This document shows, piece after piece, positions 1-64,000 of a stretch of DNA of 64,000 bases. The notes under the pieces were generated by a model. It saw nothing but the letters and a program-made list of their open reading frames with translations, made no database searches and was not told the DNA's origin. Source of the stretch: Giardia intestinalis. Lineage: Eukaryota. How positions within the stretch are numbered: position 1 is the stretch's first letter; each line of letters begins with the position of its first letter. Both the position numbers and the translations under genes were made by a program. Where the stretch lies: assembly GCA_000002435.2 (NCBI GenBank), contig CM018793.1; one strand, 5' to 3'.

Positions 1-1110
1 ACGGGCATATCCTTGAGTAGAGACGAGCAGCTGCAGTACTATACTCCCTGCACTGTTCAGGAAGCAAGGAAGGGACTGCAGTCAGAGTTTGTGTCCGGGA
101 ATCTCTTGCAATTTGTCAAGCGGCTTCTGGACGCATCAGTATCTTCTACTGCTGCGCTACTGAGTGTTGCAGACAACGAGCACTTGCTGGCAAATATTGA
201 TTTTGCCAAGGATGTCATTGCAGCACGAAGTGTACATAACAAAGATCAAACCGCTTCACTGCGTTCATCGGTTACCAAAAATAAACATACACCATCGCCA
301 GACGATCCAGTCATCACTATTCCAGGAGGAATTGCGTACATCAATGAGCTAATACAGGCAGCAATAGAACCCATTCTAATAGAGCAAACATATCTTAAAG
401 ATGAGATTCAGAAGCAGAAGGACTTGATTGCGGAGCTGAGAGAGTGTCTGACGCAACGTACTCTAGAGATGACGGCGTCTAAGAAGGATATTTCTATGCT
501 CCAGAGAGCTGTGCTCAAGCTCACATCGGGAGAACATAGGGAAAAGAGTGGAAGTTTACGAGCAACCAGTAATAGTACACGTTTCGGAACAGCTCCTAGA
601 TCTCAGACTATCTCGTCTCGGTCGGGGACTGCAAGGATTTCGAGCGCACGGTCTCCGGTAAAGACATCAAAGTCTCCGCGGGCAACTCGGTCATCGGACG
701 CAAACTCTTCTATGTCTGTACTAACCTTATCAGGTGCTAACGACACAAATGAGAAGCGGGCGTCGTTAGAGCTGAAGAAGTTGAAAACTCAAGTTGCGAC
801 ACTAACGCGTCAACTATCTGATCGTGACGACGACATCCTTGAGCTCCGGCGTCGTCTGGAAAATTCCTATCAGCCACCTACAAAAGAATCAAAGGATTCT
901 CCAGAGGAGACCGAAAGCCTTCGGGCATCTGCGCTCTCTGCCACGGTGCCTTGTGATGGCAGTGATGACGATGCACATTATGTTAAGTTCGTTTGCTTGC
1001 CCTGCAATCACCTTATTATACATAGGGTAAGGGAAAATAAGATCCATCTACACAGTTGCCCAAAGTGCTCGGGCGGTATAAGCAACCTGGTAGTAATCAC
1101 AGATGATTGA
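1..1110 (+). CDS. 5'-partial coiled-coil / Ser-rich hypothetical protein. The track ORF begins at a TTG at position 13, and the frame stays open to the window edge. The C-terminus carries a Cys/His cluster, CLPCNH...H...HSCPKC, that looks like a zinc ribbon.
   Basis: The frame-1 ORF has no in-frame stop between positions 1 and 12. The first ATG is about 150 codons in, although the upstream translation looks protein-like. The protein has heptad-like segments (IQKQKDLIAELRECL) and a Ser/Arg-rich low-complexity stretch. Confidence 0.45.
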   Translation, partial: TGISLSRDEQLQYYTPCTVQEARKGLQSEFVSGNLLQFVKRLLDASVSSTAALLSVADNEHLLANIDFAKDVIAARSVHNKDQTASLRSSVTKNKHTPSPDDPVITIPGGIAYINELIQAAIEPILIEQTYLKDEIQKQKDLIAELRECLTQRTLEMTASKKDISMLQRAVLKLTSGEHREKSGSLRATSNSTRFGTAPRSQTISSRSGTARISSARSPVKTSKSPRATRSSDANSSMSVLTLSGANDTNEKRASLELKKLKTQVATLTRQLSDRDDDILELRRRLENSYQPPTKESKDSPEETESLRASALSATVPCDGSDDDAHYVKFVCLPCNHLIIHRVRENKIHLHSCPKCSGGISNLVVITDD

Positions 1111-1153
1111 TTTGTAGGATAGATAACCAATAACTAACCTCATAGTATATAAA

Positions 1154-1942
1154 TTACGCTCCATTTTGTGTGTGATTGTGGTTCAGTGCCTTGTGAATAT
1201 CTTTCAGTGCGTGCTGTACCTCTTGTTTGTAAAAAGCAAAGTCTTTGCACAGGGACGCTATGGCTGCCTCTAACTTATCTACCCGATGATCCAGCTTTTG
1301 TATGGCATGCTCTAGTGGTTCACGACCAGCTAGAGCCGCGTCTGTCTGCGCTAGGCGCCTTTGCAGCTCCTCCTGTGTACCGTGGATGTGCACAGACCAC
1401 AAGCAAAGATCGTTAATTTTAGTGATTAAAGAGGTGAGAGATTTGTCGTGAGCAAGGAGAATGTCGTCCCGCAAGGCCTCGTTCCTAGAGAGGCCATCTG
1501 CTTTTCTGTAGGATTCTGCCACGCGCTCTTCTATTTTCTCAAGGTACTCCTTCCTTGTGGCAAAAGATTGTACATTATCTTTTAGCCGTGTTTCAATATC
1601 TATCAGTTGAAGCTTCAGCTCCTGAGTACGATCATGAAGCGTTGTTTCAACACCTGCAATCCTTTTTGTTATTGCAGCGGAGACAGGAGGAGATTCTTTG
1701 AAAGTATTGAGCGTGTGCTCAAACTCTGCTAGCCTCTGCACTAAAGTATCTAGGACGCTAGTACTAGGCGATGCTATGCTGAGAGTTCTTTGCGACCGGT
1801 CAGAGCCTCCCAGATATCGCATGGAAGAGATAGCCGAGGCAGATACGCTCTGATCCCTTAACTGTGTGCTTCTGATGCTTTTAAGTAGCTTATCATTACG
1901 GGAAGATAGAATAATGTCTTCAACATTTCGCTTTCTGGACAT
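1154..1942 (-). CDS. Coiled-coil hypothetical protein, 262 aa.
   Basis: ATG start confirmed: cat at 1940-1942 on the plus strand. Long heptad-rich segments (LKLQLIDIETRLKDNVQ, LEKIEERVAESYRK). It is convergent with the upstream partial gene across a 43-bp gap. Confidence 0.55.
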   Translation of the reverse strand: MSRKRNVEDIILSSRNDKLLKSIRSTQLRDQSVSASAISSMRYLGGSDRSQRTLSIASPSTSVLDTLVQRLAEFEHTLNTFKESPPVSAAITKRIAGVETTLHDRTQELKLQLIDIETRLKDNVQSFATRKEYLEKIEERVAESYRKADGLSRNEALRDDILLAHDKSLTSLITKINDLCLWSVHIHGTQEELQRRLAQTDAALAGREPLEHAIQKLDHRVDKLEAAIASLCKDFAFYKQEVQHALKDIHKALNHNHTQNGA

Positions 1943-1996
1943 CCTTCGCGCAGTACTTCTGCTCCAACGAGGATTTTTTTTCTAAGACTCCCTGTT

Positions 1997-4900
1997 CTAA
2001 TTAAGCCCCATGAGTTTCTTGATTGATTCAACGCATTCAGTGGTGATCGAGTCCATGATATCATTGAAGACAGCAAATGTTATGTGGTTTGCTATTGAGC
2101 TCTCTGTGTATGTGATCTGGCGTAGGTAGGGACCAAGAGTGCGACTGCGCACTAATGCATCTTCTGATATCTCTTTCCTCCGCTTTGCTTCTCTTTTTAT
2201 CTTTGCTATGAGATTGGTACTCATAACTGGTAAACAGATTTCTCTTTTCGGCTTTAGAGGAACAGGAGCGGAAAGGCTCTGTGGCTTTGGTGTAGCATTT
2301 TTCAAAGGTGCTATGTTCTGCACGGGCTCGTGCCACATAGGATGGTTTGGGGCATCTTCTAAACTTTCTCTAGAGGCAGGCTTATAGTCATTAAGCTTGT
2401 TCATACCAGACTCTGAGATGGGCCTAGTAAACTGGAATGGCTCGTCAATATTGCTTGGTGCTGAGACACTCGAGGTACGGCTGGCAGGGTTAGTGGAGCC
2501 AGTTGGGCTGTTGAGTATGTGTGCGTACTTATCTATTACGTCCTTGCTTGCAGATAGCTCTCTGTATAACCTTTGCAGTTCTTCTAGGCGGTCCAGTGGT
2601 GCAGATGGTGCAGACTGATAGTCCAGCTCCGCTTTTGCACCCGCTGTAAGTGGACTCCTAGGTTCTTCCGAAGCAGGTACAACAGATGGTAGGGATGGGG
2701 TGTCATCCTTCGTGGCGGAGGTTATATCAGGGGTTGCTTGGCCACTGACTAAAAGGTCACTCTTAATATCTGAAGTTAATTGGTCAACAAGCTTATCGTT
2801 TAGCGTTTGAAACGCTATCTTTAAGTCTAAGACCGTCTCCGATGACAACTTGATTGAGGTGGTTAGGAATTCCAGCTGCTTAACGTACTCCTGCCACAAT
2901 AGAGGATCAATAGCATGCTTCTGGGAGTCGTTACAGGCCTGGGCAAAGAGCATATTGTTCCTGGATATGTCAACAAGGCTCTGTAACGCCTGTAAGATAG
3001 CGGAAAGATGTTCTGGACATGTATCAGGCGTTTGTTGTAAACCATGTGTACGCTTAGGAGGACAGTCACCATTGGGTACACTTGCTGCCAAGTCAGGACA
3101 AACTGCACTGTTACTATGACTGGTGATTGGTCTCATCCTAGAAGAGTGGCTATACTTAGGATCACGTTGCAGACTGTTTAACTCACTAGAAGGTGATGCA
3201 TCAATAATAGGTTCTTCTTGGATAACGTGCGTGGAGCCAGAAGAGGGTTCTTCAGAGGTATTAGGTGGAAGACGCCGTATGCTGTATGCGACCTCTTTGG
3301 CCAATGTATTTTTCTCAGCTGTGGTTTTCTTTAATAGGTAGGGTCCACGTGTCTCTATAGCACGGTCGATAACGGCAGCCTTATATGATTGGGGAAAAGG
3401 AGGGGGCAAAGCTGCGTCACTGTTTGGCACAGCAACTGGTTCTATTGATGTAGTCTTGGCCGTTTTTGTGTTTATTTGACGTTCTGATTGTATAATAGAA
3501 ATCGATTGCTTCACATCTTTAGGCTCTGATATAGATTGATTTCTTTCTGCATCAACTGAGGGCTGGGGCAGGCCGTGTTCTAGAATGGTGGGAAGCTCTA
3601 TGCCTGATTCTGAAGAAGCCACTATAAAGACAGGAGGCTTATCCTGTGATGAAACCGTCCGCGCCATTGTGTCTTTAGAAACGGCTATAGCGGTATTGAT
3701 CTGGCCAAGAAGCTCAGAAACCGAAGACGATACCGATGCTGATAGAGGTACTGAACCAGTACCCACACTGGTTGAGGGTTGGGATAAGACTGGTCTGGAA
3801 TTTTGTCCGATACTTGTAAAGGCTTTGGCTATATGTTGCTTGCCGTGCCGTGTAGCAACAGATAGCGGAACGACCTCTTCATCTTCGACAATCTCTTGAT
3901 GTATAGGCTTTATCTTTACATAGCTACGCACAAAGTCTGTCTTTTTGCATTCTTGTGCAATAACCGATTCATTTAAAGGGTCTGTGGTCTGCTTAATATA
4001 AAAGTTGGATTGTGGATATAGTTGTTGGGGTTCTGATTCTATTGGACTTGAGAGAAGATTGGTTCTAATAACTGACCCAGCATCTCCAGGCTCCTGTTCG
4101 GTCAAAGGTTCTCTTAATAGAAGAGTTTGTTGCGGATATAGTAGAAGATTAGTACTAGCTCTTTCAGCCATTGCCTCTGGGGTCTGAAAGGTCATCTCAT
4201 TAGCTAATAGTGTAGATGGTATAGTTGATGGAGTGTCGAAATTAGTATACTTCAGAATTGTAGAAGCCTTACCTGTGTGCGTGTTTTCCAATGTTTCATC
4301 TAAAGTGGCTATCGATACAGTGTAGTCTGGTTTGCTGAAATCAAAGCGTAGTGGGAGAGAAGGTCCTTCTACTGACAAAAAGCTTGTATAGGAGTTGTTG
4401 GCCGAAGCCTCAGTGAGAGATGCCCCGCTCTTCTGGGTGTTGGTTGGTAGCTTAAAAGCAGGGCCTATCCACGTGTGAAGCTTCGCTAACGGAGCATCTG
4501 ACGACGCTTCATGTAAGTCTTCAAATGGCTGTTTCGTATGTGGCTTGATGGAGTCACTAGAGATTACATTATCTTGCTGGATAGCGTGTACATATGATTG
4601 CACGCCATCGTCATCTACTGGATCAGAATAAGGTGTCCCAGATGGCTCTCGATTCGTTAGTGGTATTAGCTCTGAACGTGTCCTAAGATTTAACATAATA
4701 CTTTCTTTTTCTATAGTGCAATCCTCGATCCCAATACAATCTTTGTACATTGATGTAGTGTAGTCATGATTGTTAGAGCGCTGATCATTGATAGAAGTAG
4801 CACGAGTGACTGACTGCTCTATTGAAGTATTTTGGCATTCTAAGGTATACAAAGGCATGGCACGCCCTTCCTGAGGAGATGATCCCTTAGATTCTTTAGG

Positions 4901-7900
4901 AAGATTCATAGTAGGTTGACTCATGATTCTAGTATAGTTGCTCAGCATATGCTGCTCGATAGGTGGAGTAGCATCTTTATGGTACGCTCTTTTCGGGACA
5001 GTAATTTCAAGACAAGTCTCATCCACATCGTTCAATGCCTTTAACATGTAGGATTTCTGGGTATTCAAGGTGCTTACCGGTGCAATAGAATCACAGAGTT
5101 TCGGGTCTCTGTTGCCCAATCTTGTGATTCTTATGTTAGGATAGTCTGAATTATGAGTATAGCTGCGGCTCACTGATGAACTTCGTATGCTTATCCCATC
5201 TAGACTCCTTGGACAATCAATACGTGGGTTGATTACTTCCTTTGTACATACGTGTCGTGATAGTTCTACATACGCTGATTTAGATCTTGTTAGATTACAG
5301 GTGTTGAAGTTGTCATGCACAACCTCCAGCTTTGACAATGCATGAATAGGACCATAGCTATTATCGCTTGGCTCATGAATATTAGTCTTTGATGGCTGTG
5401 CTTTAACAATTACATCATGCATAGCAATCACATCTGAGTGTAAATTATCTACTACACCATGAGAGAAGTTTGATCTTGCTTTCCTAATAAATGGAAGATC
5501 TATCTCGAAGCACTGTTGGTCATCATCATGCCTGATAAGTTCTGCGTCAATCGCTCTTGTTAAGTAGGTTATGCTTTTCTCACCAGCAGTAACTAAATCC
5601 CTCTGCCCAGACGTTACTCTTATGATATGTGCTCTTGTTTTGTTAATGCTGTAAATGGGTATTGCAGTGATAGCTTCATCTGTGCATGTTCTATGGATTT
5701 CTTTAGAGACATATTCCTTTGCTGCAGTACATGTAGCTATGGGTTGTCGAAAGAGCAAATAAGGATCAGCGGGTACTGATACCATATTCAAGCAAGCAGA
5801 GTCCAAACTTTGCTGTACATACTTAAGTGTCAACTCTGCCTCAACGCTGGCCTCAAAGATATCATCAGATTGATTGATGTTGTTCTGAATTGCAAACTCA
5901 CGATTGGCATACTGTTTAGGGGCCTGAAAGACGACAGAATCATCAGGAAATTGCCAGTGTGGATGACCATAAAGGTGCCTAGTAGCTTCAGTTTTTGCTG
6001 GATTCATAGTGTATAGTGGTATCGTAGAGATGGCAAACGGCATAGTGAGGGTGGGCTCACTCGCAGACTCCTTACGATGTGATTGGTCTACAACTTGTGG
6101 TATTTGCATCTCTGTAGTAGTCACACATATCTCTTCCCTTGGTGAGTTGGCGCAACTACTACTTAGAGTATCTTGTTGCAGTGTCAGTTCCCTAGGTAGC
6201 CTAAAAGGATGTGCGAGCTGTGTCTCAATCTCTATCGGTGGCCGTAATGTCTCAACTAGTGAAATGTCCACTTCATTTGAGTCAGCTACAATTGGACGAA
6301 CAGTCGATTTAGCTAAATTGTGCATCACTGAAGTAGTAGTGAGCATATCCACATCAATACTCTCACCATTAGAGGCGCTGAGCTCACATTGTATACAGGA
6401 GGATGTGAGGTTGTCCAGCTGCACATCTGGGACTGGTGAACTATTAGGTAGGTGGCGGATATCTCCTAAGAAAGAATCTTTTGATACAGAAGTCTGAGGT
6501 GCCAAGTGATCAATCCCCCCTTCAATAGAGGGCTGTTCACAATTACGAAGATTGACTGTATCTTCCTCCTCCTGTGTTAAGTCCGGTGCTACCAAAGATG
6601 TTGCAGAATTAGCAAGATCTACTTTCTGTTGCCAGCTTTGCAAAATGCTTACTCCTCTTGACTCATCCGGAACAAACCCGTAAAGAAGAAGTTGTGCGTT
6701 TTTGTAGTATTGAAGCGAGCTTCTTCTATTATGAGTTAGGCTACCAAGATTGTTTCGTTCTGGTTGTGTTGTAACAGGGATAGCCTGCATGTGTTTAATT
6801 CTAAGATCTGTAAGAAAGAAAGTTGGAGCCGGCCATGCCTCAATAATGCTGTCACTGTTATCTATCAATGTGTCAGAAAAGGCGTCGTTTGAAAAGTTCC
6901 ATATGGCGTTAACCTGTGTTTCTAAAAGTAACGGTCGTGTACAAGGCTGACATTCTCTTAACGCACAGGAGAGACGGTCCAGTTCCAACGTGCGGGTATC
7001 AGCAATCAGAGTATGAGACGGTGTCCTAGTTAACATCTGGGATCTAAGCATGTATTCCGGCGCAGCAAACTCTACATCGGTGTCGCTACTGCTGGTAAGA
7101 GATGTTTCCTCGTTCTCTAAAACGGACGGTTGTAACTGGATGCTTATACTAGGAAGAGTAAGGTCAAGCTTCATAACCGAGCCACTTCTGTTTGGTATTG
7201 GTTCAGCTGGAAAAGAAGAACAGCCAAGGACAATGTCGTGCTGAGCAGTATGCACCGGGGGAGCATCGTGTGCAATCATATCAATTGTTGCACTATAATC
7301 TTTAGCTACATCAGGAATGTTGATAGCGTTACATAACTGGTAATTCGTTGTACAATACAAGTAGGGGCAGTCTGATGATGGAGGTTTCAATGGGGCTCTT
7401 GATAGGCTGCTGACTTCTACAGATTGCTGGCAACACGTCTGGAATGGTGCATTTAGTTTGTAGTCATATGAAACATTCAGTTCTCTAACAGTGTTGAGTA
7501 CACCCTTTAGGTTCCTCAATTGCTGACTACTGGGCAACTCTAGATCAGACAAAATGGCTAACATATTATTTGGACAATCAGATCCATCAATGGATACCCG
7601 ACTCTGTGCTAGTATATATTCGGCTAGGGCAACGGCCTCCACCACGTTATCTGGGTCCTGGGTCGGTGCCTGTAAATACATACGTTTACTAGGCCTTGGA
7701 CCGGACATAGATCCTGGGCGGCCGGAAGATTGAGGCTGTCCAGGCCGAGAGCCGCGGCTATTTTGGGAAGCAGCTCCCGGCGTTCTGGGTGTCACCTGAG
7801 CCTTATTGGATCGCGGAATGCCTGATGCACTCTGCACTCCCACTTTAGGATCAATCGTACCATACTTCTGCAGTTGTTGCATAAGGGTTCCACTCGCTCC

Positions 7901-10900
7901 ACTACTAGTACTACTAGCGCTTGTAGTTCTATCTGGCATAACCATGTCGGACATAGTATTCATGCGCTGAACAGTAGCCTGCGAGATTTGCCCTCCTTCG
8001 GAAAGAGAGCCAGGAAGTGGTGGCTCAGGAATTGGGGGATGAGATCTAGATGTAGGCCGAACACGCGGGTGTGCCGCAGGAGAGATAACTTGGGGCATAT
8101 ACGTTGTAGGAGAAGCGGCTTGCGCCCAGTTGGTAGACAAGGAGCCAGTGGTCAATACACTGGGAGAAAGCCCATTTTGCCTCTCCGCCGCTCTGATGGC
8201 TTCCTTAGCTCGCGTAATTCTATCATCCAATTGGTTTTCTGTCAGAGAAGTTGATTGTGTGTTACTAGATCTCATAAGGAGAGACTGCCGCATTGACTGT
8301 ATTGAATGATTGAACGACTCAAAGTCCGGTTGTGGAAGACCGTAGTACGGTTCTGCTGCGGGGAGAATGGTCATATCTTCATATTGCGGCTCACTATCGG
8401 ATGAGTCATCCTTCTGGGCGTATCCGTCTCGCCCCGTTGCTGTAGCTCGTGACAGATCTGCTGGAGTGGCTTCTTCTTTACGTGCTACGACAAATTTCCG
8501 TCCAGAGCGTGCTATATCGCCCAAGGTCATATCTGAGCGAATATGAAGTGCATTGCTTAATGGGGCGCCTTTAACGTAGCTCTTTGCAACATCACCTTGC
8601 AGAAGGCTTGGGTCAGTCATTCCAACTGCACGTGCCATCTCCACGTACTTGCTGTTGACAAATTGGGTCACTTCTTGCGCAGGCGTATCGTCGCTGACAC
8701 TATTCTTCATATCCTTAGCCTTCATAAGGCCTTGTGAAATACTTTTTGTCAACTGCCGTTTATATTGATAATAAGGTGTTACATTAGAATACAAATAAGA
8801 GCTATCGACATTAGTAGTTGAAGCAGTGGCAGGTGCAGCATCCTTTTGCTTCAGAGGATCCACATCCTCTAACTCTAATTCGTTGCCCTTAGGCCTACCA
8901 TAGACATGCACATCTGGGATGTGAGCCTTTGGCTGTTTTGAGCGCACCTCCGCCAGACGGCGCAGCTTCTCCTGTTCTGCAGGAGTAAGTTTAGGATACA
9001 CTAACTTCGAAATAGTCACCTCGGGATCCGACGAACTGTGATCCTCGTCAGACTCATACTGCATCATCTGTTCACGCGACTTCGTTTCGTATTGAGCCAG
9101 TTGCGTGACAATAGTATGATTTGGTCCTTGGTGCTGTCGCTTATGCTTCTTTTCTCCAATGGACTTGTCAGAAACCAAGCGTGAGCGACCCGCATCGGCA
9201 GCTGAAATAAACAATTTTGTTTCTTGAATATCATCTTCGACACTTATGTCTTCGCCATAATAACCGCTACTGCCTGGCATACTGGTGTTAGCATGTTTCG
9301 AAGCATTGCTCACATCTTTCCCGATATCCTTCTGTGGCTTTGACCTCAGTAACGGCTCACGTTGTATAGACAAAACATTTGTATGTCCATATGCATCATC
9401 ATAGTGTTCATATGACGCCCCATCATCTACCCCTCCGGGCATTGAGCCACGAGGTTTGCGCCCGGCAAACGGCCGATCCCCTGCATCTGCCGAATGTTTC
9501 CCGAACGCAGAGGCATGCTGCCTTGGATTATAGAGCACAGTACTTTCAGGGATTGTCATAATATCTGCTAACATCGGTTCAGAATCCTCAGGCAAAGTAA
9601 GCGCTTGCTTCGATTGTTTCGGTAGTCTAACAAAATTGCTTGCAGCTGCATGCACACTGTTAACAATGTCATCATCAAAGGAGCCGGGGCTAGAATTACT
9701 CTGCTGCCTCGTGCTGCGTGTTCTACTAGCTTGTCGCTCATTACGTGGTGATCTCAACACACCTCTTCCAGCATTGGAACGCAAACCAGTTCCGTGATTT
9801 GCCTCCGACGTCACTCCATTATCATAGGATTCATTGGTATAGTCCTGACCGAGTGGTGCCGCCATATTTTTATTATAGATTGCTGCTGGTGTACCCTTAG
9901 GAGCTGCCCGTGGCTGCTTTGTGTATAGTAAAGTAGCGTTAGAGGAAAGAATATTTAAGTCAGAATGATCGGAGTCATCAAGCCTATTCTGCGCCTGAAA
10001 AGAAGACTTTGCATACGCAGAATTATAAGAGTTATCTTTATTGCTACCAGTTAATCCACCTCCAGCGCTTTGAGGCCTCCTATGAACAGTCAAAGTAGCA
10101 TCATATTCATCAGGATCAACTTCGCTGTCGCAAGGTGCGTTAGACTCGGGAGGAGGCAAAACAATATCGTCTATTTCTGGCTTGACGCGTTGAATTACTG
10201 TGCGCGGTTCACTAGGGGTCTTTGCACGCTTGCTTGAAGTGGATCTCTGGTTCATGGCCGGTGCGAGTTGTGGAAGCCGCGGTGGCAAGACTACATTTGC
10301 TTCTATGACATCTGTGATGTCTGACGTTGAAAAGTCAGACTCGACGCTAGTTTCTATATCATGGGGTATGCTTGCGGTGTTATCTACCTCCAAGTTTGCT
10401 CGTTGTATTGAGACTACTCGTGGCTGTTCAGTTGCAGAGCGTCTAGAATCATCTCCAGCTGCAAAGCTCGAGCTGGCAGGCGTCCTGGTTGAAGCTGAAG
10501 ACATATAACCCTTTCCTAGCTGGCTTTGATTGGGCGTCCCTGCCTGTAAACGGGTTACACGAGGGGGCGCACCTTTTGATGCTTGGAGTGGCAGAGCATC
10601 TGCTTGGGCTGTCTTTGCAGCAGCAGTTGTAGTCGGAGTCGGCATAGCTTGTCTTGCAATCGGCGCCGGCGGCTGAAATCTCTTGCCAGGAACGGCTCCA
10701 TCTACAGCATCCCCCACGGACATAGAGGAAGATATGCCTTCAGAAAAGAGCTCATTTTGCAAATCGGGTAGTCGTTGTAAGAACAATGCTCGTTCTCCTG
10801 GTGCCATTTGCGCAAGCTGTTCATCTGTAATTCGTAGATCTGAGGACTCGGCACTGGCTTCGTGGAACTCAGAGCCCTTTGATGAAGAGAGAAGATCCCT

Positions 10901-11146
10901 AAGGTCACTAAGCTGACTACGGACCTCATTGAGAAGATTGTTGTGTTTTTCTTCATGATAACCTCGAGCCTTTGCGTCTCCGCCCTGGGTCAGAGCAGGG
11001 TTCCGATAACTAATCCCCGGGGCCTCAGAGTCTTTAGAAGAAGCGTTCGACTGCGATAATTCACTGACGCTATCCTGCATCTGCCTTTTCTGTTTTTTCC
11101 CCAGCAGGAATAGTCCGTATGACGGGGGAACCTGCTGTTTATCCAT
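1997..11146 (-). CDS. Giant (3049 aa) low-complexity Ser/Thr/Asn/Pro/Gln-rich hypothetical protein.
   Basis: One uninterrupted 9.15-kb ORF with an ATG at 11144-11146. An AT-rich tract lies immediately 5' of the ATG on the coding strand. No long ORF competes with it on the opposite strand. Confidence 0.7.
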   Translation of the reverse strand: MDKQQVPPSYGLFLLGKKQKRQMQDSVSELSQSNASSKDSEAPGISYRNPALTQGGDAKARGYHEEKHNNLLNEVRSQLSDLRDLLSSSKGSEFHEASAESSDLRITDEQLAQMAPGERALFLQRLPDLQNELFSEGISSSMSVGDAVDGAVPGKRFQPPAPIARQAMPTPTTTAAAKTAQADALPLQASKGAPPRVTRLQAGTPNQSQLGKGYMSSASTRTPASSSFAAGDDSRRSATEQPRVVSIQRANLEVDNTASIPHDIETSVESDFSTSDITDVIEANVVLPPRLPQLAPAMNQRSTSSKRAKTPSEPRTVIQRVKPEIDDIVLPPPESNAPCDSEVDPDEYDATLTVHRRPQSAGGGLTGSNKDNSYNSAYAKSSFQAQNRLDDSDHSDLNILSSNATLLYTKQPRAAPKGTPAAIYNKNMAAPLGQDYTNESYDNGVTSEANHGTGLRSNAGRGVLRSPRNERQASRTRSTRQQSNSSPGSFDDDIVNSVHAAASNFVRLPKQSKQALTLPEDSEPMLADIMTIPESTVLYNPRQHASAFGKHSADAGDRPFAGRKPRGSMPGGVDDGASYEHYDDAYGHTNVLSIQREPLLRSKPQKDIGKDVSNASKHANTSMPGSSGYYGEDISVEDDIQETKLFISAADAGRSRLVSDKSIGEKKHKRQHQGPNHTIVTQLAQYETKSREQMMQYESDEDHSSSDPEVTISKLVYPKLTPAEQEKLRRLAEVRSKQPKAHIPDVHVYGRPKGNELELEDVDPLKQKDAAPATASTTNVDSSYLYSNVTPYYQYKRQLTKSISQGLMKAKDMKNSVSDDTPAQEVTQFVNSKYVEMARAVGMTDPSLLQGDVAKSYVKGAPLSNALHIRSDMTLGDIARSGRKFVVARKEEATPADLSRATATGRDGYAQKDDSSDSEPQYEDMTILPAAEPYYGLPQPDFESFNHSIQSMRQSLLMRSSNTQSTSLTENQLDDRITRAKEAIRAAERQNGLSPSVLTTGSLSTNWAQAASPTTYMPQVISPAAHPRVRPTSRSHPPIPEPPLPGSLSEGGQISQATVQRMNTMSDMVMPDRTTSASSTSSGASGTLMQQLQKYGTIDPKVGVQSASGIPRSNKAQVTPRTPGAASQNSRGSRPGQPQSSGRPGSMSGPRPSKRMYLQAPTQDPDNVVEAVALAEYILAQSRVSIDGSDCPNNMLAILSDLELPSSQQLRNLKGVLNTVRELNVSYDYKLNAPFQTCCQQSVEVSSLSRAPLKPPSSDCPYLYCTTNYQLCNAINIPDVAKDYSATIDMIAHDAPPVHTAQHDIVLGCSSFPAEPIPNRSGSVMKLDLTLPSISIQLQPSVLENEETSLTSSSDTDVEFAAPEYMLRSQMLTRTPSHTLIADTRTLELDRLSCALRECQPCTRPLLLETQVNAIWNFSNDAFSDTLIDNSDSIIEAWPAPTFFLTDLRIKHMQAIPVTTQPERNNLGSLTHNRRSSLQYYKNAQLLLYGFVPDESRGVSILQSWQQKVDLANSATSLVAPDLTQEEEDTVNLRNCEQPSIEGGIDHLAPQTSVSKDSFLGDIRHLPNSSPVPDVQLDNLTSSCIQCELSASNGESIDVDMLTTTSVMHNLAKSTVRPIVADSNEVDISLVETLRPPIEIETQLAHPFRLPRELTLQQDTLSSSCANSPREEICVTTTEMQIPQVVDQSHRKESASEPTLTMPFAISTIPLYTMNPAKTEATRHLYGHPHWQFPDDSVVFQAPKQYANREFAIQNNINQSDDIFEASVEAELTLKYVQQSLDSACLNMVSVPADPYLLFRQPIATCTAAKEYVSKEIHRTCTDEAITAIPIYSINKTRAHIIRVTSGQRDLVTAGEKSITYLTRAIDAELIRHDDDQQCFEIDLPFIRKARSNFSHGVVDNLHSDVIAMHDVIVKAQPSKTNIHEPSDNSYGPIHALSKLEVVHDNFNTCNLTRSKSAYVELSRHVCTKEVINPRIDCPRSLDGISIRSSSVSRSYTHNSDYPNIRITRLGNRDPKLCDSIAPVSTLNTQKSYMLKALNDVDETCLEITVPKRAYHKDATPPIEQHMLSNYTRIMSQPTMNLPKESKGSSPQEGRAMPLYTLECQNTSIEQSVTRATSINDQRSNNHDYTTSMYKDCIGIEDCTIEKESIMLNLRTRSELIPLTNREPSGTPYSDPVDDDGVQSYVHAIQQDNVISSDSIKPHTKQPFEDLHEASSDAPLAKLHTWIGPAFKLPTNTQKSGASLTEASANNSYTSFLSVEGPSLPLRFDFSKPDYTVSIATLDETLENTHTGKASTILKYTNFDTPSTIPSTLLANEMTFQTPEAMAERASTNLLLYPQQTLLLREPLTEQEPGDAGSVIRTNLLSSPIESEPQQLYPQSNFYIKQTTDPLNESVIAQECKKTDFVRSYVKIKPIHQEIVEDEEVVPLSVATRHGKQHIAKAFTSIGQNSRPVLSQPSTSVGTGSVPLSASVSSSVSELLGQINTAIAVSKDTMARTVSSQDKPPVFIVASSESGIELPTILEHGLPQPSVDAERNQSISEPKDVKQSISIIQSERQINTKTAKTTSIEPVAVPNSDAALPPPFPQSYKAAVIDRAIETRGPYLLKKTTAEKNTLAKEVAYSIRRLPPNTSEEPSSGSTHVIQEEPIIDASPSSELNSLQRDPKYSHSSRMRPITSHSNSAVCPDLAASVPNGDCPPKRTHGLQQTPDTCPEHLSAILQALQSLVDISRNNMLFAQACNDSQKHAIDPLLWQEYVKQLEFLTTSIKLSSETVLDLKIAFQTLNDKLVDQLTSDIKSDLLVSGQATPDITSATKDDTPSLPSVVPASEEPRSPLTAGAKAELDYQSAPSAPLDRLEELQRLYRELSASKDVIDKYAHILNSPTGSTNPASRTSSVSAPSNIDEPFQFTRPISESGMNKLNDYKPASRESLEDAPNHPMWHEPVQNIAPLKNATPKPQSLSAPVPLKPKREICLPVMSTNLIAKIKREAKRRKEISEDALVRSRTLGPYLRQITYTESSIANHITFAVFNDIMDSITTECVESIKKLMGLN

Positions 11147-11193
11147 TCTAATTTTAAACGATCAAAATTTGAAAGTTTATATGGGCTAATATT

Positions 11194-14100
11194 TCAAGCA
11201 TTTTGTGCTTTTTGAAGTTCTGCAATAATGCAATCCTTTTCTGCAAGCTCTCTTTTGAGCATGGAGAGCTCCGCTTTGAGACTGACAGCTTCTGGACTTG
11301 TCAAGTATGAATCTTTTCCATCAAGGCTAAGCTCTGCCTCTCTCGCCTTTGCATAGAGATCATTTTTCAATCCAGACAAATGTTGCAAAGATGTATTGAT
11401 GCGAGCATCTGAAATAGATGCATCTAACGCGAAGTTAATATTATTTTCATGAAGGATATTCCTCAATCTAACAAGCTCACTATTTTTCTCTATGTTAGCC
11501 TCTCTAAGCTTAGTCAGTGCATGCTCAAGTTGACCGACTGCAGTTATCACGCGGGCCAATTCATCTTCTGTATAGTGAAGATCATCGGTAAGCTTTTGTA
11601 CCTCGTCGCGTAGGGCGAGGGTTTCCTCACCGGGATCACTGTTGTAGGTCCAGTCAAAGCGCTCGTTCAGCGCGTCCTTATATTCCAGTATCTTATTATC
11701 CTTTGCTTGAATGCGCTCTTCTAATATTGCAATCTCTTCTTTGAGGCGAGAAATTTCAGAGATCTTCCGTTCGACTTCAGCATTGCGAGAATTAAGCAGA
11801 AGGACAAGATTATCAACAGACTGCGATACTGTTTCATCATGAAGCTTGAGATCTTTATGGGCAAGGCTTTGAAGCCTGTCTATCTCATGTTTCAAAATGG
11901 CTAACTCTTCAGTTAATGCCGCAGAGTCAATCTTTGAGTCTAAAGACGAAAGTATTGCACTTGACTTAATAAGCCCATTCAAAAACTCCTTCCCTGTTTC
12001 AAAAGTATGGACAACAGTATTTGTTTGTGACGCGACAAGCGTCTGCTGGAGTTGGATGATCTCCTCTTGGTGCTGGCGAATCGCTTGTCGAAGATCTGGG
12101 ATGGTATCCTGCATCTCGCGGATCTGGGCCTTGGCGTCGTTCATGGCTCCGAGGTTTTCGGTCAGGGCAGAGACCCTGTCCTCAGCGGCGGCGAGCTGGG
12201 CGCGGGCGGTCTGCAGGGCGTCCTGGGCCTCCGCCAGCTGAGCCGCGAGGGCATCTCGCTCGGCCTCCAGATTCTTGTGCTCGGCCTCCAGAGCTGCGGC
12301 CTCGTCGAGGGCCTTATCGAGGGCCGCACGGGCCTCATCGCGCTCGGCCTCTGCAGCACGCACGTCGGCCTCAAGGCGGCGGATGGCCTCGTCGCCGCCC
12401 TGCGCCTGCTGTGCCTTGGCGCGGAACTTCTCGGCGGCATCGGCGAGGGCCTCTGTGCCTGCTGCTGCGTGTGCCTCGAGCTCGGCGATTTTGGCGCGGG
12501 CGTCGGCAAGCCTTTCTTCGGCGGCCTTGGCCTGAGCCTCCAGCTCTGCAGCGCGCTCTGCAAGCGCCTCTGCGTCGCGAGCACGCACGGCATCTTCGGC
12601 CGCCTGCTCGCGGAGGCGCGCCAGCTCCTCGGAGAGATCCTCGAGCTGGGCCGCCTTGAGCTGGGCGTCTTCCTGGTGGGCGGCGGCCTGCTCGCGCGCT
12701 TCACGGAGCGCCGCTGCGTTCTCGGCTGCGTCGCGGCGGAGGGCTGCAAGCTCCTGCTGAAGCTGCTGCGCGGCGTCGCCGTGGTCGGCAATCCCGTCGA
12801 TCGCCTCTGCAAGCGCCTTCTCGCGGGCCTCGAGCTTGTCTGTAAGGGCGGCGCTTTCGTCTTCGAGGCGACGGATCCTGTTCTGGGCGTCCTCGAGCGC
12901 GCCGTCTGTAGCGCTTCTTTTGAGGTCCATGGCAGTAAGCTGGCGCTCGCGGTCCCGGACCTCCTCTGCTCGCGCTTCGGCCTTGCGGCCCAGCGATTGA
13001 AGGGCACTCTCCAGCTCGTCGACGCGGTTGCGCAGCCGTGCCGTCTTGGCGGCGCTTTCTTCTGCTTGCTCTGCCCTTGCGGCTGCCTCGTCCTCCAGGG
13101 CTTGAATCCGCGTTCTGGCGGCCTCGACACTGGCCGTTGTTCGGGAAAGTTCGTCACTCAGCTGGCCGATCTCCTTGTCCTTTGCATCAAGGGTGGCATG
13201 GAGGTCATCTCGCTCGGCCTCGAGTTGAACGATGCGCTCTGCAGCGCCTTCATTGTCTTGCGCACGTAGTTGTTGAAGCTCGCGCTCGCGGTTGTCTGCC
13301 TCCTCGCGAAGTCTTTCTGCCTCATTCCGGAGCATGTCAAGCGCCACTGTCTTCTCATCGAGCTCGCCCTGCTTTTGCTCCAGCTCCTTCCTAAGAGTTC
13401 CAAGCTCCATTTCCTGCATCCCTGCATCTATCTGCTTGCTCTTGAGCTCTGACAAATAATCTTCGAGCATTTGGGTGCGCTCCTTCGAATCGGAAGCCTG
13501 CTGCTCGAGATGAGAAAGTGCATCAATCTTGTCGTGTGCTTCCTGGAGCTCGCGACGAAGCTCAGCGATTTCGTCTGCCTGACGCTGTGCTAAAGTGTCT
13601 TTATCTCTGGCTGCTTCTTCTAAATAGTGGACCTGGGCCTTGGCGTCGTTCATGGCTCCGAGGTTTTCGGTCAGGGCAGAGACCCTGTCCTCAGCGGCGG
13701 CGAGCTGGGCGCGGGCGGTCTGCAGGGCGTCCTGGGCCTCCGCCAGCTGAGCCGCGAGGGCATCTCGCTCGGCCTCCAGATTCTTGTGCTCGGCCTCCAG
13801 AGCTGCGGCCTCGTCGAGGGCCTTATCGAGGGCCGCACGGGCCTCATCGCGCTCGGCCTCTGCAGCACGCACGTCGGCCTCAAGGCGGCGGATGGCCTCG
13901 TCGCCGCCCTGCGCCTGCTGTGCCTTGGCGCGGAACTTCTCGGCGGCATCGGCGAGGGCCTCTGTGCCTGCTGCTGCGTGTGCCTCGAGCTCGACGATTT
14001 TGGCGCGGGCGTCGGCAAGCCTTTCTTCGGCGGCCTTGGCCTGAGCCTCCAGCTCTGCAGCGCGCTCTGCAAGCGCCTCTGCGTCGCGAGCACGCACGGC

Positions 14101-17100
14101 ATCTTCGGCCGCCTGCTCGCGGAGGCGCGCCAGCTCCTCGGAGAGATCCTCGAGCTGGGCCGCCTTGAGCTGGGCGTCTTCCTGGTGGGCGGCGGCCTGC
14201 TCGCGCGCTTCACGGAGCGCCGCTGCGTTCTCGGCTGCGTCGCGGCGGAGGGCTGCAAGCTCCTGCTGAAGCTGCTGCGCGGCGTCGCCGTGGTCGGCAA
14301 TCCCGTCGATCGCCTCTGCAAGCGCCTTCTCGCGGGCCTCGAGCTTGTCTGTAAGGGCGGCGCTTTCGTCTTCGAGGCGACGGATCCTGTTCTGGGCGTC
14401 CTCGAGCGCGCCGTCTGTAGCGCTTCTTTTGAGGTCCATGGCAGTAAGCTGGCGCTCGCGGTCCCGGACCTCCTCTGCTCGCGCTTCGGCCTTGCGGCCC
14501 AGCGATTGAAGGGCACTCTCCAGCTCGTCGACGCGGTTGCGCAGCCGTGCCGTCTTGGCGGCGCTTTCTTCTGCTTGCTCTGCCCTTGCGGCTGCCTCGT
14601 CCTCCAGGGCTTGAATCCGCGTTCTGGCGGCCTCGACACTGGCCGTTGTTCGGGAAAGTTCGTCACTCAGCTGGCCGATCTCCTTGTCCTTTGCATCAAG
14701 GGTGGCATGGAGGTCATCTCGCTCGGCCTCGAGTTGAACGATGCGCTCTGCAGCGCCTTCATTGTCTTGCGCACGTAGTTGTTGAAGCTCGCGCTCGCGG
14801 TTGTCTGCCTCCTCGCGAAGTCTTTCTGCCTCATTCCGGAGCATGTCAAGCGCCACTGTCTTCTCATCGAGCTCGCCCTGCTTTTGCTCCAGCTCCTTCC
14901 TAAGAGTTCCAAGCTCCATTTCCTGCATCCCTGCATCTATCTGCTTGCTCTTGAGCTCTGACAAATAATCTTCGAGCATTTGGGTGCGCTCCTTCGAATC
15001 GGAAGCCTGCTGCTCGAGATGAGAAAGTGCATCAATCTTGTCGTGTGCTTCCTGGAGCTCGCGACGAAGCTCAGCGATTTCGTCTGCCTGACGCTGTGCT
15101 AAAGTGTCTTTATCTCTGGCTGCTTCTTCTAAATAGTGGACCTGGGCCTTGGCGTCGTTCATGGCTCCGAGGTTTTCGGTCAGGGCAGAGACCCTGTCCT
15201 CAGCGGCGGCGAGCTGGGCGCGGGCGGTCTGCAGGGCGTCCTGGGCCTCCGCCAGCTGAGCCGCGAGGGCATCTCGCTCGGCCTCCAGATTCTTGTGCTC
15301 GGCCTCCAGAGCTGCGGCCTCGTCGAGGGCCTTATCGAGGGCCGCACGGGCCTCATCGCGCTCGGCCTCTGCAGCACGCACGTCGGCCTCAAGGCGGCGG
15401 ATGGCCTCGTCGCCGCCCTGCGCCTGCTGTGCCTTGGCGCGGAACTTCTCGGCGGCATCGGCGAGGGCCTCTGTGCCTGCTGCTGCGTGTGCCTCGAGCT
15501 CGGCGATTTTGGCGCGGGCGTCGGCAAGCCTTTCTTCGGCGGCCTTGGCCTGAGCCTCCAGCTCTGCAGCGCGCTCTGCAAGCGCCTCTGCGTCGCGAGC
15601 ACGCACGGCATCTTCGGCCGCCTGCTCGCGGAGGCGCGCCAGCTCCTCGGAGAGATCCTCGAGCTGGGCCGCCTTGAGCTGGGCGTCTTCCTGGTGGGCG
15701 GCGGCCTGCTCGCGCGCTTCACGGAGCGCCGCTGCGTTCTCGGCTGCGTCGCGGCGGAGGGCTGCAAGCTCCTGCTGAAGCTGCTGCGCGGCGTCGCCGT
15801 GGTCGGCAATCCCGTCGATCGCCTCTGCAAGCGCCTTCTCGCGGGCCTCGAGCTTGTCTGTAAGGGCGGCGCTTTCGTCTTCGAGGCGACGGATCCTGTT
15901 CTGGGCGTCCTCGAGCGCGCCGTCTGTAGCGCTTCTTTTGAGGTCCATGGCAGTAAGCTGGCGCTCGCGGTCCCGGACCTCCTCTGCTCGCGCTTCGGCC
16001 TTGCGGCCCAGCGATTGAAGGGCACTCTCCAGCTCGTCGACGCGGTTGCGCAGCCGTGCCGTCTTGGCGGCGCTTTCTTCTGCTTGCTCTGCCCTTGCGG
16101 CTGCCTCGTCCTCCAGGGCTTGAATCCGCGTTCTGGCGGCCTCGACACTGGCCGTTGTTCGGGAAAGTTCGTCACTCAGCTGGCCGATCTCCTTGTCCTT
16201 TGCATCAAGGGTGGCATGGAGGTCATCTCGCTCGGCCTCGAGTTGAACGATGCGCTCTGCAGCGCCTTCATTGTCTTGCGCACGTAGTTGTTGAAGCTCG
16301 CGCTCGCGGTTGTCTGCCTCCTCGCGAAGTCTTTCTGCCTCATTCCGGAGCATGTCAAGCGCCACTGTCTTCTCATCGAGCTCGCCCTGCTTTTGCTCCA
16401 GCTCCTTCCTAAGAGTTCCAAGCTCCATTTCCTGCATCCCTGCATCTATCTGCTTGCTCTTGAGCTCTGACAAATAATCTTCGAGCATTTGGGTGCGCTC
16501 CTTCGAATCGGAAGCCTGCTGCTCGAGATGAGAAAGTGCATCAATCTTGTCGTGTGCTTCCTGGAGCTCGCGACGAAGCTCAGCGATTTCGTCTGCCTGA
16601 CGCTGTGCTAAAGTGTCTTTATCTCTGGCTGCTTCTTCTAAATAGTGGACCTGGGCCTTGGCGTCGTTCATGGCTCCGAGGTTTTCGGTCAGGGCAGAGA
16701 CCCTGTCCTCAGCGGCGGCGAGCTGGGCGCGGGCGGTCTGCAGGGCGTCCTGGGCCTCCGCCAGCTGAGCCGCGAGGGCATCTCGCTCGGCCTCCAGATT
16801 CTTGTGCTCGGCCTCCAGAGCTGCGGCCTCGTCGAGGGCCTTATCGAGGGCCGCACGGGCCTCATCGCGCTCGGCCTCTGCAGCACGCACGTCGGCCTCA
16901 AGGCGGCGGATGGCCTCGTCGCCGCCCTGCGCCTGCTGTGCCTTGGCGCGGAACTTCTCGGCGGCATCGGCGAGGGCCTCTGTGCCTGCTGCTGCGTGTG
17001 CCTCGAGCTCGGCGATTTTGGCGCGGGCGTCGGCAAGCCTTTCTTCGGCGGCCTTGGCCTGAGCCTCCAGCTCTGCAGCGCGCTCTGCAAGCGCCTCTGC

Positions 17101-20100
17101 GTCGCGAGCACGCACGGCATCTTCGGCCGCCTGCTCGCGGAGGCGCGCCAGCTCCTCGGAGAGATCCTCGAGCTGGGCCGCCTTGAGCTGGGCGTCTTCC
17201 TGGTGGGCGGCGGCCTGCTCGCGCGCTTCACGGAGCGCCGCTGCGTTCTCGGCTGCGTCGCGGCGGAGGGCTGCAAGCTCCTGCTGAAGCTGCTGCGCGG
17301 CGTCGCCGTGGTCGGCAATCCCGTCGATCGCCTCTGCAAGCGCCTTCTCGCGGGCCTCGAGCTTGTCTGTAAGGGCGGCGCTTTCGTCTTCGAGGCGACG
17401 GATCCTGTTCTGGGCGTCCTCGAGCGCGCCGTCTGTAGCGCTTCTTTTGAGGTCCATGGCAGTAAGCTGGCGCTCGCGGTCCCGGACCTCCTCTGCTCGC
17501 GCTTCGGCCTTGCGGCCCAGCGATTGAAGGGCACTCTCCAGCTCGTCGACGCGGTTGCGCAGCCGTGCCGTCTTGGCGGCGCTTTCTTCTGCTTGCTCTG
17601 CCCTTGCGGCTGCCTCGTCCTCCAGGGCTTGAATCCGCGTTCTGGCGGCCTCGACACTGGCCGTTGTTCGGGAAAGTTCGTCACTCAGCTGGCCGATCTC
17701 CTTGTCCTTTGCATCAAGGGTGGCATGGAGGTCATCTCGCTCGGCCTCGAGTTGAACGATGCGCTCTGCAGCGCCTTCATTGTCTTGCGCACGTAGTTGT
17801 TGAAGCTCGCGCTCGCGGTTGTCTGCCTCCTCGCGAAGTCTTTCTGCCTCATTCCGGAGCATGTCAAGCGCCACTGTCTTCTCATCGAGCTCGCCCTGCT
17901 TTTGCTCCAGCTCCTTCCTAAGAGTTCCAAGCTCCATTTCCTGCATCCCTGCATCTATCTGCTTGCTCTTGAGCTCTGACAAATAATCTTCGAGCATTTG
18001 GGTGCGCTCCTTCGAATCGGAAGCCTGCTGCTCGAGATGAGAAAGTGCATCAATCTTGTCGTGTGCTTCCTGGAGCTCGCGACGAAGCTCAGCGATTTCG
18101 TCTGCCTGACGCTGTGCTAAAGTGTCTTTATCTCTGGCTGCTTCTTCTAAATAGTGGACCTGGGCCTTGGCGTCGTTCATGGCTCCGAGGTTTTCGGTCA
18201 GGGCAGAGACCCTGTCCTCAGCGGCGGCGAGCTGGGCGCGGGCGGTCTGCAGGGCGTCCTGGGCCTCCGCCAGCTGAGCCGCGAGGGCATCTCGCTCGGC
18301 CTCCAGATTCTTGTGCTCGGCCTCCAGAGCTGCGGCCTCGTCGAGGGCCTTATCGAGGGCCGCACGGGCCTCATCGCGCTCGGCCTCTGCAGCACGCACG
18401 TCGGCCTCAAGGCGGCGGATGGCCTCGTCGCCGCCCTGCGCCTGCTGTGCCTTGGCGCGGAACTTCTCGGCGGCATCGGCGAGGGCCTCTGTGCCTGCTG
18501 CTGCGTGTGCCTCGAGCTCGGCGATTTTGGCGCGGGCGTCGGCAAGCCTTTCTTCGGCGGCCTTGGCCTGAGCCTCCAGCTCTGCAGCGCGCTCTGCAAG
18601 CGCCTCTGCGTCGCGAGCACGCACGGCATCTTCGGCCGCCTGCTCGCGGAGGCGCGCCAGCTCCTCGGAGAGATCCTCGAGCTGGGCCGCCTTGAGCTGG
18701 GCGTCTTCCTGGTGGGCGGCGGCCTGCTCGCGCGCTTCACGGAGCGCCGCTGCGTTCTCGGCTGCGTCGCGGCGGAGGGCTGCAAGCTCCTGCTGAAGCT
18801 GCTGCGCGGCGTCGCCGTGGTCGGCAATCCCGTCGATCGCCTCTGCAAGCGCCTTCTCGCGGGCCTCGAGCTTGTCTGTAAGGGCGGCGCTTTCGTCTTC
18901 GAGGCGACGGATCCTGTTCTGGGCGTCCTCGAGCGCGCCGTCTGTAGCGCTTCTTTTGAGGTCCATGGCAGTAAGCTGGCGCTCGCGGTCCCGGACCTCC
19001 TCTGCTCGCGCTTCGGCCTTGCGGCCCAGCGATTGAAGGGCACTCTCCAGCTCGTCGACGCGGTTGCGCAGCCGTGCCGTCTTGGCGGCGCTTTCTTCTG
19101 CTTGCTCTGCCCTTGCGGCTGCCTCGTCCTCCAGGGCTTGAATCCGCGTTCTGGCGGCCTCGACACTGGCCGTTGTTCGGGAAAGTTCGTCACTCAGCTG
19201 GCCGATCTCCTTGTCCTTTGCATCAAGGGTGGCATGGAGGTCATCTCGCTCGGCCTCGAGTTGAACGATGCGCTCTGCAGCGCCTTCATTGTCTTGCGCA
19301 CGTAGTTGTTGAAGCTCGCGCTCGCGGTTGTCTGCCTCCTCGCGAAGTCTTTCTGCCTCATTCCGGAGCATGTCAAGCGCCACTGTCTTCTCATCGAGCT
19401 CGCCCTGCTTTTGCTCCAGCTCCTTCCTAAGAGCGCTTGCTTCAATAGTATAAATTTGAGTATCTGACATCTGTGATTTAAGCTCACTAACAAAATCTTC
19501 CAACCGTTGAGTACGTTCTTTGGAATCGTTCGCTCTTTCCTCTGATGCCTTATTTAATTTTTTCAGGTCTGCTACCTCTGTCAAAAGTTCCTTTTTGTCG
19601 CGCTCGAGTTGAGCCACGCGATCAACAAGATCTTGAGATTCCTCTGCCTCTAGTTTCATAGTGGCAATTTCATCCATTTGTGCATTTAAGTTATCCAATA
19701 GCTCCGCCATCTGAATTTCATTGGCTTGTGCCTCATGGGTTCGTCTGGCAAATTCCATCTGGGACGCGACAAGCGTCTGCTGGAGTTGGATGATCTCCTC
19801 TTGGTGCTGGCGAATCGCTTGTCGAAGATCTGGGATGGTATCCTGCATCTCGCGGATCTGGGCCTTGGCGTCGTTCATGGCTCCGAGGTTTTCGGTCAGG
19901 GCAGAGACCCTGTCCTCAGCGGCGGCGAGCTGGGCGCGGGCGGTCTGCAGGGCGTCCTGGGCCTCCGCCAGCTGAGCCGCGAGGGCATCTCGCTCGGCCT
20001 CCAGATTCTTGTGCTCGGCCTCCAGAGCTGCGGCCTCGTCGAGGGCCTTATCGAGGGCCGCACGGGCCTCATCGCGCTCGGCCTCTGCAGCACGCACGTC

Positions 20101-23100
20101 GGCCTCAAGGCGGCGGATGGCCTCGTCGCCGCCCTGCGCCTGCTGTGCCTTGGCGCGGAACTTCTCGGCGGCATCGGCGAGGGCCTCTGTGCCTGCTGCT
20201 GCGTGTGCCTCGAGCTCGGCGATTTTGGCGCGGGCGTCGGCAAGCCTTTCTTCGGCGGCCTTGGCCTGAGCCTCCAGCTCTGCAGCGCGCTCTGCAAGCG
20301 CCTCTGCGTCGCGAGCACGCACGGCATCTTCGGCCGCCTGCTCGCGGAGGCGCGCCAGCTCCTCGGAGAGATCCTCGAGCTGGGCCGCCTTGAGCTGGGC
20401 GTCTTCCTGGTGGGCGGCGGCCTGCTCGCGCGCTTCACGGAGCGCCGCTGCGTTCTCGGCTGCGTCGCGGCGGAGGGCTGCAAGCTCCTGCTGAAGCTGC
20501 TGCGCGGCGTCGCCGTGGTCGGCAATCCCGTCGATCGCCTCTGCAAGCGCCTTCTCGCGGGCCTCGAGCTTGTCTGTAAGGGCGGCGCTTTCGTCTTCGA
20601 GGCGACGGATCCTGTTCTGGGCGTCCTCGAGCGCGCCGTCTGTAGCGCTTCTTTTGAGGTCCATGGCAGTAAGCTGGCGCTCGCGGTCCCGGACCTCCTC
20701 TGCTCGCGCTTCGGCCTTGCGGCCCAGCGATTGAAGGGCACTCTCCAGCTCGTCGACGCGGTTGCGCAGCCGTGCCGTCTTGGCGGCGCTTTCTTCTGCT
20801 TGCTCTGCCCTTGCGGCTGCCTCGTCCTCCAGGGCTTGAATCCGCGTTCTGGCGGCCTCGACACTGGCCGTTGTTCGGGAAAGTTCGTCACTCAGCTGGC
20901 CGATCTCCTTGTCCTTTGCATCAAGGGTGGCATGGAGGTCATCTCGCTCGGCCTCGAGTTGAACGATGCGCTCTGCAGCGCCTTCATTGTCTTGCGCACG
21001 TAGTTGTTGAAGCTCGCGCTCGCGGTTGTCTGCCTCCTCGCGAAGTCTTTCTGCCTCATTCCGGAGCATGTCAAGCGCCACTGTCTTCTCATCGAGCTCG
21101 CCCTGCTTTTGCTCCAGCTCCTTCCTAAGAGCGCTTGCTTCAATAGTATAAATTTGAGTATCTGACATCTGTGATTTAAGCTCACTAACAAAATCTTCCA
21201 ACCGTTGAGTACGTTCTTTGGAATCGTTCGCTCTTTCCTCTGATGCCTTATTTAATTTTTTCAGGTCTGCTACCTCTGTCAAAAGTTCCTTTTTGTCGCG
21301 CTCGAGTTGAGCCACGCGATCAACAAGATCTTGAGATTCCTCTGCCTCTAGTTTCATAGTGGCAATTTCATCCATTTGTGCATTTAAGTTATCCAATAGC
21401 TCCGCCATCTGAATTTCATTGGCTTGTGCCTCATGGGTTCGTCTGGCAAATTCCATCTGGGACGCGACAAGCGTCTGCTGGAGTTGGATGATCTCCTCTT
21501 GGTGCTGGCGAATCGCTTGTCGAAGATCTGGGATGGTATCCTGCATCTCGCGGATCTGGGCCTTGGCGTCGTTCATGGCTCCGAGGTTTTCGGTCAGGGC
21601 AGAGACCCTGTCCTCAGCGGCGGCGAGCTGGGCGCGGGCGGTCTGCAGGGCGTCCTGGGCCTCCGCCAGCTGAGCCGCGAGGGCATCTCGCTCGGCCTCC
21701 AGATTCTTGTGCTCGGCCTCCAGAGCTGCGGCCTCGTCGAGGGCCTTATCGAGGGCCGCACGGGCCTCATCGCGCTCGGCCTCTGCAGCACGCACGTCGG
21801 CCTCAAGGCGGCGGATGGCCTCGTCGCCGCCCTGCGCCTGCTGTGCCTTGGCGCGGAACTTCTCGGCGGCATCGGCGAGGGCCTCTGTGCCTGCTGCTGC
21901 GTGTGCCTCGAGCTCGGCGATTTTGGCGCGGGCGTCGGCAAGCCTTTCTTCGGCGGCCTTGGCCTGAGCCTCCAGCTCTGCAGCGCGCTCTGCAAGCGCC
22001 TCTGCGTCGCGAGCACGCACGGCATCTTCGGCCGCCTGCTCGCGGAGGCGCGCCAGCTCCTCGGAGAGATCCTCGAGCTGGGCCGCCTTGAGCTGGGCGT
22101 CTTCCTGGTGGGCGGCGGCCTGCTCGCGCGCTTCACGGAGCGCCGCTGCGTTCTCGGCTGCGTCGCGGCGGAGGGCTGCAAGCTCCTGCTGAAGCTGCTG
22201 CGCGGCGTCGCCGTGGTCGGCAATCCCGTCGATCGCCTCTGCAAGCGCCTTCTCGCGGGCCTCGAGCTTGTCTGTAAGGGCGGCGCTTTCGTCTTCGAGG
22301 CGACGGATCCTGTTCTGGGCGTCCTCGAGCGCGCCGTCTGTAGCGCTTCTTTTGAGGTCCATGGCAGTAAGCTGGCGCTCGCGGTCCCGGACCTCCTCTG
22401 CTCGCGCTTCGGCCTTGCGGCCCAGCGATTGAAGGGCACTCTCCAGCTCGTCGACGCGGTTGCGCAGCCGTGCCGTCTTGGCGGCGCTTTCTTCTGCTTG
22501 CTCTGCCCTTGCGGCTGCCTCGTCCTCCAGGGCTTGAATCCGCGTTCTGGCGGCCTCGACACTGGCCGTTGTTCGGGAAAGTTCGTCACTCAGCTGGCCG
22601 ATCTCCTTGTCCTTTGCATCAAGGGTGGCATGGAGGTCATCTCGCTCGGCCTCGAGTTGAACGATGCGCTCTGCAGCGCCTTCATTGTCTTGCGCACGTA
22701 GTTGTTGAAGCTCGCGCTCGCGGTTGTCTGCCTCCTCGCGAAGTCTTTCTGCCTCATTCCGGAGCATGTCAAGCGCCACTGTCTTCTCATCGAGCTCGCC
22801 CTGCTTTTGCTCCAGCTCCTTCCTAAGAGCGCTTGCTTCAATAGTATAAATTTGAGTATCTGACATCTGTGATTTAAGCTCACTAACAAAATCTTCCAAC
22901 CGTTGAGTACGTTCTTTGGAATCGTTCGCTCTTTCCTCTGATGCCTTATTTAATTTTTTCAGGTCTGCTACCTCTGTCAAAAGTTCCTTTTTGTCGCGCT
23001 CGAGTTGAGCCACGCGATCAACAAGATCTTGAGATTCCTCTGCCTCTAGTTTCATAGTGGCAATTTCATCCATTTGTGCATTTAAGTTATCCAATAGCTC

Positions 23101-26100
23101 CGCCATCTGAATTTCATTGGCTTGTGCCTCATGGGTTCGTCTGGCAAATTCCATCTGGGACGCGACAAGCGTCTGCTGGAGTTGGATGATCTCCTCTTGG
23201 TGCTGGCGAATCGCTTGTCGAAGATCTGGGATGGTATCCTGCATCTCGCGGATCTGGGCCTTGGCGTCGTTCATGGCTCCGAGGTTTTCGGTCAGGGCAG
23301 AGACCCTGTCCTCAGCGGCGGCGAGCTGGGCGCGGGCGGTCTGCAGGGCGTCCTGGGCCTCCGCCAGCTGAGCCGCGAGGGCATCTCGCTCGGCCTCCAG
23401 ATTCTTGTGCTCGGCCTCCAGAGCTGCGGCCTCGTCGAGGGCCTTATCGAGGGCCGCACGGGCCTCATCGCGCTCGGCCTCTGCAGCACGCACGTCGGCC
23501 TCAAGGCGGCGGATGGCCTCGTCGCCGCCCTGCGCCTGCTGTGCCTTGGCGCGGAACTTCTCGGCGGCATCGGCGAGGGCCTCTGTGCCTGCTGCTGCGT
23601 GTGCCTCGAGCTCGGCGATTTTGGCGCGGGCGTCGGCAAGCCTTTCTTCGGCGGCCTTGGCCTGAGCCTCCAGCTCTGCAGCGCGCTCTGCAAGCGCCTC
23701 TGCGTCGCGAGCACGCACGGCATCTTCGGCCGCCTGCTCGCGGAGGCGCGCCAGCTCCTCGGAGAGATCCTCGAGCTGGGCCGCCTTGAGCTGGGCGTCT
23801 TCCTGGTGGGCGGCGGCCTGCTCGCGCGCTTCACGGAGCGCCGCTGCGTTCTCGGCTGCGTCGCGGCGGAGGGCTGCAAGCTCCTGCTGAAGCTGCTGCG
23901 CGGCGTCGCCGTGGTCGGCAATCCCGTCGATCGCCTCTGCAAGCGCCTTCTCGCGGGCCTCGAGCTTGTCTGTAAGGGCGGCGCTTTCGTCTTCGAGGCG
24001 ACGGATCCTGTTCTGGGCGTCCTCGAGCGCGCCGTCTGTAGCGCTTCTTTTGAGGTCCATGGCAGTAAGCTGGCGCTCGCGGTCCCGGACCTCCTCTGCT
24101 CGCGCTTCGGCCTTGCGGCCCAGCGATTGAAGGGCACTCTCCAGCTCGTCGACGCGGTTGCGCAGCCGTGCCGTCTTGGCGGCGCTTTCTTCTGCTTGCT
24201 CTGCCCTTGCGGCTGCCTCGTCCTCCAGGGCTTGAATCCGCGTTCTGGCGGCCTCGACACTGGCCGTTGTTCGGGAAAGTTCGTCACTCAGCTGGCCGAT
24301 CTCCTTGTCCTTTGCATCAAGGGTGGCATGGAGGTCATCTCGCTCGGCCTCGAGTTGAACGATGCGCTCTGCAGCGCCTTCATTGTCTTGCGCACGTAGT
24401 TGTTGAAGCTCGCGCTCGCGGTTGTCTGCCTCCTCGCGAAGTCTTTCTGCCTCATTCCGGAGCATGTCAAGCGCCACTGTCTTCTCATCGAGCTCGCCCT
24501 GCTTTTGCTCCAGCTCCTTCCTAAGAGCGCTTGCTTCAATAGTATAAATTTGAGTATCTGACATCTGTGATTTAAGCTCACTAACAAAATCTTCCAACCG
24601 TTGAGTACGTTCTTTGGAATCGTTCGCTCTTTCCTCTGATGCCTTATTTAATTTTTTCAGGTCTGCTACCTCTGTCAAAAGTTCCTTTTTGTCGCGCTCG
24701 AGTTGAGCCACGCGATCAACAAGATCTTGAGATTCCTCTGCCTCTAGTTTCATAGTGGCAATTTCATCCATTTGTGCATTTAAGTTATCCAATAGCTCCG
24801 CCATCTGAATTTCATTGGCTTGTGCCTCATGGGTTCGTCTGGCAAATTCCATCTGGGACGCGACAAGCGTCTGCTGGAGTTGGATGATCTCCTCTTGGTG
24901 CTGGCGAATCGCTTGTCGAAGATCTGGGATGGTATCCTGCATCTCGCGGATCTGGGCCTTGGCGTCGTTCATGGCTCCGAGGTTTTCGGTCAGGGCAGAG
25001 ACCCTGTCCTCAGCGGCGGCGAGCTGGGCGCGGGCGGTCTGCAGGGCGTCCTGGGCCTCCGCCAGCTGAGCCGCGAGGGCATCTCGCTCGGCCTCCAGAT
25101 TCTTGTGCTCGGCCTCCAGAGCTGCGGCCTCGTCGAGGGCCTTATCGAGGGCCGCACGGGCCTCATCGCGCTCGGCCTCTGCAGCACGCACGTCGGCCTC
25201 AAGGCGGCGGATGGCCTCGTCGCCGCCCTGCGCCTGCTGTGCCTTGGCGCGGAACTTCTCGGCGGCATCGGCGAGGGCCTCTGTGCCTGCTGCTGCGTGT
25301 GCCTCGAGCTCGGCGATTTTGGCGCGGGCGTCGGCAAGCCTTTCTTCGGCGGCCTTGGCCTGAGCCTCCAGCTCTGCAGCGCGCTCTGCAAGCGCCTCTG
25401 CGTCGCGAGCACGCACGGCATCTTCGGCCGCCTGCTCGCGGAGGCGCGCCAGCTCCTCGGAGAGATCCTCGAGCTGGGCCGCCTTGAGCTGGGCGTCTTC
25501 CTGGTGGGCGGCGGCCTGCTCGCGCGCTTCACGGAGCGCCGCTGCGTTCTCGGCTGCGTCGCGGCGGAGGGCTGCAAGCTCCTGCTGAAGCTGCTGCGCG
25601 GCGTCGCCGTGGTCGGCAATCCCGTCGATCGCCTCTGCAAGCGCCTTCTCGCGGGCCTCGAGCTTGTCTGTAAGGGCGGCGCTTTCGTCTTCGAGGCGAC
25701 GGATCCTGTTCTGGGCGTCCTCGAGCGCGCCGTCTGTAGCGCTTCTTTTGAGGTCCATGGCAGTAAGCTGGCGCTCGCGGTCCCGGACCTCCTCTGCTCG
25801 CGCTTCGGCCTTGCGGCCCAGCGATTGAAGGGCACTCTCCAGCTCGTCGACGCGGTTGCGCAGCCGTGCCGTCTTGGCGGCGCTTTCTTCTGCTTGCTCT
25901 GCCCTTGCGGCTGCCTCGTCCTCCAGGGCTTGAATCCGCGTTCTGGCGGCCTCGACACTGGCCGTTGTTCGGGAAAGTTCGTCACTCAGCTGGCCGATCT
26001 CCTTGTCCTTTGCATCAAGGGTGGCATGGAGGTCATCTCGCTCGGCCTCGAGTTGAACGATGCGCTCTGCAGCGCCTTCATTGTCTTGCGCACGTAGTTG

Positions 26101-29100
26101 TTGAAGCTCGCGCTCGCGGTTGTCTGCCTCCTCGCGAAGTCTTTCTGCCTCATTCCGGAGCATGTCAAGCGCCACTGTCTTCTCATCGAGCTCGCCCTGC
26201 TTTTGCTCCAGCTCCTTCCTAAGAGTTCCAAGCTCCATTTCCTGCATCCCTGCATCTATCTGCTTGCTCTTGAGCTCTGACAAATAATCTTCGAGCATTT
26301 GGGTGCGCTCCTTCGAATCGGAAGCCTGCTGCTCGAGATGAGAAAGTGCATCAATCTTGTCGTGTGCTTCCTGGAGCTCGCGACGAAGCTCAGCGATTTC
26401 GTCTGCCTGACGCTGTGCTAAAGTGTCTTTATCTCTGGCTGCTTCTTCTAAATAGTGGACCTGGGCCTTGGCGTCGTTCATGGCTCCGAGGTTTTCGGTC
26501 AGGGCAGAGACCCTGTCCTCAGCGGCGGCGAGCTGGGCGCGGGCGGTCTGCAGGGCGTCCTGGGCCTCCGCCAGCTGAGCCGCGAGGGCATCTCGCTCGG
26601 CCTCCAGATTCTTGTGCTCGGCCTCCAGAGCTGCGGCCTCGTCGAGGGCCTTATCGAGGGCCGCACGGGCCTCATCGCGCTCGGCCTCTGCAGCACGCAC
26701 GTCGGCCTCAAGGCGGCGGATGGCCTCGTCGCCGCCCTGCGCCTGCTGTGCCTTGGCGCGGAACTTCTCGGCGGCATCGGCGAGGGCCTCTGTGCCTGCT
26801 GCTGCGTGTGCCTCGAGCTCGGCGATTTTGGCGCGGGCGTCGGCAAGCCTTTCTTCGGCGGCCTTGGCCTGAGCCTCCAGCTCTGCAGCGCGCTCTGCAA
26901 GCGCCTCTGCGTCGCGAGCACGCACGGCATCTTCGGCCGCCTGCTCGCGGAGGCGCGCCAGCTCCTCGGAGAGATCCTCGAGCTGGGCCGCCTTGAGCTG
27001 GGCGTCTTCCTGGTGGGCGGCGGCCTGCTCGCGCGCTTCACGGAGCGCCGCTGCGTTCTCGGCTGCGTCGCGGCGGAGGGCTGCAAGCTCCTGCTGAAGC
27101 TGCTGCGCGGCGTCGCCGTGGTCGGCAATCCCGTCGATCGCCTCTGCAAGCGCCTTCTCGCGGGCCTCGAGCTTGTCTGTAAGGGCGGCGCTTTCGTCTT
27201 CGAGGCGACGGATCCTGTTCTGGGCGTCCTCGAGCGCGCCGTCTGTAGCGCTTCTTTTGAGGTCCATGGCAGTAAGCTGGCGCTCGCGGTCCCGGACCTC
27301 CTCTGCTCGCGCTTCGGCCTTGCGGCCCAGCGATTGAAGGGCACTCTCCAGCTCGTCGACGCGGTTGCGCAGCCGTGCCGTCTTGGCGGCGCTTTCTTCT
27401 GCTTGCTCTGCCCTTGCGGCTGCCTCGTCCTCCAGGGCTTGAATCCGCGTTCTGGCGGCCTCGACACTGGCCGTTGTTCGGGAAAGTTCGTCACTCAGCT
27501 GGCCGATCTCCTTGTCCTTTGCATCAAGGGTGGCATGGAGGTCATCTCGCTCGGCCTCGAGTTGAACGATGCGCTCTGCAGCGCCTTCATTGTCTTGCGC
27601 ACGTAGTTGTTGAAGCTCGCGCTCGCGGTTGTCTGCCTCCTCGCGAAGTCTTTCTGCCTCATTCCGGAGCATGTCAAGCGCCACTGTCTTCTCATCGAGC
27701 TCGCCCTGCTTTTGCTCCAGCTCCTTCCTAAGAGCGCTTGCTTCAATAGTATAAATTTGAGTATCTGACATCTGTGATTTAAGCTCACTAACAAAATCTT
27801 CCAACCGTTGAGTACGTTCTTTGGAATCGTTCGCTCTTTCCTCTGATGCCTTATTTAATTTTTTCAGGTCTGCTACCTCTGTCAAAAGTTCCTTTTTGTC
27901 GCGCTCGAGTTGAGCCACGCGATCAACAAGATCTTGAGATTCCTCTGCCTCTAGTTTCATAGTGGCAATTTCATCCATTTGTGCATTTAAGTTATCCAAT
28001 AGCTCCGCCATCTGAATTTCATTGGCTTGTGCCTCATGGGTTCGTCTGGCAAATTCCATCTGGGACGCGACAAGCGTCTGCTGGAGTTGGATGATCTCCT
28101 CTTGGTGCTGGCGAATCGCTTGTCGAAGATCTGGGATGGTATCCTGCATCTCGCGGATCTGGGCCTTGGCGTCGTTCATGGCTCCGAGGTTTTCGGTCAG
28201 GGCAGAGACCCTGTCCTCAGCGGCGGCGAGCTGGGCGCGGGCGGTCTGCAGGGCGTCCTGGGCCTCCGCCAGCTGAGCCGCGAGGGCATCTCGCTCGGCC
28301 TCCAGATTCTTGTGCTCGGCCTCCAGAGCTGCGGCCTCGTCGAGGGCCTTATCGAGGGCCGCACGGGCCTCATCGCGCTCGGCCTCTGCAGCACGCACGT
28401 CGGCCTCAAGGCGGCGGATGGCCTCGTCGCCGCCCTGCGCCTGCTGTGCCTTGGCGCGGAACTTCTCGGCGGCATCGGCGAGGGCCTCTGTGCCTGCTGC
28501 TGCGTGTGCCTCGAGCTCGGCGATTTTGGCGCGGGCGTCGGCAAGCCTTTCTTCGGCGGCCTTGGCCTGAGCCTCCAGCTCTGCAGCGCGCTCTGCAAGC
28601 GCCTCTGCGTCGCGAGCACGCACGGCATCTTCGGCCGCCTGCTCGCGGAGGCGCGCCAGCTCCTCGGAGAGATCCTCGAGCTGGGCCGCCTTGAGCTGGG
28701 CGTCTTCCTGGTGGGCGGCGGCCTGCTCGCGCGCTTCACGGAGCGCCGCTGCGTTCTCGGCTGCGTCGCGGCGGAGGGCTGCAAGCTCCTGCTGAAGCTG
28801 CTGCGCGGCGTCGCCGTGGTCGGCAATCCCGTCGATCGCCTCTGCAAGCGCCTTCTCGCGGGCCTCGAGCTTGTCTGTAAGGGCGGCGCTTTCGTCTTCG
28901 AGGCGACGGATCCTGTTCTGGGCGTCCTCGAGCGCGCCGTCTGTAGCGCTTCTTTTGAGGTCCATGGCAGTAAGCTGGCGCTCGCGGTCCCGGACCTCCT
29001 CTGCTCGCGCTTCGGCCTTGCGGCCCAGCGATTGAAGGGCACTCTCCAGCTCGTCGACGCGGTTGCGCAGCCGTGCCGTCTTGGCGGCGCTTTCTTCTGC

Positions 29101-32100
29101 TTGCTCTGCCCTTGCGGCTGCCTCGTCCTCCAGGGCTTGAATCCGCGTTCTGGCGGCCTCGACACTGGCCGTTGTTCGGGAAAGTTCGTCACTCAGCTGG
29201 CCGATCTCCTTGTCCTTTGCATCAAGGGTGGCATGGAGGTCATCTCGCTCGGCCTCGAGTTGAACGATGCGCTCTGCAGCGCCTTCATTGTCTTGCGCAC
29301 GTAGTTGTTGAAGCTCGCGCTCGCGGTTGTCTGCCTCCTCGCGAAGTCTTTCTGCCTCATTCCGGAGCATGTCAAGCGCCACTGTCTTCTCATCGAGCTC
29401 GCCCTGCTTTTGCTCCAGCTCCTTCCTAAGAGCGCTTGCTTCAATAGTATAAATTTGAGTATCTGACATCTGTGATTTAAGCTCACTAACAAAATCTTCC
29501 AACCGTTGAGTACGTTCTTTGGAATCGTTCGCTCTTTCCTCTGATGCCTTATTTAATTTTTTCAGGTCTGCTACCTCTGTCAAAAGTTCCTTTTTGTCGC
29601 GCTCGAGTTGAGCCACGCGATCAACAAGATCTTGAGATTCCTCTGCCTCTAGTTTCATAGTGGCAATTTCATCCATTTGTGCATTTAAGTTATCCAATAG
29701 CTCCGCCATCTGAATTTCATTGGCTTGTGCCTCATGGGTTCGTCTGGCAAATTCCATCTGGGACGCGACAAGCGTCTGCTGGAGTTGGATGATCTCCTCT
29801 TGGTGCTGGCGAATCGCTTGTCGAAGATCTGGGATGGTATCCTGCATCTCGCGGATCTGGGCCTTGGCGTCGTTCATGGCTCCGAGGTTTTCGGTCAGGG
29901 CAGAGACCCTGTCCTCAGCGGCGGCGAGCTGGGCGCGGGCGGTCTGCAGGGCGTCCTGGGCCTCCGCCAGCTGAGCCGCGAGGGCATCTCGCTCGGCCTC
30001 CAGATTCTTGTGCTCGGCCTCCAGAGCTGCGGCCTCGTCGAGGGCCTTATCGAGGGCCGCACGGGCCTCATCGCGCTCGGCCTCTGCAGCACGCACGTCG
30101 GCCTCAAGGCGGCGGATGGCCTCGTCGCCGCCCTGCGCCTGCTGTGCCTTGGCGCGGAACTTCTCGGCGGCATCGGCGAGGGCCTCTGTGCCTGCTGCTG
30201 CGTGTGCCTCGAGCTCGGCGATTTTGGCGCGGGCGTCGGCAAGCCTTTCTTCGGCGGCCTTGGCCTGAGCCTCCAGCTCTGCAGCGCGCTCTGCAAGCGC
30301 CTCTGCGTCGCGAGCACGCACGGCATCTTCGGCCGCCTGCTCGCGGAGGCGCGCCAGCTCCTCGGAGAGATCCTCGAGCTGGGCCGCCTTGAGCTGGGCG
30401 TCTTCCTGGTGGGCGGCGGCCTGCTCGCGCGCTTCACGGAGCGCCGCTGCGTTCTCGGCTGCGTCGCGGCGGAGGGCTGCAAGCTCCTGCTGAAGCTGCT
30501 GCGCGGCGTCGCCGTGGTCGGCAATCCCGTCGATCGCCTCTGCAAGCGCCTTCTCGCGGGCCTCGAGCTTGTCTGTAAGGGCGGCGCTTTCGTCTTCGAG
30601 GCGACGGATCCTGTTCTGGGCGTCCTCGAGCGCGCCGTCTGTAGCGCTTCTTTTGAGGTCCATGGCAGTAAGCTGGCGCTCGCGGTCCCGGACCTCCTCT
30701 GCTCGCGCTTCGGCCTTGCGGCCCAGCGATTGAAGGGCACTCTCCAGCTCGTCGACGCGGTTGCGCAGCCGTGCCGTCTTGGCGGCGCTTTCTTCTGCTT
30801 GCTCTGCCCTTGCGGCTGCCTCGTCCTCCAGGGCTTGAATCCGCGTTCTGGCGGCCTCGACACTGGCCGTTGTTCGGGAAAGTTCGTCACTCAGCTGGCC
30901 GATCTCCTTGTCCTTTGCATCAAGGGTGGCATGGAGGTCATCTCGCTCGGCCTCGAGTTGAACGATGCGCTCTGCAGCGCCTTCATTGTCTTGCGCACGT
31001 AGTTGTTGAAGCTCGCGCTCGCGGTTGTCTGCCTCCTCGCGAAGTCTTTCTGCCTCATTCCGGAGCATGTCAAGCGCCACTGTCTTCTCATCGAGCTCGC
31101 CCTGCTTTTGCTCCAGCTCCTTCCTAAGAGTTCCAAGCTCCATTTCCTGCATCCCTGCATCTATCTGCTTGCTCTTGAGCTCTGACAAATAATCTTCGAG
31201 CATTTGGGTGCGCTCCTTCGAATCGGAAGCCTGCTGCTCGAGATGAGAAAGTGCATCAATCTTGTCGTGTGCTTCCTGGAGCTCGCGACGAAGCTCAGCG
31301 ATTTCGTCTGCCTGACGCTGTGCTAAAGTGTCTTTATCTCTGGCTGCTTCTTCTAAATAGTGGACCTGGGCCTTGGCGTCGTTCATGGCTCCGAGGTTTT
31401 CGGTCAGGGCAGAGACCCTGTCCTCAGCGGCGGCGAGCTGGGCGCGGGCGGTCTGCAGGGCGTCCTGGGCCTCCGCCAGCTGAGCCGCGAGGGCATCTCG
31501 CTCGGCCTCCAGATTCTTGTGCTCGGCCTCCAGAGCTGCGGCCTCGTCGAGGGCCTTATCGAGGGCCGCACGGGCCTCATCGCGCTCGGCCTCTGCAGCA
31601 CGCACGTCGGCCTCAAGGCGGCGGATGGCCTCGTCGCCGCCCTGCGCCTGCTGTGCCTTGGCGCGGAACTTCTCGGCGGCATCGGCGAGGGCCTCTGTGC
31701 CTGCTGCTGCGTGTGCCTCGAGCTCGGCGATTTTGGCGCGGGCGTCGGCAAGCCTTTCTTCGGCGGCCTTGGCCTGAGCCTCCAGCTCTGCAGCGCGCTC
31801 TGCAAGCGCCTCTGCGTCGCGAGCACGCACGGCATCTTCGGCCGCCTGCTCGCGGAGGCGCGCCAGCTCCTCGGAGAGATCCTCGAGCTGGGCCGCCTTG
31901 AGCTGGGCGTCTTCCTGGTGGGCGGCGGCCTGCTCGCGCGCTTCACGGAGCGCCGCTGCGTTCTCGGCTGCGTCGCGGCGGAGGGCTGCAAGCTCCTGCT
32001 GAAGCTGCTGCGCGGCGTCGCCGTGGTCGGCAATCCCGTCGATCGCCTCTGCAAGCGCCTTCTCGCGGGCCTCGAGCTTGTCTGTAAGGGCGGCGCTTTC

Positions 32101-35100
32101 GTCCTCGAGATGGCGAATCAAATTGTTGGCATGCTCAAGCTCACGTTCCAACGTATTTGACTTGCCCACAAGAGCCACAATATCCTTGTTGAGCTTATCT
32201 CGCTCTGATAATAGAGATGATAACTGTGACTGGAGCCCTGAAATTACTTCAGGATCGTCTCGCTTATTGTCAGTCAACTGAACCCGAAGATCGTCAAGTT
32301 CGCGCCGCAACTGAAGCCTCTCATCGTCTGCGCTGTTCAGAAGGGCAGATAACTTGTCCCTAACATCTTCCAATTCACAGATCTTTTCTTGTAAACTTTC
32401 TCGATCCAGTTTGAGCATGGAGATCTGCTTGTTCAGTTCGATAGTAGCTTTATCTGCAAGATGAAGATTATCTATGATAGCATCTTTCTGAGATAATTCA
32501 TCTTTCAATTGTTTTAGTTCTGCTTCCTTTGTATTGAGAGAATCAAGTGCAAGATGAAGTTCATCCGTTAGTGCCCTAATGCGATCATAGAGCTCCGTTA
32601 TCTTGTCAGCATTGTCTGGCGACTCAAGAGATGCGTATTGCGAATCCACGACACTTGGTGCATGAAGAAGCGAATCCTGTGATCCACGTATTTTTTCTTC
32701 TTGCACTGCTTGTAAGTTGCTCAATTTGGACTTGAGTTGACTAATTTCATCCAAAAGCATTGCGACGGTTTGGGATTGATCGACTGGTGCTCGTAGAATC
32801 GCGGACATCTGCTCTACACGATCACTCAACTGCTCGAGATCTTTTTGGTGCCTGCGCATTAGGTTCTGATTCTCTTTGCGAGCCATCTCTGGGTCTGCAA
32901 GCGCGTCTCTGCAAGCATCAAGAGACGCTACTGTGTTAGCTAAGTACTGCTTCACTACTTGATATGTTGGTTCCTTCGTGGAGAGTTCTGTCAAGACCTC
33001 TATCTCTTTCTGTGCGTGTTCAAGCCGGGCTCGCAAGTCCAGCAGCTCATTGTTGGTCTTCCTTTTGGAGGCAGTATAAGTGGCATCGGCATCTGCCTTT
33101 TCCTTTCGAAGAACTCCTAATTTATCGGATAGATCTTTAACCTTTTGTTCGTTGGAAGAGTTCTCAACTGAAAGCTTATCGTAAGCGCGTCTAATATCAA
33201 CTAGCTCGGCCTCCTTATCTAGAAGCTTATTTTGGGAAGCTGCGCATGTACTCATTGCTGTCTCAAGTTGTCGCTCCAGAGGATGAATTCGTTCATCCTT
33301 CTGCTTAAGCAAGGCCTCTAGCGAATTCTGTTCCTTGATAAGCGCGTTATTCTGCTCTTTAACGTCTTGGAGAGACTTAAGCAAAGCTTCATTCTTTGCT
33401 ACTAAATCAGCAAATTGTGGCGGTATGGGTTGTGGCGCAGATGTCTTTTCGAGATCAAGGATGTGGCGGTCTTTTTCACGTAGCTCAGCAGTAAGATTGT
33501 CAATGACCAGCTTGAGATGTTGGAGCTCAAGAGCTGCAGATTTATTTGCTTCGTTAGGTGCCGCCTCCTTATAAGTCACCAATAAGTTGTTCATGTCATC
33601 TATTTGTTTGTTCTTCTCAGTAAGCTGTGCTTTTAGATGCTGAATTTCTCCAAGAAGTCCCGTTATTTCCGACTGCAACTGGTCGATGGTGGCAAGGTTG
33701 CTCTCCTGTATCTTAGAACCAGATTTATTTAAGCGTAAAATTTCATCTGCCAGTTCCTTGATCTTCTGGTTGCGTAGCTGAATGTCATCCTCCTTAGAAA
33801 ACAGTGCAGATTGCAGACGGTCGACCTCATTCTTCAACTCATTGAGCTGTGCCTCCATAACTTTTATTGTCTCGCCATCTGAATCACTATCAGATTTATC
33901 GTGGCTTCTACTCAATAATTGCTGCCGAAGATCGAAGATTTCATTGTCCTTGTTTTCTATGTTAGCTGACATCTTCTTCAACGTGTGTCGGAGTGCGACA
34001 TTTTCGTCCTTGAGTTTTGCAACTTCCTTTCCTGCCAAATCACGCTGAGTAGCGCTTGCTGAAAGAGCCGCCTTAGATTGCTCTGAAGACATGCTAGTAT
34101 CTACTAGCTCGGCTCTCAAACGGCGAATGGTTTGATTGGCGTTGTCTAGCTTCTGCTCTAGGCCTAATATGTCACTGCGCAAGGTGTCGATTTCACGGTC
34201 CTTGGCAGATCCGGTGTCCCTGAGTTTCGCCAAGAGAATGTTCTTCTCTACTGCATCATCCTTGAGCTGATGGATTAACTGAGCCATCCCATCAGCGTCT
34301 TTGTGGAGCCGGTTGATCTCTTGCTTAAATGCATTAACTGCCGCTCCATGCGGATGGCTTGTTGCGTCATTGATGCCTGCCCTGAGCTCACTGATCATTG
34401 CAGCCTTCTTGGTATTGTCCTGACGAGACTCATCTAACTGAGCCTGCAATCTAATAATCTCCTGATTCATCTGATTGACTTGATTTTGAAGTGCCTGATT
34501 CTGGACGATTATTATTGAAGACTCATCGTTCAAAGAGGCAATCTTGCGTTCCATCTCAGTTATCTTTCTCTCAAGATCGCCTTCTATTTGGGATCGGCTA
34601 AGCATAGACAGGTCCACATTGCGACCCGGGAAATCTTTCACTATATCTACAATAGAACTGGATAAACCAAAAGAGCTGACAGTTGGGTCATCCTTACTCA
34701 GCTTTGCGGGGTCGGGAATGAGATCTGATACTACTTCTGGTAGTAGGTGAGACTCTAGAGGGTAGAGGATGCGTGCAACATCCCAGTGCTTATTCTGAGC
34801 TGCTAAAATAAGGGCTGTCTTGGCATCCTTAGAGATGTGCTCCTTCTCTCTCAACACAAGATGCTGTGCTGCCTCAAATTGTCCTGCTTCTGCTGCATAC
34901 ATTAGCGCCGTCCTGCCCATTAGATCAGTGCGACATTTCTGATAAGGTAGAAGGTTTATCGTCGAGTCGACTGCGCCAGCAGCTGCAGCAAGCATCAACG
35001 GCGTGCGCCCGTCTGGTAGAACAAGATTCATTTCATAGGGAACAAGGCGTTTGCAGGCCTCCCCCTCATTGCAGACAGCAGCAAGCATAAGGGCAGTATA

Positions 35101-35301
35101 GCCATCGTTGTTAACTAGAGAGTGCTCAAAGCAGCCTAAAAGACGAACCATTTCAATGTCACGGTTCCGGACGGCGTGCATGAGTGCAGTTTCCCCTTGA
35201 CGGTCAACGGACTTCTGGTAGGTGGGAAGGTTATACCTAACTGCCTCTACGTCGCCATTGTTAACACACGCGAACCATGCCTCCTTCGAATCCAGAAACA
35301 T
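11194..35301 (-). CDS. Giant (8035 aa) ankyrin-repeat plus coiled-coil protein. About 6.7 kaa of it is tandem repeats of 503- and 566-aa units.
   Basis: ATG confirmed at 35299-35301 (cat on plus). The N-terminal ~180 aa carry ankyrin-repeat motifs (GETALMHAV, GYTALMLAA, GRTPLMLAAAAG, GRTALMYAAEAG, KTALILAAQN). The rest is continuous heptad-rich coiled coil. It is a single open frame through all the repeats. Confidence 0.75.
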   Translation of the reverse strand: MFLDSKEAWFACVNNGDVEAVRYNLPTYQKSVDRQGETALMHAVRNRDIEMVRLLGCFEHSLVNNDGYTALMLAAVCNEGEACKRLVPYEMNLVLPDGRTPLMLAAAAGAVDSTINLLPYQKCRTDLMGRTALMYAAEAGQFEAAQHLVLREKEHISKDAKTALILAAQNKHWDVARILYPLESHLLPEVVSDLIPDPAKLSKDDPTVSSFGLSSSIVDIVKDFPGRNVDLSMLSRSQIEGDLERKITEMERKIASLNDESSIIIVQNQALQNQVNQMNQEIIRLQAQLDESRQDNTKKAAMISELRAGINDATSHPHGAAVNAFKQEINRLHKDADGMAQLIHQLKDDAVEKNILLAKLRDTGSAKDREIDTLRSDILGLEQKLDNANQTIRRLRAELVDTSMSSEQSKAALSASATQRDLAGKEVAKLKDENVALRHTLKKMSANIENKDNEIFDLRQQLLSRSHDKSDSDSDGETIKVMEAQLNELKNEVDRLQSALFSKEDDIQLRNQKIKELADEILRLNKSGSKIQESNLATIDQLQSEITGLLGEIQHLKAQLTEKNKQIDDMNNLLVTYKEAAPNEANKSAALELQHLKLVIDNLTAELREKDRHILDLEKTSAPQPIPPQFADLVAKNEALLKSLQDVKEQNNALIKEQNSLEALLKQKDERIHPLERQLETAMSTCAASQNKLLDKEAELVDIRRAYDKLSVENSSNEQKVKDLSDKLGVLRKEKADADATYTASKRKTNNELLDLRARLEHAQKEIEVLTELSTKEPTYQVVKQYLANTVASLDACRDALADPEMARKENQNLMRRHQKDLEQLSDRVEQMSAILRAPVDQSQTVAMLLDEISQLKSKLSNLQAVQEEKIRGSQDSLLHAPSVVDSQYASLESPDNADKITELYDRIRALTDELHLALDSLNTKEAELKQLKDELSQKDAIIDNLHLADKATIELNKQISMLKLDRESLQEKICELEDVRDKLSALLNSADDERLQLRRELDDLRVQLTDNKRDDPEVISGLQSQLSSLLSERDKLNKDIVALVGKSNTLERELEHANNLIRHLEDESAALTDKLEAREKALAEAIDGIADHGDAAQQLQQELAALRRDAAENAAALREAREQAAAHQEDAQLKAAQLEDLSEELARLREQAAEDAVRARDAEALAERAAELEAQAKAAEERLADARAKIAELEAHAAAGTEALADAAEKFRAKAQQAQGGDEAIRRLEADVRAAEAERDEARAALDKALDEAAALEAEHKNLEAERDALAAQLAEAQDALQTARAQLAAAEDRVSALTENLGAMNDAKAQVHYLEEAARDKDTLAQRQADEIAELRRELQEAHDKIDALSHLEQQASDSKERTQMLEDYLSELKSKQIDAGMQEMELGTLRKELEQKQGELDEKTVALDMLRNEAERLREEADNRERELQQLRAQDNEGAAERIVQLEAERDDLHATLDAKDKEIGQLSDELSRTTASVEAARTRIQALEDEAAARAEQAEESAAKTARLRNRVDELESALQSLGRKAEARAEEVRDRERQLTAMDLKRSATDGALEDAQNRIRRLEDESAALTDKLEAREKALAEAIDGIADHGDAAQQLQQELAALRRDAAENAAALREAREQAAAHQEDAQLKAAQLEDLSEELARLREQAAEDAVRARDAEALAERAAELEAQAKAAEERLADARAKIAELEAHAAAGTEALADAAEKFRAKAQQAQGGDEAIRRLEADVRAAEAERDEARAALDKALDEAAALEAEHKNLEAERDALAAQLAEAQDALQTARAQLAAAEDRVSALTENLGAMNDAKAQIREMQDTIPDLRQAIRQHQEEIIQLQQTLVASQMEFARRTHEAQANEIQMAELLDNLNAQMDEIATMKLEAEESQDLVDRVAQLERDKKELLTEVADLKKLNKASEERANDSKERTQRLEDFVSELKSQMSDTQIYTIEASALRKELEQKQGELDEKTVALDMLRNEAERLREEADNRERELQQLRAQDNEGAAERIVQLEAERDDLHATLDAKDKEIGQLSDELSRTTASVEAARTRIQALEDEAAARAEQAEESAAKTARLRNRVDELESALQSLGRKAEARAEEVRDRERQLTAMDLKRSATDGALEDAQNRIRRLEDESAALTDKLEAREKALAEAIDGIADHGDAAQQLQQELAALRRDAAENAAALREAREQAAAHQEDAQLKAAQLEDLSEELARLREQAAEDAVRARDAEALAERAAELEAQAKAAEERLADARAKIAELEAHAAAGTEALADAAEKFRAKAQQAQGGDEAIRRLEADVRAAEAERDEARAALDKALDEAAALEAEHKNLEAERDALAAQLAEAQDALQTARAQLAAAEDRVSALTENLGAMNDAKAQIREMQDTIPDLRQAIRQHQEEIIQLQQTLVASQMEFARRTHEAQANEIQMAELLDNLNAQMDEIATMKLEAEESQDLVDRVAQLERDKKELLTEVADLKKLNKASEERANDSKERTQRLEDFVSELKSQMSDTQIYTIEASALRKELEQKQGELDEKTVALDMLRNEAERLREEADNRERELQQLRAQDNEGAAERIVQLEAERDDLHATLDAKDKEIGQLSDELSRTTASVEAARTRIQALEDEAAARAEQAEESAAKTARLRNRVDELESALQSLGRKAEARAEEVRDRERQLTAMDLKRSATDGALEDAQNRIRRLEDESAALTDKLEAREKALAEAIDGIADHGDAAQQLQQELAALRRDAAENAAALREAREQAAAHQEDAQLKAAQLEDLSEELARLREQAAEDAVRARDAEALAERAAELEAQAKAAEERLADARAKIAELEAHAAAGTEALADAAEKFRAKAQQAQGGDEAIRRLEADVRAAEAERDEARAALDKALDEAAALEAEHKNLEAERDALAAQLAEAQDALQTARAQLAAAEDRVSALTENLGAMNDAKAQVHYLEEAARDKDTLAQRQADEIAELRRELQEAHDKIDALSHLEQQASDSKERTQMLEDYLSELKSKQIDAGMQEMELGTLRKELEQKQGELDEKTVALDMLRNEAERLREEADNRERELQQLRAQDNEGAAERIVQLEAERDDLHATLDAKDKEIGQLSDELSRTTASVEAARTRIQALEDEAAARAEQAEESAAKTARLRNRVDELESALQSLGRKAEARAEEVRDRERQLTAMDLKRSATDGALEDAQNRIRRLEDESAALTDKLEAREKALAEAIDGIADHGDAAQQLQQELAALRRDAAENAAALREAREQAAAHQEDAQLKAAQLEDLSEELARLREQAAEDAVRARDAEALAERAAELEAQAKAAEERLADARAKIAELEAHAAAGTEALADAAEKFRAKAQQAQGGDEAIRRLEADVRAAEAERDEARAALDKALDEAAALEAEHKNLEAERDALAAQLAEAQDALQTARAQLAAAEDRVSALTENLGAMNDAKAQIREMQDTIPDLRQAIRQHQEEIIQLQQTLVASQMEFARRTHEAQANEIQMAELLDNLNAQMDEIATMKLEAEESQDLVDRVAQLERDKKELLTEVADLKKLNKASEERANDSKERTQRLEDFVSELKSQMSDTQIYTIEASALRKELEQKQGELDEKTVALDMLRNEAERLREEADNRERELQQLRAQDNEGAAERIVQLEAERDDLHATLDAKDKEIGQLSDELSRTTASVEAARTRIQALEDEAAARAEQAEESAAKTARLRNRVDELESALQSLGRKAEARAEEVRDRERQLTAMDLKRSATDGALEDAQNRIRRLEDESAALTDKLEAREKALAEAIDGIADHGDAAQQLQQELAALRRDAAENAAALREAREQAAAHQEDAQLKAAQLEDLSEELARLREQAAEDAVRARDAEALAERAAELEAQAKAAEERLADARAKIAELEAHAAAGTEALADAAEKFRAKAQQAQGGDEAIRRLEADVRAAEAERDEARAALDKALDEAAALEAEHKNLEAERDALAAQLAEAQDALQTARAQLAAAEDRVSALTENLGAMNDAKAQIREMQDTIPDLRQAIRQHQEEIIQLQQTLVASQMEFARRTHEAQANEIQMAELLDNLNAQMDEIATMKLEAEESQDLVDRVAQLERDKKELLTEVADLKKLNKASEERANDSKERTQRLEDFVSELKSQMSDTQIYTIEASALRKELEQKQGELDEKTVALDMLRNEAERLREEADNRERELQQLRAQDNEGAAERIVQLEAERDDLHATLDAKDKEIGQLSDELSRTTASVEAARTRIQALEDEAAARAEQAEESAAKTARLRNRVDELESALQSLGRKAEARAEEVRDRERQLTAMDLKRSATDGALEDAQNRIRRLEDESAALTDKLEAREKALAEAIDGIADHGDAAQQLQQELAALRRDAAENAAALREAREQAAAHQEDAQLKAAQLEDLSEELARLREQAAEDAVRARDAEALAERAAELEAQAKAAEERLADARAKIAELEAHAAAGTEALADAAEKFRAKAQQAQGGDEAIRRLEADVRAAEAERDEARAALDKALDEAAALEAEHKNLEAERDALAAQLAEAQDALQTARAQLAAAEDRVSALTENLGAMNDAKAQIREMQDTIPDLRQAIRQHQEEIIQLQQTLVASQMEFARRTHEAQANEIQMAELLDNLNAQMDEIATMKLEAEESQDLVDRVAQLERDKKELLTEVADLKKLNKASEERANDSKERTQRLEDFVSELKSQMSDTQIYTIEASALRKELEQKQGELDEKTVALDMLRNEAERLREEADNRERELQQLRAQDNEGAAERIVQLEAERDDLHATLDAKDKEIGQLSDELSRTTASVEAARTRIQALEDEAAARAEQAEESAAKTARLRNRVDELESALQSLGRKAEARAEEVRDRERQLTAMDLKRSATDGALEDAQNRIRRLEDESAALTDKLEAREKALAEAIDGIADHGDAAQQLQQELAALRRDAAENAAALREAREQAAAHQEDAQLKAAQLEDLSEELARLREQAAEDAVRARDAEALAERAAELEAQAKAAEERLADARAKIAELEAHAAAGTEALADAAEKFRAKAQQAQGGDEAIRRLEADVRAAEAERDEARAALDKALDEAAALEAEHKNLEAERDALAAQLAEAQDALQTARAQLAAAEDRVSALTENLGAMNDAKAQIREMQDTIPDLRQAIRQHQEEIIQLQQTLVASQMEFARRTHEAQANEIQMAELLDNLNAQMDEIATMKLEAEESQDLVDRVAQLERDKKELLTEVADLKKLNKASEERANDSKERTQRLEDFVSELKSQMSDTQIYTIEASALRKELEQKQGELDEKTVALDMLRNEAERLREEADNRERELQQLRAQDNEGAAERIVQLEAERDDLHATLDAKDKEIGQLSDELSRTTASVEAARTRIQALEDEAAARAEQAEESAAKTARLRNRVDELESALQSLGRKAEARAEEVRDRERQLTAMDLKRSATDGALEDAQNRIRRLEDESAALTDKLEAREKALAEAIDGIADHGDAAQQLQQELAALRRDAAENAAALREAREQAAAHQEDAQLKAAQLEDLSEELARLREQAAEDAVRARDAEALAERAAELEAQAKAAEERLADARAKIAELEAHAAAGTEALADAAEKFRAKAQQAQGGDEAIRRLEADVRAAEAERDEARAALDKALDEAAALEAEHKNLEAERDALAAQLAEAQDALQTARAQLAAAEDRVSALTENLGAMNDAKAQVHYLEEAARDKDTLAQRQADEIAELRRELQEAHDKIDALSHLEQQASDSKERTQMLEDYLSELKSKQIDAGMQEMELGTLRKELEQKQGELDEKTVALDMLRNEAERLREEADNRERELQQLRAQDNEGAAERIVQLEAERDDLHATLDAKDKEIGQLSDELSRTTASVEAARTRIQALEDEAAARAEQAEESAAKTARLRNRVDELESALQSLGRKAEARAEEVRDRERQLTAMDLKRSATDGALEDAQNRIRRLEDESAALTDKLEAREKALAEAIDGIADHGDAAQQLQQELAALRRDAAENAAALREAREQAAAHQEDAQLKAAQLEDLSEELARLREQAAEDAVRARDAEALAERAAELEAQAKAAEERLADARAKIAELEAHAAAGTEALADAAEKFRAKAQQAQGGDEAIRRLEADVRAAEAERDEARAALDKALDEAAALEAEHKNLEAERDALAAQLAEAQDALQTARAQLAAAEDRVSALTENLGAMNDAKAQVHYLEEAARDKDTLAQRQADEIAELRRELQEAHDKIDALSHLEQQASDSKERTQMLEDYLSELKSKQIDAGMQEMELGTLRKELEQKQGELDEKTVALDMLRNEAERLREEADNRERELQQLRAQDNEGAAERIVQLEAERDDLHATLDAKDKEIGQLSDELSRTTASVEAARTRIQALEDEAAARAEQAEESAAKTARLRNRVDELESALQSLGRKAEARAEEVRDRERQLTAMDLKRSATDGALEDAQNRIRRLEDESAALTDKLEAREKALAEAIDGIADHGDAAQQLQQELAALRRDAAENAAALREAREQAAAHQEDAQLKAAQLEDLSEELARLREQAAEDAVRARDAEALAERAAELEAQAKAAEERLADARAKIAELEAHAAAGTEALADAAEKFRAKAQQAQGGDEAIRRLEADVRAAEAERDEARAALDKALDEAAALEAEHKNLEAERDALAAQLAEAQDALQTARAQLAAAEDRVSALTENLGAMNDAKAQVHYLEEAARDKDTLAQRQADEIAELRRELQEAHDKIDALSHLEQQASDSKERTQMLEDYLSELKSKQIDAGMQEMELGTLRKELEQKQGELDEKTVALDMLRNEAERLREEADNRERELQQLRAQDNEGAAERIVQLEAERDDLHATLDAKDKEIGQLSDELSRTTASVEAARTRIQALEDEAAARAEQAEESAAKTARLRNRVDELESALQSLGRKAEARAEEVRDRERQLTAMDLKRSATDGALEDAQNRIRRLEDESAALTDKLEAREKALAEAIDGIADHGDAAQQLQQELAALRRDAAENAAALREAREQAAAHQEDAQLKAAQLEDLSEELARLREQAAEDAVRARDAEALAERAAELEAQAKAAEERLADARAKIVELEAHAAAGTEALADAAEKFRAKAQQAQGGDEAIRRLEADVRAAEAERDEARAALDKALDEAAALEAEHKNLEAERDALAAQLAEAQDALQTARAQLAAAEDRVSALTENLGAMNDAKAQVHYLEEAARDKDTLAQRQADEIAELRRELQEAHDKIDALSHLEQQASDSKERTQMLEDYLSELKSKQIDAGMQEMELGTLRKELEQKQGELDEKTVALDMLRNEAERLREEADNRERELQQLRAQDNEGAAERIVQLEAERDDLHATLDAKDKEIGQLSDELSRTTASVEAARTRIQALEDEAAARAEQAEESAAKTARLRNRVDELESALQSLGRKAEARAEEVRDRERQLTAMDLKRSATDGALEDAQNRIRRLEDESAALTDKLEAREKALAEAIDGIADHGDAAQQLQQELAALRRDAAENAAALREAREQAAAHQEDAQLKAAQLEDLSEELARLREQAAEDAVRARDAEALAERAAELEAQAKAAEERLADARAKIAELEAHAAAGTEALADAAEKFRAKAQQAQGGDEAIRRLEADVRAAEAERDEARAALDKALDEAAALEAEHKNLEAERDALAAQLAEAQDALQTARAQLAAAEDRVSALTENLGAMNDAKAQIREMQDTIPDLRQAIRQHQEEIIQLQQTLVASQTNTVVHTFETGKEFLNGLIKSSAILSSLDSKIDSAALTEELAILKHEIDRLQSLAHKDLKLHDETVSQSVDNLVLLLNSRNAEVERKISEISRLKEEIAILEERIQAKDNKILEYKDALNERFDWTYNSDPGEETLALRDEVQKLTDDLHYTEDELARVITAVGQLEHALTKLREANIEKNSELVRLRNILHENNINFALDASISDARINTSLQHLSGLKNDLYAKAREAELSLDGKDSYLTSPEAVSLKAELSMLKRELAEKDCIIAELQKAQNA
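13270..14778. repeat. Representative A-type period: a 357-bp AT-richer linker plus a 1152-bp GC-rich core.
   Basis: On the coding strand the A linker encodes VHYLEEAARDKDTLAQRQADEIAELRRELQEAHDKIDALSHLEQQASDSKERTQMLEDYLSELKSKQIDAGMQEMELGTLRKELEQ. Confidence 0.8.
19306..21003. repeat. Representative B-type period: a 546-bp linker plus a 1152-bp core.
   Basis: The B linker encodes IREMQDTIPDLRQAIRQHQEEIIQLQQTLVASQMEFARRTHEAQANEIQMAELLDNLNAQMDEIATMKLEAEESQDLVDRVAQLERDKKELLTEVADLKKLNKASEERANDSKERTQRLEDFVSELKSQMSDTQIYTIEASALRKELEQ. This is 63 aa longer than the A linker. Confidence 0.8.
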
Positions 35302-35340
35302 TTTAAATTCACTAAACTGAGCGCGGAGCTCTTTTTTTGA
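35302..35340 (-). promoter_or_regulatory. A 39-bp spacer that serves two genes. It holds a putative poly(A) signal, AGTGAAT, for the upstream kinase gene, and an AT-rich initiator for the giant gene.
   Basis: The coding-strand sequence runs from the kinase stop codon: tca aaaaaagagctccgcgctcagtttAGTGAATttaaa ATG. AGTGAAT fits the AGTRAAY consensus reported for Giardia poly(A) signals. Confidence 0.4.
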
Positions 35341-36741
35341 TCACGAGTAATCGTCGGCGGAGACGAGTAGCCGACAGAGCCCGAGGCATGCGTCACCCTT
35401 TTCGCCTGCTATCCGCTCAAATATCCACGATAGAAGCTCTGTCTCCCGGTCCCACGTCGTGCAGGAGTTGTCTGTCCACGCTGTTTTAGACTTATATATG
35501 TCGTTAAAGTGTGGTGGTATGTCCAACAACGTAATGTCTCTGAGCATATCTACATCTTGAAATGAGTATGTTAGGCGTACGATAGAAACCAACTGACTTG
35601 CAACGGTACTATCATGGTCCACCAGGAGCACGAGCTGTGAGAAAATGTGTGACAGAATTGGATCTGAGTTGTACTTGAATGCAGACGACGCACTCTCTGG
35701 TATATCGCCTGTCATCCGCCTGCCTGTGGAATATGTGGGGGAGGCCCCGCCTTGGCGAATACTCTGTATAGCGTTGTTTTCTGCCTCTACTCCTTGCTTA
35801 ATGTAAATATTTATCTTGCTCGTATTGCTAAATATATCTGCCTCGGAAATGGCTTGATCTGAAATACTCTTAGAAAGCCTAGATGCAAATGCATTCCCTA
35901 CTGCTGCTGTGGGAGGATCAAATGACTCTGGATGAGGTAGGTTAAGCTCGAAAATAAATGGTGCAATCAGATCATGCCCACAAAGCTGGGCAGCAGTCAT
36001 CCGCTGATCTGGGACCTGATTCAATAGGTTTAGACAGATATCTCGCAGCTTGGACGAGTATATTCCGGGCAGCTCGGGAACCTTACCGGAAACGATCTTC
36101 ATTATGAGGGTGTTAATGTTCTTGGCTTGAAACGCTGTTTTAAGGCAGAGTATCTCGAAGATCATGCACCCAAGTGACCACATATCAGACTGTGAATTGT
36201 AGGAAGTCCCCTGAATCAGCTCTGGAGACATATAGAGGGGAGAGCCTATGAATGTGGAGGCCATTGAGCCGGGGTTTATCGTGCGTGCTATTCCAAAGTC
36301 ACCTATATGCACATTGAGATCCTGATCAAGGAAGATGTTTTGAGACTTCAGGTCTCTGTGAATAAGCCCTTTGCTATGAATGTACCAGAGAGCAGATGCA
36401 AGCTGAGCAATCCACCGTAAGACCTGCGACTCCTCAAAGTGCATTTGGCTCTTGTGATGCCTCTTGATCAGTGAAGTGAGCTCCCCATGTTCGCAGTATG
36501 TCATCGCAATATACAGAAAGCCGTCCTCCTTAAAGGACTCTATGCCACGAACAATATTAGGATGGTCCATGGTCAGTAGGATAGCAGATTCTCGCTCTGT
36601 GTTCCGGACCTCTGTGTCCTGCATATCTTCCATACTAATCTCCTTTATCACAACGTGTAAGCCTGTGCGCTTATCACAGCAGAGGAAGCATTCCCCAAAG
36701 GAACCCTCCCCTATCTTTCTAATAACGGTGTAATGCTCCAT
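35341..36741 (-). CDS. Ser/Thr protein kinase, NEK-like (467 aa from the first ATG), with a ~190-aa non-catalytic C-terminal region.
   Basis: The track start at 36795 is GTG. The first ATG, at 36739-36741, gives MEHYTVIRKIGEGSFG, which is the Gly-rich loop. Other kinase motifs are present: VVIKEI (VAIK), HRDLKSQN (catalytic loop), DFG, SPE and DMWSLGC. Confidence 0.8.
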   Translation of the reverse strand: MEHYTVIRKIGEGSFGECFLCCDKRTGLHVVIKEISMEDMQDTEVRNTERESAILLTMDHPNIVRGIESFKEDGFLYIAMTYCEHGELTSLIKRHHKSQMHFEESQVLRWIAQLASALWYIHSKGLIHRDLKSQNIFLDQDLNVHIGDFGIARTINPGSMASTFIGSPLYMSPELIQGTSYNSQSDMWSLGCMIFEILCLKTAFQAKNINTLIMKIVSGKVPELPGIYSSKLRDICLNLLNQVPDQRMTAAQLCGHDLIAPFIFELNLPHPESFDPPTAAVGNAFASRLSKSISDQAISEADIFSNTSKINIYIKQGVEAENNAIQSIRQGGASPTYSTGRRMTGDIPESASSAFKYNSDPILSHIFSQLVLLVDHDSTVASQLVSIVRLTYSFQDVDMLRDITLLDIPPHFNDIYKSKTAWTDNSCTTWDRETELLSWIFERIAGEKGDACLGLCRLLVSADDYS

Positions 36742-36769
36742 GAGAGAATTTACCTTTGAATTGCCCTTC

Positions 36770-38983
36770 CTATTTTTTGCCCGCTTTGCTCCCACTGCGT
36801 GCCCTCACATTGGCGTAGAATTGGCTCCCAGTCTTTCCATGATCGTACCCGCCCCTGTTGCGTTTGGGAGTCTTCTGCTTTTTATAGGCTCCGGAGACCA
36901 TGATGAGGTCGTCATCACCGACAACCCCAGACAAGTATGCCCTTGTGAGCTCGCGATTCTTAGTCCTCAATAGCTTAACAGCCCTCTTTATTCCCTCGCT
37001 TGTCCCGTGGTGCTTCTTGGGCTTTGTCTTGGTATTGACAACTTCCTTTGCTTGAGCAGCTGCTACCCGCTCACCTACTGTCATTGACTTTTCAGCAGTA
37101 GTACTAGATAGCTTCTTCTTCTTAGATGCGGCTTGAGCCGGCGTGTCTCCTTGTCCAAAGACACTGTCCCAATCATCTGCCAGTCCTGTCTCTCCATCAG
37201 GGGCGGCGTCGCTCAGGTTAACCTCGTTGCTCTCAGAGTTGTTATCTATCTCAGCAACATCTCGGACGGGGCGTGATGTACCGTGGACCTCCTCCTCTTC
37301 AGACTCGGAAACCTCCTCCAATCGGTTATTGATCGCAAATGCATCGTGGACAATTTCCTCCTCATTGAAGTTGAGAGTCTTAGGAAGGAGCATTAGGTCC
37401 TGCGTATTTACGTAGTTTATGAGCTCCACATCTGTCTTGTTTCCCCACGCCTTACGCTCCTTTCCAATCGTGGCATTGTACTCATCAACCTCTTCTCGCG
37501 TGTAGGGTATAACAAAGTGTGGTATCCGTCCTCTGATAAAGTCCTCAAGGATTCTCCTTGCCACAGTTCGTGTATCTGGCTCTCCTCCCTTTAGAAGTCG
37601 GCCCTGTTTGAAAGCAAGGATTTCCAGTAGCTTGTCTACGTCTCCGTCCCACCGCTCATCCACGTTAGAAGCAGGGCGAATATTATATGTCTTGTTGATG
37701 TACTCCGGCTTCACACGCTGAAGTATGCAAGGAATAAACTTCTCCGGGAATTCCAAATACTCTGCGCGTAGAACCCCCGAAAGGACGAGGTGTATGTCTG
37801 TAGTATTTATATAGTTAAAATCGTCGATAGCTGAGCGCGCAGCGGTCGCTCGCCCTTGCGAAAGGTCAGTTCCTGTGTCATAAAGATTGCGCAGCTCATT
37901 CGGAAGCTCCAGTTGATTAGTAGCCCAAACGACACCCGGGGCATCAATGAGATTTATTCGCTTGGTCAAAGATACATATTGCCAGACCTTCGTCTCGCCT
38001 GGAATTGGCGCAGTCTTACAACTATGCTTCCCTAGCAAAGTATTTATAACAGATGACTTCCCAGTGTTCGGGTATCCGCAGAAGCCAACGGATATCTGTG
38101 CTTTGTCCCTATGTAGCTGAGCAAACTGGCGTAGAATAGAAAATACCTCATTGCGGCCGAACGGATGCTCAATGGATGCGTGGAAGGCAATTGTAGGTCT
38201 AAGCTTTGATAGTTTCGATATCCACGATGCAGTAACCCACGTTGGGACCAAATCGCACTTATTAAGCAAGTATATCATGTGCCTGTGCTCGTTCTCTGGT
38301 GTCATCATGTACCTCTCTAAAAATCTGGAGCGCGTGCCTTCTGGGTCCCGCGCATCCAGGACGTAGATGATGACATCTGAACTATCAATTACTTTGTATA
38401 TTTCAGAATAAATCCTATTTGTCTGACCTCTAATTAGTCGCGGATCGTACTCTGTCCTAAAGGCCGTCTTACGGAGCTCCCGTTGGCTCACCGTATTACC
38501 GTCTTTATCAATATCGTAGTTAGTTACTTCACTGTGTGCCGTGGACAGTATTTCTTCCGGGTTGAACGTGGTCAGTTTGCTCCTTTTCCGCTGAGCCTTT
38601 GGCCCAAAAGTGAGATGATAGGGCTCTATCTCCTGGATTCTAACAGTCTCCTGCTTTACATCATGTATAAGGGCGGTCGGTAGACGCTTGTTACGCACCA
38701 GAAATGTGTTTGGATTGTGTTCTTCGTTGGCAATCACCTCTCTCATCTTTGCAAGATCCTGCTGCCCAACGACACGTGTGTTTCCAAACCAATTCCTGGA
38801 TGGTTCAATCCGCCCGTCGAGCTGGGCAGTAGGGTTGTGATACTGTTCGTGGAGAATCTTACCTTTCTCGTCGCGCACAGGTCGAGTGTTATACATCTTC
38901 AGCCGCTTGATTGTCCGATTTGTGCGGATATTGCCCTTCTTGGCGGTCTTGCGGCCTACTATGGATGAAGCCGAGGAAACCAT
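36770..38983 (-). CDS. NOG2: Nucleolar GTP-binding protein 2 (NOG2/GNL2 family), a circularly permuted GTPase of ribosome biogenesis.
   Basis: ATG confirmed at 38981-38983. Conserved blocks include NWFGNTRVVGQ, FGPKAQRKR, YKVIDSSDVIIYVLDARDP and LNKCDLVPTW (G4, lying before G1). Further blocks are GFCGYPNTGKSS (G1), APIPGETKVWQY, DAPG and KQGRLLKGGEPD. Confidence 0.9.
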   Translation of the reverse strand: MVSSASSIVGRKTAKKGNIRTNRTIKRLKMYNTRPVRDEKGKILHEQYHNPTAQLDGRIEPSRNWFGNTRVVGQQDLAKMREVIANEEHNPNTFLVRNKRLPTALIHDVKQETVRIQEIEPYHLTFGPKAQRKRSKLTTFNPEEILSTAHSEVTNYDIDKDGNTVSQRELRKTAFRTEYDPRLIRGQTNRIYSEIYKVIDSSDVIIYVLDARDPEGTRSRFLERYMMTPENEHRHMIYLLNKCDLVPTWVTASWISKLSKLRPTIAFHASIEHPFGRNEVFSILRQFAQLHRDKAQISVGFCGYPNTGKSSVINTLLGKHSCKTAPIPGETKVWQYVSLTKRINLIDAPGVVWATNQLELPNELRNLYDTGTDLSQGRATAARSAIDDFNYINTTDIHLVLSGVLRAEYLEFPEKFIPCILQRVKPEYINKTYNIRPASNVDERWDGDVDKLLEILAFKQGRLLKGGEPDTRTVARRILEDFIRGRIPHFVIPYTREEVDEYNATIGKERKAWGNKTDVELINYVNTQDLMLLPKTLNFNEEEIVHDAFAINNRLEEVSESEEEEVHGTSRPVRDVAEIDNNSESNEVNLSDAAPDGETGLADDWDSVFGQGDTPAQAASKKKKLSSTTAEKSMTVGERVAAAQAKEVVNTKTKPKKHHGTSEGIKRAVKLLRTKNRELTRAYLSGVVGDDDLIMVSGAYKKQKTPKRNRGGYDHGKTGSQFYANVRARSGSKAGKK

Positions 38984-39155
38984 GGAGCCTAAAGAATCTT
39001 TTTACATCGAATCTTATTGCATTCAATCTTCTGTCCGAAGTTATTGCCAATTTAAGTGTAATTTCCATAGTATGTATTTTCAGATATGTAGATTAGCCTT
39101 ACTGTAAAAATAAATATGAACAGTTAATTGTGTTAAAGATCCAGTAAAAAACTCA
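38984..39155. promoter_or_regulatory. A 172-bp AT-rich divergent intergenic region between NOG2 (minus) and the Cys-rich membrane protein gene (plus).
   Basis: It lies between two confirmed ATG starts on opposite strands. AT-rich tracts (tgttaaagatccagtaaaaaactca) lie directly before the ATG at 39156. Confidence 0.35.
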
Positions 39156-40778
39156 ATGATACTTGCTGTGGCTTCTCTTCTTACAGCGAGTTTAACTAAC
39201 AACATCACGATTGGTGTCCGCGAAGGAAAATATGACGAGTCAACCCCAATACAGTTTGAAGAATTTGTCAATCTCAACTTCTCAACCAATGCACTTTACG
39301 TTCCTTTTCAGTTTAAGCACACAGACTATGCGTACATGCAGGAAGCGCTCCCGATCATACTTAGCCGAGGACGCATCCCCCTATTAATATGGGACATGAG
39401 CAACTCCAAGGAACTAAACAGTGTTTACGAAAGCATCACGGATGGAAGCCAAGATGCTTATTTGAACTCCTTTGCTGATGCAGTTCTGGGTTCATTAGTC
39501 AAGGACACCGTTGTGTATGTGGCCCTGGGAAACGATATCAATACTGAAGACAGCTACTGGCGTAAGAATCCAGAGCTGTATATGCAAACAGTAGACTATG
39601 TCGCAAACAAGCTTCGCATCCGTACAAGGCTTGCGCAAGCTGCTCATGCAACAGAGCACTACCCTACGTATGAGTTCGTATTGCCTCTGGCCGTGAACTA
39701 TAAGCTTTTGCCCTCTAGCTTCGTTCCTAATGCCACGGCATATAACTATTCGCTTGTCACTGTTAGCAACTTTGGAGAGCCGGAGTGGAGCGACGCGTTG
39801 GATCTTATGATCAAGGTAGACAGTATGCTGCAGCAGAGTGAAGACGTCTTGGCCACAAAAGTCTTCATTATAGCGCGCACTGTAAGTGACAACGATACAG
39901 CAAAGAAGGCCGATTGGATAAGCGACCTAGTGGACGCGACCGTTGAGCGATGCCTGCGTATCCCTGTCCTCATCCTAGATAACGTAGAAACAGGAAAGGA
40001 TACAGGTTACTTCATGTCGGTGAATGGCGACAAGGTTGTAGGCCAGAATTCTAATGGAAAGGACCTGTTCTCTTATTGTCGCCTTCCGGACATTTTAGCT
40101 CGTGACGGAATCCACTCCTGGGTACCAGAAGAAGTAGATTCTCCTGTAGATCCACCGGTGGAGCCTAGTGATTGCAAAGCCGGTGAGCAACTAACTGATG
40201 ACGGAGTTTGCGAACCCTGCCCTGCCGGAACTGCATCCAAAGCGGGGTCAGTATGTACTCCATGTACACCAGGAACATATCAACCCAACTCAGGGTCTGG
40301 TACTTGCATCAATTGCTCTGCTGGTCAGTATCAGGATAGCTCAGGGAAGACATCATGCTTAGCTTGTTCCGTGGGCAGTTACCAAGGACTCCAAGGCGCT
40401 GAGACCTGCATCCTATGTCCACACGGACAATATCAACCAAGTCAGGGCCAAGTTGCCTGCATTCGATGTCCCGGTGAGACGACCACAGACAAGGTAGGAG
40501 CCACCTCAAGGGAGTCTTGTGTTTGTGCAGGAACCGTGGGATTTAATGAGACTTCTGGTAAGTGTGAGGTTTGCCCCAGTGGTCAGTACAAACCGCTGCT
40601 TAGTAACATATGTACAGATTGTCCAGTTCCTGATTGCAAGTGTGACAACGGAGGAACCTTCAATACTCTTACAGGACAGTGCGAAAACAACACATCCAGC
40701 AGCTTCACTAGGACTTCAGCAGCAATCTTTGTAGCAACCATTGGTGCCATTTGTGCCATTGCAGCCATTTATAGCTAG
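39156..40778 (+). CDS. Cys-rich type I membrane protein, 540 aa. It has a signal peptide, a ~330-aa Cys-poor N-terminal domain, seven CxxCxxG.YQ repeats, a C-terminal TM helix, and almost no cytoplasmic tail.
   Basis: ATG at 39156. The N-terminus, MILAVASLLTASL, is hydrophobic. The repeats are CEPCPAGT, CTPCTPGTYQ, CINCSAGQYQ, CLACSVGSYQ, CILCPHGQYQ, CIRCPGET and CEVCPSGQYK. These resemble TNFR / ephrin-receptor-like repeats. The C-terminus is AAIFVATIGAICAIAAIYS. Confidence 0.7.
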   Translation: MILAVASLLTASLTNNITIGVREGKYDESTPIQFEEFVNLNFSTNALYVPFQFKHTDYAYMQEALPIILSRGRIPLLIWDMSNSKELNSVYESITDGSQDAYLNSFADAVLGSLVKDTVVYVALGNDINTEDSYWRKNPELYMQTVDYVANKLRIRTRLAQAAHATEHYPTYEFVLPLAVNYKLLPSSFVPNATAYNYSLVTVSNFGEPEWSDALDLMIKVDSMLQQSEDVLATKVFIIARTVSDNDTAKKADWISDLVDATVERCLRIPVLILDNVETGKDTGYFMSVNGDKVVGQNSNGKDLFSYCRLPDILARDGIHSWVPEEVDSPVDPPVEPSDCKAGEQLTDDGVCEPCPAGTASKAGSVCTPCTPGTYQPNSGSGTCINCSAGQYQDSSGKTSCLACSVGSYQGLQGAETCILCPHGQYQPSQGQVACIRCPGETTTDKVGATSRESCVCAGTVGFNETSGKCEVCPSGQYKPLLSNICTDCPVPDCKCDNGGTFNTLTGQCENNTSSSFTRTSAAIFVATIGAICAIAAIYS

Positions 40779-40791
40779 GTATTTACAAATC

Positions 40792-43452
40792 TTACAAGTT
40801 GTTTGAGTGGACATGTCCTTGTATAACCTCAATAATTCGTTCGGAAAGATTGACATCTTTGTAGACAGAGCCATCAGTTGCATAGTAAATGGCCGAGCGA
40901 CCACGCTGATCTAAAATATGCGCTTCCAAGGGTGAAAGTTCCTGAACAATACGCAAATACCCTAGCTGCGCTGCCATCATCAAAGCTGTGTGCCCTTTGG
41001 ACGTCTGTGCCCCTGCTTCATAAGGTAGCAATACTCGAACAATATCTAGTTGGTCTAGTTCGGCAGCCACCATGAGTGCGGTGCGTCCATTCTGGTCGCG
41101 AATGTTGGAGAGCCGGGGAGCGAGTAAATATACAGCGGCTAGATTGTTCATGGGTACAAATCCATGAAGTGTGGCTCCACGGTTGCATTGGTCATGGAGT
41201 ACATTGGATACTCGCACCAACTTTGATCGCAAATACTCAGACAAGTGATAATTTCTGGCCTGAATGGTCACTTCGAGAACCTCGAGCCAGATTCCATCGG
41301 CGTCTTCATGTAGAATGTCATGCCGCAGACACGCTTTAGAAAATAACTCGCGAAGCAAGGTCTCTTCACATGGAATAATAGAATTCAGTTTTCGCTGTGT
41401 CACAAAGCTAACAATATACGGGTTGTCAGCCGACTCCTTGCTTTCCTCGATATCCCTAAGAACTTTATCGCGTTCACAAAGAGCTCGCTGATATAAAATG
41501 CATGCCACTCTCTCCATATTGCCAACCCCCTCTTTCCGATGGTCACTGATAACATCGCAATCGGCTAGAGGAATTTGTGCAAGGCATTGATTTAGCTCAG
41601 CAATGGCCTTATCCTTTTCTAGTAGTTCTTCTGTTAGCCGAGCTATTAGTGTCTGGGCCTCAGCAAGTGAACCTTCAAGTTCTGCTCCTGGTTGTGATTG
41701 TGATTGTGGTTGTGGTTGTGGTTGCAATGCTTGGATCTCTTCAGTGCGAGCATTTGATGGCTCAGCTTGACGCTCGAGTTGATGAAAGTTGGCCACACTG
41801 AACTCAGAAGGGTATAGAACGGAAGCGCCTGGTTGTTGAAGGGCTTCTTGCAAGAGAATGCTCAGGCGTGTGGGGTCCACCACTCGTAAATGCACACCAG
41901 GACCAACACACTCCACCTGCACGCCGTGGTCAGCTAACTGTTCTATCAGTTTGGTCAGGCTACAGGCATCATCGTCTGCTGCAGCCTTTTTGCCTTCCTC
42001 TTCTTCTAAATAGCTGTATATGGTCATTGTATCGATCATTCTTGTTTCTACATCATTGTGAGCTGCTAAAGGGATTAAGTCTGAGGTGCAACATTCAATG
42101 GAAGGTTCTTGAACATCCTGAGGATGTGTAGGGTCAGTCTGCTTAGTATCGCTCTCTGCAGCTGTTTGTCGTAGTAAAGTAATACTTTGTTTGAGCTGCT
42201 GCAACTCCGTGTTCAGGGCGTCCCGCTCATTCTGAACGACTGAAAGCCTATCGCGTATCGCTTCTGCTTCCGCTATGGCATCAAGACATGATCTTCTTAA
42301 TGTTTGTATTTCTGTACTAGCAATCTCCGTCAGTACGGAGACCTTAGCAAAGTTTTGCGAGATTATGGAAGACTCTAGGCCCAATGTCAGCAAATTAGAC
42401 TTTAGTATTGAATACTCTGAAAGCATCTGCTTGCAAATTGATTCAGCGTCGGCAGAAGCAGCAAGATTATCCTTAATCTGCGCCTCCTCAGACATATTTG
42501 GAGTCTCCACAGCGTTTGAAGTTAGTGTTAAGGATATAGGATGTACCATCTGGCCGGATGCTTGAGTAGCTGCGGTCAATTCTGTTGTGAGCCGTGCTAT
42601 TTCTTCTTCCTTTTCACACAGTTGTTTTTCCTGGGTCTTCAGCTGTTCAGTAAGGCTGCGGAGCTTTGTGTCCATAGTTTCATAGCTCTGTTTCTCGTTA
42701 CTCAGTATACTAGAAATAATGTCCTGATATTTTCTAGATTGAGATTGCTCTTTCAAGAGCTCTGCTTGAAGTGCTTTAACGGCCTCCTGTAGCATCGATT
42801 TGGTAGCCCGCGCCATCCACTCCTCCGTTAGCGTATGCGTACCCATACCAGAAGTTGCCGTAGCAATGGATTCACCGGTCTTTTTGTCCAAAGCAGAAGC
42901 AGATCCTGTTTGTACTTGTTCGGATTGATCTGCTAAGGACTCCGGCTGAATGGCTCTTGCAGACTGCTTCCGGTGTGCAAGCATCTCTACTATACGATTG
43001 TACTGAGCTGAGGTGGGTGAATGCACCGACTGAAGTACCTTCTCAACGTGTTCAGAACCAAGCTCCTCATCCCGCAGAAGAAGTTCCACTATGGAATATG
43101 CACTGGCTTCAATGGCTCTTTCCATCATGTCGACTTTCGATACTATCTGGGCAGATAGCAAATGTGGACACAGCAGGGCAAAGATATCAGCCTCATCGTT
43201 CCGCAGACATGCTTTCATGCCTTGAGTAAGTGAAGTCAGTATGGCAGTTCGCTTCTTCTCGTCACAGGCGGTCCGAAGAGTGTTGGCATAAAGATTGCAG
43301 ATTGCCGCTATGGCTTCTTTATTCGCATATAGCACTGCAATAGTTAAACTAGAATTGGTACCCTCATCCACTGCCAGAAAGTACTCCTCAAGGTGAGCCA
43401 TCACGTAGGTATTGTCTGCCCGCTTCAGCGCCGAGAACCATTGGTCACTCAT
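40792..43452 (-). CDS. Coiled-coil protein with C-terminal ankyrin repeats, 886 aa.
   Basis: ATG at 43450-43452. The C-terminal motifs are GRTALMVAAELDQLDIVRVLL and GHTALMMAAQLGYLRIVQEL. The central region is heptad-rich, with a Q/P-rich stretch, PQPQPQSQSQP. Confidence 0.75.
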   Translation of the reverse strand: MSDQWFSALKRADNTYVMAHLEEYFLAVDEGTNSSLTIAVLYANKEAIAAICNLYANTLRTACDEKKRTAILTSLTQGMKACLRNDEADIFALLCPHLLSAQIVSKVDMMERAIEASAYSIVELLLRDEELGSEHVEKVLQSVHSPTSAQYNRIVEMLAHRKQSARAIQPESLADQSEQVQTGSASALDKKTGESIATATSGMGTHTLTEEWMARATKSMLQEAVKALQAELLKEQSQSRKYQDIISSILSNEKQSYETMDTKLRSLTEQLKTQEKQLCEKEEEIARLTTELTAATQASGQMVHPISLTLTSNAVETPNMSEEAQIKDNLAASADAESICKQMLSEYSILKSNLLTLGLESSIISQNFAKVSVLTEIASTEIQTLRRSCLDAIAEAEAIRDRLSVVQNERDALNTELQQLKQSITLLRQTAAESDTKQTDPTHPQDVQEPSIECCTSDLIPLAAHNDVETRMIDTMTIYSYLEEEEGKKAAADDDACSLTKLIEQLADHGVQVECVGPGVHLRVVDPTRLSILLQEALQQPGASVLYPSEFSVANFHQLERQAEPSNARTEEIQALQPQPQPQSQSQPGAELEGSLAEAQTLIARLTEELLEKDKAIAELNQCLAQIPLADCDVISDHRKEGVGNMERVACILYQRALCERDKVLRDIEESKESADNPYIVSFVTQRKLNSIIPCEETLLRELFSKACLRHDILHEDADGIWLEVLEVTIQARNYHLSEYLRSKLVRVSNVLHDQCNRGATLHGFVPMNNLAAVYLLAPRLSNIRDQNGRTALMVAAELDQLDIVRVLLPYEAGAQTSKGHTALMMAAQLGYLRIVQELSPLEAHILDQRGRSAIYYATDGSVYKDVNLSERIIEVIQGHVHSNNL

Positions 43453-43534
43453 GTCTTATGTGGACAACAAATTTGGCATATTCCATTGAAGTTGCAAAGA
43501 AGTTTTAACTTTAAGCTTTAGCAATAATTCGACT
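43453..43534. promoter_or_regulatory. An 82-bp bidirectional promoter region between divergent genes.
   Basis: It lies between the ATG at 43452 (minus) and the ATG at 43535 (plus). It is AT-rich: tttaactttaagctttagcaataattcgact. Confidence 0.4.
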
Positions 43535-46500
43535 ATGGAAGAACTGCTGGCGACCATCATACTTCATGGCTCTGCTGGGGAGTTTGGACGGATATCTGCT
43601 TTGTTGGAAGAGACTGCTCAAGATGGTAGCTTCAGTGCAGATGTTCGCAGCCTCCTGCGTGCAGCCCTGGACCTCCGCTTTGACGAGATTAAGCTGGGCA
43701 TGAGCGCTCTCCGCCAACACACCTCTGAAAAGCTGGCTACCATTGCCCTGTTTATTGAGTTTGTTTATTTGAGCTCTTGTCCTCTAAAGGATAACGACAG
43801 AATAGAAGTCTTACAAAAATCCTTAGAGCTGGACTTCATCTCCATCACACTCCCTCTTCTGCTTACTATGCTTGCTGCGTCTATTATGTTCAACCCCTCT
43901 GCATTATTGCCATTTTCTAATATGATAGAAAACAAAACTGACGGGATCCTTGCCTGCTGTGCACTAGCAATCCTTTTATCGGAGGATGTACCTGACAAGT
44001 TTCACGATAAACTGAATGATTATATGAGTCCTTGCCTTAAATCGTTGTCTTCTCCTGTCATCGCTCTAGCAAACACTATGTTTTATCTTAAGTCGGATAT
44101 TTCTGCTCTTAGAGAATACCTGCCGATGGTCACAGCTCGCTATACACGCATCGGGATAGTGCTCAAGGACCTTCAGTCCCTTGTCCTCTTCGACCCATCT
44201 GCTTATGACTCTGCTGTTGAAGTCTATCGATCCACTTTACCTCCAGGCATGCAGCTCATAGATCATATCAAGCAGTCGCACTTCCCATATTCTAAAGCCA
44301 ATCAGCTTGGAGCACTGCTATCTATCGCCTGCTTTAACACAGAGTCGGATCTGAATTCAGTGCTATTTACAGCAGGAAGGCATGTTTTGCTAAAAGACAT
44401 AGGGAACGTGCATTCTCCACAGCAGCTCAGTGCTGTATGCAGCTTCCTTGTTGGGATGTTGCGTTCATGTCCACTTGTCTCTGTCTGTGACACGCTGAGA
44501 GATCTTCTTGCAGAAGTACTGAGTGATCCGAAGTTGCAGCGCACCTATAAGACCCCGCTTCAGATTCTGAAGGCATACTTATCATCAGCGAAGGCTCTGC
44601 TGCATCACGTTAATGGAAGTGATGCCGATGCAAAGACTGTCTCAGAAGAGGCATTGGCAGAGATAAAGCAGGTTACAGAGCGATTGGACTGTTCCCTTGC
44701 AGAGATCTCTATATTGGGCGTGGACAAGAACAGTCTTTTGCTAACCATAGAAGACCTAAATATCCTCGTGTTATCTCTTTCGGGGAACCATGACAAAGCC
44801 GTCAGCAAAGCGCACATGTTGGCCGATCTCGACATCGACACTAGCCTTGCAGAGCTAGATGCTCCTGCATCTCCCAGCAAGCTTCTGGCAAACGAGAGCT
44901 CTTCAAGAAGTCAATCTTCACAAGAGATTGGGCGAAATTATGTTAGTAGCCATGCTGCGATGAATGTGATTCTATCTTCTATGTCCTCCGCACACCCAGC
45001 TCGCAAGTCTCTCTTTTCAATTATGCACGGCATCCTTCCATCTCTTATTGCCAAGGCGAAGAACCCCCTCGCGAATATGATTGGTGTCGGACCACTGCAT
45101 GCCAATGTGTGCTACTCTACTCTCTTTCCTGATACACTTGCCCTTACAGTACTAAGCAAATACATTATTCATACATTGAAAACAGGCCAGGACGGGCCAC
45201 TACTAGATAATGAAGCCAAGATCCTAACAACAAGCTACAACATCATCCTTTCTCTCTTGATAAGCTCTCCAACTCTGCGGCTGGCCAATCTCCACTTGCT
45301 GAGCTTCTTGCAGGAGCATCACTCTGTCATAAAGCATCTGTATGCCCTCTCTTCTTTGGCATCAGAGCACGGTTTTGTGGGCCTGACAACGGACGAGCTG
45401 TTCCTTGCAGCGACATCGAGTAATGTTATAGGTAACACGAAAGAGGTCCAGCTCTTTCTTTCACAGGCTGTCTTACTAGATCCATCTATCGAGCAGACTC
45501 CCAAGTTTGCCAGCGTTGTTTCGAAAATCTATTCTGCTCGTGGAGACTGGAGCCAAGCCATCAAGTCCCTCTCTACAATATTAACCAGCAAGATCATCAC
45601 CTTAAAGGATGACTCTCTTGCCAATACAGAACTATTACCATTACGAGTTCACATTGCGCTTTTAAAACTCCGTCTTTTTGATGAGAGTGGGTATCATGAC
45701 TTGAAGGCGTACCTGTCTGCAGTCGATTCCGAGCTTACATCCCAGGGCAGGCGTCTCAACCCACTATCTATTGAGCCGTACAACTCTAACTTGTTCTATG
45801 TCCACATGCAGTTGTCATATCTACTTTCTAAAATGACTGTCTTCTGTCTTATTAACGCTGGCGTGGCGCAAGTCTTTAACCTTACAGATGCATCTGAAAA
45901 CCTGTTCACCGCACTGCAGACTGAATATGCTCTTTCTTTTCTTGACTCTGCGTCGGTGGTTGGAGATCTTCTTGATGCACTTACGGGAACTGATAAGAAC
46001 GCCCTACAACAAGCATCTACTTCCACCAATAGTTTCCCTTACCTTGGAGCAGCATATGGACCAGATCCTTTCCCTTTTACCGACATATTTGTTAATCCAA
46101 GTGCCACAAACATGGCATATTCGATGTCCAAATCCCTAGTGACGTCGGAAACCATGTCCTTGCACACAGCCTTAGCATTTGTTAAGCCGTACCTAAAGAC
46201 CAACAGAGAAATAGAAGACTTTGTGTGTCTCATCTCTCTTCATTTAAAAAACGATAAGGCGGCATACATACAGCACTTTCTTTTAGATAAGGATAAATCA
46301 CCGGGATCAGAGTCAGAGTTATCATATGACAATGCCTCTCCGTCGAAGCTCTTCTCACTGGCGTCTGCATACCAATTTGTTGGGAAGACCAAGGAGTCAT
46401 CCAGGTGCTTAGAGATTCTATTTACCAATCACAAGAAATATGCTAAGTCACTTTCTTTACGACCAGACTCTGCATTACTTTTCCAAGCTGTTATATCAAC

Positions 46501-49003
46501 TCTCTATGTCCGATCGCTTTGCAAAACACATTACTTTCTCAAGGCCGAGGCCATGCTAGTAGAACTCGTCACTACACTCCTGGAAACGTGGAATAGAGAT
46601 CTAACGGGGTACTCTCTATCGTACACTTTAGTTTTCTCAGAGCTGATCAGGCTTCTTTATCGCATGGGCAAAGAGGCAGATATCGCGCACCTGACAGATG
46701 CCACTGTTTTGAAGCTCACCTCTCAGTACCAGCTACCACAGACCGCAGACGTCTCTACAAATCACCTCCCTACTGATGTTGTTTTCCTGGCTGTCTATTC
46801 ACTTCGTTGCCGTATCGCTTTAAAGGATCCTGCAACTACTGTCGACGACAAAATCACGAAGCTTCAACTAGCAATTAACTGGTTCACCTCCTGTGTCGTG
46901 GTGAAGACAGGTAAGACACTTACAACCTTAGTGAGGCCGAAGGTTCTGATCCGTGACGGAGTGTTCTCGTCTAAAGAGTCAGCGATACACAATCCAGCTA
47001 TGTATCAGAACACGCAAGTGTCGAGCCCGCTGCTCGCATGCAAAGCACGAGTCCTCGCAGCCGAGATGTACCTAGAGCTCGCTTATGTATACTTGGAGTC
47101 CACCGGGATTCTTACCAACCAGGTTATTCAGCCAGACATTTCCCTTGATCCCGTGAAGAAGGGAATGGCTAAGAGTGCACTAGACTTTATAAAGCGTTCT
47201 ATCGATCTTTGCGAAAGCTCAAAGGCCTACCTGCTAGGTGCCGTATTATTCTCTGTAGTGGCAAATGACTATGTAACAGCAAACGAATATGTGAACCACG
47301 CTCTAGAGCTTCCCGTAGTCGATACTCTTGCAGAGGACTTTCATTCTCAACTCAAGCTAAAACTGAAAACAGAGGGCAATAATGAAACTGACATGGATGA
47401 TTTTAATGCAGATTTTCAAGGCTATACTGAGTCTGGTGCTGATGTTCAGGACGCTTTCAAAAGTCCGTTCGAGCAACTAGTACACAAGCTGAAAAGAGAT
47501 ATGACCTGCGATCGTGCATCCACCTTGGATACGTTCCTGATGCAGTCGTGCACCAGACAAGATCCGTGGAACCTTCATAATCTTCTTTTTGGGAAGGACA
47601 ATGACGTAGAAATGGCAGGGATGGTTCAATCAGATACGGAGACATCAGACGAACGCGGAGATGGCAGTGGATGTTACAAGGATGAGGACAACAATGATAG
47701 CAACGATTACGAATACGAAGAGGGCATGCCACTAGACTCCAAGGGAGTAAGAGTCTCTTATAATGCCGCATCTGCAGCAGAGGCAACCCTACTCGGCAGC
47801 ATGGCAAACAGTCAGTCATCACAGAATGCCCAGAGCGGCTCCAGTTTACTTGATGGATATTGGTTCCTAGGACTTGGCTTTATATGCATTAAAACGGGTC
47901 GCGTCAAGGACGGCGTCCCCTACTTAATAGCTTCTACAAAGCTGCACACCTTACAGGAATCATACAAGGCAAGAGCATACTTTGTATTGGGCACGACATA
48001 CCTCAACTCCACCCGCACACCATTGTTCGGATATCAGAGCGCCCTCACCACCAAGTCCACCTCTGCTGTGGCCATGCAGAAGATGGCCATGAAGCTATCC
48101 AAGTCCGGAGGAAACCCTGATGAAGAGAATGTAGACGAGACTGGGGACGGAGTTGTTCCGACGCTGGCGGCCATCGAGGCCCAGGAAGAGGATGTCAATA
48201 ATGCAGTCAAAAGCCTAAAGGAGCTGGAGAAACTGTCCTTCCGCAATGTGGCAGAAGCAGCGTCTCTCCACCTCGCGCTGCTATGTTATATAAAAGTAAC
48301 GGAATATAAACTCATAAAGGACAAGATCAATAGAGTTATGTTGGATGAAGGAAAGGGCGCTAAGGTCAAAGTGGTGCCTTTGGAATCTAAGAAGGACAAA
48401 ATCAAGGATGATCTAGAAGCGGCAAAAGATGACTTATTGTCAGCAATAGAAGAAATGTCCGATATGACCCCCAATATCATCGTCTTACTGACCTGCCTTG
48501 GAATCGTTTTTACCCACTTGAAGAATCATCCCAGAGCCCGCAACCAGTTCAAGCGGGCTGCAGGCATCATCCCCAGCGTCAACGAGATTATAGCCACTAA
48601 TCAGGTGACAAGATGGTTGGACTTAGACGCTGCTGTCTCGGCTAATTTAGCTCTAGCAGACCTATACATCACAACAGGGAAGTTATCAAATGCTATTAAG
48701 AGTCTCGAGGCCATCTCTCAGCAGGACCACTTGAATGCTATCTCCTACGAGCTTTACGGCCTCGTGATGGAGAAGGAAGCCAGCTACAATGATGCATGTA
48801 AGTACTACGAATCAGCTTGGCTTCTAAGCAGAGGCGCATCGACAGTGGCGTTCCGTTTGGCGTACAACTATATCAAGAGCAACAGATATGAAGATGCTGT
48901 TGTCATGTGCCAGCTAGCACTGCGAGAATGGTCTGACTATGCTAGGCTAAGGAAGGAGGTCCTATACCTGGCAGAGCGTCGCCTCCGCACAAGCTCTATA
49001 TAA
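43535..49003 (+). CDS. Large (1822 aa) alpha-helical hypothetical protein with C-terminal TPR-like repeats and an internal acidic D/E/N-rich insert.
   Basis: ATG at 43535. TPR-like pairs lie near the C-terminus: YELYGLVMEKEASYNDACKYYESAW, AFRLAYNYIKSNRYEDAVVMCQLAL and GAVLFSVVANDYVTANEYVNHALEL. The acidic run is DETSDERGDGSGCYKDEDNNDSNDYEYEEG. Confidence 0.7.
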   Translation: MEELLATIILHGSAGEFGRISALLEETAQDGSFSADVRSLLRAALDLRFDEIKLGMSALRQHTSEKLATIALFIEFVYLSSCPLKDNDRIEVLQKSLELDFISITLPLLLTMLAASIMFNPSALLPFSNMIENKTDGILACCALAILLSEDVPDKFHDKLNDYMSPCLKSLSSPVIALANTMFYLKSDISALREYLPMVTARYTRIGIVLKDLQSLVLFDPSAYDSAVEVYRSTLPPGMQLIDHIKQSHFPYSKANQLGALLSIACFNTESDLNSVLFTAGRHVLLKDIGNVHSPQQLSAVCSFLVGMLRSCPLVSVCDTLRDLLAEVLSDPKLQRTYKTPLQILKAYLSSAKALLHHVNGSDADAKTVSEEALAEIKQVTERLDCSLAEISILGVDKNSLLLTIEDLNILVLSLSGNHDKAVSKAHMLADLDIDTSLAELDAPASPSKLLANESSSRSQSSQEIGRNYVSSHAAMNVILSSMSSAHPARKSLFSIMHGILPSLIAKAKNPLANMIGVGPLHANVCYSTLFPDTLALTVLSKYIIHTLKTGQDGPLLDNEAKILTTSYNIILSLLISSPTLRLANLHLLSFLQEHHSVIKHLYALSSLASEHGFVGLTTDELFLAATSSNVIGNTKEVQLFLSQAVLLDPSIEQTPKFASVVSKIYSARGDWSQAIKSLSTILTSKIITLKDDSLANTELLPLRVHIALLKLRLFDESGYHDLKAYLSAVDSELTSQGRRLNPLSIEPYNSNLFYVHMQLSYLLSKMTVFCLINAGVAQVFNLTDASENLFTALQTEYALSFLDSASVVGDLLDALTGTDKNALQQASTSTNSFPYLGAAYGPDPFPFTDIFVNPSATNMAYSMSKSLVTSETMSLHTALAFVKPYLKTNREIEDFVCLISLHLKNDKAAYIQHFLLDKDKSPGSESELSYDNASPSKLFSLASAYQFVGKTKESSRCLEILFTNHKKYAKSLSLRPDSALLFQAVISTLYVRSLCKTHYFLKAEAMLVELVTTLLETWNRDLTGYSLSYTLVFSELIRLLYRMGKEADIAHLTDATVLKLTSQYQLPQTADVSTNHLPTDVVFLAVYSLRCRIALKDPATTVDDKITKLQLAINWFTSCVVVKTGKTLTTLVRPKVLIRDGVFSSKESAIHNPAMYQNTQVSSPLLACKARVLAAEMYLELAYVYLESTGILTNQVIQPDISLDPVKKGMAKSALDFIKRSIDLCESSKAYLLGAVLFSVVANDYVTANEYVNHALELPVVDTLAEDFHSQLKLKLKTEGNNETDMDDFNADFQGYTESGADVQDAFKSPFEQLVHKLKRDMTCDRASTLDTFLMQSCTRQDPWNLHNLLFGKDNDVEMAGMVQSDTETSDERGDGSGCYKDEDNNDSNDYEYEEGMPLDSKGVRVSYNAASAAEATLLGSMANSQSSQNAQSGSSLLDGYWFLGLGFICIKTGRVKDGVPYLIASTKLHTLQESYKARAYFVLGTTYLNSTRTPLFGYQSALTTKSTSAVAMQKMAMKLSKSGGNPDEENVDETGDGVVPTLAAIEAQEEDVNNAVKSLKELEKLSFRNVAEAASLHLALLCYIKVTEYKLIKDKINRVMLDEGKGAKVKVVPLESKKDKIKDDLEAAKDDLLSAIEEMSDMTPNIIVLLTCLGIVFTHLKNHPRARNQFKRAAGIIPSVNEIIATNQVTRWLDLDAAVSANLALADLYITTGKLSNAIKSLEAISQQDHLNAISYELYGLVMEKEASYNDACKYYESAWLLSRGASTVAFRLAYNYIKSNRYEDAVVMCQLALREWSDYARLRKEVLYLAERRLRTSSI

Positions 49004-49121
49004 CCGAGCATCTGATAAAGACCTTGATTGATAATCAACTAGACATTATTAAAACTTTATGAGATCCTAATGAACGGCTAATGCACTGCCTCGGCCTCTG
49101 CAAAGAAGCTTCCTATATTAT

Positions 49122-50279
49122 TTACGAGCCAATCTCACCAAGTACCGACTTGAATACGGGATAGGTGGAAGGAAAACTATCGCGAGGAAGAAATCCTAAG
49201 AGCTCTTCTGCTAGTGGTCGATCCTGGGGGTCGGGAGACATGCACTTCCCGATTATAATAGTAAGGAGGAGAGAATAACAAGGATGAGCGGATGCTTGGC
49301 TATTGAACCTAGAGTCTAAGCATGCGTGATCGTCAGAGTAAGTAAACTGCTGACCTGGTATCCCCGGTACCGTGAAAATGTCCGTGTCTGTGGGCAGAGA
49401 TGGTGGTTCGGGGCTGCTCGGAAGGAGGAGCAAGCACATATCAGAAAGCAGTTTCCCCAGCGACCAGATATCAGACTGTGGCGTCACTTGCATAGTGGAT
49501 GAGCCTAGCAGCTCGGGGGCTAAGTACGACTGTTGCCCATAACACATAACGCTAGAAAGAGACTCCGTGGCCGGAAAAATATGGACCTTTCCGGCAACAG
49601 ACAGAAAGATATTGTAGGGGGTCACAAAATGGCATCTCCTCTCGATTTCAGACCTCGTGGTAAAGTCGTGGAGCTCGGCAAGCATCTCCGCAACAGCCAC
49701 GAGCAGAAACCAGATAAACTCCTCAGGAATGCTGACAGCTGCCTGGCGGTGCATGTGCATCAGGCTAGCCAGAGTGATTCCGTAGCACATTCTCGTCTCG
49801 ATAAGGAGAAGAGAATGTTCCGGCATAAGCTTAGCGGAAAGGATCTGAAGCATATGCGGGCATTGGAGCTCTGAGTACATTTCGTACTCATAAAGGATCA
49901 AATTACGAATATGCACTGGGACTTTTTCAAGCAAAAGAACGTGAATCTGAACGTTCTCGCCCTCCTTGCTGGTTATTGCTCGGCACTCTGTTGCTAAATA
50001 TCCGCAAATGTTTATAAGTGTACTAGGTCCAACTGCTACCGCATCGTGCACCTCCGCATCCATAGCACTGCTTTTTAAAGGTATTATAAAATCTGTGAAA
50101 GAATACAAAGTGTTATAACAAAGAACCTGTAAAGGAGCCACAATTGGGCTAGTAAGGGCTATAGGCCTGGAGAACCAACATGGTGCATTCGCAACAACGC
50201 AGGAAGAGAGGTGTCTAATTTTCGATGCCCTGTGATTGCTAACGATAAACCTCTGGACCTTGTTTATCTGCAAGTGCAT
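49122..50279 (-). CDS. Kinase-like pseudokinase. It has a protein-kinase fold but lacks the HRD and DFG motifs. The alternative start, the ATG at 50063, is preceded by an AT-rich tract.
   Basis: The track start at 50297 is GTG. In-frame ATGs lie at 50279 and 50063. The kinase subdomains are recognisable: YLAPELL (the APE region) and SDIWSLGKLL (subdomain IX). The catalytic loop reads HFVTPYNIFL instead of HRDLKPxN, and FPA replaces DFG. Confidence 0.55.
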   Translation of the reverse strand: MHLQINKVQRFIVSNHRASKIRHLSSCVVANAPCWFSRPIALTSPIVAPLQVLCYNTLYSFTDFIIPLKSSAMDAEVHDAVAVGPSTLINICGYLATECRAITSKEGENVQIHVLLLEKVPVHIRNLILYEYEMYSELQCPHMLQILSAKLMPEHSLLLIETRMCYGITLASLMHMHRQAAVSIPEEFIWFLLVAVAEMLAELHDFTTRSEIERRCHFVTPYNIFLSVAGKVHIFPATESLSSVMCYGQQSYLAPELLGSSTMQVTPQSDIWSLGKLLSDMCLLLLPSSPEPPSLPTDTDIFTVPGIPGQQFTYSDDHACLDSRFNSQASAHPCYSLLLTIIIGKCMSPDPQDRPLAEELLGFLPRDSFPSTYPVFKSVLGEIGS

Positions 50280-50576
50280 CGATCTGTCTAATACCACATA
50301 AGCACGGTATACATTTTATTTGGGGGTGCATACAAACAGTCATAAATTGTTATACATGTTGAGTTACCCCTTTATATCTCCACATGGATGACGCGTTGCG
50401 CTCTACCCTACCCTACTCCAAATTCCTCGGCACTTCTCTCTAGCGTGCTTCGTTGACGAACCCGTACCCGCACATCCTATTCTAAGTATAAAACCCAGCC
50501 TTAAATGCATGGACATCCACTCGTTTTCTTCCATCTGTAGTTCTTATAGCTCCGGCTGTTTACAGTCTTTACCTCT

Positions 50577-52595
50577 TCAATTTCTGTTCAGGCCAGTAAC
50601 GAACTTAAGCACTGTAGAACAATTAGCAATGCGATGTGCTTCCGTGCCGAAAAGCTGCGTATCCCGCAACCGTTGTGCAGTAGGAGAAGTTGTAGAGCCC
50701 ACAGGGTCGTGTGTAATAATGTCTGATTCGGAGCCATTTGAAAGAGTTATATTGTGGTGGAGAAGAGGCTCAACAGACAACAATATTTCGTCTAAATTGG
50801 ATGCGGAAGCATCTGCCTGGGCCCCCTGCCTGAGCACTACAAAGATATTGTAGTAGAGCCCTGCTTGTAGCTGTACAATGGGTTCGCTGTCCCTAACCAT
50901 TAGTTTAGCAAATACATCCGTCAAAACGGCCACCGTATCGTGTACCGAGTCAGTGGACGTGAATTCTTCATGCTCGTTTAGGCTATCTTTTAATAGACTG
51001 AAGTACCGTTGAAGTAGCAGGTGAAGAAGCATAAGCCGAAGTGCCGGGCTATACTTGCTAAATTTGCTTGATTTTGCCAAACTCATAGTAAATAGCTCTA
51101 GTGTGTGCTGCCTGTTAGCTTGATAGTACTGAAATATGCTCAATGATGCTTCTATCCCCCTCTCTGTCCTGACTAAGTAGAGAAGTGGCTCAAAAAAGGG
51201 TAACACATCAGCTACACTAGTGGGGTATGTCACCAAGAGCGTGCTTAATTGGACAACCATCTCCTCTATGACTGCCTGGACAGACGAGGAAATCGAGAGT
51301 TCATCTAAATCTGCACTCCCGTCTCTTGTGATGCGCTGTGCTGTCAAGTCGTTGCGGAAAGAGCTGAATAGTTCGCTATCAACTGAATTGAACAGCATGC
51401 TAGGCCGCTTGTCCATAGACTCGCCCAGCAGGGCTGAGAGGATGGATTTGAAAACATTCAGTATGCGCTCTGCAAACAGGCACAGTTTGACGGCAATCCT
51501 ACCGAAGGTTTCGATGCACCTCCTGATAATGTCGGGAGACATCTCATTCAAGACCCAGTTCCCCAATCCCACAATGATTTCCTTCGCATTTGTATTATTA
51601 GAAAGATAGTACAGGATGTCCAATTTGCACAGCTTTATCGCCTTTCCGTCCGTGTAGCACGGGATAAAGTACAGAACATGGCCATTAAACAAGCTAGGGT
51701 ACTGCTGGATCAGGGCGGGCAGGCTACTCAGGGTTACATAACGTAGTTCGAAAGAATTTGAAAGAGTAAGGGTGATTAAAACTAAAAGTAACTTGCTGAC
51801 CATCCCTTCTCTCAATTTTTTATCTGGAAGCACCTCGATTGTTCTTAGTATTATTCGCAGTGAGGATATTGCTACAGAGCCATCTGTGTGCTGCACCAAC
51901 AGGAATAAACACTCAATGACAGCTTTGGCGTCCTCCACCTCAGTGATGCACCAGCCATCAAGGACCTCTAGAAGTGCAAGCACGTTCCACAGTGACGCAT
52001 CGGAGGCCTTGCGAAGGAGATCTATGCACTGATCGAGGCTCAGCCTCTCCTTGTCTACAGCAAAGAGACACCGGGACGCCACAATTGCAACGTCTACTGA
52101 TTGGTCCTTGATCAAGGCATCCAAAATGTCTAGCAGTCCTGCCTCACAAGCCTTCTGAGCATCAAGCTTGAAGATGTTGGACACGCAAACCGCCACAGCA
52201 GACCTAACATACGCATTCTCATCAGATGCAGCCTTCTTAATACATACAGATACGTTCGCTATAATCTCTGGGGTGCAAATTTCGCCCAAGGTCCTTATGG
52301 CTTGCTCACGGATCATGGGGGTGTTGCCCTGAGTTGCCTTAGTTTCAAGGGCATTGACAGCCAAAAGCAAGGCTTGTGGATCTTTGCGTCCCACATATGT
52401 AAGAAATAAATGTGCTAGAGATACTACTTCTGGATTGGTGGCCTTCGCAACTTTCGCAACCGAGGGAACCAGTTGCCGTAGATCCACTCCCCGGGCTACA
52501 GCCCCCAATGCCTCCGTCAAGGCGTTGATTTTGCAGTCATCGGCCTTGTTTCCCAGGGCTTCTGTCCACTGTTGAATGTTTGTTGTTGAGCCCAT
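50577..52595 (-). CDS. Adaptin N-terminal domain protein: an AP-complex large subunit that is beta-adaptin-like, at 672 aa.
   Basis: The track start is TTG; the first ATG is at 52593-52595. It is all HEAT/ARM-like helices. The blocks MIREQAIRTLGEI and ENAYVRSAVAVCVSNIFKLDAQ match the beta-adaptin motifs LIRALAVRTMGCI and EDPYVRKTAAVCVAKL. Confidence 0.65.
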   Translation of the reverse strand: MGSTTNIQQWTEALGNKADDCKINALTEALGAVARGVDLRQLVPSVAKVAKATNPEVVSLAHLFLTYVGRKDPQALLLAVNALETKATQGNTPMIREQAIRTLGEICTPEIIANVSVCIKKAASDENAYVRSAVAVCVSNIFKLDAQKACEAGLLDILDALIKDQSVDVAIVASRCLFAVDKERLSLDQCIDLLRKASDASLWNVLALLEVLDGWCITEVEDAKAVIECLFLLVQHTDGSVAISSLRIILRTIEVLPDKKLREGMVSKLLLVLITLTLSNSFELRYVTLSSLPALIQQYPSLFNGHVLYFIPCYTDGKAIKLCKLDILYYLSNNTNAKEIIVGLGNWVLNEMSPDIIRRCIETFGRIAVKLCLFAERILNVFKSILSALLGESMDKRPSMLFNSVDSELFSSFRNDLTAQRITRDGSADLDELSISSSVQAVIEEMVVQLSTLLVTYPTSVADVLPFFEPLLYLVRTERGIEASLSIFQYYQANRQHTLELFTMSLAKSSKFSKYSPALRLMLLHLLLQRYFSLLKDSLNEHEEFTSTDSVHDTVAVLTDVFAKLMVRDSEPIVQLQAGLYYNIFVVLRQGAQADASASNLDEILLSVEPLLHHNITLSNGSESDIITHDPVGSTTSPTAQRLRDTQLFGTEAHRIANCSTVLKFVTGLNRN

Positions 52596-52663
52596 TTCCT
52601 GCAAAATATATTAAAATATAAAATAGGTGCGTTTTTAAACTCTGGCGCAAAGAATTCGCAGAC
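52596..52663. promoter_or_regulatory. A 68-bp AT-rich bidirectional promoter region.
   Basis: It lies between the adaptin ATG (minus) and the ATG of the 588-aa gene (plus). The sequence is ttgcaaaatatattaaaatataaaataggtgcgtttttaaac. Confidence 0.4.
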
Positions 52664-54430
52664 ATGCCGCCCCACATCATTATCAACGAAACCATGGTGC
52701 TGTCCCAGCGGCAAGACCAGCCAGAAAAGAGGTACAAGATTCTCCCACCCTCGGAGTCAATAGAGGTGCTGCGCTCAAGAGTAGACCCTCTTGAGGAGCC
52801 GCAAGCTAATGGCAGCAAGAAATACAAAATTAGCAGGTCTATGCCCACTGAAAAACTTCTTGAAGAGCTAGCGCCAATGGACGCTCACGATCAGATTTCT
52901 GATCAGCGCGTTCTCCGTCAGAGAACTAGTTCAGCGCCAGGGAAGCCCCAGATTGCAGCCCAAGTGGGCATTGCCACTGCCATATCTCCCATAAAGGAGC
53001 GTCCTGCGTCATCAAATCCGGCTGTGCGCGCTGGTGGAGAGCTAGAGCCTACTGAATACGTAAATGATCTCAAGTCGATACAAGACCCCATAGTCGAGGA
53101 GCCTGAGTCGAGTATTCTGACCGATCAGCAAGAGCAGGGTAAAGTACCAGCGAAAAGATATCACATCTTAACGATGAAAGAGAAGATAGCCATTGCGCTT
53201 AGAAATGCAGAGCTACAGAACGAGTCGATGCAGGCACGCAATCCCCCAGCAGAAGACCGCTTCGGGGTGAGAGATCAGCTCAGACAGGAAGACACCCCGA
53301 TCTTCAAATCTGTCTTAGCCAGCGAGCCCTCTAAGAGGCAGGGCGCAGTAGGAAATAAGAGGTACCGGATTGTGCGCAAGTCTGACTATCTCAGAATCTT
53401 TAAGGAACAGTCTATGAAGAGTCATGCAGTTGAAGACTCCGTCCTCGATGAGCTGGCACAACATAACGACCTAGACACGATAGGAGCAGCCAGCAATCCA
53501 CAGTATCAGCAGTACTTAGAATTTCAAAACCAATTAGCAGAACGTCGTGCACGCATAGCTGCCGCTCAGCCGACTCAAAACAATCATGCTATGGATCCTC
53601 TCGAGCTAAACGCTCTTGCCCCAGGCTCAGAAGGGCCTAAAAAGAGCAAGCACATTTTGGAAGCGCTGAAGGCACAGACACGAATCCTAAATCAATTAAA
53701 GAAGATCAAGACGGATTCCATGGTTTCAGCACTTGCTGATGCAAGCATAGACACAGGCTATCCAGCACCACCAACCTCTCAGATGAATCACAACGATCTG
53801 ATGACCAACGAAGCTATACACAACGAGATTCTCAAACGCTTGCAGGCAGACTTAGTACAGACCAAGAGTAATCCACGATCAAAAGGGGCGCCACAAGCAA
53901 CCAGCGTGACAGAGAACTCCCTGCGTGAGTCAGACATAATCGCAGGCCAGACAGAGACAGCGGGAAAGCGCTCTACTTCGCAATCAAATGTGCATCGGCT
54001 CAAAGATAAGCCTCTTGTCGACTATACCCCACCTGGGTCTGTTAACGCCAGCCTAATACAGCATTCCCCTCGTCAAACGATGAGTATATCTACAGAGATA
54101 AATTTGCCCGTCCTCAGCAGGTCCTTTGTTAACCGCTTGCTCACTGAAGCAACCAAACGTCGCGAATTTGCCGAAGAATCAATCCATGCCATCCCAGAGT
54201 TAGGCATGCTGTTCCGCAAAGCTGACACAACTGCATCTAAATTCATAACCTCATTGTCCCAGGATATCTTATCCGAATTTGTAACTGTCGTCGCAAACGA
54301 AATTATCAATGCCTTTGAGGAGGTCGTGGTGGAAGAAGCAGGTGGTCTCGAAAACTTGTCTCGAGTGTTCTCGAGCCATTACTTCTCGAGAAAAGATATC
54401 GTTAATGAAATATGTAATTCCGGATTGTAA
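52664..54430 (+). CDS. Hypothetical 588-aa protein with a four-fold recurring K[KR]Y[KHR]I motif in the N-terminal half.
   Basis: The ATG gives MPPHIIINETMVL. The motifs are KRYKILPPSE, KKYKISRSMP, KRYHILTMKE and KRYRIVRKSDY. The protein is otherwise polar and low in hydrophobic residues. Confidence 0.6.
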   Translation: MPPHIIINETMVLSQRQDQPEKRYKILPPSESIEVLRSRVDPLEEPQANGSKKYKISRSMPTEKLLEELAPMDAHDQISDQRVLRQRTSSAPGKPQIAAQVGIATAISPIKERPASSNPAVRAGGELEPTEYVNDLKSIQDPIVEEPESSILTDQQEQGKVPAKRYHILTMKEKIAIALRNAELQNESMQARNPPAEDRFGVRDQLRQEDTPIFKSVLASEPSKRQGAVGNKRYRIVRKSDYLRIFKEQSMKSHAVEDSVLDELAQHNDLDTIGAASNPQYQQYLEFQNQLAERRARIAAAQPTQNNHAMDPLELNALAPGSEGPKKSKHILEALKAQTRILNQLKKIKTDSMVSALADASIDTGYPAPPTSQMNHNDLMTNEAIHNEILKRLQADLVQTKSNPRSKGAPQATSVTENSLRESDIIAGQTETAGKRSTSQSNVHRLKDKPLVDYTPPGSVNASLIQHSPRQTMSISTEINLPVLSRSFVNRLLTEATKRREFAEESIHAIPELGMLFRKADTTASKFITSLSQDILSEFVTVVANEIINAFEEVVVEEAGGLENLSRVFSSHYFSRKDIVNEICNSGL

Positions 54431-54453
54431 ATCCAAGCATGTAAATCGAATTA

Positions 54454-57237
54454 CTATAATTTATTACGATTGAGGGTGGCCTGGACGGCTTCTCGCTGTG
54501 CATCAGTAGCGGTGGGTGATATGAGCATTATGTAGTCACGTGCGGTGCGGTTTTCTTTATCTATTAGCTTATATTCCATGGGATAAAGGATCTCTATAGC
54601 TGGTATGTTCATGAATTTCACAGCGAGCATCAAGGCTGTGGTGCCATTCTCGTCTTGAAGTGATGCCTGCATCGAGGCGAGGCACCACACTGAAATGATA
54701 TCGTTATCTATGACGGCCTGCATAAGCTCTGTGCGGCGGTTGCCAATTCTACTGCGATGGGGAACTTGAACGCCTTCGGAGTCCCGTAAGAGCTCTGCAA
54801 TCCTGTACCGTCCCATCATTATTGCGTGGTATAAAGCTGTGTGACCATTAACATCCTTCAGCCCTGCCTCAAAGGGTATCAAATCTTGCACAAATGTGTG
54901 TCTATTGTATTCAACAGCATACATGAGTGCAGTCTTCCCAGCGGATGTTCGTTGTTTTGCATATGATATCGACTCGTTAAACTTGCTAAAATTACACTCC
55001 ACGACAGCTATCATGAGTGGTGTGAGCTCGTCAATGTTTGGTGGGATCACAGGAGCGTTTGCATATTGAAGTGAGCGGGGCGGCGAGGTAGGAAGTGTTC
55101 TGCGCTCCAGGTCCTGACTTAAAATAGCACCAGACCACTTATCTGTGCTCATGCGGGGAGTTGATACTGAAGTGCCGTTAGCGTTCCTGGTAGCTATCTG
55201 TGATATTGTTGCATTTCCTACTCTCTGGTCAGCAACCAACTGCTGCAGGGCATCAATAGAGCTAGTTGATCTAGTGGCTACCGGCTGCAGTATATGAACA
55301 GATCTCCTGCTATCATATGGCGTAATGGATCTACTAGTACGAGAAGACATATCCCGAACTGGAGTATTGTTCTTACTGAGGGAGCCCAATCCAGTAATGC
55401 TGGTTCGCAGATGGTCAATCCCAGACGACTGTCCCGCCAGGCTTTTAATGGACGCCCCTGCTATGGCCTGTATCGATTGCGTGTTGGGGAGATTGTATAA
55501 AGTCTGCGATAAGCGTGCAGTGCTCCTGCCTCCAGTTTCAATCATAGAGCCAGTCAGAATGGTGCTATTAGCCATACCAGATAGTCGCGATTCTAGGACA
55601 GGATCGTCCATGGAGTTGTCCAATGGATGCATGCCGGAATACGCTAGCGTGGGCGAAAGACACCGCGGGACCTGTGGAGATGTAATGCTACGGTCCGTCA
55701 GCCGAATACTATCCTGGTTGAAACCGTCTTCCTCTGCTTTATAACTTAAATTGCTAAGATCAATACTCTGACGATTGCTCACAGTAGTGATGTGCAAGAT
55801 GGTGTCCTTTAACTGAGTGATCTTACGTTGCAGAGCCTCGTTTTCGGTCTTTAAAACCCTGGCCGCATTCTGTCTGGCGGCACTAAGTTTATAGAGCGAG
55901 TCATAATTTGCTCGATAGCGCTTAATGGCCTCTTCAGCCGTGTTTAGCCGCGCCTTTAGTGCAGAAATTTCTAGCTCATAGTTCTGCACCCACTGAACAT
56001 CCACCTGGACCGATCTGGAGACGGTAGGGACATTTGTTGCCATACCAGTCACGACCGCAGGTTGAGAGGGTATGGATTCGCGCAGCTGCTGCTTGGTAGC
56101 GCTGCCAGACCCAACAGAGCTACGGTGAACATCCAGTGAACAAATGTCTGCAGTGGGTGTATGCCTTCCAGAACCCTGGAGCAATGCATACTCTGGAGAC
56201 ACGTGACCGCTCTGTGTTGCTGCTGCAGCTTCCTGTATCCTCGACGATCGAAAATCTTTGCTGTTAATGTCGAGCTTCTTCTTTAGCTCGTCGTTTTGGG
56301 TGTGCAGCGCACAGCATTCTCGTTTATATCTCTCTACTTCTTCACTAAAGTAGGAGTCCATGAGCTGGTGGGACGTCACCTCCTCTAGCTTTCGCTTGAG
56401 ACGATCTATCTCTGCATTTTTCTCCATGATAACTTCATCGAATTTCTGAGTTACACTAGGACGATAATACAAAGACTTCAAGATCTTTATTTCTGCGTCC
56501 TTTTTAGCTACTATCTCAGAAAGTTTAAAAGGTTCCACTGAGTTAGTAGAAGGATCGTAACCATTACTATTAGTAGACGTCGTTTGGGCCTGAACTCCTT
56601 GATCTGTAACAGTCATTTTACATGCAAACAAGTTAAGATACTGCTCACATCGCTTGCAGGGGAAGTCCTTGGTAGCGGGAATCTTGCTCTTGAGCACATT
56701 CTCAAGAGTCGTAAGCCCGCGTCTGTTGGCCAAGAGGATTGCATGGCTAATATCGCTCTGCCGGATAATCTGCGAAGATAGTATGAGGTTCACAGCAGCG
56801 CTGCTTTTAGAAATTACCGCATAGTCTAGCGCATTCATGTTATATATGTCTGTTCGCAAAACGAAGTGCTGCCTAAGAGCGTTGAGAGCATCCACGCTTC
56901 CATGCTGTGCAGCAATCATATATGCGTCCTGGCCTCTGTAATTTGAGATGGATTTTTCTGCGGAGACAAGTATCTTGCAAAATATGGGGCGATTATTCGC
57001 TGCGGCAACCATAAGAGCAGTTTCATCCTGTGCATTCTTCAAGCCTGATTCCGTTCGCTCTAGCTCTCGAACTTGGGCCTCATCGTTATTACGAACCGCA
57101 TTGATCAGAGCACTATCCTTCAATAAACTCGGGCTCATTCGACTACTTAAAATGCTGCTCCCTGCCACCAGGGGAGATTTCGGTGTTTGGCTGGCGGCTG
57201 CAGGGTCTTTTGGAGCCAAACTCTGGGCAGGTAGCAT
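54454..57237 (-). CDS. Ankyrin-repeat, coiled-coil, ankyrin-repeat protein of 927 aa from the first ATG.
   Basis: The track start at 57294 is TTG. An ATG at 57235-57237 is preceded by an AT-rich tract. The N-terminal ankyrin motifs are DETALMVAAANN and GQDAYMIAAQHGSVDAL. The C-terminal motifs are GKTALMYAVEYN, GHTALYHAIMMGRY and GTTALMLAVKF. Heptad-rich segments lie between them. Confidence 0.7.
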   Translation of the reverse strand: MLPAQSLAPKDPAAASQTPKSPLVAGSSILSSRMSPSLLKDSALINAVRNNDEAQVRELERTESGLKNAQDETALMVAAANNRPIFCKILVSAEKSISNYRGQDAYMIAAQHGSVDALNALRQHFVLRTDIYNMNALDYAVISKSSAAVNLILSSQIIRQSDISHAILLANRRGLTTLENVLKSKIPATKDFPCKRCEQYLNLFACKMTVTDQGVQAQTTSTNSNGYDPSTNSVEPFKLSEIVAKKDAEIKILKSLYYRPSVTQKFDEVIMEKNAEIDRLKRKLEEVTSHQLMDSYFSEEVERYKRECCALHTQNDELKKKLDINSKDFRSSRIQEAAAATQSGHVSPEYALLQGSGRHTPTADICSLDVHRSSVGSGSATKQQLRESIPSQPAVVTGMATNVPTVSRSVQVDVQWVQNYELEISALKARLNTAEEAIKRYRANYDSLYKLSAARQNAARVLKTENEALQRKITQLKDTILHITTVSNRQSIDLSNLSYKAEEDGFNQDSIRLTDRSITSPQVPRCLSPTLAYSGMHPLDNSMDDPVLESRLSGMANSTILTGSMIETGGRSTARLSQTLYNLPNTQSIQAIAGASIKSLAGQSSGIDHLRTSITGLGSLSKNNTPVRDMSSRTSRSITPYDSRRSVHILQPVATRSTSSIDALQQLVADQRVGNATISQIATRNANGTSVSTPRMSTDKWSGAILSQDLERRTLPTSPPRSLQYANAPVIPPNIDELTPLMIAVVECNFSKFNESISYAKQRTSAGKTALMYAVEYNRHTFVQDLIPFEAGLKDVNGHTALYHAIMMGRYRIAELLRDSEGVQVPHRSRIGNRRTELMQAVIDNDIISVWCLASMQASLQDENGTTALMLAVKFMNIPAIEILYPMEYKLIDKENRTARDYIMLISPTATDAQREAVQATLNRNKL

Positions 57238-57362
57238 TGACAGAACAAAATTTACCTGTTTTGCCTTTACCTTTTCTTTTATATTCAGTACCAATGGGTA
57301 AGAGCGTCAGCCACGTCAGCCATTGATAGCTAAAGTAAGAGAATTTATTACAACGTAAGCAC

Positions 57363-59822
57363 TTAGTCTGTGATGTCTGGCCCATGACTCCTGGCCAATG
57401 GTGTTGATGTGCTTCTAGATTTGCTTAGCACAGTTCCATAAAACTCATAGGGGTTCGATTTCTTCACCATATCTGCGTTGTACTTGTTCAAAGGCGAGGA
57501 GTTGCGTATCCAGCAGTTGGAAATATCTGCAACGATGCTCTTTAGTGGCGAGCGTCCATCGGCAATAACGGGGGGTTGGTAGGATGACTTTAGCAAATAG
57601 CTAGTACTCTTATTTAGCTCAGCATTCCGCTTCCCGAAGAATGCCCTTGAGTCTTCTGAAAGCGCTGTATTGGCGTACTTGGCCTTCGATTCTGTAGGCT
57701 GCGAGGGTGCCAGCTCTACGTGAGTTGAGCTGTGAACTGATAGTGGCAGTTGCTTGCCAGAAATCACCGGCCTTTCTGCGCTCAATTTGATCATTTGGCT
57801 GATGATCGCCTCTGTGTTGGATCGCCTACTCCCATAGGTTAGTACATGCCTGGTTCCCCCGGGAGCACTAGTGGTACTGTTGTCACTGCCGTGGCTGACA
57901 AAGCTGATAGAGCTCAACGTTGTGGATGAAACATCACTTGGTGCACGGTGTTCAGCATCATCAGGTCTCTGTGGCAACTCGGCCAGTTTGTCCGAGGTGA
58001 AGGATGATATGCTAGATGCCTCACGAATAGCATTCTTGATGAAACTAGCAGTGTACTTGCTAGGGGAGTCTACGCCGTCCAAGTCTTTAGCGGAAAGAGA
58101 TCTCCCGAGCGCTTCCGCGTCATCTAGCATGTCCATATCCTCGTCGCCAGCTTTAGAGACAAGGGCACATGGTTCTACATTTACGACTACTATAGGTTCC
58201 GCAGTGGAAGCCATTGTGGTACCCTGGCACTCTTTGGGAAGGCTAGGAAATGAAGCCGCGTCTGGATCGGGTCTATCAAAGCCTTTGCCTCCCTTAGACA
58301 GAATAGTCTTAGAGTCTAGGTGCGCGGTCAAGTGGAGCTCTTGTATGGCATTTTCCAAGTACACTTTCTCTAGAATTGCTGTCTTTGCTATATGCTTCTC
58401 TTTGAGCAGCTCAACGAGGAAAACAGTCAAGTTAGAGAATAAGGTTTCTGTGAGCGACTGCGCACAGTGTATATTCTCAATGGTTGAGACATTGCTAACC
58501 ATGCGAATGAGCTCATCCGCAGTTTTTAGTGTGCTTTCCTTAACCTTGGCAGCAATATCCAGGTTCTCACTACCTCCATTCTCCAAGGTTAGTACTGTAT
58601 TTCGTAACTCTGTAATTAAATTTTCTACATAATCACCAACCATAGCTTTCTCTGCTTCTGCTGTGCCAGCCTCCTTATCAAGCCTTGTCCGTGCGCTTTC
58701 AGCAACCATGTCATTAAACTTATCTAATGCTTCGTCCCTTTCTGCTGTAATCTTCTGCAATTTTGCTGCCTGTTCATCAATCTCAGCCGTTGTAAGACGT
58801 AGCTTTTCCTTTACGGTCTCTAGATCTTCAGCGCACCTATCCAGTGTTATTTTCTTCCGTAAACATTCTGCACATTGAAGGCTAGTGCGCTTGAGTCCTT
58901 CATCCGCTCTATTCACAGTCGGCTCTGCGGCTGCACTGTCAGTCTGAATAGAGGCCTCACACAAGTCTAGAGCAGCTAATACTGAAAGGTCTATTGCCTC
59001 TGCTTTGCTCCTCTCTCTTTCCTCTGCATCGTGAGTCAATCTCTGAATTTCGGTCATGAAGGCACTCAGCGTCGACACACCAGACTCGACATCCTCTGCC
59101 AGTCTTTTGTTTCTTTGCTTTTCACTGGAGAGTGACGTCTTCAGACCTTTAATACGCTTAGAATAGAATGAAGTGAGCGCCTTTCCAAGGGCTGGTGTTC
59201 CTGCTGCCTTCTCAAGTAGTTCGCATACTAGTTCATCTACATTAGTGCTATCATCTGACATAGCACCTTTGACTTGGGCTATAAGTGCTTTCATGGTTGA
59301 TGAACTGAATTTGGCAAGTGTTGTGTCCTCGCCGTGAGGTGAAGCAGATATGGAAGACAGTGACGAAGGGTCATAGGTTGCTAATAACTCTATGACTTCC
59401 TTTGAAGTGTATTCAGAGGCTAATATCCGCGCCGCCTCCAAGTCATCCTGCAATAGCATTCTGTGCTGTAAGAAGAACTTAAGTGGCTCAACATTTCCAT
59501 GTATTATCGCCGTCTCGATGGGAGACATGCCATCCTCGTCTCTCTTCAGCCACGTTCTAATGAGGAATAACTCCAAAAAGTTCGTATTCTTTGCTTCCAC
59601 TGCATAATGCAGGGCAGTCCTTCCTCTAGGGTCGCAGATATGCAGACTGTGTGGCAACAGAAGAGAAGCAAGCTTTGAGGAAGGCTGTTGAGCGACCAGC
59701 ATTAGGGCCGTCTGCCCTGTAGAGTTCTTCTCGTCAGCATGCTTGCCAACCAACTCCTCTATCTGTTTAGAGTCTTCTAGAGTGAGTGCCTGCGACCAAT
59801 CGCTCTGAAATCCAGAAAACAT
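57363..59822 (-). CDS. Ankyrin-repeat (N-terminal) plus coiled-coil protein, 819 aa.
   Basis: ATG at 59820-59822. The ankyrin motifs are GQTALMLVAQQ, GRTALHYAVEAKN and SPIETAIIHGNVEPL. Long coiled-coil segments follow, then a Ser-rich tail. Confidence 0.75.
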   Translation of the reverse strand: MFSGFQSDWSQALTLEDSKQIEELVGKHADEKNSTGQTALMLVAQQPSSKLASLLLPHSLHICDPRGRTALHYAVEAKNTNFLELFLIRTWLKRDEDGMSPIETAIIHGNVEPLKFFLQHRMLLQDDLEAARILASEYTSKEVIELLATYDPSSLSSISASPHGEDTTLAKFSSSTMKALIAQVKGAMSDDSTNVDELVCELLEKAAGTPALGKALTSFYSKRIKGLKTSLSSEKQRNKRLAEDVESGVSTLSAFMTEIQRLTHDAEERERSKAEAIDLSVLAALDLCEASIQTDSAAAEPTVNRADEGLKRTSLQCAECLRKKITLDRCAEDLETVKEKLRLTTAEIDEQAAKLQKITAERDEALDKFNDMVAESARTRLDKEAGTAEAEKAMVGDYVENLITELRNTVLTLENGGSENLDIAAKVKESTLKTADELIRMVSNVSTIENIHCAQSLTETLFSNLTVFLVELLKEKHIAKTAILEKVYLENAIQELHLTAHLDSKTILSKGGKGFDRPDPDAASFPSLPKECQGTTMASTAEPIVVVNVEPCALVSKAGDEDMDMLDDAEALGRSLSAKDLDGVDSPSKYTASFIKNAIREASSISSFTSDKLAELPQRPDDAEHRAPSDVSSTTLSSISFVSHGSDNSTTSAPGGTRHVLTYGSRRSNTEAIISQMIKLSAERPVISGKQLPLSVHSSTHVELAPSQPTESKAKYANTALSEDSRAFFGKRNAELNKSTSYLLKSSYQPPVIADGRSPLKSIVADISNCWIRNSSPLNKYNADMVKKSNPYEFYGTVLSKSRSTSTPLARSHGPDITD

Positions 59823-59902
59823 TCAATTTTTGCACAACCCAAGAGTTGCGCTGATGAAACGGTTTTACTAGAAGTCTCTAATTTGGAACCACACTAGGCA
59901 CG

Positions 59903-62206
59903 TCAGAAGATGGCCTGACAGGTCGCGCAAGCCGCAGAGTGGGCCTGTATCTCGTCGCAAAGCTTCTCGACAAGTGCTATCTGCTTATTGGACAATATAG
60001 ATACAATATCGGACATTGACCAGTAGAAGTTCTGTGTGCCATCGGATTGCACATGCTGCTTGTAGTAGTATGCTTGATCTTCAACTGCTGAGAATATGTG
60101 CGCTAGGCTCACACAGCTGTCTCTACTTCTGAAGCGTTGAGACAGCTTTGTGCGCTTCTGGAGACAGCTACTGAAAGCCGCGTCAAGATCCATTCGGATA
60201 GAAAGCAGATACGCCGTGTCCAAGTTGGGCTGCTTCCAATACTTTTCTAGTGTCTTGTATGAAGCTGCCCCTACTGTGTACTCTCCGGTATCTCTTTTAG
60301 AGCTCAATACTTTAGAGGGTATTATGTGCTTATTAATAATAAGAGAGCACTGCTTGCAATAAATCTTTCCTGTGTAATGACAAAAGAGGAGGCTGGCTTG
60401 TTCTTCTTGGGATGTAGTAGCCAGTGAGCAATCGCAGCCAGCGCACTTATCAGCTTGGAGGCCGCTAATTATCCTTGAGAGATTCGATGGTCTAGAATAG
60501 TCAGTAAGTAAGTATGTGTAGGTGTTGATGTTAATGTTGGGAGCGTTCTCGACACGCAGAAGTGGGGTCACGGAGCTGCTGGTTCCTGCTGCTATCTTAT
60601 CGAATGTGTAATGCTCAACGTTGAATGAGAATGTCTTGTTTGAAAACGCTGGCGCAGATGGAACGACCCCTAGATCTTTGTCCTGCCTCCCCTTATGCTT
60701 GCCTTTTTCCGCCTTTTTGAAGCCATCGCCTTCAGTGACTAAGGCAGCCAAGCGCACCCAGTAATTGACAACACCATCTGTGATAAGCGCCTTTCCGGTA
60801 AAGCTAACCATTTCGCAATCACCCTTTTCAGACAACACGGCCCTCTCTACAGGTACATCTGAGAGGACATCCATCACAAGGCCTTCGGCCTCAATTGTCT
60901 TTGTATCGATCACGGTTTCGATCACAGCGACCCTCTTTGCTATCTTCTTTATCTCGTCCTTTATCGTGGGGCACGTATCGCCGAGCAGACTCCTATTGGC
61001 ATCTGTCAACAGATTAGTCCTCGCAAAAATGGTCTTCACCTCTTCTGCTTCTGGTTTTCGATCATTGACAGAAACTGGTAGGCTTGAGGCTAAGGAGTTG
61101 TCCCCTATTGGGACGAAATCTGAAGCTGGGGATGTAGAGGACGGTTTGGACTCTATGGTTCGTGCCTCCGGCTGCATAGTCTGAGACACAGTTGGCACTG
61201 GTGCTGTTCTAAGAGATGGAGGCTGCGCTACTCTGGTGGCAGCGGCGTCCTTATTCTGCACAGAAGCGATGTTGACAGGGACCCCTGCAATTACCTGAAT
61301 AGAGGAAGATTTGGTCAAGGATTTCAGAAGAGCCGCATCATCAGCCATGGTATCCAATGAAAGAGCTTGTGCCGGTAGGTATCCTGAAGGCTTCGGCGCC
61401 GGGGCAGGAGCAGGAAGCAGCTCTGGCTTCACGGAGTCTGCTGCTGGTTGTGGCTCAGATTTCTGATCCTTCGGATTCTCATCTGGTTGTGATCTCAAAA
61501 CAGAAGGGTCTACTGAGACAGCAAGTGCTGAAGATTGTGCAATGCTTGGGGTGGGCGGAGCCTGCTGAGAAGGTTCTGCGGTGTGGATTGTAGAAGAAGA
61601 CATACTAGAGGGTGCAGTACTCTGCCGAGATGAATCAAGACCGATTTGCTCCTTGTACAATCGCTTGCCATTTATAGCAGCCAGCTGATACTCTGCTAGT
61701 GTCCCGGGGACAACATCTGCAGGGGGGAACATAGCAAGTTGAAACCTCACTCCGGAATCGTGCATACGCATTAAATATTTAATCACCTTGCCTCTCCGCT
61801 TCGCATGGCCCACGACACTCGATTCTGAATACATCTCTGGCATTGTACTTTCACAGAATCCAGTAAATAGACCTATGAATTGATCCTCTGTCAATAGTAG
61901 TCGAGTCAGTGCAAGAATCTTGGCCTGTTCGTTGGCCTGCTGCAGCTCGGGACTGGAAGTAAGTATCGGGAGGATTCTGAATGGATCCTGGAATTTTTGC
62001 TCAATGTACTCACGTATTGATGCCCAAACATACTCTTCCTTGGAGCCCTTGATGAGTATGCACGCAAGCACCTCTGCTAGCCTCTGAGTAACAGGGTCTT
62101 TATCGGTCCAGGTGCTGGCATGCCCTTCTTCACCATAGCGGACATATTCGATGAGAAAATCTAGGGCATCAACGAGGTCTGCCTCCGAGAGATCATGTAC
62201 GGACAT
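59903..62206 (-). CDS. A 767-aa protein with a Cys-rich C-terminal domain resembling the Rubicon-homology (RH) domain of Rubicon, PLEKHM1 and DEF8. The N-terminus may be RUN-like.
   Basis: ATG at 62204-62206. The C-terminus has KCAGCDC, then LLFCHYTGKIYCKQC, then IPSKVL, then YWKQPNL, then HSAACATCQ. This is the same motif order as the RH domain: CAGC, FCxYxGKxxCxxC, IPxxxL, W.QP and HxxxCxxCQ. The middle region is Pro/Ser/Ala-rich and low in complexity. Confidence 0.65.
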   Translation of the reverse strand: MSVHDLSEADLVDALDFLIEYVRYGEEGHASTWTDKDPVTQRLAEVLACILIKGSKEEYVWASIREYIEQKFQDPFRILPILTSSPELQQANEQAKILALTRLLLTEDQFIGLFTGFCESTMPEMYSESSVVGHAKRRGKVIKYLMRMHDSGVRFQLAMFPPADVVPGTLAEYQLAAINGKRLYKEQIGLDSSRQSTAPSSMSSSTIHTAEPSQQAPPTPSIAQSSALAVSVDPSVLRSQPDENPKDQKSEPQPAADSVKPELLPAPAPAPKPSGYLPAQALSLDTMADDAALLKSLTKSSSIQVIAGVPVNIASVQNKDAAATRVAQPPSLRTAPVPTVSQTMQPEARTIESKPSSTSPASDFVPIGDNSLASSLPVSVNDRKPEAEEVKTIFARTNLLTDANRSLLGDTCPTIKDEIKKIAKRVAVIETVIDTKTIEAEGLVMDVLSDVPVERAVLSEKGDCEMVSFTGKALITDGVVNYWVRLAALVTEGDGFKKAEKGKHKGRQDKDLGVVPSAPAFSNKTFSFNVEHYTFDKIAAGTSSSVTPLLRVENAPNININTYTYLLTDYSRPSNLSRIISGLQADKCAGCDCSLATTSQEEQASLLFCHYTGKIYCKQCSLIINKHIIPSKVLSSKRDTGEYTVGAASYKTLEKYWKQPNLDTAYLLSIRMDLDAAFSSCLQKRTKLSQRFRSRDSCVSLAHIFSAVEDQAYYYKQHVQSDGTQNFYWSMSDIVSILSNKQIALVEKLCDEIQAHSAACATCQAIF

Positions 62207-62223
62207 GTCAATTTTTTTTGCAA

Positions 62224-62265
62224 CAGTGTAATGAACTCAGTGTAATGGACTCAGTGTAATGGACC
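62224..62265. repeat. Three tandem copies of a 14-bp motif, cagtgtaatg(a/g)ac(t/c).
   Basis: Read directly from the sequence: cagtgtaatgaact, cagtgtaatggact, cagtgtaatggacc. It lies 18-59 bp upstream of the ATG of 59903..62206, on the minus strand. It also lies immediately 3' of the stop of the gene 62273..62731. Confidence 0.6.
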
Positions 62266-62272
62266 TGTCCGG

Positions 62273-62731
62273 CTACTCATCGGGCGGGTCGACCAGGTTG
62301 ATCTCCCCGTTCAGGAATATCACAAAGATCATGATGCAACACAACATAAGAGTAACCGACATGACTAAGTGCGACACTGTGTTTATAAGCGACCAAGTGA
62401 ATGTTTCAAACTTCTCCTCCAGTGGACATCGTAACCGTCGATACACACGCTGAAACCGGCGGTTGAGGATTACATATACGGTGCCACTGACGACGATGGC
62501 GACTATTGCTAGGATTGAAAGAGCAAAGCTTAGGTATGCAAAGCCCCCCAGACTAGGGGTATAAGGGCTTCGAAACAGGACTAGGAAGAATACAGAGACA
62601 ATGCGCAAAATATTGTAATAGGTACTAAAAGACTTTTGGTTTAGATGGCTGGATAGAGCAATTTTCTCCTCGCAATCTTCTAACACCAATTTGTCAAGCT
62701 CTTCGTGCGAAAGTTCGAGTGGAAAGTACAT
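62273..62731 (-). CDS. Small (152 aa) membrane protein with 2-3 predicted TM helices.
   Basis: ATG at 62729-62731. The N-terminus, EELDKLVLEDCEE, is acidic. The hydrophobic segments are IVSVFFLVLF, AYLSFALSILAIVAIVVSGTVYVIL and VMSVTLMLCCIMIFVIFL. Confidence 0.5.
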   Translation of the reverse strand: MYFPLELSHEELDKLVLEDCEEKIALSSHLNQKSFSTYYNILRIVSVFFLVLFRSPYTPSLGGFAYLSFALSILAIVAIVVSGTVYVILNRRFQRVYRRLRCPLEEKFETFTWSLINTVSHLVMSVTLMLCCIMIFVIFLNGEINLVDPPDE

Positions 62732-62950
62732 TGATATTTTTCATCGGGAACCCAAGGAACCTAGGATTGAGTTAGAATTATTTACATTTGCAGTTAGTTA
62801 GTATAGTTAATACTAAGGGTTGGTAGTTAGTAGACATGAAAAGAAAAAAGACCTAAGACATCTGGATGAGAGGCACTGCTTGAAGAGTTAGCCCTTAAAA
62901 CTTTGCTTTGACGATATCGGGGTTTGCTGTCCACAGCTGGACTGATGTCT

Positions 62951-64000
62951 TTATTTTATGAAGTTGCTAGGCTTAGGTAGATTTAAGTGTGAAGCGAGCG
63001 GAACATACATTGGAATGCTGTGAGCATAATCGCTACCGTCGAGGTGCTTGCTGCCATTATCCTCCTCGTCCTCGTCCTCGTCTTCCTCGTCCCCTTCGGG
63101 ATCAGGGTTTAGATCGTGTTCATCCCCATCTTCGTCAGCGTCTAAATACATCCCAAGGCCATCTATCCGATAATCATCAGCGTGGTAACCGCGGGGAGTG
63201 GGATATCTCTGAGACAAGTACATAGAGTACAGCATGGCTATGTCGAGGATGCTGTTCTCAACGGCGACATTCTTGAACCCGCGTGTTTCATAGACATCTG
63301 GGATTGGAAAGTAAGCAGGCGGGAAAACGTAGGATGCATGCGTCCTTGCCTGTATTTCATTGGCCCACTTTTCCAAGCTTCTAATGGAAAACAACTTGCT
63401 GAAGGGAGACTCCTGCTTTATTTTCTCTAGTATTTGATACTGGTCTTGAGGAGGGTACTCAATCCCACTGTCTCTCCCTCTGCGACCGTCGATGTGCATG
63501 AGGAATGCGTTGTGAGTATAGTCACCATCATCACAGAGTAAGTGAGCAGGAACCAGAACCGAATTTGAAACATTTCCGTCCATTGTACTAGCTATTAAGG
63601 AATCTACGTAAGAAAATAGTTCATGGGGCTCGCAGACTGCATAGGAATTGCCTTTAAAGGTGGATTGATGAGGGTTGTTGTAGGATCCGGATATTCCCAG
63701 TGACGACCCAGTGCTTTGAACCGGGAACTCGTCACCACCGAAGACTCCACTGTGGCCGTGGTGTGCCTGTAGGGATGCTGTGCTAGAAATGGATGAAAGC
63801 TCCGGAGACTTAAGCGTGTCTATATAGTCAGATGTATGGATGATTCCCTCCTTGTTCGACACCTTGATCAATGAATAGTTAGATGTGTCGTGCAGCACCT
63901 TCATGTGGCGCTCGTACTTCCTTTTGGAGCCCAAAAGTCGTTGGAGGTGCTTGTATTCTTCTTGTGGAATCTTAGCCTGTAGCTGTGCTGACTGGGCCTT
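62951..64000 (-). CDS. Hypothetical protein that may be 5'-partial at the window edge. It has an acidic D/E-rich region near the C-terminus.
   Basis: The track ORF start at 63934 is TTG. The minus-strand frame stays open, with no stop, to position 64000. The upstream translation looks protein-like (QAKIPQEEYKHLQRLLGSKRKY). An internal ATG at 63904 is the alternative start. The acidic run is DEDGDEHDLNPDPEGDEEDEDEDEED. Confidence 0.45.
   Translation of the reverse strand, partial: KAQSAQLQAKIPQEEYKHLQRLLGSKRKYERHMKVLHDTSNYSLIKVSNKEGIIHTSDYIDTLKSPELSSISSTASLQAHHGHSGVFGGDEFPVQSTGSSLGISGSYNNPHQSTFKGNSYAVCEPHELFSYVDSLIASTMDGNVSNSVLVPAHLLCDDGDYTHNAFLMHIDGRRGRDSGIEYPPQDQYQILEKIKQESPFSKLFSIRSLEKWANEIQARTHASYVFPPAYFPIPDVYETRGFKNVAVENSILDIAMLYSMYLSQRYPTPRGYHADDYRIDGLGMYLDADEDGDEHDLNPDPEGDEEDEDEDEEDNGSKHLDGSDYAHSIPMYVPLASHLNLPKPSNFIK

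What the first reader, a model, noticed from the sequence alone, without database searches (positions are those of the whole stretch)
39156..40778. A Cys-rich surface protein that is neither VSP-like nor a canonical HCMP: a Cys-poor ~330-aa N-terminal domain, seven CxxCxxGxYQ repeats, and a TM helix with no tail.
The C-terminal half has seven regularly spaced C-x2-C-x2-G-x-Y-Q repeats, resembling ephrin-receptor or TNFR-like repeats, then CKCDNGG and a terminal TM helix. The protein ends two residues after the helix, so there is no CRGKA-type tail as on variant-specific surface proteins. The N-terminal ~330 aa are almost Cys-free and look like a globular domain: YVALGNDIN, IPLLIWDM, and alternating hydrophobic beta-strand patterns. 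It may be an enzyme or binding domain displayed on a Cys-rich stalk, which is an unusual architecture.
Basis: partly seen in the sequence, partly recalled or inferred. Interest (0 to 1): 0.5.

Follow-up and report, generated by a model that had tools for sequence, protein, structure and literature searches.

The report
Membrane-anchored pseudo-glycosidase induced during Giardia encystation
This Giardia gene (named "CEGP1") encodes a membrane-anchored protein whose outer domain descends from a bacterial-type sugar-cutting enzyme (family GH26) that has lost its cutting residues; it is switched on strongly when the parasite builds its cyst wall, so it is an untested candidate for handling the wall's unusual sugar polymer.

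The parts
38984..39155 (+). 172-bp upstream intergenic region, the presumed promoter, ending in the A-rich AAAAAACTCA directly before the ATG
   Evidence: Sequence read. There is no exact gMyb2 site C[TA]ACAG on either strand. One generic Myb-like TAACTG lies at -35, which is within chance expectation.
39156..40778 (+). CEGP1 coding sequence (540 codons plus stop), identical to XP_001709353.1 / UniProt A8B610 / GL50803_17120
   Evidence: ORF. Exact-sequence look-up. Gene id, 1623-nt length and expression values from the supplementary tables read.
39156..39200 (+). Residues 1-15, a short hydrophobic leader and presumed cleavable signal peptide
   Evidence: Second highest hydropathy window in the protein. 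Low-confidence helix 2-13, followed immediately by barrel strand β1 at 17-22. An equivalent leader is present in all family members. SignalP was not run.
39201..40121 (+). Residues 16-322, a GH26-derived (β/α)8 barrel with strands at 17-22, 44-50, 74-80, 119-124, 171-179, 198-205, 235-242 and 271-276
39531..39542 (+). Codons N126-D127-I128-N129 after β4, equivalent to the GH26 H-E-M-N motif; Asp127 replaces the acid/base Glu and Asn126 replaces the His
   Evidence: Alignments. Column counts: bacterial GH26 has E in 38/38 and H in 35/38; diplomonads have D6 E1 T2 Q2.
39759..39770 (+). Codons T202-V203-S204-N205 at the end of β6, equivalent to the GH26 D-G-Y-N motif; the Asp and Tyr are lost and the Asn is kept
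   Evidence: Column counts: bacterial D 37/38 and Y 37/38, against T/Q/H and S/A/L/M/V in the diplomonad family.
39876..39878 (+). Codon Arg241 at the end of β7, the position of the GH26 catalytic nucleophile Glu
   Evidence: hhalign and MAFFT alignments. Bacterial GH26 has E in 38/38; diplomonads have R6 S1 G2 gap2. The PDB nucleophile mutant 2cip (IIAQFAS) marks the same column.
39981..40001 (+). Codons N276-V-E278-T-G-K-D282 just after β8, a motif N-x-E-x3-D that is invariant across the diplomonad family
   Evidence: Invariant columns in A2. E278 and D282 are 11/11 in diplomonads and not conserved in bacterial GH26.
40122..40172 (+). Residues 323-339, an acidic Pro-rich linker (VPEEVDSPVDPPVEPSD)
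   Evidence: pLDDT below 50 in both models. Least conserved segment among assemblages.
40173..40685 (+). Residues 340-510, a Cys-rich Ephrin_rec_like / TNFR-like stalk with 22 Cys; four exact 17-residue CxxCxxGxYQ repeats at residues 367-427 (nt 40254-40436)
Evidence: Pfam PF07699 E 5.3e-27 and PF23091 E 1.9e-10. PDB mastigoneme Mst1 E 7e-19. Regex counts.
40686..40775 (+). Residues 511-540: small and polar NNTSSSFTRTS, then a hydrophobic segment at about 522-539 and one final Ser; either a tail-less TM anchor or a GPI-attachment signal
   Evidence: Highest hydropathy in the protein. Predicted helix 522-539. C-termini of the family are listed.

Best explanation
The gene is Giardia intestinalis CEGP1 (GL50803_17120). 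It encodes a secretory-pathway protein built from a short signal peptide, a roughly 305-residue (β/α)8 barrel derived from glycoside hydrolase family 26, a Pro/acid-rich linker, a rigid disulfide-rich Ephrin_rec_like stalk, and a C-terminal hydrophobic anchor with no cytoplasmic tail (TM or GPI).

The barrel keeps the GH26 scaffold and several cleft residues: W79, D100, N129, W135, N205, W211 and K251. It has lost the canonical retaining machinery. The nucleophile Glu is Arg241, the acid/base Glu is Asp127, and the supporting His and Tyr are replaced. It therefore cannot work as an ordinary GH26 hydrolase.

I infer that it acts as a membrane-tethered, lectin-like pseudo-glycosidase. It is made in bulk during encystation and held a fixed distance from the membrane by the stalk. 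There it would bind the nascent β-1,3-GalNAc homopolymer, or another wall glycan, to tether or organise fibrils at the cell surface or in the carrier vesicles.

Shown here: identity, architecture, GH26 homology, loss of the catalytic residues, conservation across diplomonads, and encystation induction. Inferred: the ligand, the lectin role, the location and the anchor type.
For: Identity and naming:
- Exact match to XP_001709353.1 'CEGP1 protein'.

Fold and homology:
- The family-profile hmmsearch against PDB finds only the GH26 lichenase CtLic26A at a significant score (E 1.5e-6, profile positions 25-275).
- A profile search of 5.8 billion proteins picks up a bacterial PF02156 protein.
- hhalign gives 95.9% probability, E 5.7e-9 against that protein, and 99.0%, E 5.5e-18 against 38 bacterial GH26 proteins.
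- AF2 gives an eight-unit β/α barrel, pLDDT 78.9, pTM 0.81.
- An earlier model built from Giardia sequences alone placed seven of the eight strands (all but β1) at matching positions.

Loss of catalysis:
- Both catalytic Glu are 38/38 in the bacterial set and are replaced in all 11 diplomonad sequences. So are the His (35/38) and the β6 Asp and Tyr (37/38 each).
- Mutating either Glu abolishes GH26 activity (PMC10470212).

Constraint:
- The barrel is more conserved among G. duodenalis assemblages (87-92%) than the stalk (75-86%).
- The same four-part architecture recurs in G. muris (two paralogues), Hexamita inflata and two unnamed Logan assemblies.

Timing:
- FPKM is 10 in trophozoites, 222 at 7 h, 723 at 22 h and 120 in cysts (PMC4807828 S1).
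- The gene is 28.5-fold up in encysting foci in mice, third after CWP2 and glucose-6-P N-acetyltransferase (PMC5450421 Table 4).
Against: - No binding or activity data exist for this protein.
- The CEGP1 clade keeps a carboxylate at the acid/base position (Asp in G. duodenalis and G. muris, Glu in P0007), and E278 and D282 next to β8 are invariant in the family. This pattern could mean residual or re-invented catalysis rather than pure binding.
- A cyst-stage glycohydrolase activity on the GalNAc polymer exists with no gene assigned (PMC2924369), which fits an enzyme reading equally well.
- The second AF2 model was built from an alignment that included GH26 sequences, so the fold-search results are not fully independent.
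- No coordinates were available to inspect the cleft.
- Localisation and anchor type are unknown.
Confidence: 0.45

Rival explanations
1. CEGP1 is an active, non-canonical glycanase or transglycosylase for the β-1,3-GalNAc homopolymer, that is, the unassigned cyst-specific glycohydrolase or a wall-remodelling enzyme. It would use substrate-assisted catalysis. The C2 acetamido group of GalNAc would act as the nucleophile, so no enzyme nucleophile would be needed. Asp127, or E278/D282, would serve as the general acid/base.
For: - A carboxylate is retained at the acid/base column throughout the CEGP1 clade (D, D, E) over 30-44% sequence identity.
- E278 and D282 at the catalytic face are invariant.
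- Extracts of cysts and encysting cells, but not of trophozoites, degrade GalNAc fibrils and release GalNAc, and no gene is assigned (PMC2924369; still unassigned in a 2026 review).
- The expression profile matches.
- GH26 contains β-1,3-active enzymes among the closest structural hits: a lichenase and β-1,3-xylanases.
- One paper already labels the protein 'transglycosidase'.
- From my own knowledge, families GH18, GH20, GH84, GH85 and GH123 lack an enzyme nucleophile for this reason.
Against: - No clan GH-A family is known to me to use substrate assistance.
- The residue before the carboxylate, which would polarise the acetamido group, is not conserved (N/T/T).
- The second clade (G. muris paralogue, P0009, Hexamita) has Thr or Gln at the acid/base column, so the family as a whole cannot share this mechanism.
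- Arg at the nucleophile site would place a positive charge next to an oxazolinium-like intermediate.
- The β6 Tyr and Asp are also lost.
Confidence: 0.25
2. CEGP1 is a surface receptor or adhesin whose pseudo-GH26 domain binds something unrelated to the cyst wall, such as host mucin glycans, dietary or bacterial β-glycans, or a protein ligand in the way β-Klotho does. On this reading encystation induction reflects surface remodelling, not wall assembly.
For: - Family members exist in free-living Hexamita inflata.
- The transcript is detectable in trophozoites (FPKM 10).
Against: - Induction is about 70-fold and coincides with the CWP genes and the GalNAc-synthesis enzymes, both in vitro and in vivo.
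- All named species with the family are, to my knowledge, cyst formers.
Confidence: 0.15
3. CEGP1 is a natural 'glycosynthase'. A nucleophile-less retaining-type barrel would transfer GalNAc from an α-linked activated donor (UDP-GalNAc) to the 3-OH of a GalNAc acceptor, with Asp127 as general base and Arg241 stabilising the leaving phosphate. It would then be the molecularly unidentified cyst wall synthase.
For: - The nucleophile position carries Arg, Ser or Gly. Ser and Gly are the substitutions used to engineer glycosynthases; an example in GH26 is CjMan26A, PDB 1odz, seen among the fold hits.
- Cyst wall synthase is still only an activity, 'tentatively called CWS'.
- Expression coincides with the UDP-GalNAc pathway enzymes.
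- From my own knowledge there is a precedent for a protist converting a bacterial GH fold into a sugar-nucleotide transferase: Leishmania GT108, derived from GH130.
Against: - No natural GH-A enzyme is known to use nucleotide sugars, and there is no recognisable nucleotide-binding element.
- The domain faces the lumen or exterior, so the donor would have to be imported.
- The second clade lacks the general-base carboxylate.
- The idea is purely chemical reasoning.
Confidence: 0.05
4. CEGP1 is simply a divergent member of the VSP/HCMP Cys-rich surface-antigen families, and its N-terminal region is a degenerate Cys-repeat region.
For: It is a Giardia protein with CxxC motifs and a C-terminal membrane anchor.
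Against: - There is no VSP Pfam hit and no CRGKA.
- Cys content is 4.6%.
- The N-domain has 2 Cys and is a GH26-like barrel.
- It appears single-copy, with 1:1 orthologues in the assemblages and in G. muris.
Confidence: 0.02

Closest known systems
Glycoside hydrolase family 26 (Pfam PF02156); closest solved structure is the Clostridium thermocellum lichenase CtLic26A (PDB 2BV9); closest sequences are Chloroflexota/actinobacterial-type 'β-mannanase'-annotated GH26 proteins
   Same: It has the same (β/α)8 barrel, with sequence-profile homology over about 250 columns. The shared motifs are P..W (β3), G..D.YI, the Asn of HEMN, the W after β4, P.. before β6, the N of DGYN, W211, and the S....K..WI after β7.
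   Different: It is not detected by the Pfam GH26 model even at E<=10. The acid/base Glu is Asp, the nucleophile Glu is Arg, and the His, the β6 Asp and the β6 Tyr are replaced. It has an extra roughly 20-residue insertion after β8 carrying the invariant E278/D282. It is eukaryotic, membrane-anchored and fused to a Cys-rich stalk.
Catalytically dead glycosidase-fold proteins used as binders: β-Klotho/α-Klotho (GH1-like, type I membrane) and chitinase-like lectins (GH18-like, such as YKL-40). This comparison is from my own knowledge.
   Different: It derives from a different GH family (GH26), has a single barrel and sits on a Cys-rich stalk. Its ligand is unknown. No binding has been shown here.
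Giardia cyst wall protein 1 (CWP1), the LRR lectin for the β-1,3-GalNAc homopolymer (PMC2924369)
   Same: It is encystation-induced, secretory and Cys-containing, and its proposed ligand is the same polymer.
   Different: There is no sequence or fold relation: an LRR against a TIM barrel. CWP1 is soluble and incorporated into the wall, whereas CEGP1 is membrane-anchored.
Giardia VSPs and high-cysteine membrane proteins (HCMPs)
   Same: It is a Giardia type-I-like surface protein with CxxC motifs and a C-terminal hydrophobic anchor.
   Different: It has no CRGKA tail and no VSP domain. Cys content is 4.6%, with only 8 CxxC motifs. It has a large Cys-poor enzyme-fold head and is conserved 1:1 across species, not a variable multigene family.
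Ephrin_rec_like / GCC2_GCC3 repeat proteins: human SCUBE2 (= 'CEGP1', the source of the name) and the Chlamydomonas mastigoneme protein Mst1 (PDB 8TX1)
   Same: Residues 340-480 match PF07699 (E 5e-27) and Mst1 (E 7e-19).
   Different: Only the repeat region is shared. There are no EGF or CUB domains, so the name CEGP1 is a repeat-driven mis-annotation with respect to function.
Engineered glycosynthases (for example CjMan26A E320G, PDB 1ODZ) and GT108 mannosyltransferase/phosphorylases of Leishmania. This comparison is from my own knowledge.
   Same: The nucleophile is replaced by a small or non-nucleophilic residue in a retaining-glycosidase scaffold. It is also a protist protein derived from a bacterial GH fold.
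   Different: This is a natural protein with no evidence for any transfer activity. In Giardia the replacement is Arg, not Gly or Ser.

Membership tests
Glycoside hydrolase family 26 (GH26) | (β/α)8 TIM-barrel fold of clan GH-A | tested here: met
Glycoside hydrolase family 26 (GH26) | Significant sequence similarity to family members (the CAZy/Pfam criterion) | tested here: inconclusive
   Profile methods say it is a homologue: hmmsearch against PDB E 1.5e-6, hhalign 99.0%, E 5.5e-18. The single sequence and every family member fail Pfam PF02156 even at E<=10.
Glycoside hydrolase family 26 (GH26) | Catalytic acid/base Glu at the end of β4 (the H-E-x-N motif) | tested here: not met
   The window has N126-D127-I-N129. 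Bacterial GH26 has E in 38/38. The diplomonad family has D6 E1 T2 Q2. The requirement for Glu is stated in PMC10470212.
Glycoside hydrolase family 26 (GH26) | Catalytic nucleophile Glu at the end of β7 | tested here: not met
   The window has Arg241. Bacterial GH26 has E in 38/38. The diplomonad family has R6 S1 G2 gap2.
Glycoside hydrolase family 26 (GH26) | Hydrolytic activity on β-mannan, β-1,3-xylan or mixed-linkage glucan | not testable with these tools
   This needs a biochemical assay.
Ephrin_rec_like / GCC2_GCC3 repeat (Pfam PF07699) | Match to the Pfam model above its gathering score | tested here: met
   93.8 bits against a cutoff of 23.1, E 5.3e-27, 4 stretches. Also PF23091 at 40.9 bits against a cutoff of 33.2.
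Giardia variant-specific surface protein (VSP) | Conserved C-terminal TM followed by a CRGKA cytoplasmic tail | tested here: not met
   The protein ends …AICAIAAIYS*. No orthologue or paralogue ends in CRGKA.
Giardia variant-specific surface protein (VSP) | VSP domain (Pfam PF03302) and a Cys-rich (about 12%) ectodomain throughout | tested here: not met
   There is no PF03302 hit at E<=1. Overall Cys is 4.6%, with 2 Cys in the first 339 residues.
Giardia high-cysteine membrane protein (HCMP) | At least about 10% Cys with many CxxC/CxC motifs along the ectodomain. This criterion is recalled from Davids et al. 2006 and was not re-read here. | tested here: not met
   25 Cys in 540 residues (4.6%) and 8 CxxC motifs, all in residues 352-489.
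Pseudo-glycosidase / GH-fold lectin (functional class) | GH fold retained, catalytic residues substituted, rest of the domain under purifying selection | tested here: met
   Fold. Substitutions. The barrel is 87-92% identical across assemblages against 75-86% for the stalk, and 18 columns are invariant across the diplomonad family.
Pseudo-glycosidase / GH-fold lectin (functional class) | Demonstrated ligand binding without turnover | not testable with these tools
   This needs a recombinant-protein binding assay on GalNAc fibrils or glycan arrays.
GPI-anchored protein | C-terminal signal made of a small-residue ω site, a short polar spacer and a terminal hydrophobic stretch with no tail | tested here: inconclusive
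   The sequence NNTSSS-FTRTS-AAIFVATIGAICAIAAIYS fits that anatomy by eye. No predictor was available. Homologue P0007 has a 21-residue tail after its hydrophobic segment, which points to a true TM in that species.

The most novel reading that the evidence does not exclude
CEGP1 is not a passive lectin but the missing enzyme of Giardia cyst-wall polysaccharide metabolism. It would be a GH26-derived barrel re-tooled to act on β-1,3-GalNAc without an enzyme nucleophile. One possibility is the cyst-specific glycohydrolase or a transglycosylase working by substrate-assisted catalysis. The more radical possibility is a natural 'glycosynthase' that polymerises GalNAc from UDP-α-GalNAc, that is, the cyst wall synthase. 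Either would be a new catalytic solution within clan GH-A. Either would also give a gene to an activity that has been known only biochemically since 2004-2010.
Probability: 0.28. Interest if true: 0.85.

Novelty: new variant of a known kind. Interest (0 to 1): 0.6.

Why it matters
The Giardia cyst wall is the transmission stage's armour. Its β-1,3-GalNAc polymer is unique. Neither the synthase that makes it nor the glycohydrolase that opens it at excystation has a gene assigned (PMC2924369; 2026 review). CEGP1 is the only carbohydrate-active-enzyme fold noticed here among the very top encystation-induced genes. It is outward- or lumen-facing and conserved in diplomonads, and it has not been studied experimentally in the literature searched. 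Recognising it as a GH26-derived domain with a dismantled catalytic centre turns a mis-named 'CEGP1' entry into a concrete candidate. It could be a polymer-binding tether, a remodelling enzyme, or the synthase or hydrolase itself. Binding, activity and knock-down experiments already established for Giardia can test these. It also adds a eukaryotic, probably bacterially derived, pseudo-enzyme branch to GH26, and a possible parasite-specific target for blocking transmission.

Tried and rejected
- Single-sequence searches of the N-domain found nothing. Pfam gave no family at E<=10, and PDB phmmer gave only noise. Scanning each family member against Pfam gave only chance hits with E>0.1.
- The word-indexed homology search found only G. 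duodenalis orthologues. Distant relatives needed the exhaustive phmmer search.
- The first AF2 run, full length with 6 near-identical sequences, gave a poor head (pLDDT 53). It was used only for strand positions and for the stalk.
- The AFDB Foldseek library was unavailable.
- Promoter check: there is no gMyb2 site in the 172-bp upstream region, and one generic Myb-like hexamer is at chance level. Nothing is concluded from it.
- The gene id GL50803_17210 from PMC8700996 led nowhere. The correct id is GL50803_17120.
- Supplements of PMC3986054, PMC3877021 and PMC12472542 gave no entry for the gene in the held text. Protein-level evidence could therefore not be confirmed. Pham et al. cite PMID 24391747 for the encystation link.
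- Literature searches for Giardia with GH26 found nothing relevant.
- The VSP/HCMP reading was rejected.
- The source organism of homologue P0007 could not be identified beyond its Logan run, SRR31929897.
- TRF found no repeats in the neighbouring giant gene because the period exceeds its 500-bp limit.
Full report
**1. Observation.** The window carries one ATG-to-stop ORF at 39156..40778 on the + strand, 540 aa. It lies between a divergently oriented GTPase-like gene (36770..38983, -) and a convergent coiled-coil/ankyrin gene (40792..43452, -). The composition of the region (GC about 0.46-0.48) matches its flanks.

Regex and hydropathy analysis gave these results:
- There are 2 Cys in residues 1-339 and 23 in residues 340-540.
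- C-x2-C-x2-G-x-Y-Q occurs exactly four times (367, 384, 401, 418) with a 17-residue period.
- One further copy ends in YK (470). CxxCxxG occurs six times and CxxC eight times.
- The most hydrophobic 15-residue windows are at 520-538 and then at 1-15.
- The protein ends …AAIFVATIGAICAIAAIYS*, one residue after the hydrophobic stretch.

**2. Identity.** The translation is an exact match to XP_001709353.1 / UniProt A8B610, 'CEGP1 protein' of Giardia intestinalis WB C6.
- Orthologues at 85-99% identity exist in other G. duodenalis assemblages. They are named 'CEGP1 protein' or 'GCC2 Family Protein'.
- The name comes from the Cys repeats: Pfam Ephrin_rec_like (PF07699, E 5.3e-27, four stretches) and TNFR_ELAPOR1_6th (E 1.9e-10) over residues about 340-480.
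- The best solved relative of that region is the Chlamydomonas mastigoneme protein Mst1 (E 7e-19).
- No VSP domain is detected, and no family member carries a CRGKA tail. Cys content is 4.6%.
- It is therefore neither a VSP nor a canonical HCMP.

**3. The N-terminal domain.** On its own it matches nothing in Pfam (E<=10) or in PDB sequences. An exhaustive phmmer search of 1.84 billion representatives found only six clusters:
- the G. duodenalis group;
- G. muris CEGP1 (44% identity);
- an unnamed Logan protein, P0007 (30%);
- a second G. muris protein (23%);
- another Logan protein, P0009;
- Hexamita inflata 'ephrin-receptor like' proteins.

All share the same four-part plan: a leader, a head of about 330 aa, Ephrin_rec_like repeats and a C-terminal hydrophobic segment.

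A profile of the six heads (A2) gave the following:
- It hits the GH26 lichenase domain of C. thermocellum CelH (CtLic26A: 2cip, 2cit, 2bv9 and others) at E 1.5e-6 over profile positions 25-275.
- In the 5.8-billion-protein search it retrieves a bacterial PF02156 protein, P0021.
- hhalign of A2 against P0021 gives 95.9% probability, E 5.7e-9.
- hhalign of A2 against an alignment of 38 diverse bacterial GH26 proteins (A3) gives 99.0%, E 5.5e-18 over 246 columns.

**4. Structure.** AF2 on residues 1-339 with the joint 49-sequence alignment (A4) gave pLDDT 78.9 and pTM 0.81. The model has eight β/α units, with strands at 17-22, 44-50, 74-80, 119-124, 171-179, 198-205, 235-242 and 271-276.
- Foldseek against PDB ranks CtLic26A first (E 2e-12), followed by GH26 mannanases and β-1,3-xylanases.
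- Caveat: the alignment contained GH26 sequences. However, the first low-confidence model was built from Giardia sequences only and placed seven of the eight strands at matching positions. The sequence-profile evidence is also independent of any model.

**5. The catalytic centre is dismantled.** GH26 enzymes use a double-displacement mechanism with an acid/base Glu on β4 and a nucleophile Glu on β7. Mutating either abolishes activity (PMC10470212). The PDB mutants 2cit (LHAANG) and 2cip (IIAQFAS) mark these columns. hhalign and MAFFT agree on the mapping, and the column counts are.

| GH26 residue | Bacterial GH26 (38 sequences) | Window protein | Diplomonad family (11 sequences) |
|---|---|---|---|
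| His before the acid/base (β4) | H 35/38 | N126 | N/T/S/Q |
| Acid/base Glu (β4) | E 38/38 | D127 | D6 E1 T2 Q2 |
| Asp of D-G-Y-N (β6) | D 37/38 | T202 | T/Q/H |
| Tyr of D-G-Y-N (β6) | Y 37/38 | S204 | S/A/L/M/V |
| Nucleophile Glu (β7) | E 38/38 | R241 | R6 S1 G2 gap2 |

Scaffold and cleft positions are kept: P75, W79, G97, D100, N129, W135, P191, N205, W211, K251 and W254. The diplomonad family has its own invariant motif N276-x-E278-x3-D282 directly after β8, inside a lineage-specific insertion. Across assemblages the barrel is more conserved (87-92%) than the stalk (75-86%). The domain is thus a constrained, GH26-derived barrel that cannot perform canonical GH26 chemistry.

**6. Biology from the literature.**
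- In Einarsson et al. 2016 (S1 table), GL50803_17120 'CEGP1 protein' has a locus length matching this ORF. Its FPKM is 10.0 in trophozoites, 15.3 at 90 min, 221.8 at 7 h, 723.2 at 22 h and 119.9 in cysts.
- In Pham et al. 2017 it is 28.5-fold up in encysting foci in mouse intestine. That ranks third, after CWP2 and glucose-6-phosphate N-acetyltransferase and ahead of UDP-glucose 4-epimerase.
- Rojas-López et al. 2021 mention 'the transglycosidase CEGP1 (GL50803_17210)' as induced at 7 h. The id appears to be a digit transposition. I infer that the label reflects a database superfamily annotation.
- I found no experimental study of the protein.
- Independently, Chatterjee et al. 2010 showed that extracts of encysting cells and cysts, but not of trophozoites, degrade deproteinated β-1,3-GalNAc fibrils and release GalNAc.
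- A 2026 review still treats both that glycohydrolase and the cyst wall synthase as activities without genes.

**7. Interpretation.** The shown facts are the architecture, the GH26 ancestry, the loss of the catalytic residues, the conservation and the encystation induction.

My preferred inference (confidence about 0.45) is a membrane-tethered lectin-like pseudo-glycosidase that binds the cyst-wall GalNAc polymer, held away from the membrane by a rigid disulfide stalk. This is analogous in principle to Klotho or the chitinase-like lectins (from my own knowledge).

The main rival (about 0.25) is a non-canonical enzyme, most plausibly substrate-assisted, because GalNAc supplies its own nucleophile. 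The carboxylate conserved at the acid/base column in the CEGP1 clade and the invariant E278/D282 favour this. The unconserved neighbouring residue and the Thr/Gln at that column in the second clade count against it.

A speculative variant (about 0.05) is a natural glycosynthase-type cyst wall synthase. A wall-unrelated receptor (about 0.15) is not excluded.

The anchor may be a tail-less TM helix or a GPI signal. The sequence NNTSSS / FTRTS / hydrophobic end fits GPI anatomy, but P0007 has a real cytoplasmic tail.

**8. Novelty and score.** The gene and its Ephrin-like repeats are catalogued, and a '(trans)glycosidase' label has appeared once. In the literature I could search, three things are new: the specific GH26 assignment, the systematic loss of the catalytic centre across a diplomonad-wide family with a fixed head-stalk-anchor plan, and the explicit link to the unassigned cyst-wall polysaccharide activities. 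I rate it a new variant of a known kind, with interest 0.6. It would be considerably higher if the protein proves to be the hydrolase or the synthase.

Noticed in passing
window 11194-35301 (-), especially 12000-32000: A single 8035-aa ORF. Its N-terminus has ankyrin repeats followed by coiled coil. Its central 20 kb is GC 0.60-0.66, against 0.45-0.49 in the flanks, with AT skew about -0.35. Nested spurious ORFs recur every ~1509 or ~1698 bp. This points to very long-period tandem repeats that TRF (maximum period 500) cannot see.
   Followed up: partly
window 1997-11146 (-): Another very long ORF (3049 aa) immediately downstream of the giant gene. It was not examined.
   Followed up: no
window 40776-40794: The CEGP1 stop codon and the stop of the convergent 886-aa coiled-coil/ankyrin gene (40792..43452, -) are only 13 nt apart. 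The two 3' ends and polyadenylation signals must therefore overlap.
   Followed up: no
window 36770-38983 (-): This 737-aa protein has NKCDL upstream of GYPNTGKSS and DAPG. That is the motif order of circularly permuted (YlqF/NOG2-type) nucleolar GTPases. It is divergently transcribed from CEGP1 across a 172-bp spacer.
   Followed up: no
literature: PMC8700996 versus PMC4807828 and PMC5450421: The gene id printed for CEGP1 in the 2021 encystation map (GL50803_17210) disagrees with GL50803_17120 in two supplementary tables. The locus and transcript length in those tables (1623 nt) equals this ORF, so the 2021 id is probably a typo.
   Followed up: yes
homologue P0007; locus L001 40-1545: This is the only family member with a cytoplasmic tail (21 residues) after its hydrophobic segment, and the only one with Glu at the acid/base column. 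It comes from an unnamed organism in Logan run SRR31929897 on a 116-kb contig, next to a MYG1-exonuclease gene.
   Followed up: partly
homologues P0008, P0009, P0010, P0019 and P0020 (G. muris, unnamed, Hexamita inflata): A second clade of the family keeps the GH26 motif YFPG[DE]SYVDW before β6 much better than CEGP1 does. It has nevertheless lost both catalytic carboxylates entirely (Thr/Gln and Gly/gap). Whether G. intestinalis has a member of this clade could not be checked.
   Followed up: partly
PMC13390465 (Actinoplanes missouriensis wps-1 cluster): A bacterial GH26 gene (wpsE) sits inside a Wzx/Wzy exopolysaccharide biosynthesis cluster involved in forming the sporangium matrix. This is a bacterial precedent for GH26-type proteins acting in polysaccharide assembly, not in nutrient degradation.
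   Followed up: no

Follow-up and report, generated by a model that had tools for sequence, protein, structure and literature searches.

The C-terminal 194 aa of a Giardia-lineage protein form a genuine, naturally truncated Rubicon homology (RH) domain, and we think it fairly likely that this domain serves as a docking module with about two zinc ions, working in a mode other than that of Rubicon with Rab7. The protein is encoded in a window of 64,000 nucleotides from contig CM018793.1 of the Giardia intestinalis assembly GCA_000002435.2. What the analysis adds to the databases is the place of the cut, which falls exactly where the Rab7-binding zinc clusters begin, its genus-wide conservation, and its occurrence in an organism with no described Rab7. 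It also carries a caution, namely that the PF13901 label is no evidence of Rab7 or of a late-endosome pathway in Giardia. The value of the result is modest and specialist, lying in the evolutionary cell biology of reduced endomembrane systems, and at present it is an annotation refinement.

The gene, its product and the RH family

The gene at 59903-62206 on the minus strand is a real ORF of 767 codons, running from its ATG to a TGA stop at 59903-59905. Its product is 100% identical to the G. intestinalis WB protein XP_001709344.1 / KAE8305073.1 (UniProt A8B5Z8), which bears out the diplomonad host supposed in the initial annotation and identifies it as G. intestinalis. The database name of A8B5Z8 / XP_001709344.1 derives from Pfam PF13901, and orthologues are titled 'Rubicon Homology domain-containing protein'. 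That Giardia has an RH domain is therefore not new, and the expectation of a new entry in this system was overtaken by NCBI and UniProt, which already assign the protein and its orthologues to the PF13901 family. A literature search on Giardia with Rubicon, DUF4206, PLEKHM1 or zinc-RING found no paper on this protein, and no experimental or localisation data for it were found. The intergenic region 5' of the gene is 66 nt long and carries three tandem copies of a 14-nt motif (62223-62264, plus strand; read on the gene strand as GTCCATTACACTGA), immediately preceding an A-rich tract and the ATG; the motif may be a promoter element.

Family membership was examined by sequence and by predicted fold. 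Pfam PF13901 matched aa 608-765 (window 59912-60385) with E=2e-13 and 51.2 bits against a gathering score of 28.1, covering profile positions 2-153 of 206, and the same assignment is precomputed in the database entry. Rubicon (6wcw_A) was the sole sequence match in the PDB, and the predicted fold of the Giardia C-terminus agrees with the RH fold solved in 6WCW, a fold that is unique in the PDB. Sequence and predicted fold thus both identify the C-terminus as a genuine RH (PF13901) family member, as the initial annotation had proposed in calling it Rubicon-homology-like. The Cys/His pattern on which that proposal was based held in part. The protein contains each of the five quoted motifs, in the order given (CAGC, aa 588-591; FCHYTGKIYCKQC, aa 608-620; IPSKVL, aa 629-634; YWKQPNL, aa 656-662; HSAACATCQ, aa 756-764), but they make up only the first part of the RH array, and the protein ends 4 residues beyond their last Cys.

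Homologues are few. A profile search, run exhaustively over 1.84 billion representatives, returned just 7 matches at E<=0.001, none of them recognisable as another diplomonad or metamonad, and E<=1e-10 was reached only by the query's own cluster and a Giardia muris homologue. Two further homologue searches, one with a Rubicon alignment and one with the RH domain alone, gave 3 and 0 proteins; the query itself was unrecovered, which makes both searches uninformative.

The 767-aa protein could be divided into five parts, all encoded on the minus strand. The N-terminal domain (aa 1-190; 61637-62206) is predicted to be all-helical, and its conservation is confined to the G. intestinalis assemblages. 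Its first ~160 aa had been described as possibly RUN-like, a description not supported by the Pfam scan, which found no RUN domain (PF02759) in the protein. It is followed by a low-complexity linker (aa 191-384; 61055-61636), delimited by composition and by an alignment of the G. intestinalis-type sequences. The linker is 58% Pro/Ser/Ala/Thr/Gln with zero Cys, and it differs in length among assemblages, the WB form being short by ~80-90 aa relative to the other sequences. The segment at aa 385-463 (60818-61054) is conserved in the G. intestinalis assemblages and helical at low model confidence, and is not common to G. muris. The pre-RH region (aa 464-573, CEMVSFTG...YSRP; 60488-60817) was defined from BLASTP, a profile match to the G. 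muris homologue and the model, and the truncated RH domain (aa 574-767; 59906-60487) completes the protein.

Model confidence was low for both the N-terminal domain and the pre-RH region. A divergent PH-like fold is conceivable for the pre-RH region, because its predicted beta strands were modelled at a confidence below 50; Pfam at E<=10 gave no PH or C1 family in the protein. The Pfam scan also found no PI3K-binding domain (PF21054, RUBC_PIKBD) in front of the RH domain, and the same library does detect PF21054 in three metazoan-like matches from the homologue searches. The Giardia protein thus differs from human Rubicon (RUBCN) in having neither RUN nor PF21054. PLEKHM1, DEF8 and Pacer (RUBCNL) (PMC2993745, PMC7382272) likewise carry a C-terminal RH domain on variable N-terminal modules via long linkers, but the Giardia protein has no RUN, PH or C1 domain by Pfam.

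Zinc ligands and the end of the domain

Residues were mapped by alignment to the 6WCW sequence, and the numbering was validated on every residue named in PMC7382272. From the alignment and the resulting residue table, the FYVE-like segment at aa 588-620 (60347-60445, minus strand) was taken as Zn cluster 1. As in Rubicon (PDB 6WCW; PMC7382272), cysteines are kept at the positions of C721, C724, C747 and C750, which align with C588, C591, C617 and C620, and at C739, which aligns with the invariant C609; the Rubicon H751 position is instead a Ser (S621). According to the available text of PMC7382272, Zn cluster 1 of Rubicon is a Cys-4 site in the FYVE-like region 708-784. C588, C591, C617 and C620 are the putative ligands of this cluster, and we infer them from the alignment because that text describes cluster 1 without listing its ligands.

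Pfam gave no FYVE match in the Giardia protein. The canonical PI3P-binding motifs of FYVE domains are WxxD, R(R/K)HHCR and RVC, and none of the three was visible on reading the sequence of aa 588-634. The likeness to FYVE domains such as those of Vps27p (1VFY) and EEA1 (1JOC) lies in the cluster 1 region, described as FYVE-like for RH domains in PMC7382272, and it is this part of the domain that Giardia retains.

Downstream of this segment the helical stalk is retained, as is the last helix, preceded by an H-x3-C-x2-C knuckle. In the alignment this terminal knuckle, H756-x3-C760-x2-C763 (59918-59941, minus strand), corresponds to Rubicon H877/C881/C884. It is followed by QAIF and then the stop codon, so that the last residue, F767, falls at Rubicon G888. 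By the alignment and residue table, the stalk cysteine C698 (60113-60115, minus strand) corresponds to Rubicon C826, which adjoins the Rab7-contact residues T825 and R827. C698 does not vary in Giardia or G. muris, and as a guess it may be the candidate fourth ligand that closes the terminal zinc knuckle.

Beyond this point the Giardia domain departs from that of Rubicon. Eleven downstream Cys/His residues have no Giardia equivalent (C891, C894, H907, C909, C912, C915, C918, H920, C923, C929 and C932) because the Giardia protein ends first. The full ligand set of Zn clusters 2-4 ('nine Cys and one His', with the CGHL residues C912/C915/C918/H920) is accordingly incomplete, its only remnants being H756/C760/C763 and C698. 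According to PMC2993745 and PMC7382272, this set of nine Cys and one His is conserved in PLEKHM1, DEF8 and Pacer and mediates their binding to Rab7; Giardia, unlike them, retains just part of it. Four Zn sites had been anticipated, but the sequence offers only the cluster 1-aligned Cys4 and three ligands of the C-terminal clusters. From the alignment, the half-RH module would bind about two zinc ions, one held by the Cys4 and the other by H756/C760/C763, perhaps closed by C698. G. intestinalis and G. muris, with 35% overall identity, share all nine residues (C588, C591, C609, C617, C620, C698, H756, C760 and C763).

A Pfam match that halts at position 153 of 206 could by itself suggest a truncated gene model, with a sequencing frameshift, an overlooked intron or an error in the gene model hiding a full four-zinc RH domain. 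The end points are against this. All five G. intestinalis-type sequences, including three named records (WB, P15 and assemblage B), stop at CQAIF or CQTIF, and further 767-aa members of the assemblage-A cluster share the end point. The G. muris homologue stops at the same place, ending at HTAACTACGVALV, 5 residues past the last shared Cys, with a Pfam span of 2-151 of 206. Three-frame translation 3' of the TGA gave stops in every frame ahead of the ATG of the next gene and no Cys-rich coding potential in the 80 nt after the TGA, and an ankyrin gene begins at 59822, downstream of the RH gene. Together the shared end points and the downstream translation effectively refute an artefact or a missing exon, which we regard as scarcely credible. 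Judged from these sequences, truncation of the RH domain is ancestral to the genus Giardia; the dating reaches the genus level, the profile search having recognised no other diplomonad or metamonad.

The Rab7 interface

The initial annotation had described the domain as a Rab7-binding module. In Rubicon, according to PMC7382272, the interface with Rab7 is made of Zn clusters 2-4, the stalk end and helix alpha13. Mutation of the CGHL residues abolishes Rab7 binding for both Rubicon and PLEKHM1 (PMC2993745). The CGHL residues and helix alpha13 are both absent from the Giardia domain, and 9 of the 16 Rab7-contact positions (F889, I890, Q895, E897, I900 and R931/R934/R938/R939) have no counterpart there. 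At the seven positions that survive, G. intestinalis is identical at one (A886=A765) and G. muris at none. With its last residue at the position of Rubicon G888, the protein is left without most of the cluster 2-4 ligands, without alpha13 and without most of the surface that clamps Switch II of Rab7.

The Giardia Rab complement points the same way. Eight Giardia Rabs have been described, none of them called Rab7 and one called Rab32 (PMC2879372), and only Rab1, Rab2a/b and Rab11 group solidly with their orthologues (PMC6953089); the lack of a Giardia Rab7 is taken from these two papers and general background, and several Rab reviews made no usable statement on a Giardia Rab7. Because the part of the Rubicon domain that grips Rab7 is missing, the Giardia protein is probably not a classical Rab7 effector, and the Rab7-binding assignment is not sustained.

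Two elements of the Rubicon-Rab7 interface, the stalk end and helix alpha12, are still present in the Giardia domain, and for this reason a reduced GTPase-binding surface could conceivably persist. On that basis the protein might be a working Rab effector of the Rubicon/PLEKHM1/DEF8 type, which would bind a Rab7-like, Rab32-like or lineage-specific Giardia Rab via the stalk end and alpha12 and so mark a surviving late-endosomal/lysosomal Rab pathway. True RH membership by sequence and fold speaks for this, as does the good modelling of the stalk end (aa 693-699) and of the alpha12 equivalent (aa 761-766). Besides the A765 match, S697 is a conservative match for T825, and the tail C-Q-A-I-F resembles Rubicon C884-Q-A-K-G-F889 if a one-residue gap is allowed. 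The Giardia Rab named Rab32 would offer a possible partner. However, alpha13 and most of Zn clusters 2-4, the bulk of the interface, are gone, together with the CGHL positions on which Rubicon and PLEKHM1 depend; G. intestinalis differs from Rubicon at six of the seven surviving contacts and G. muris at all of them, and neither Rab survey names a Rab7 orthologue. We consider a working effector of this type quite unlikely, and prefer docking in another mode.

The conserved unit and its proposed role

The closest relative found was the G. muris protein TNJ27645.1, named 'Ankyrin repeat protein 2', with 35% identity over aa 464-763 by BLASTP (E=2e-52). The two proteins have in common the pre-RH region and a truncated RH domain ending just past H-x3-C-x2-C, and the pre-RH region is conserved to the same degree as the RH part. 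They differ in front of it: TNJ27645.1 is 618 aa long and begins with ankyrin repeats, whereas the 767-aa G. intestinalis protein begins with a helical domain. No similarity between the two N-termini was detectable by hhalign, and a degenerate form of the G. muris ankyrin N-terminus was rejected as the origin of the G. intestinalis one (hhalign probability 0.3%). Two ankyrin genes sit near the RH gene; a simple fission or fusion with them does not fit, because both lie downstream and not upstream. Comparison of the two sequences thus shows aa 464-767 (pre-RH and half-RH) to be the conserved unit, on which the N-terminal domain is interchangeable.

From this architecture, the half-RH module would provide the conserved end by which a cytosolic adaptor docks on the reduced endomembrane system of Giardia, a second partner being presented by the variable N-terminal domain together with the disordered linker. 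Docking would not follow the Rubicon-Rab7 mode; a small GTPase other than Rab7, or some other membrane protein, could be the partner. A bolder proposal, which we put forward tentatively and hold to be doubtful, is that the half-RH module of FYVE-like zinc cluster, stalk and terminal knuckle, taken with the Giardia-specific pre-RH region, suffices by itself for targeting, through a partner that is not Rab7. That partner might be a lineage-specific Giardia Rab or a non-GTPase protein at peripheral endocytic compartments. If the proposal is true, a function independent of Rab7 belongs to the N-terminal three-quarters of the RH domain, and it persisted after both Rab7 and the zinc clusters that bind Rab7 had been lost. 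Giardia would then provide a natural dissection of the RH domain, in that continued targeting by the remaining module would mean that the FYVE-like and stalk portion has its own function.

The half-RH could also be an evolutionary relic, kept purely as a scaffold for structure or oligomerisation and playing no part in targeting, the activity lying in the pre-RH region or the N-terminal domain. Loss of the functional base of the RH 'L' would fit a relic, and so would the divergence of the sequence, with seven matches at E<=0.001 and two at E<=1e-10 among the 1.84 billion representatives. The conservation of aa 464-573 with G. muris, equal to that of the RH part, can be read in the same way. Against this, all the remaining putative Zn ligands and the exact end of the domain are kept in two Giardia species at 35% identity, which argues for selection on the module itself, and the module alone is common to both species while their N-termini are swapped. 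A relic is in our judgement unlikely, and a docking role for the module remains the preferred reading.

The position of C763 raised one further explanation, in which C763-QAIF would be a prenylation signal of the extended C(x)3X type, tying the protein directly to membranes. Extended motifs of this kind have been reported, and all G. intestinalis-type sequences carry a Cys at five residues from the end, with a hydrophobic tail behind it. This lipid anchor is very improbable, however. C763 is homologous to the conserved Rubicon C884, a presumed Zn ligand, and the spacing from Cys to the end is not conserved, because the G. muris tail, CGVALV, puts the Cys six residues from the end.

An RH-family domain with a different architecture

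The segment 59903..62206 (-) is an intact ORF from ATG to TGA that encodes 767 aa, and its translation contains all five motifs quoted in the initial annotation, in the order given there: CAGC (aa 588-591), FCHYTGKIYCKQC (aa 608-620), IPSKVL (aa 629-634), YWKQPNL (aa 656-662) and HSAACATCQ (aa 756-764). The product matches, at 100% identity, the Giardia intestinalis (duodenalis) WB protein XP_001709344.1 / KAE8305073.1 / UniProt A8B5Z8. The database name of A8B5Z8 is 'putative zinc-RING and/or ribbon domain-containing protein', where 'zinc-RING and/or ribbon' is the former name of Pfam PF13901 (Rubicon homology, RH), and its assemblage B, P15 and DH orthologues appear in UniRef as 'Rubicon Homology domain-containing protein'. 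Since these names already carry the domain call, the suggestion of a new entry is not supported; our literature search found no publication discussing this protein.

The Pfam RH_dom match was above the cut-off (E=2e-13, 51.2 bits against 28.1), and a PDB sequence search returned the human Rubicon RH domain (6wcw_A) as its sole hit (E=3.4e-4). An AlphaFold2 model of aa 385-767, built with an 11-sequence alignment as input, had block pLDDT values of 62-88 in the RH part (aa 575-767). Foldseek of this model against the PDB gave 6wcw_A as the sole significant match (E=1.8e-7, probability 1.00), which is specific because the RH fold is unique in the PDB, as reported by Bhargava et al. (PMC7382272). 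Profile, sequence hit and model fold thus confirm the proposed RH domain, and the Giardia C-terminal domain belongs to this family. The protein agrees with the family in HMM score, fold and cluster 1 cysteines and departs from it in the ligand set of Zn 2-4 and the Rab7-contact residues. By architecture it is not an orthologue of Rubicon, PLEKHM1 or DEF8. RUN, PIKBD, PH and C1 domains were not found in a Pfam scan of the protein, and the RUN-like N-terminus once suggested is not borne out; PIKBD was detectable with the same library in metazoan-like search hits.

Truncation of the RH domain

The Pfam match spans model positions 2-153 of 206. For residue-level comparison, the 6WCW chain sequence was recovered from a phmmer alignment and numbered as chain index + 695, which gave the right identity for all residues named in PMC7382272 (N821, M822, T825, R827, L883, A886, K887, F889, I890, Q895, E897, I900, C912, C915, C918, H920, R931, R934 and R938). 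Giardia C588, C591, C617 and C620 align with Rubicon C721, C724, C747 and C750 and are taken to be the four cysteine ligands (Cys4) of Zn cluster 1. Further aligned pairs are C609 with C739, C698 with the stalk cysteine C826, and H756, C760 and C763, the terminal knuckle, with H877, C881 and C884; S621 replaces H751. The last residue, F767, aligns with G888. Compared with Rubicon, the Giardia domain lacks C891, C894, H907, C909, C912, C915, C918, H920, C923, C929 and C932 as well as helix alpha13. Judged by this alignment the domain is incomplete, and, with the residues beyond the G888 equivalent missing, the earlier four-zinc reading is not supported.

The truncation is genuine. The 80-nt spacer 3' of the TGA has stops in all three frames and no Cys-rich coding potential, and an ankyrin-repeat gene starts beyond it at 59822. 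The C-terminus reads CQAIF or CQTIF in 5/5 G. intestinalis-type sequences, and of the nine members of the assemblage-A cluster, eight are either 767 aa long or fragments of the 767-aa protein. A gene-model artefact at the short C-terminus is extremely improbable, and a lipid anchor at this end very improbable.

Exhaustive profile searching with HMMER across 1.84 billion representatives found a single close relative, G. muris TNJ27645.1 (E=3e-45), whose Pfam RH span is 2-151/206 and which ends ...HTAACTACGVALV. The two proteins share 35% identity across aa 464-763 (E=2e-52), and all aligned Cys/His residues (C588, C591, C609, C617, C620, C698, H756, C760, C763) are kept in G. muris. Such complete retention despite 35% identity argues that the remaining sites are still in use; that the half-RH domain (aa 574-767) is a structural relic is unlikely. 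The presence of the domain was already known; no source that we found mentions that its truncation extends across the genus, or what follows from this for the Rab7-effector reading.

Pfam matches in other eukaryotic RH proteins hit by this profile search (P0015/P0020 and P0019, from metagenome and Logan data, not from the window) also end at ~142-150/206; as these proteins derive from short contigs or from gene models that may be incomplete, they are uncertain candidates for truncated RH domains outside Giardia.

Rab7 binding and the proposed role

Rubicon C912, C915, C918 and H920 are consistent with a C-x2-C-x2-C-x-H spacing in the 6WCW sequence, and we take the CGHL mutant to be C912G/C915G/C918G/H920L. 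The CGHL mutation abolishes Rab7 binding by Rubicon and PLEKHM1 (PMC2993745). These positions are absent from the Giardia domain, as are counterparts of 9 of the 16 named Rab7-contact residues; among the remaining seven only A886 (A765) is identical in G. intestinalis, and G. muris conserves none of the seven. The Rab7-binding module of the initial annotation is accordingly not supported. Eight Giardia Rabs have been described (Rab1a, Rab2, Rab11, Rab32, RabA, RabB, RabD and RabF; PMC2879372), with solid grouping with orthologues for Rab1, Rab2a/b and Rab11 only (PMC6953089); neither paper names Rab7. A reduced yet Rubicon-like Rab effector working through the stalk end and alpha12 is distinctly doubtful.

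The most likely reading, which we consider probable, is a genuine RH-family protein of truncated type. Its half-RH module would bind about two zinc ions, one at a Cys4 site and the other at H756/C760/C763, possibly closed by C698, and would act as an adaptor's conserved docking end, without using the Rubicon-Rab7 binding mode.

Remaining protein regions and neighbouring loci

The N-terminal part of the G. muris homologue consists of ankyrin repeats instead, and hhalign found no similarity between the N-termini of the two species (probability 0.3%). The region preceding the RH domain (aa 464-573) is common to both, with predicted strands and a model pLDDT <50. Since the N-termini are dissimilar and aa 464-763 are shared, the pre-RH region plus the half-RH domain is the conserved evolutionary unit, with exchangeable N-terminal modules. 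The linker (aa 191-384, window ~61055-61636) consists to 58% of Pro, Ser, Ala, Thr and Gln. P15, assemblage B and two further Giardia sequences (840-883 aa) have ~80-90 aa more of it than the WB (assemblage A) allele; full-length assemblage-A cluster members are all 767 aa.

Directly downstream of the RH gene, and sharing its strand, are two ankyrin-repeat genes at 57363-59822 (-) and 54454-57294 (-). A simple ankyrin fusion or fission does not fit this order, the RH gene lying first and the ankyrin genes after it, and no ankyrin similarity was seen in the G. intestinalis N-terminus. Pfam also identified an Adaptin_N protein (adaptor-complex large subunit, 50577-52604, -), a protein with a TTC21-type C-terminal ARM domain and TPR repeats (43535-49003, +), another ankyrin protein (40792-43452, -), a Cys-rich protein with Ephrin_rec_like repeats (39156-40778, +) and an NGP1/MMR_HSR1 nucleolar-type GTPase (36770-38983, -); a 3049-aa ORF (1997-11146, -) had no Pfam hit.

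The 66-nt spacer from the upstream gene's stop to the RH gene ATG (62207-62272) is mostly filled by three tandem copies (two exact, one with two mismatches) of a 14-nt motif at 62223-62264, gene-strand sequence GTCCATTACACTGA, followed by an A-rich tract, TTGCAAAAAAAATTGAC. The window contains no further copy of the motif (0.23 matches expected by chance; three reached in 2/100 shuffles), which may be a promoter element.

A single ORF of 8035 aa at 11194-35301 (-) contains, at ~12120-32000, 13 tandem copies of a unit of 1509 bp or 1698 bp (503 or 566 aa), spaced 1509 x4, 1698 x4, 1509, 1698 x2, 1509. This array was missed by TRF because its period is >500. Its GC content is 0.60-0.66 with an AT skew of ~-0.35, against ~46% GC in the rest of the window, and one unit gave sub-threshold Pfam hits of coiled-coil type (ATG16, HAUS1). 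The copies are 100% identical across the sampled 300 nt, which points either to homogenisation in the very recent past or to an effect of the assembly.
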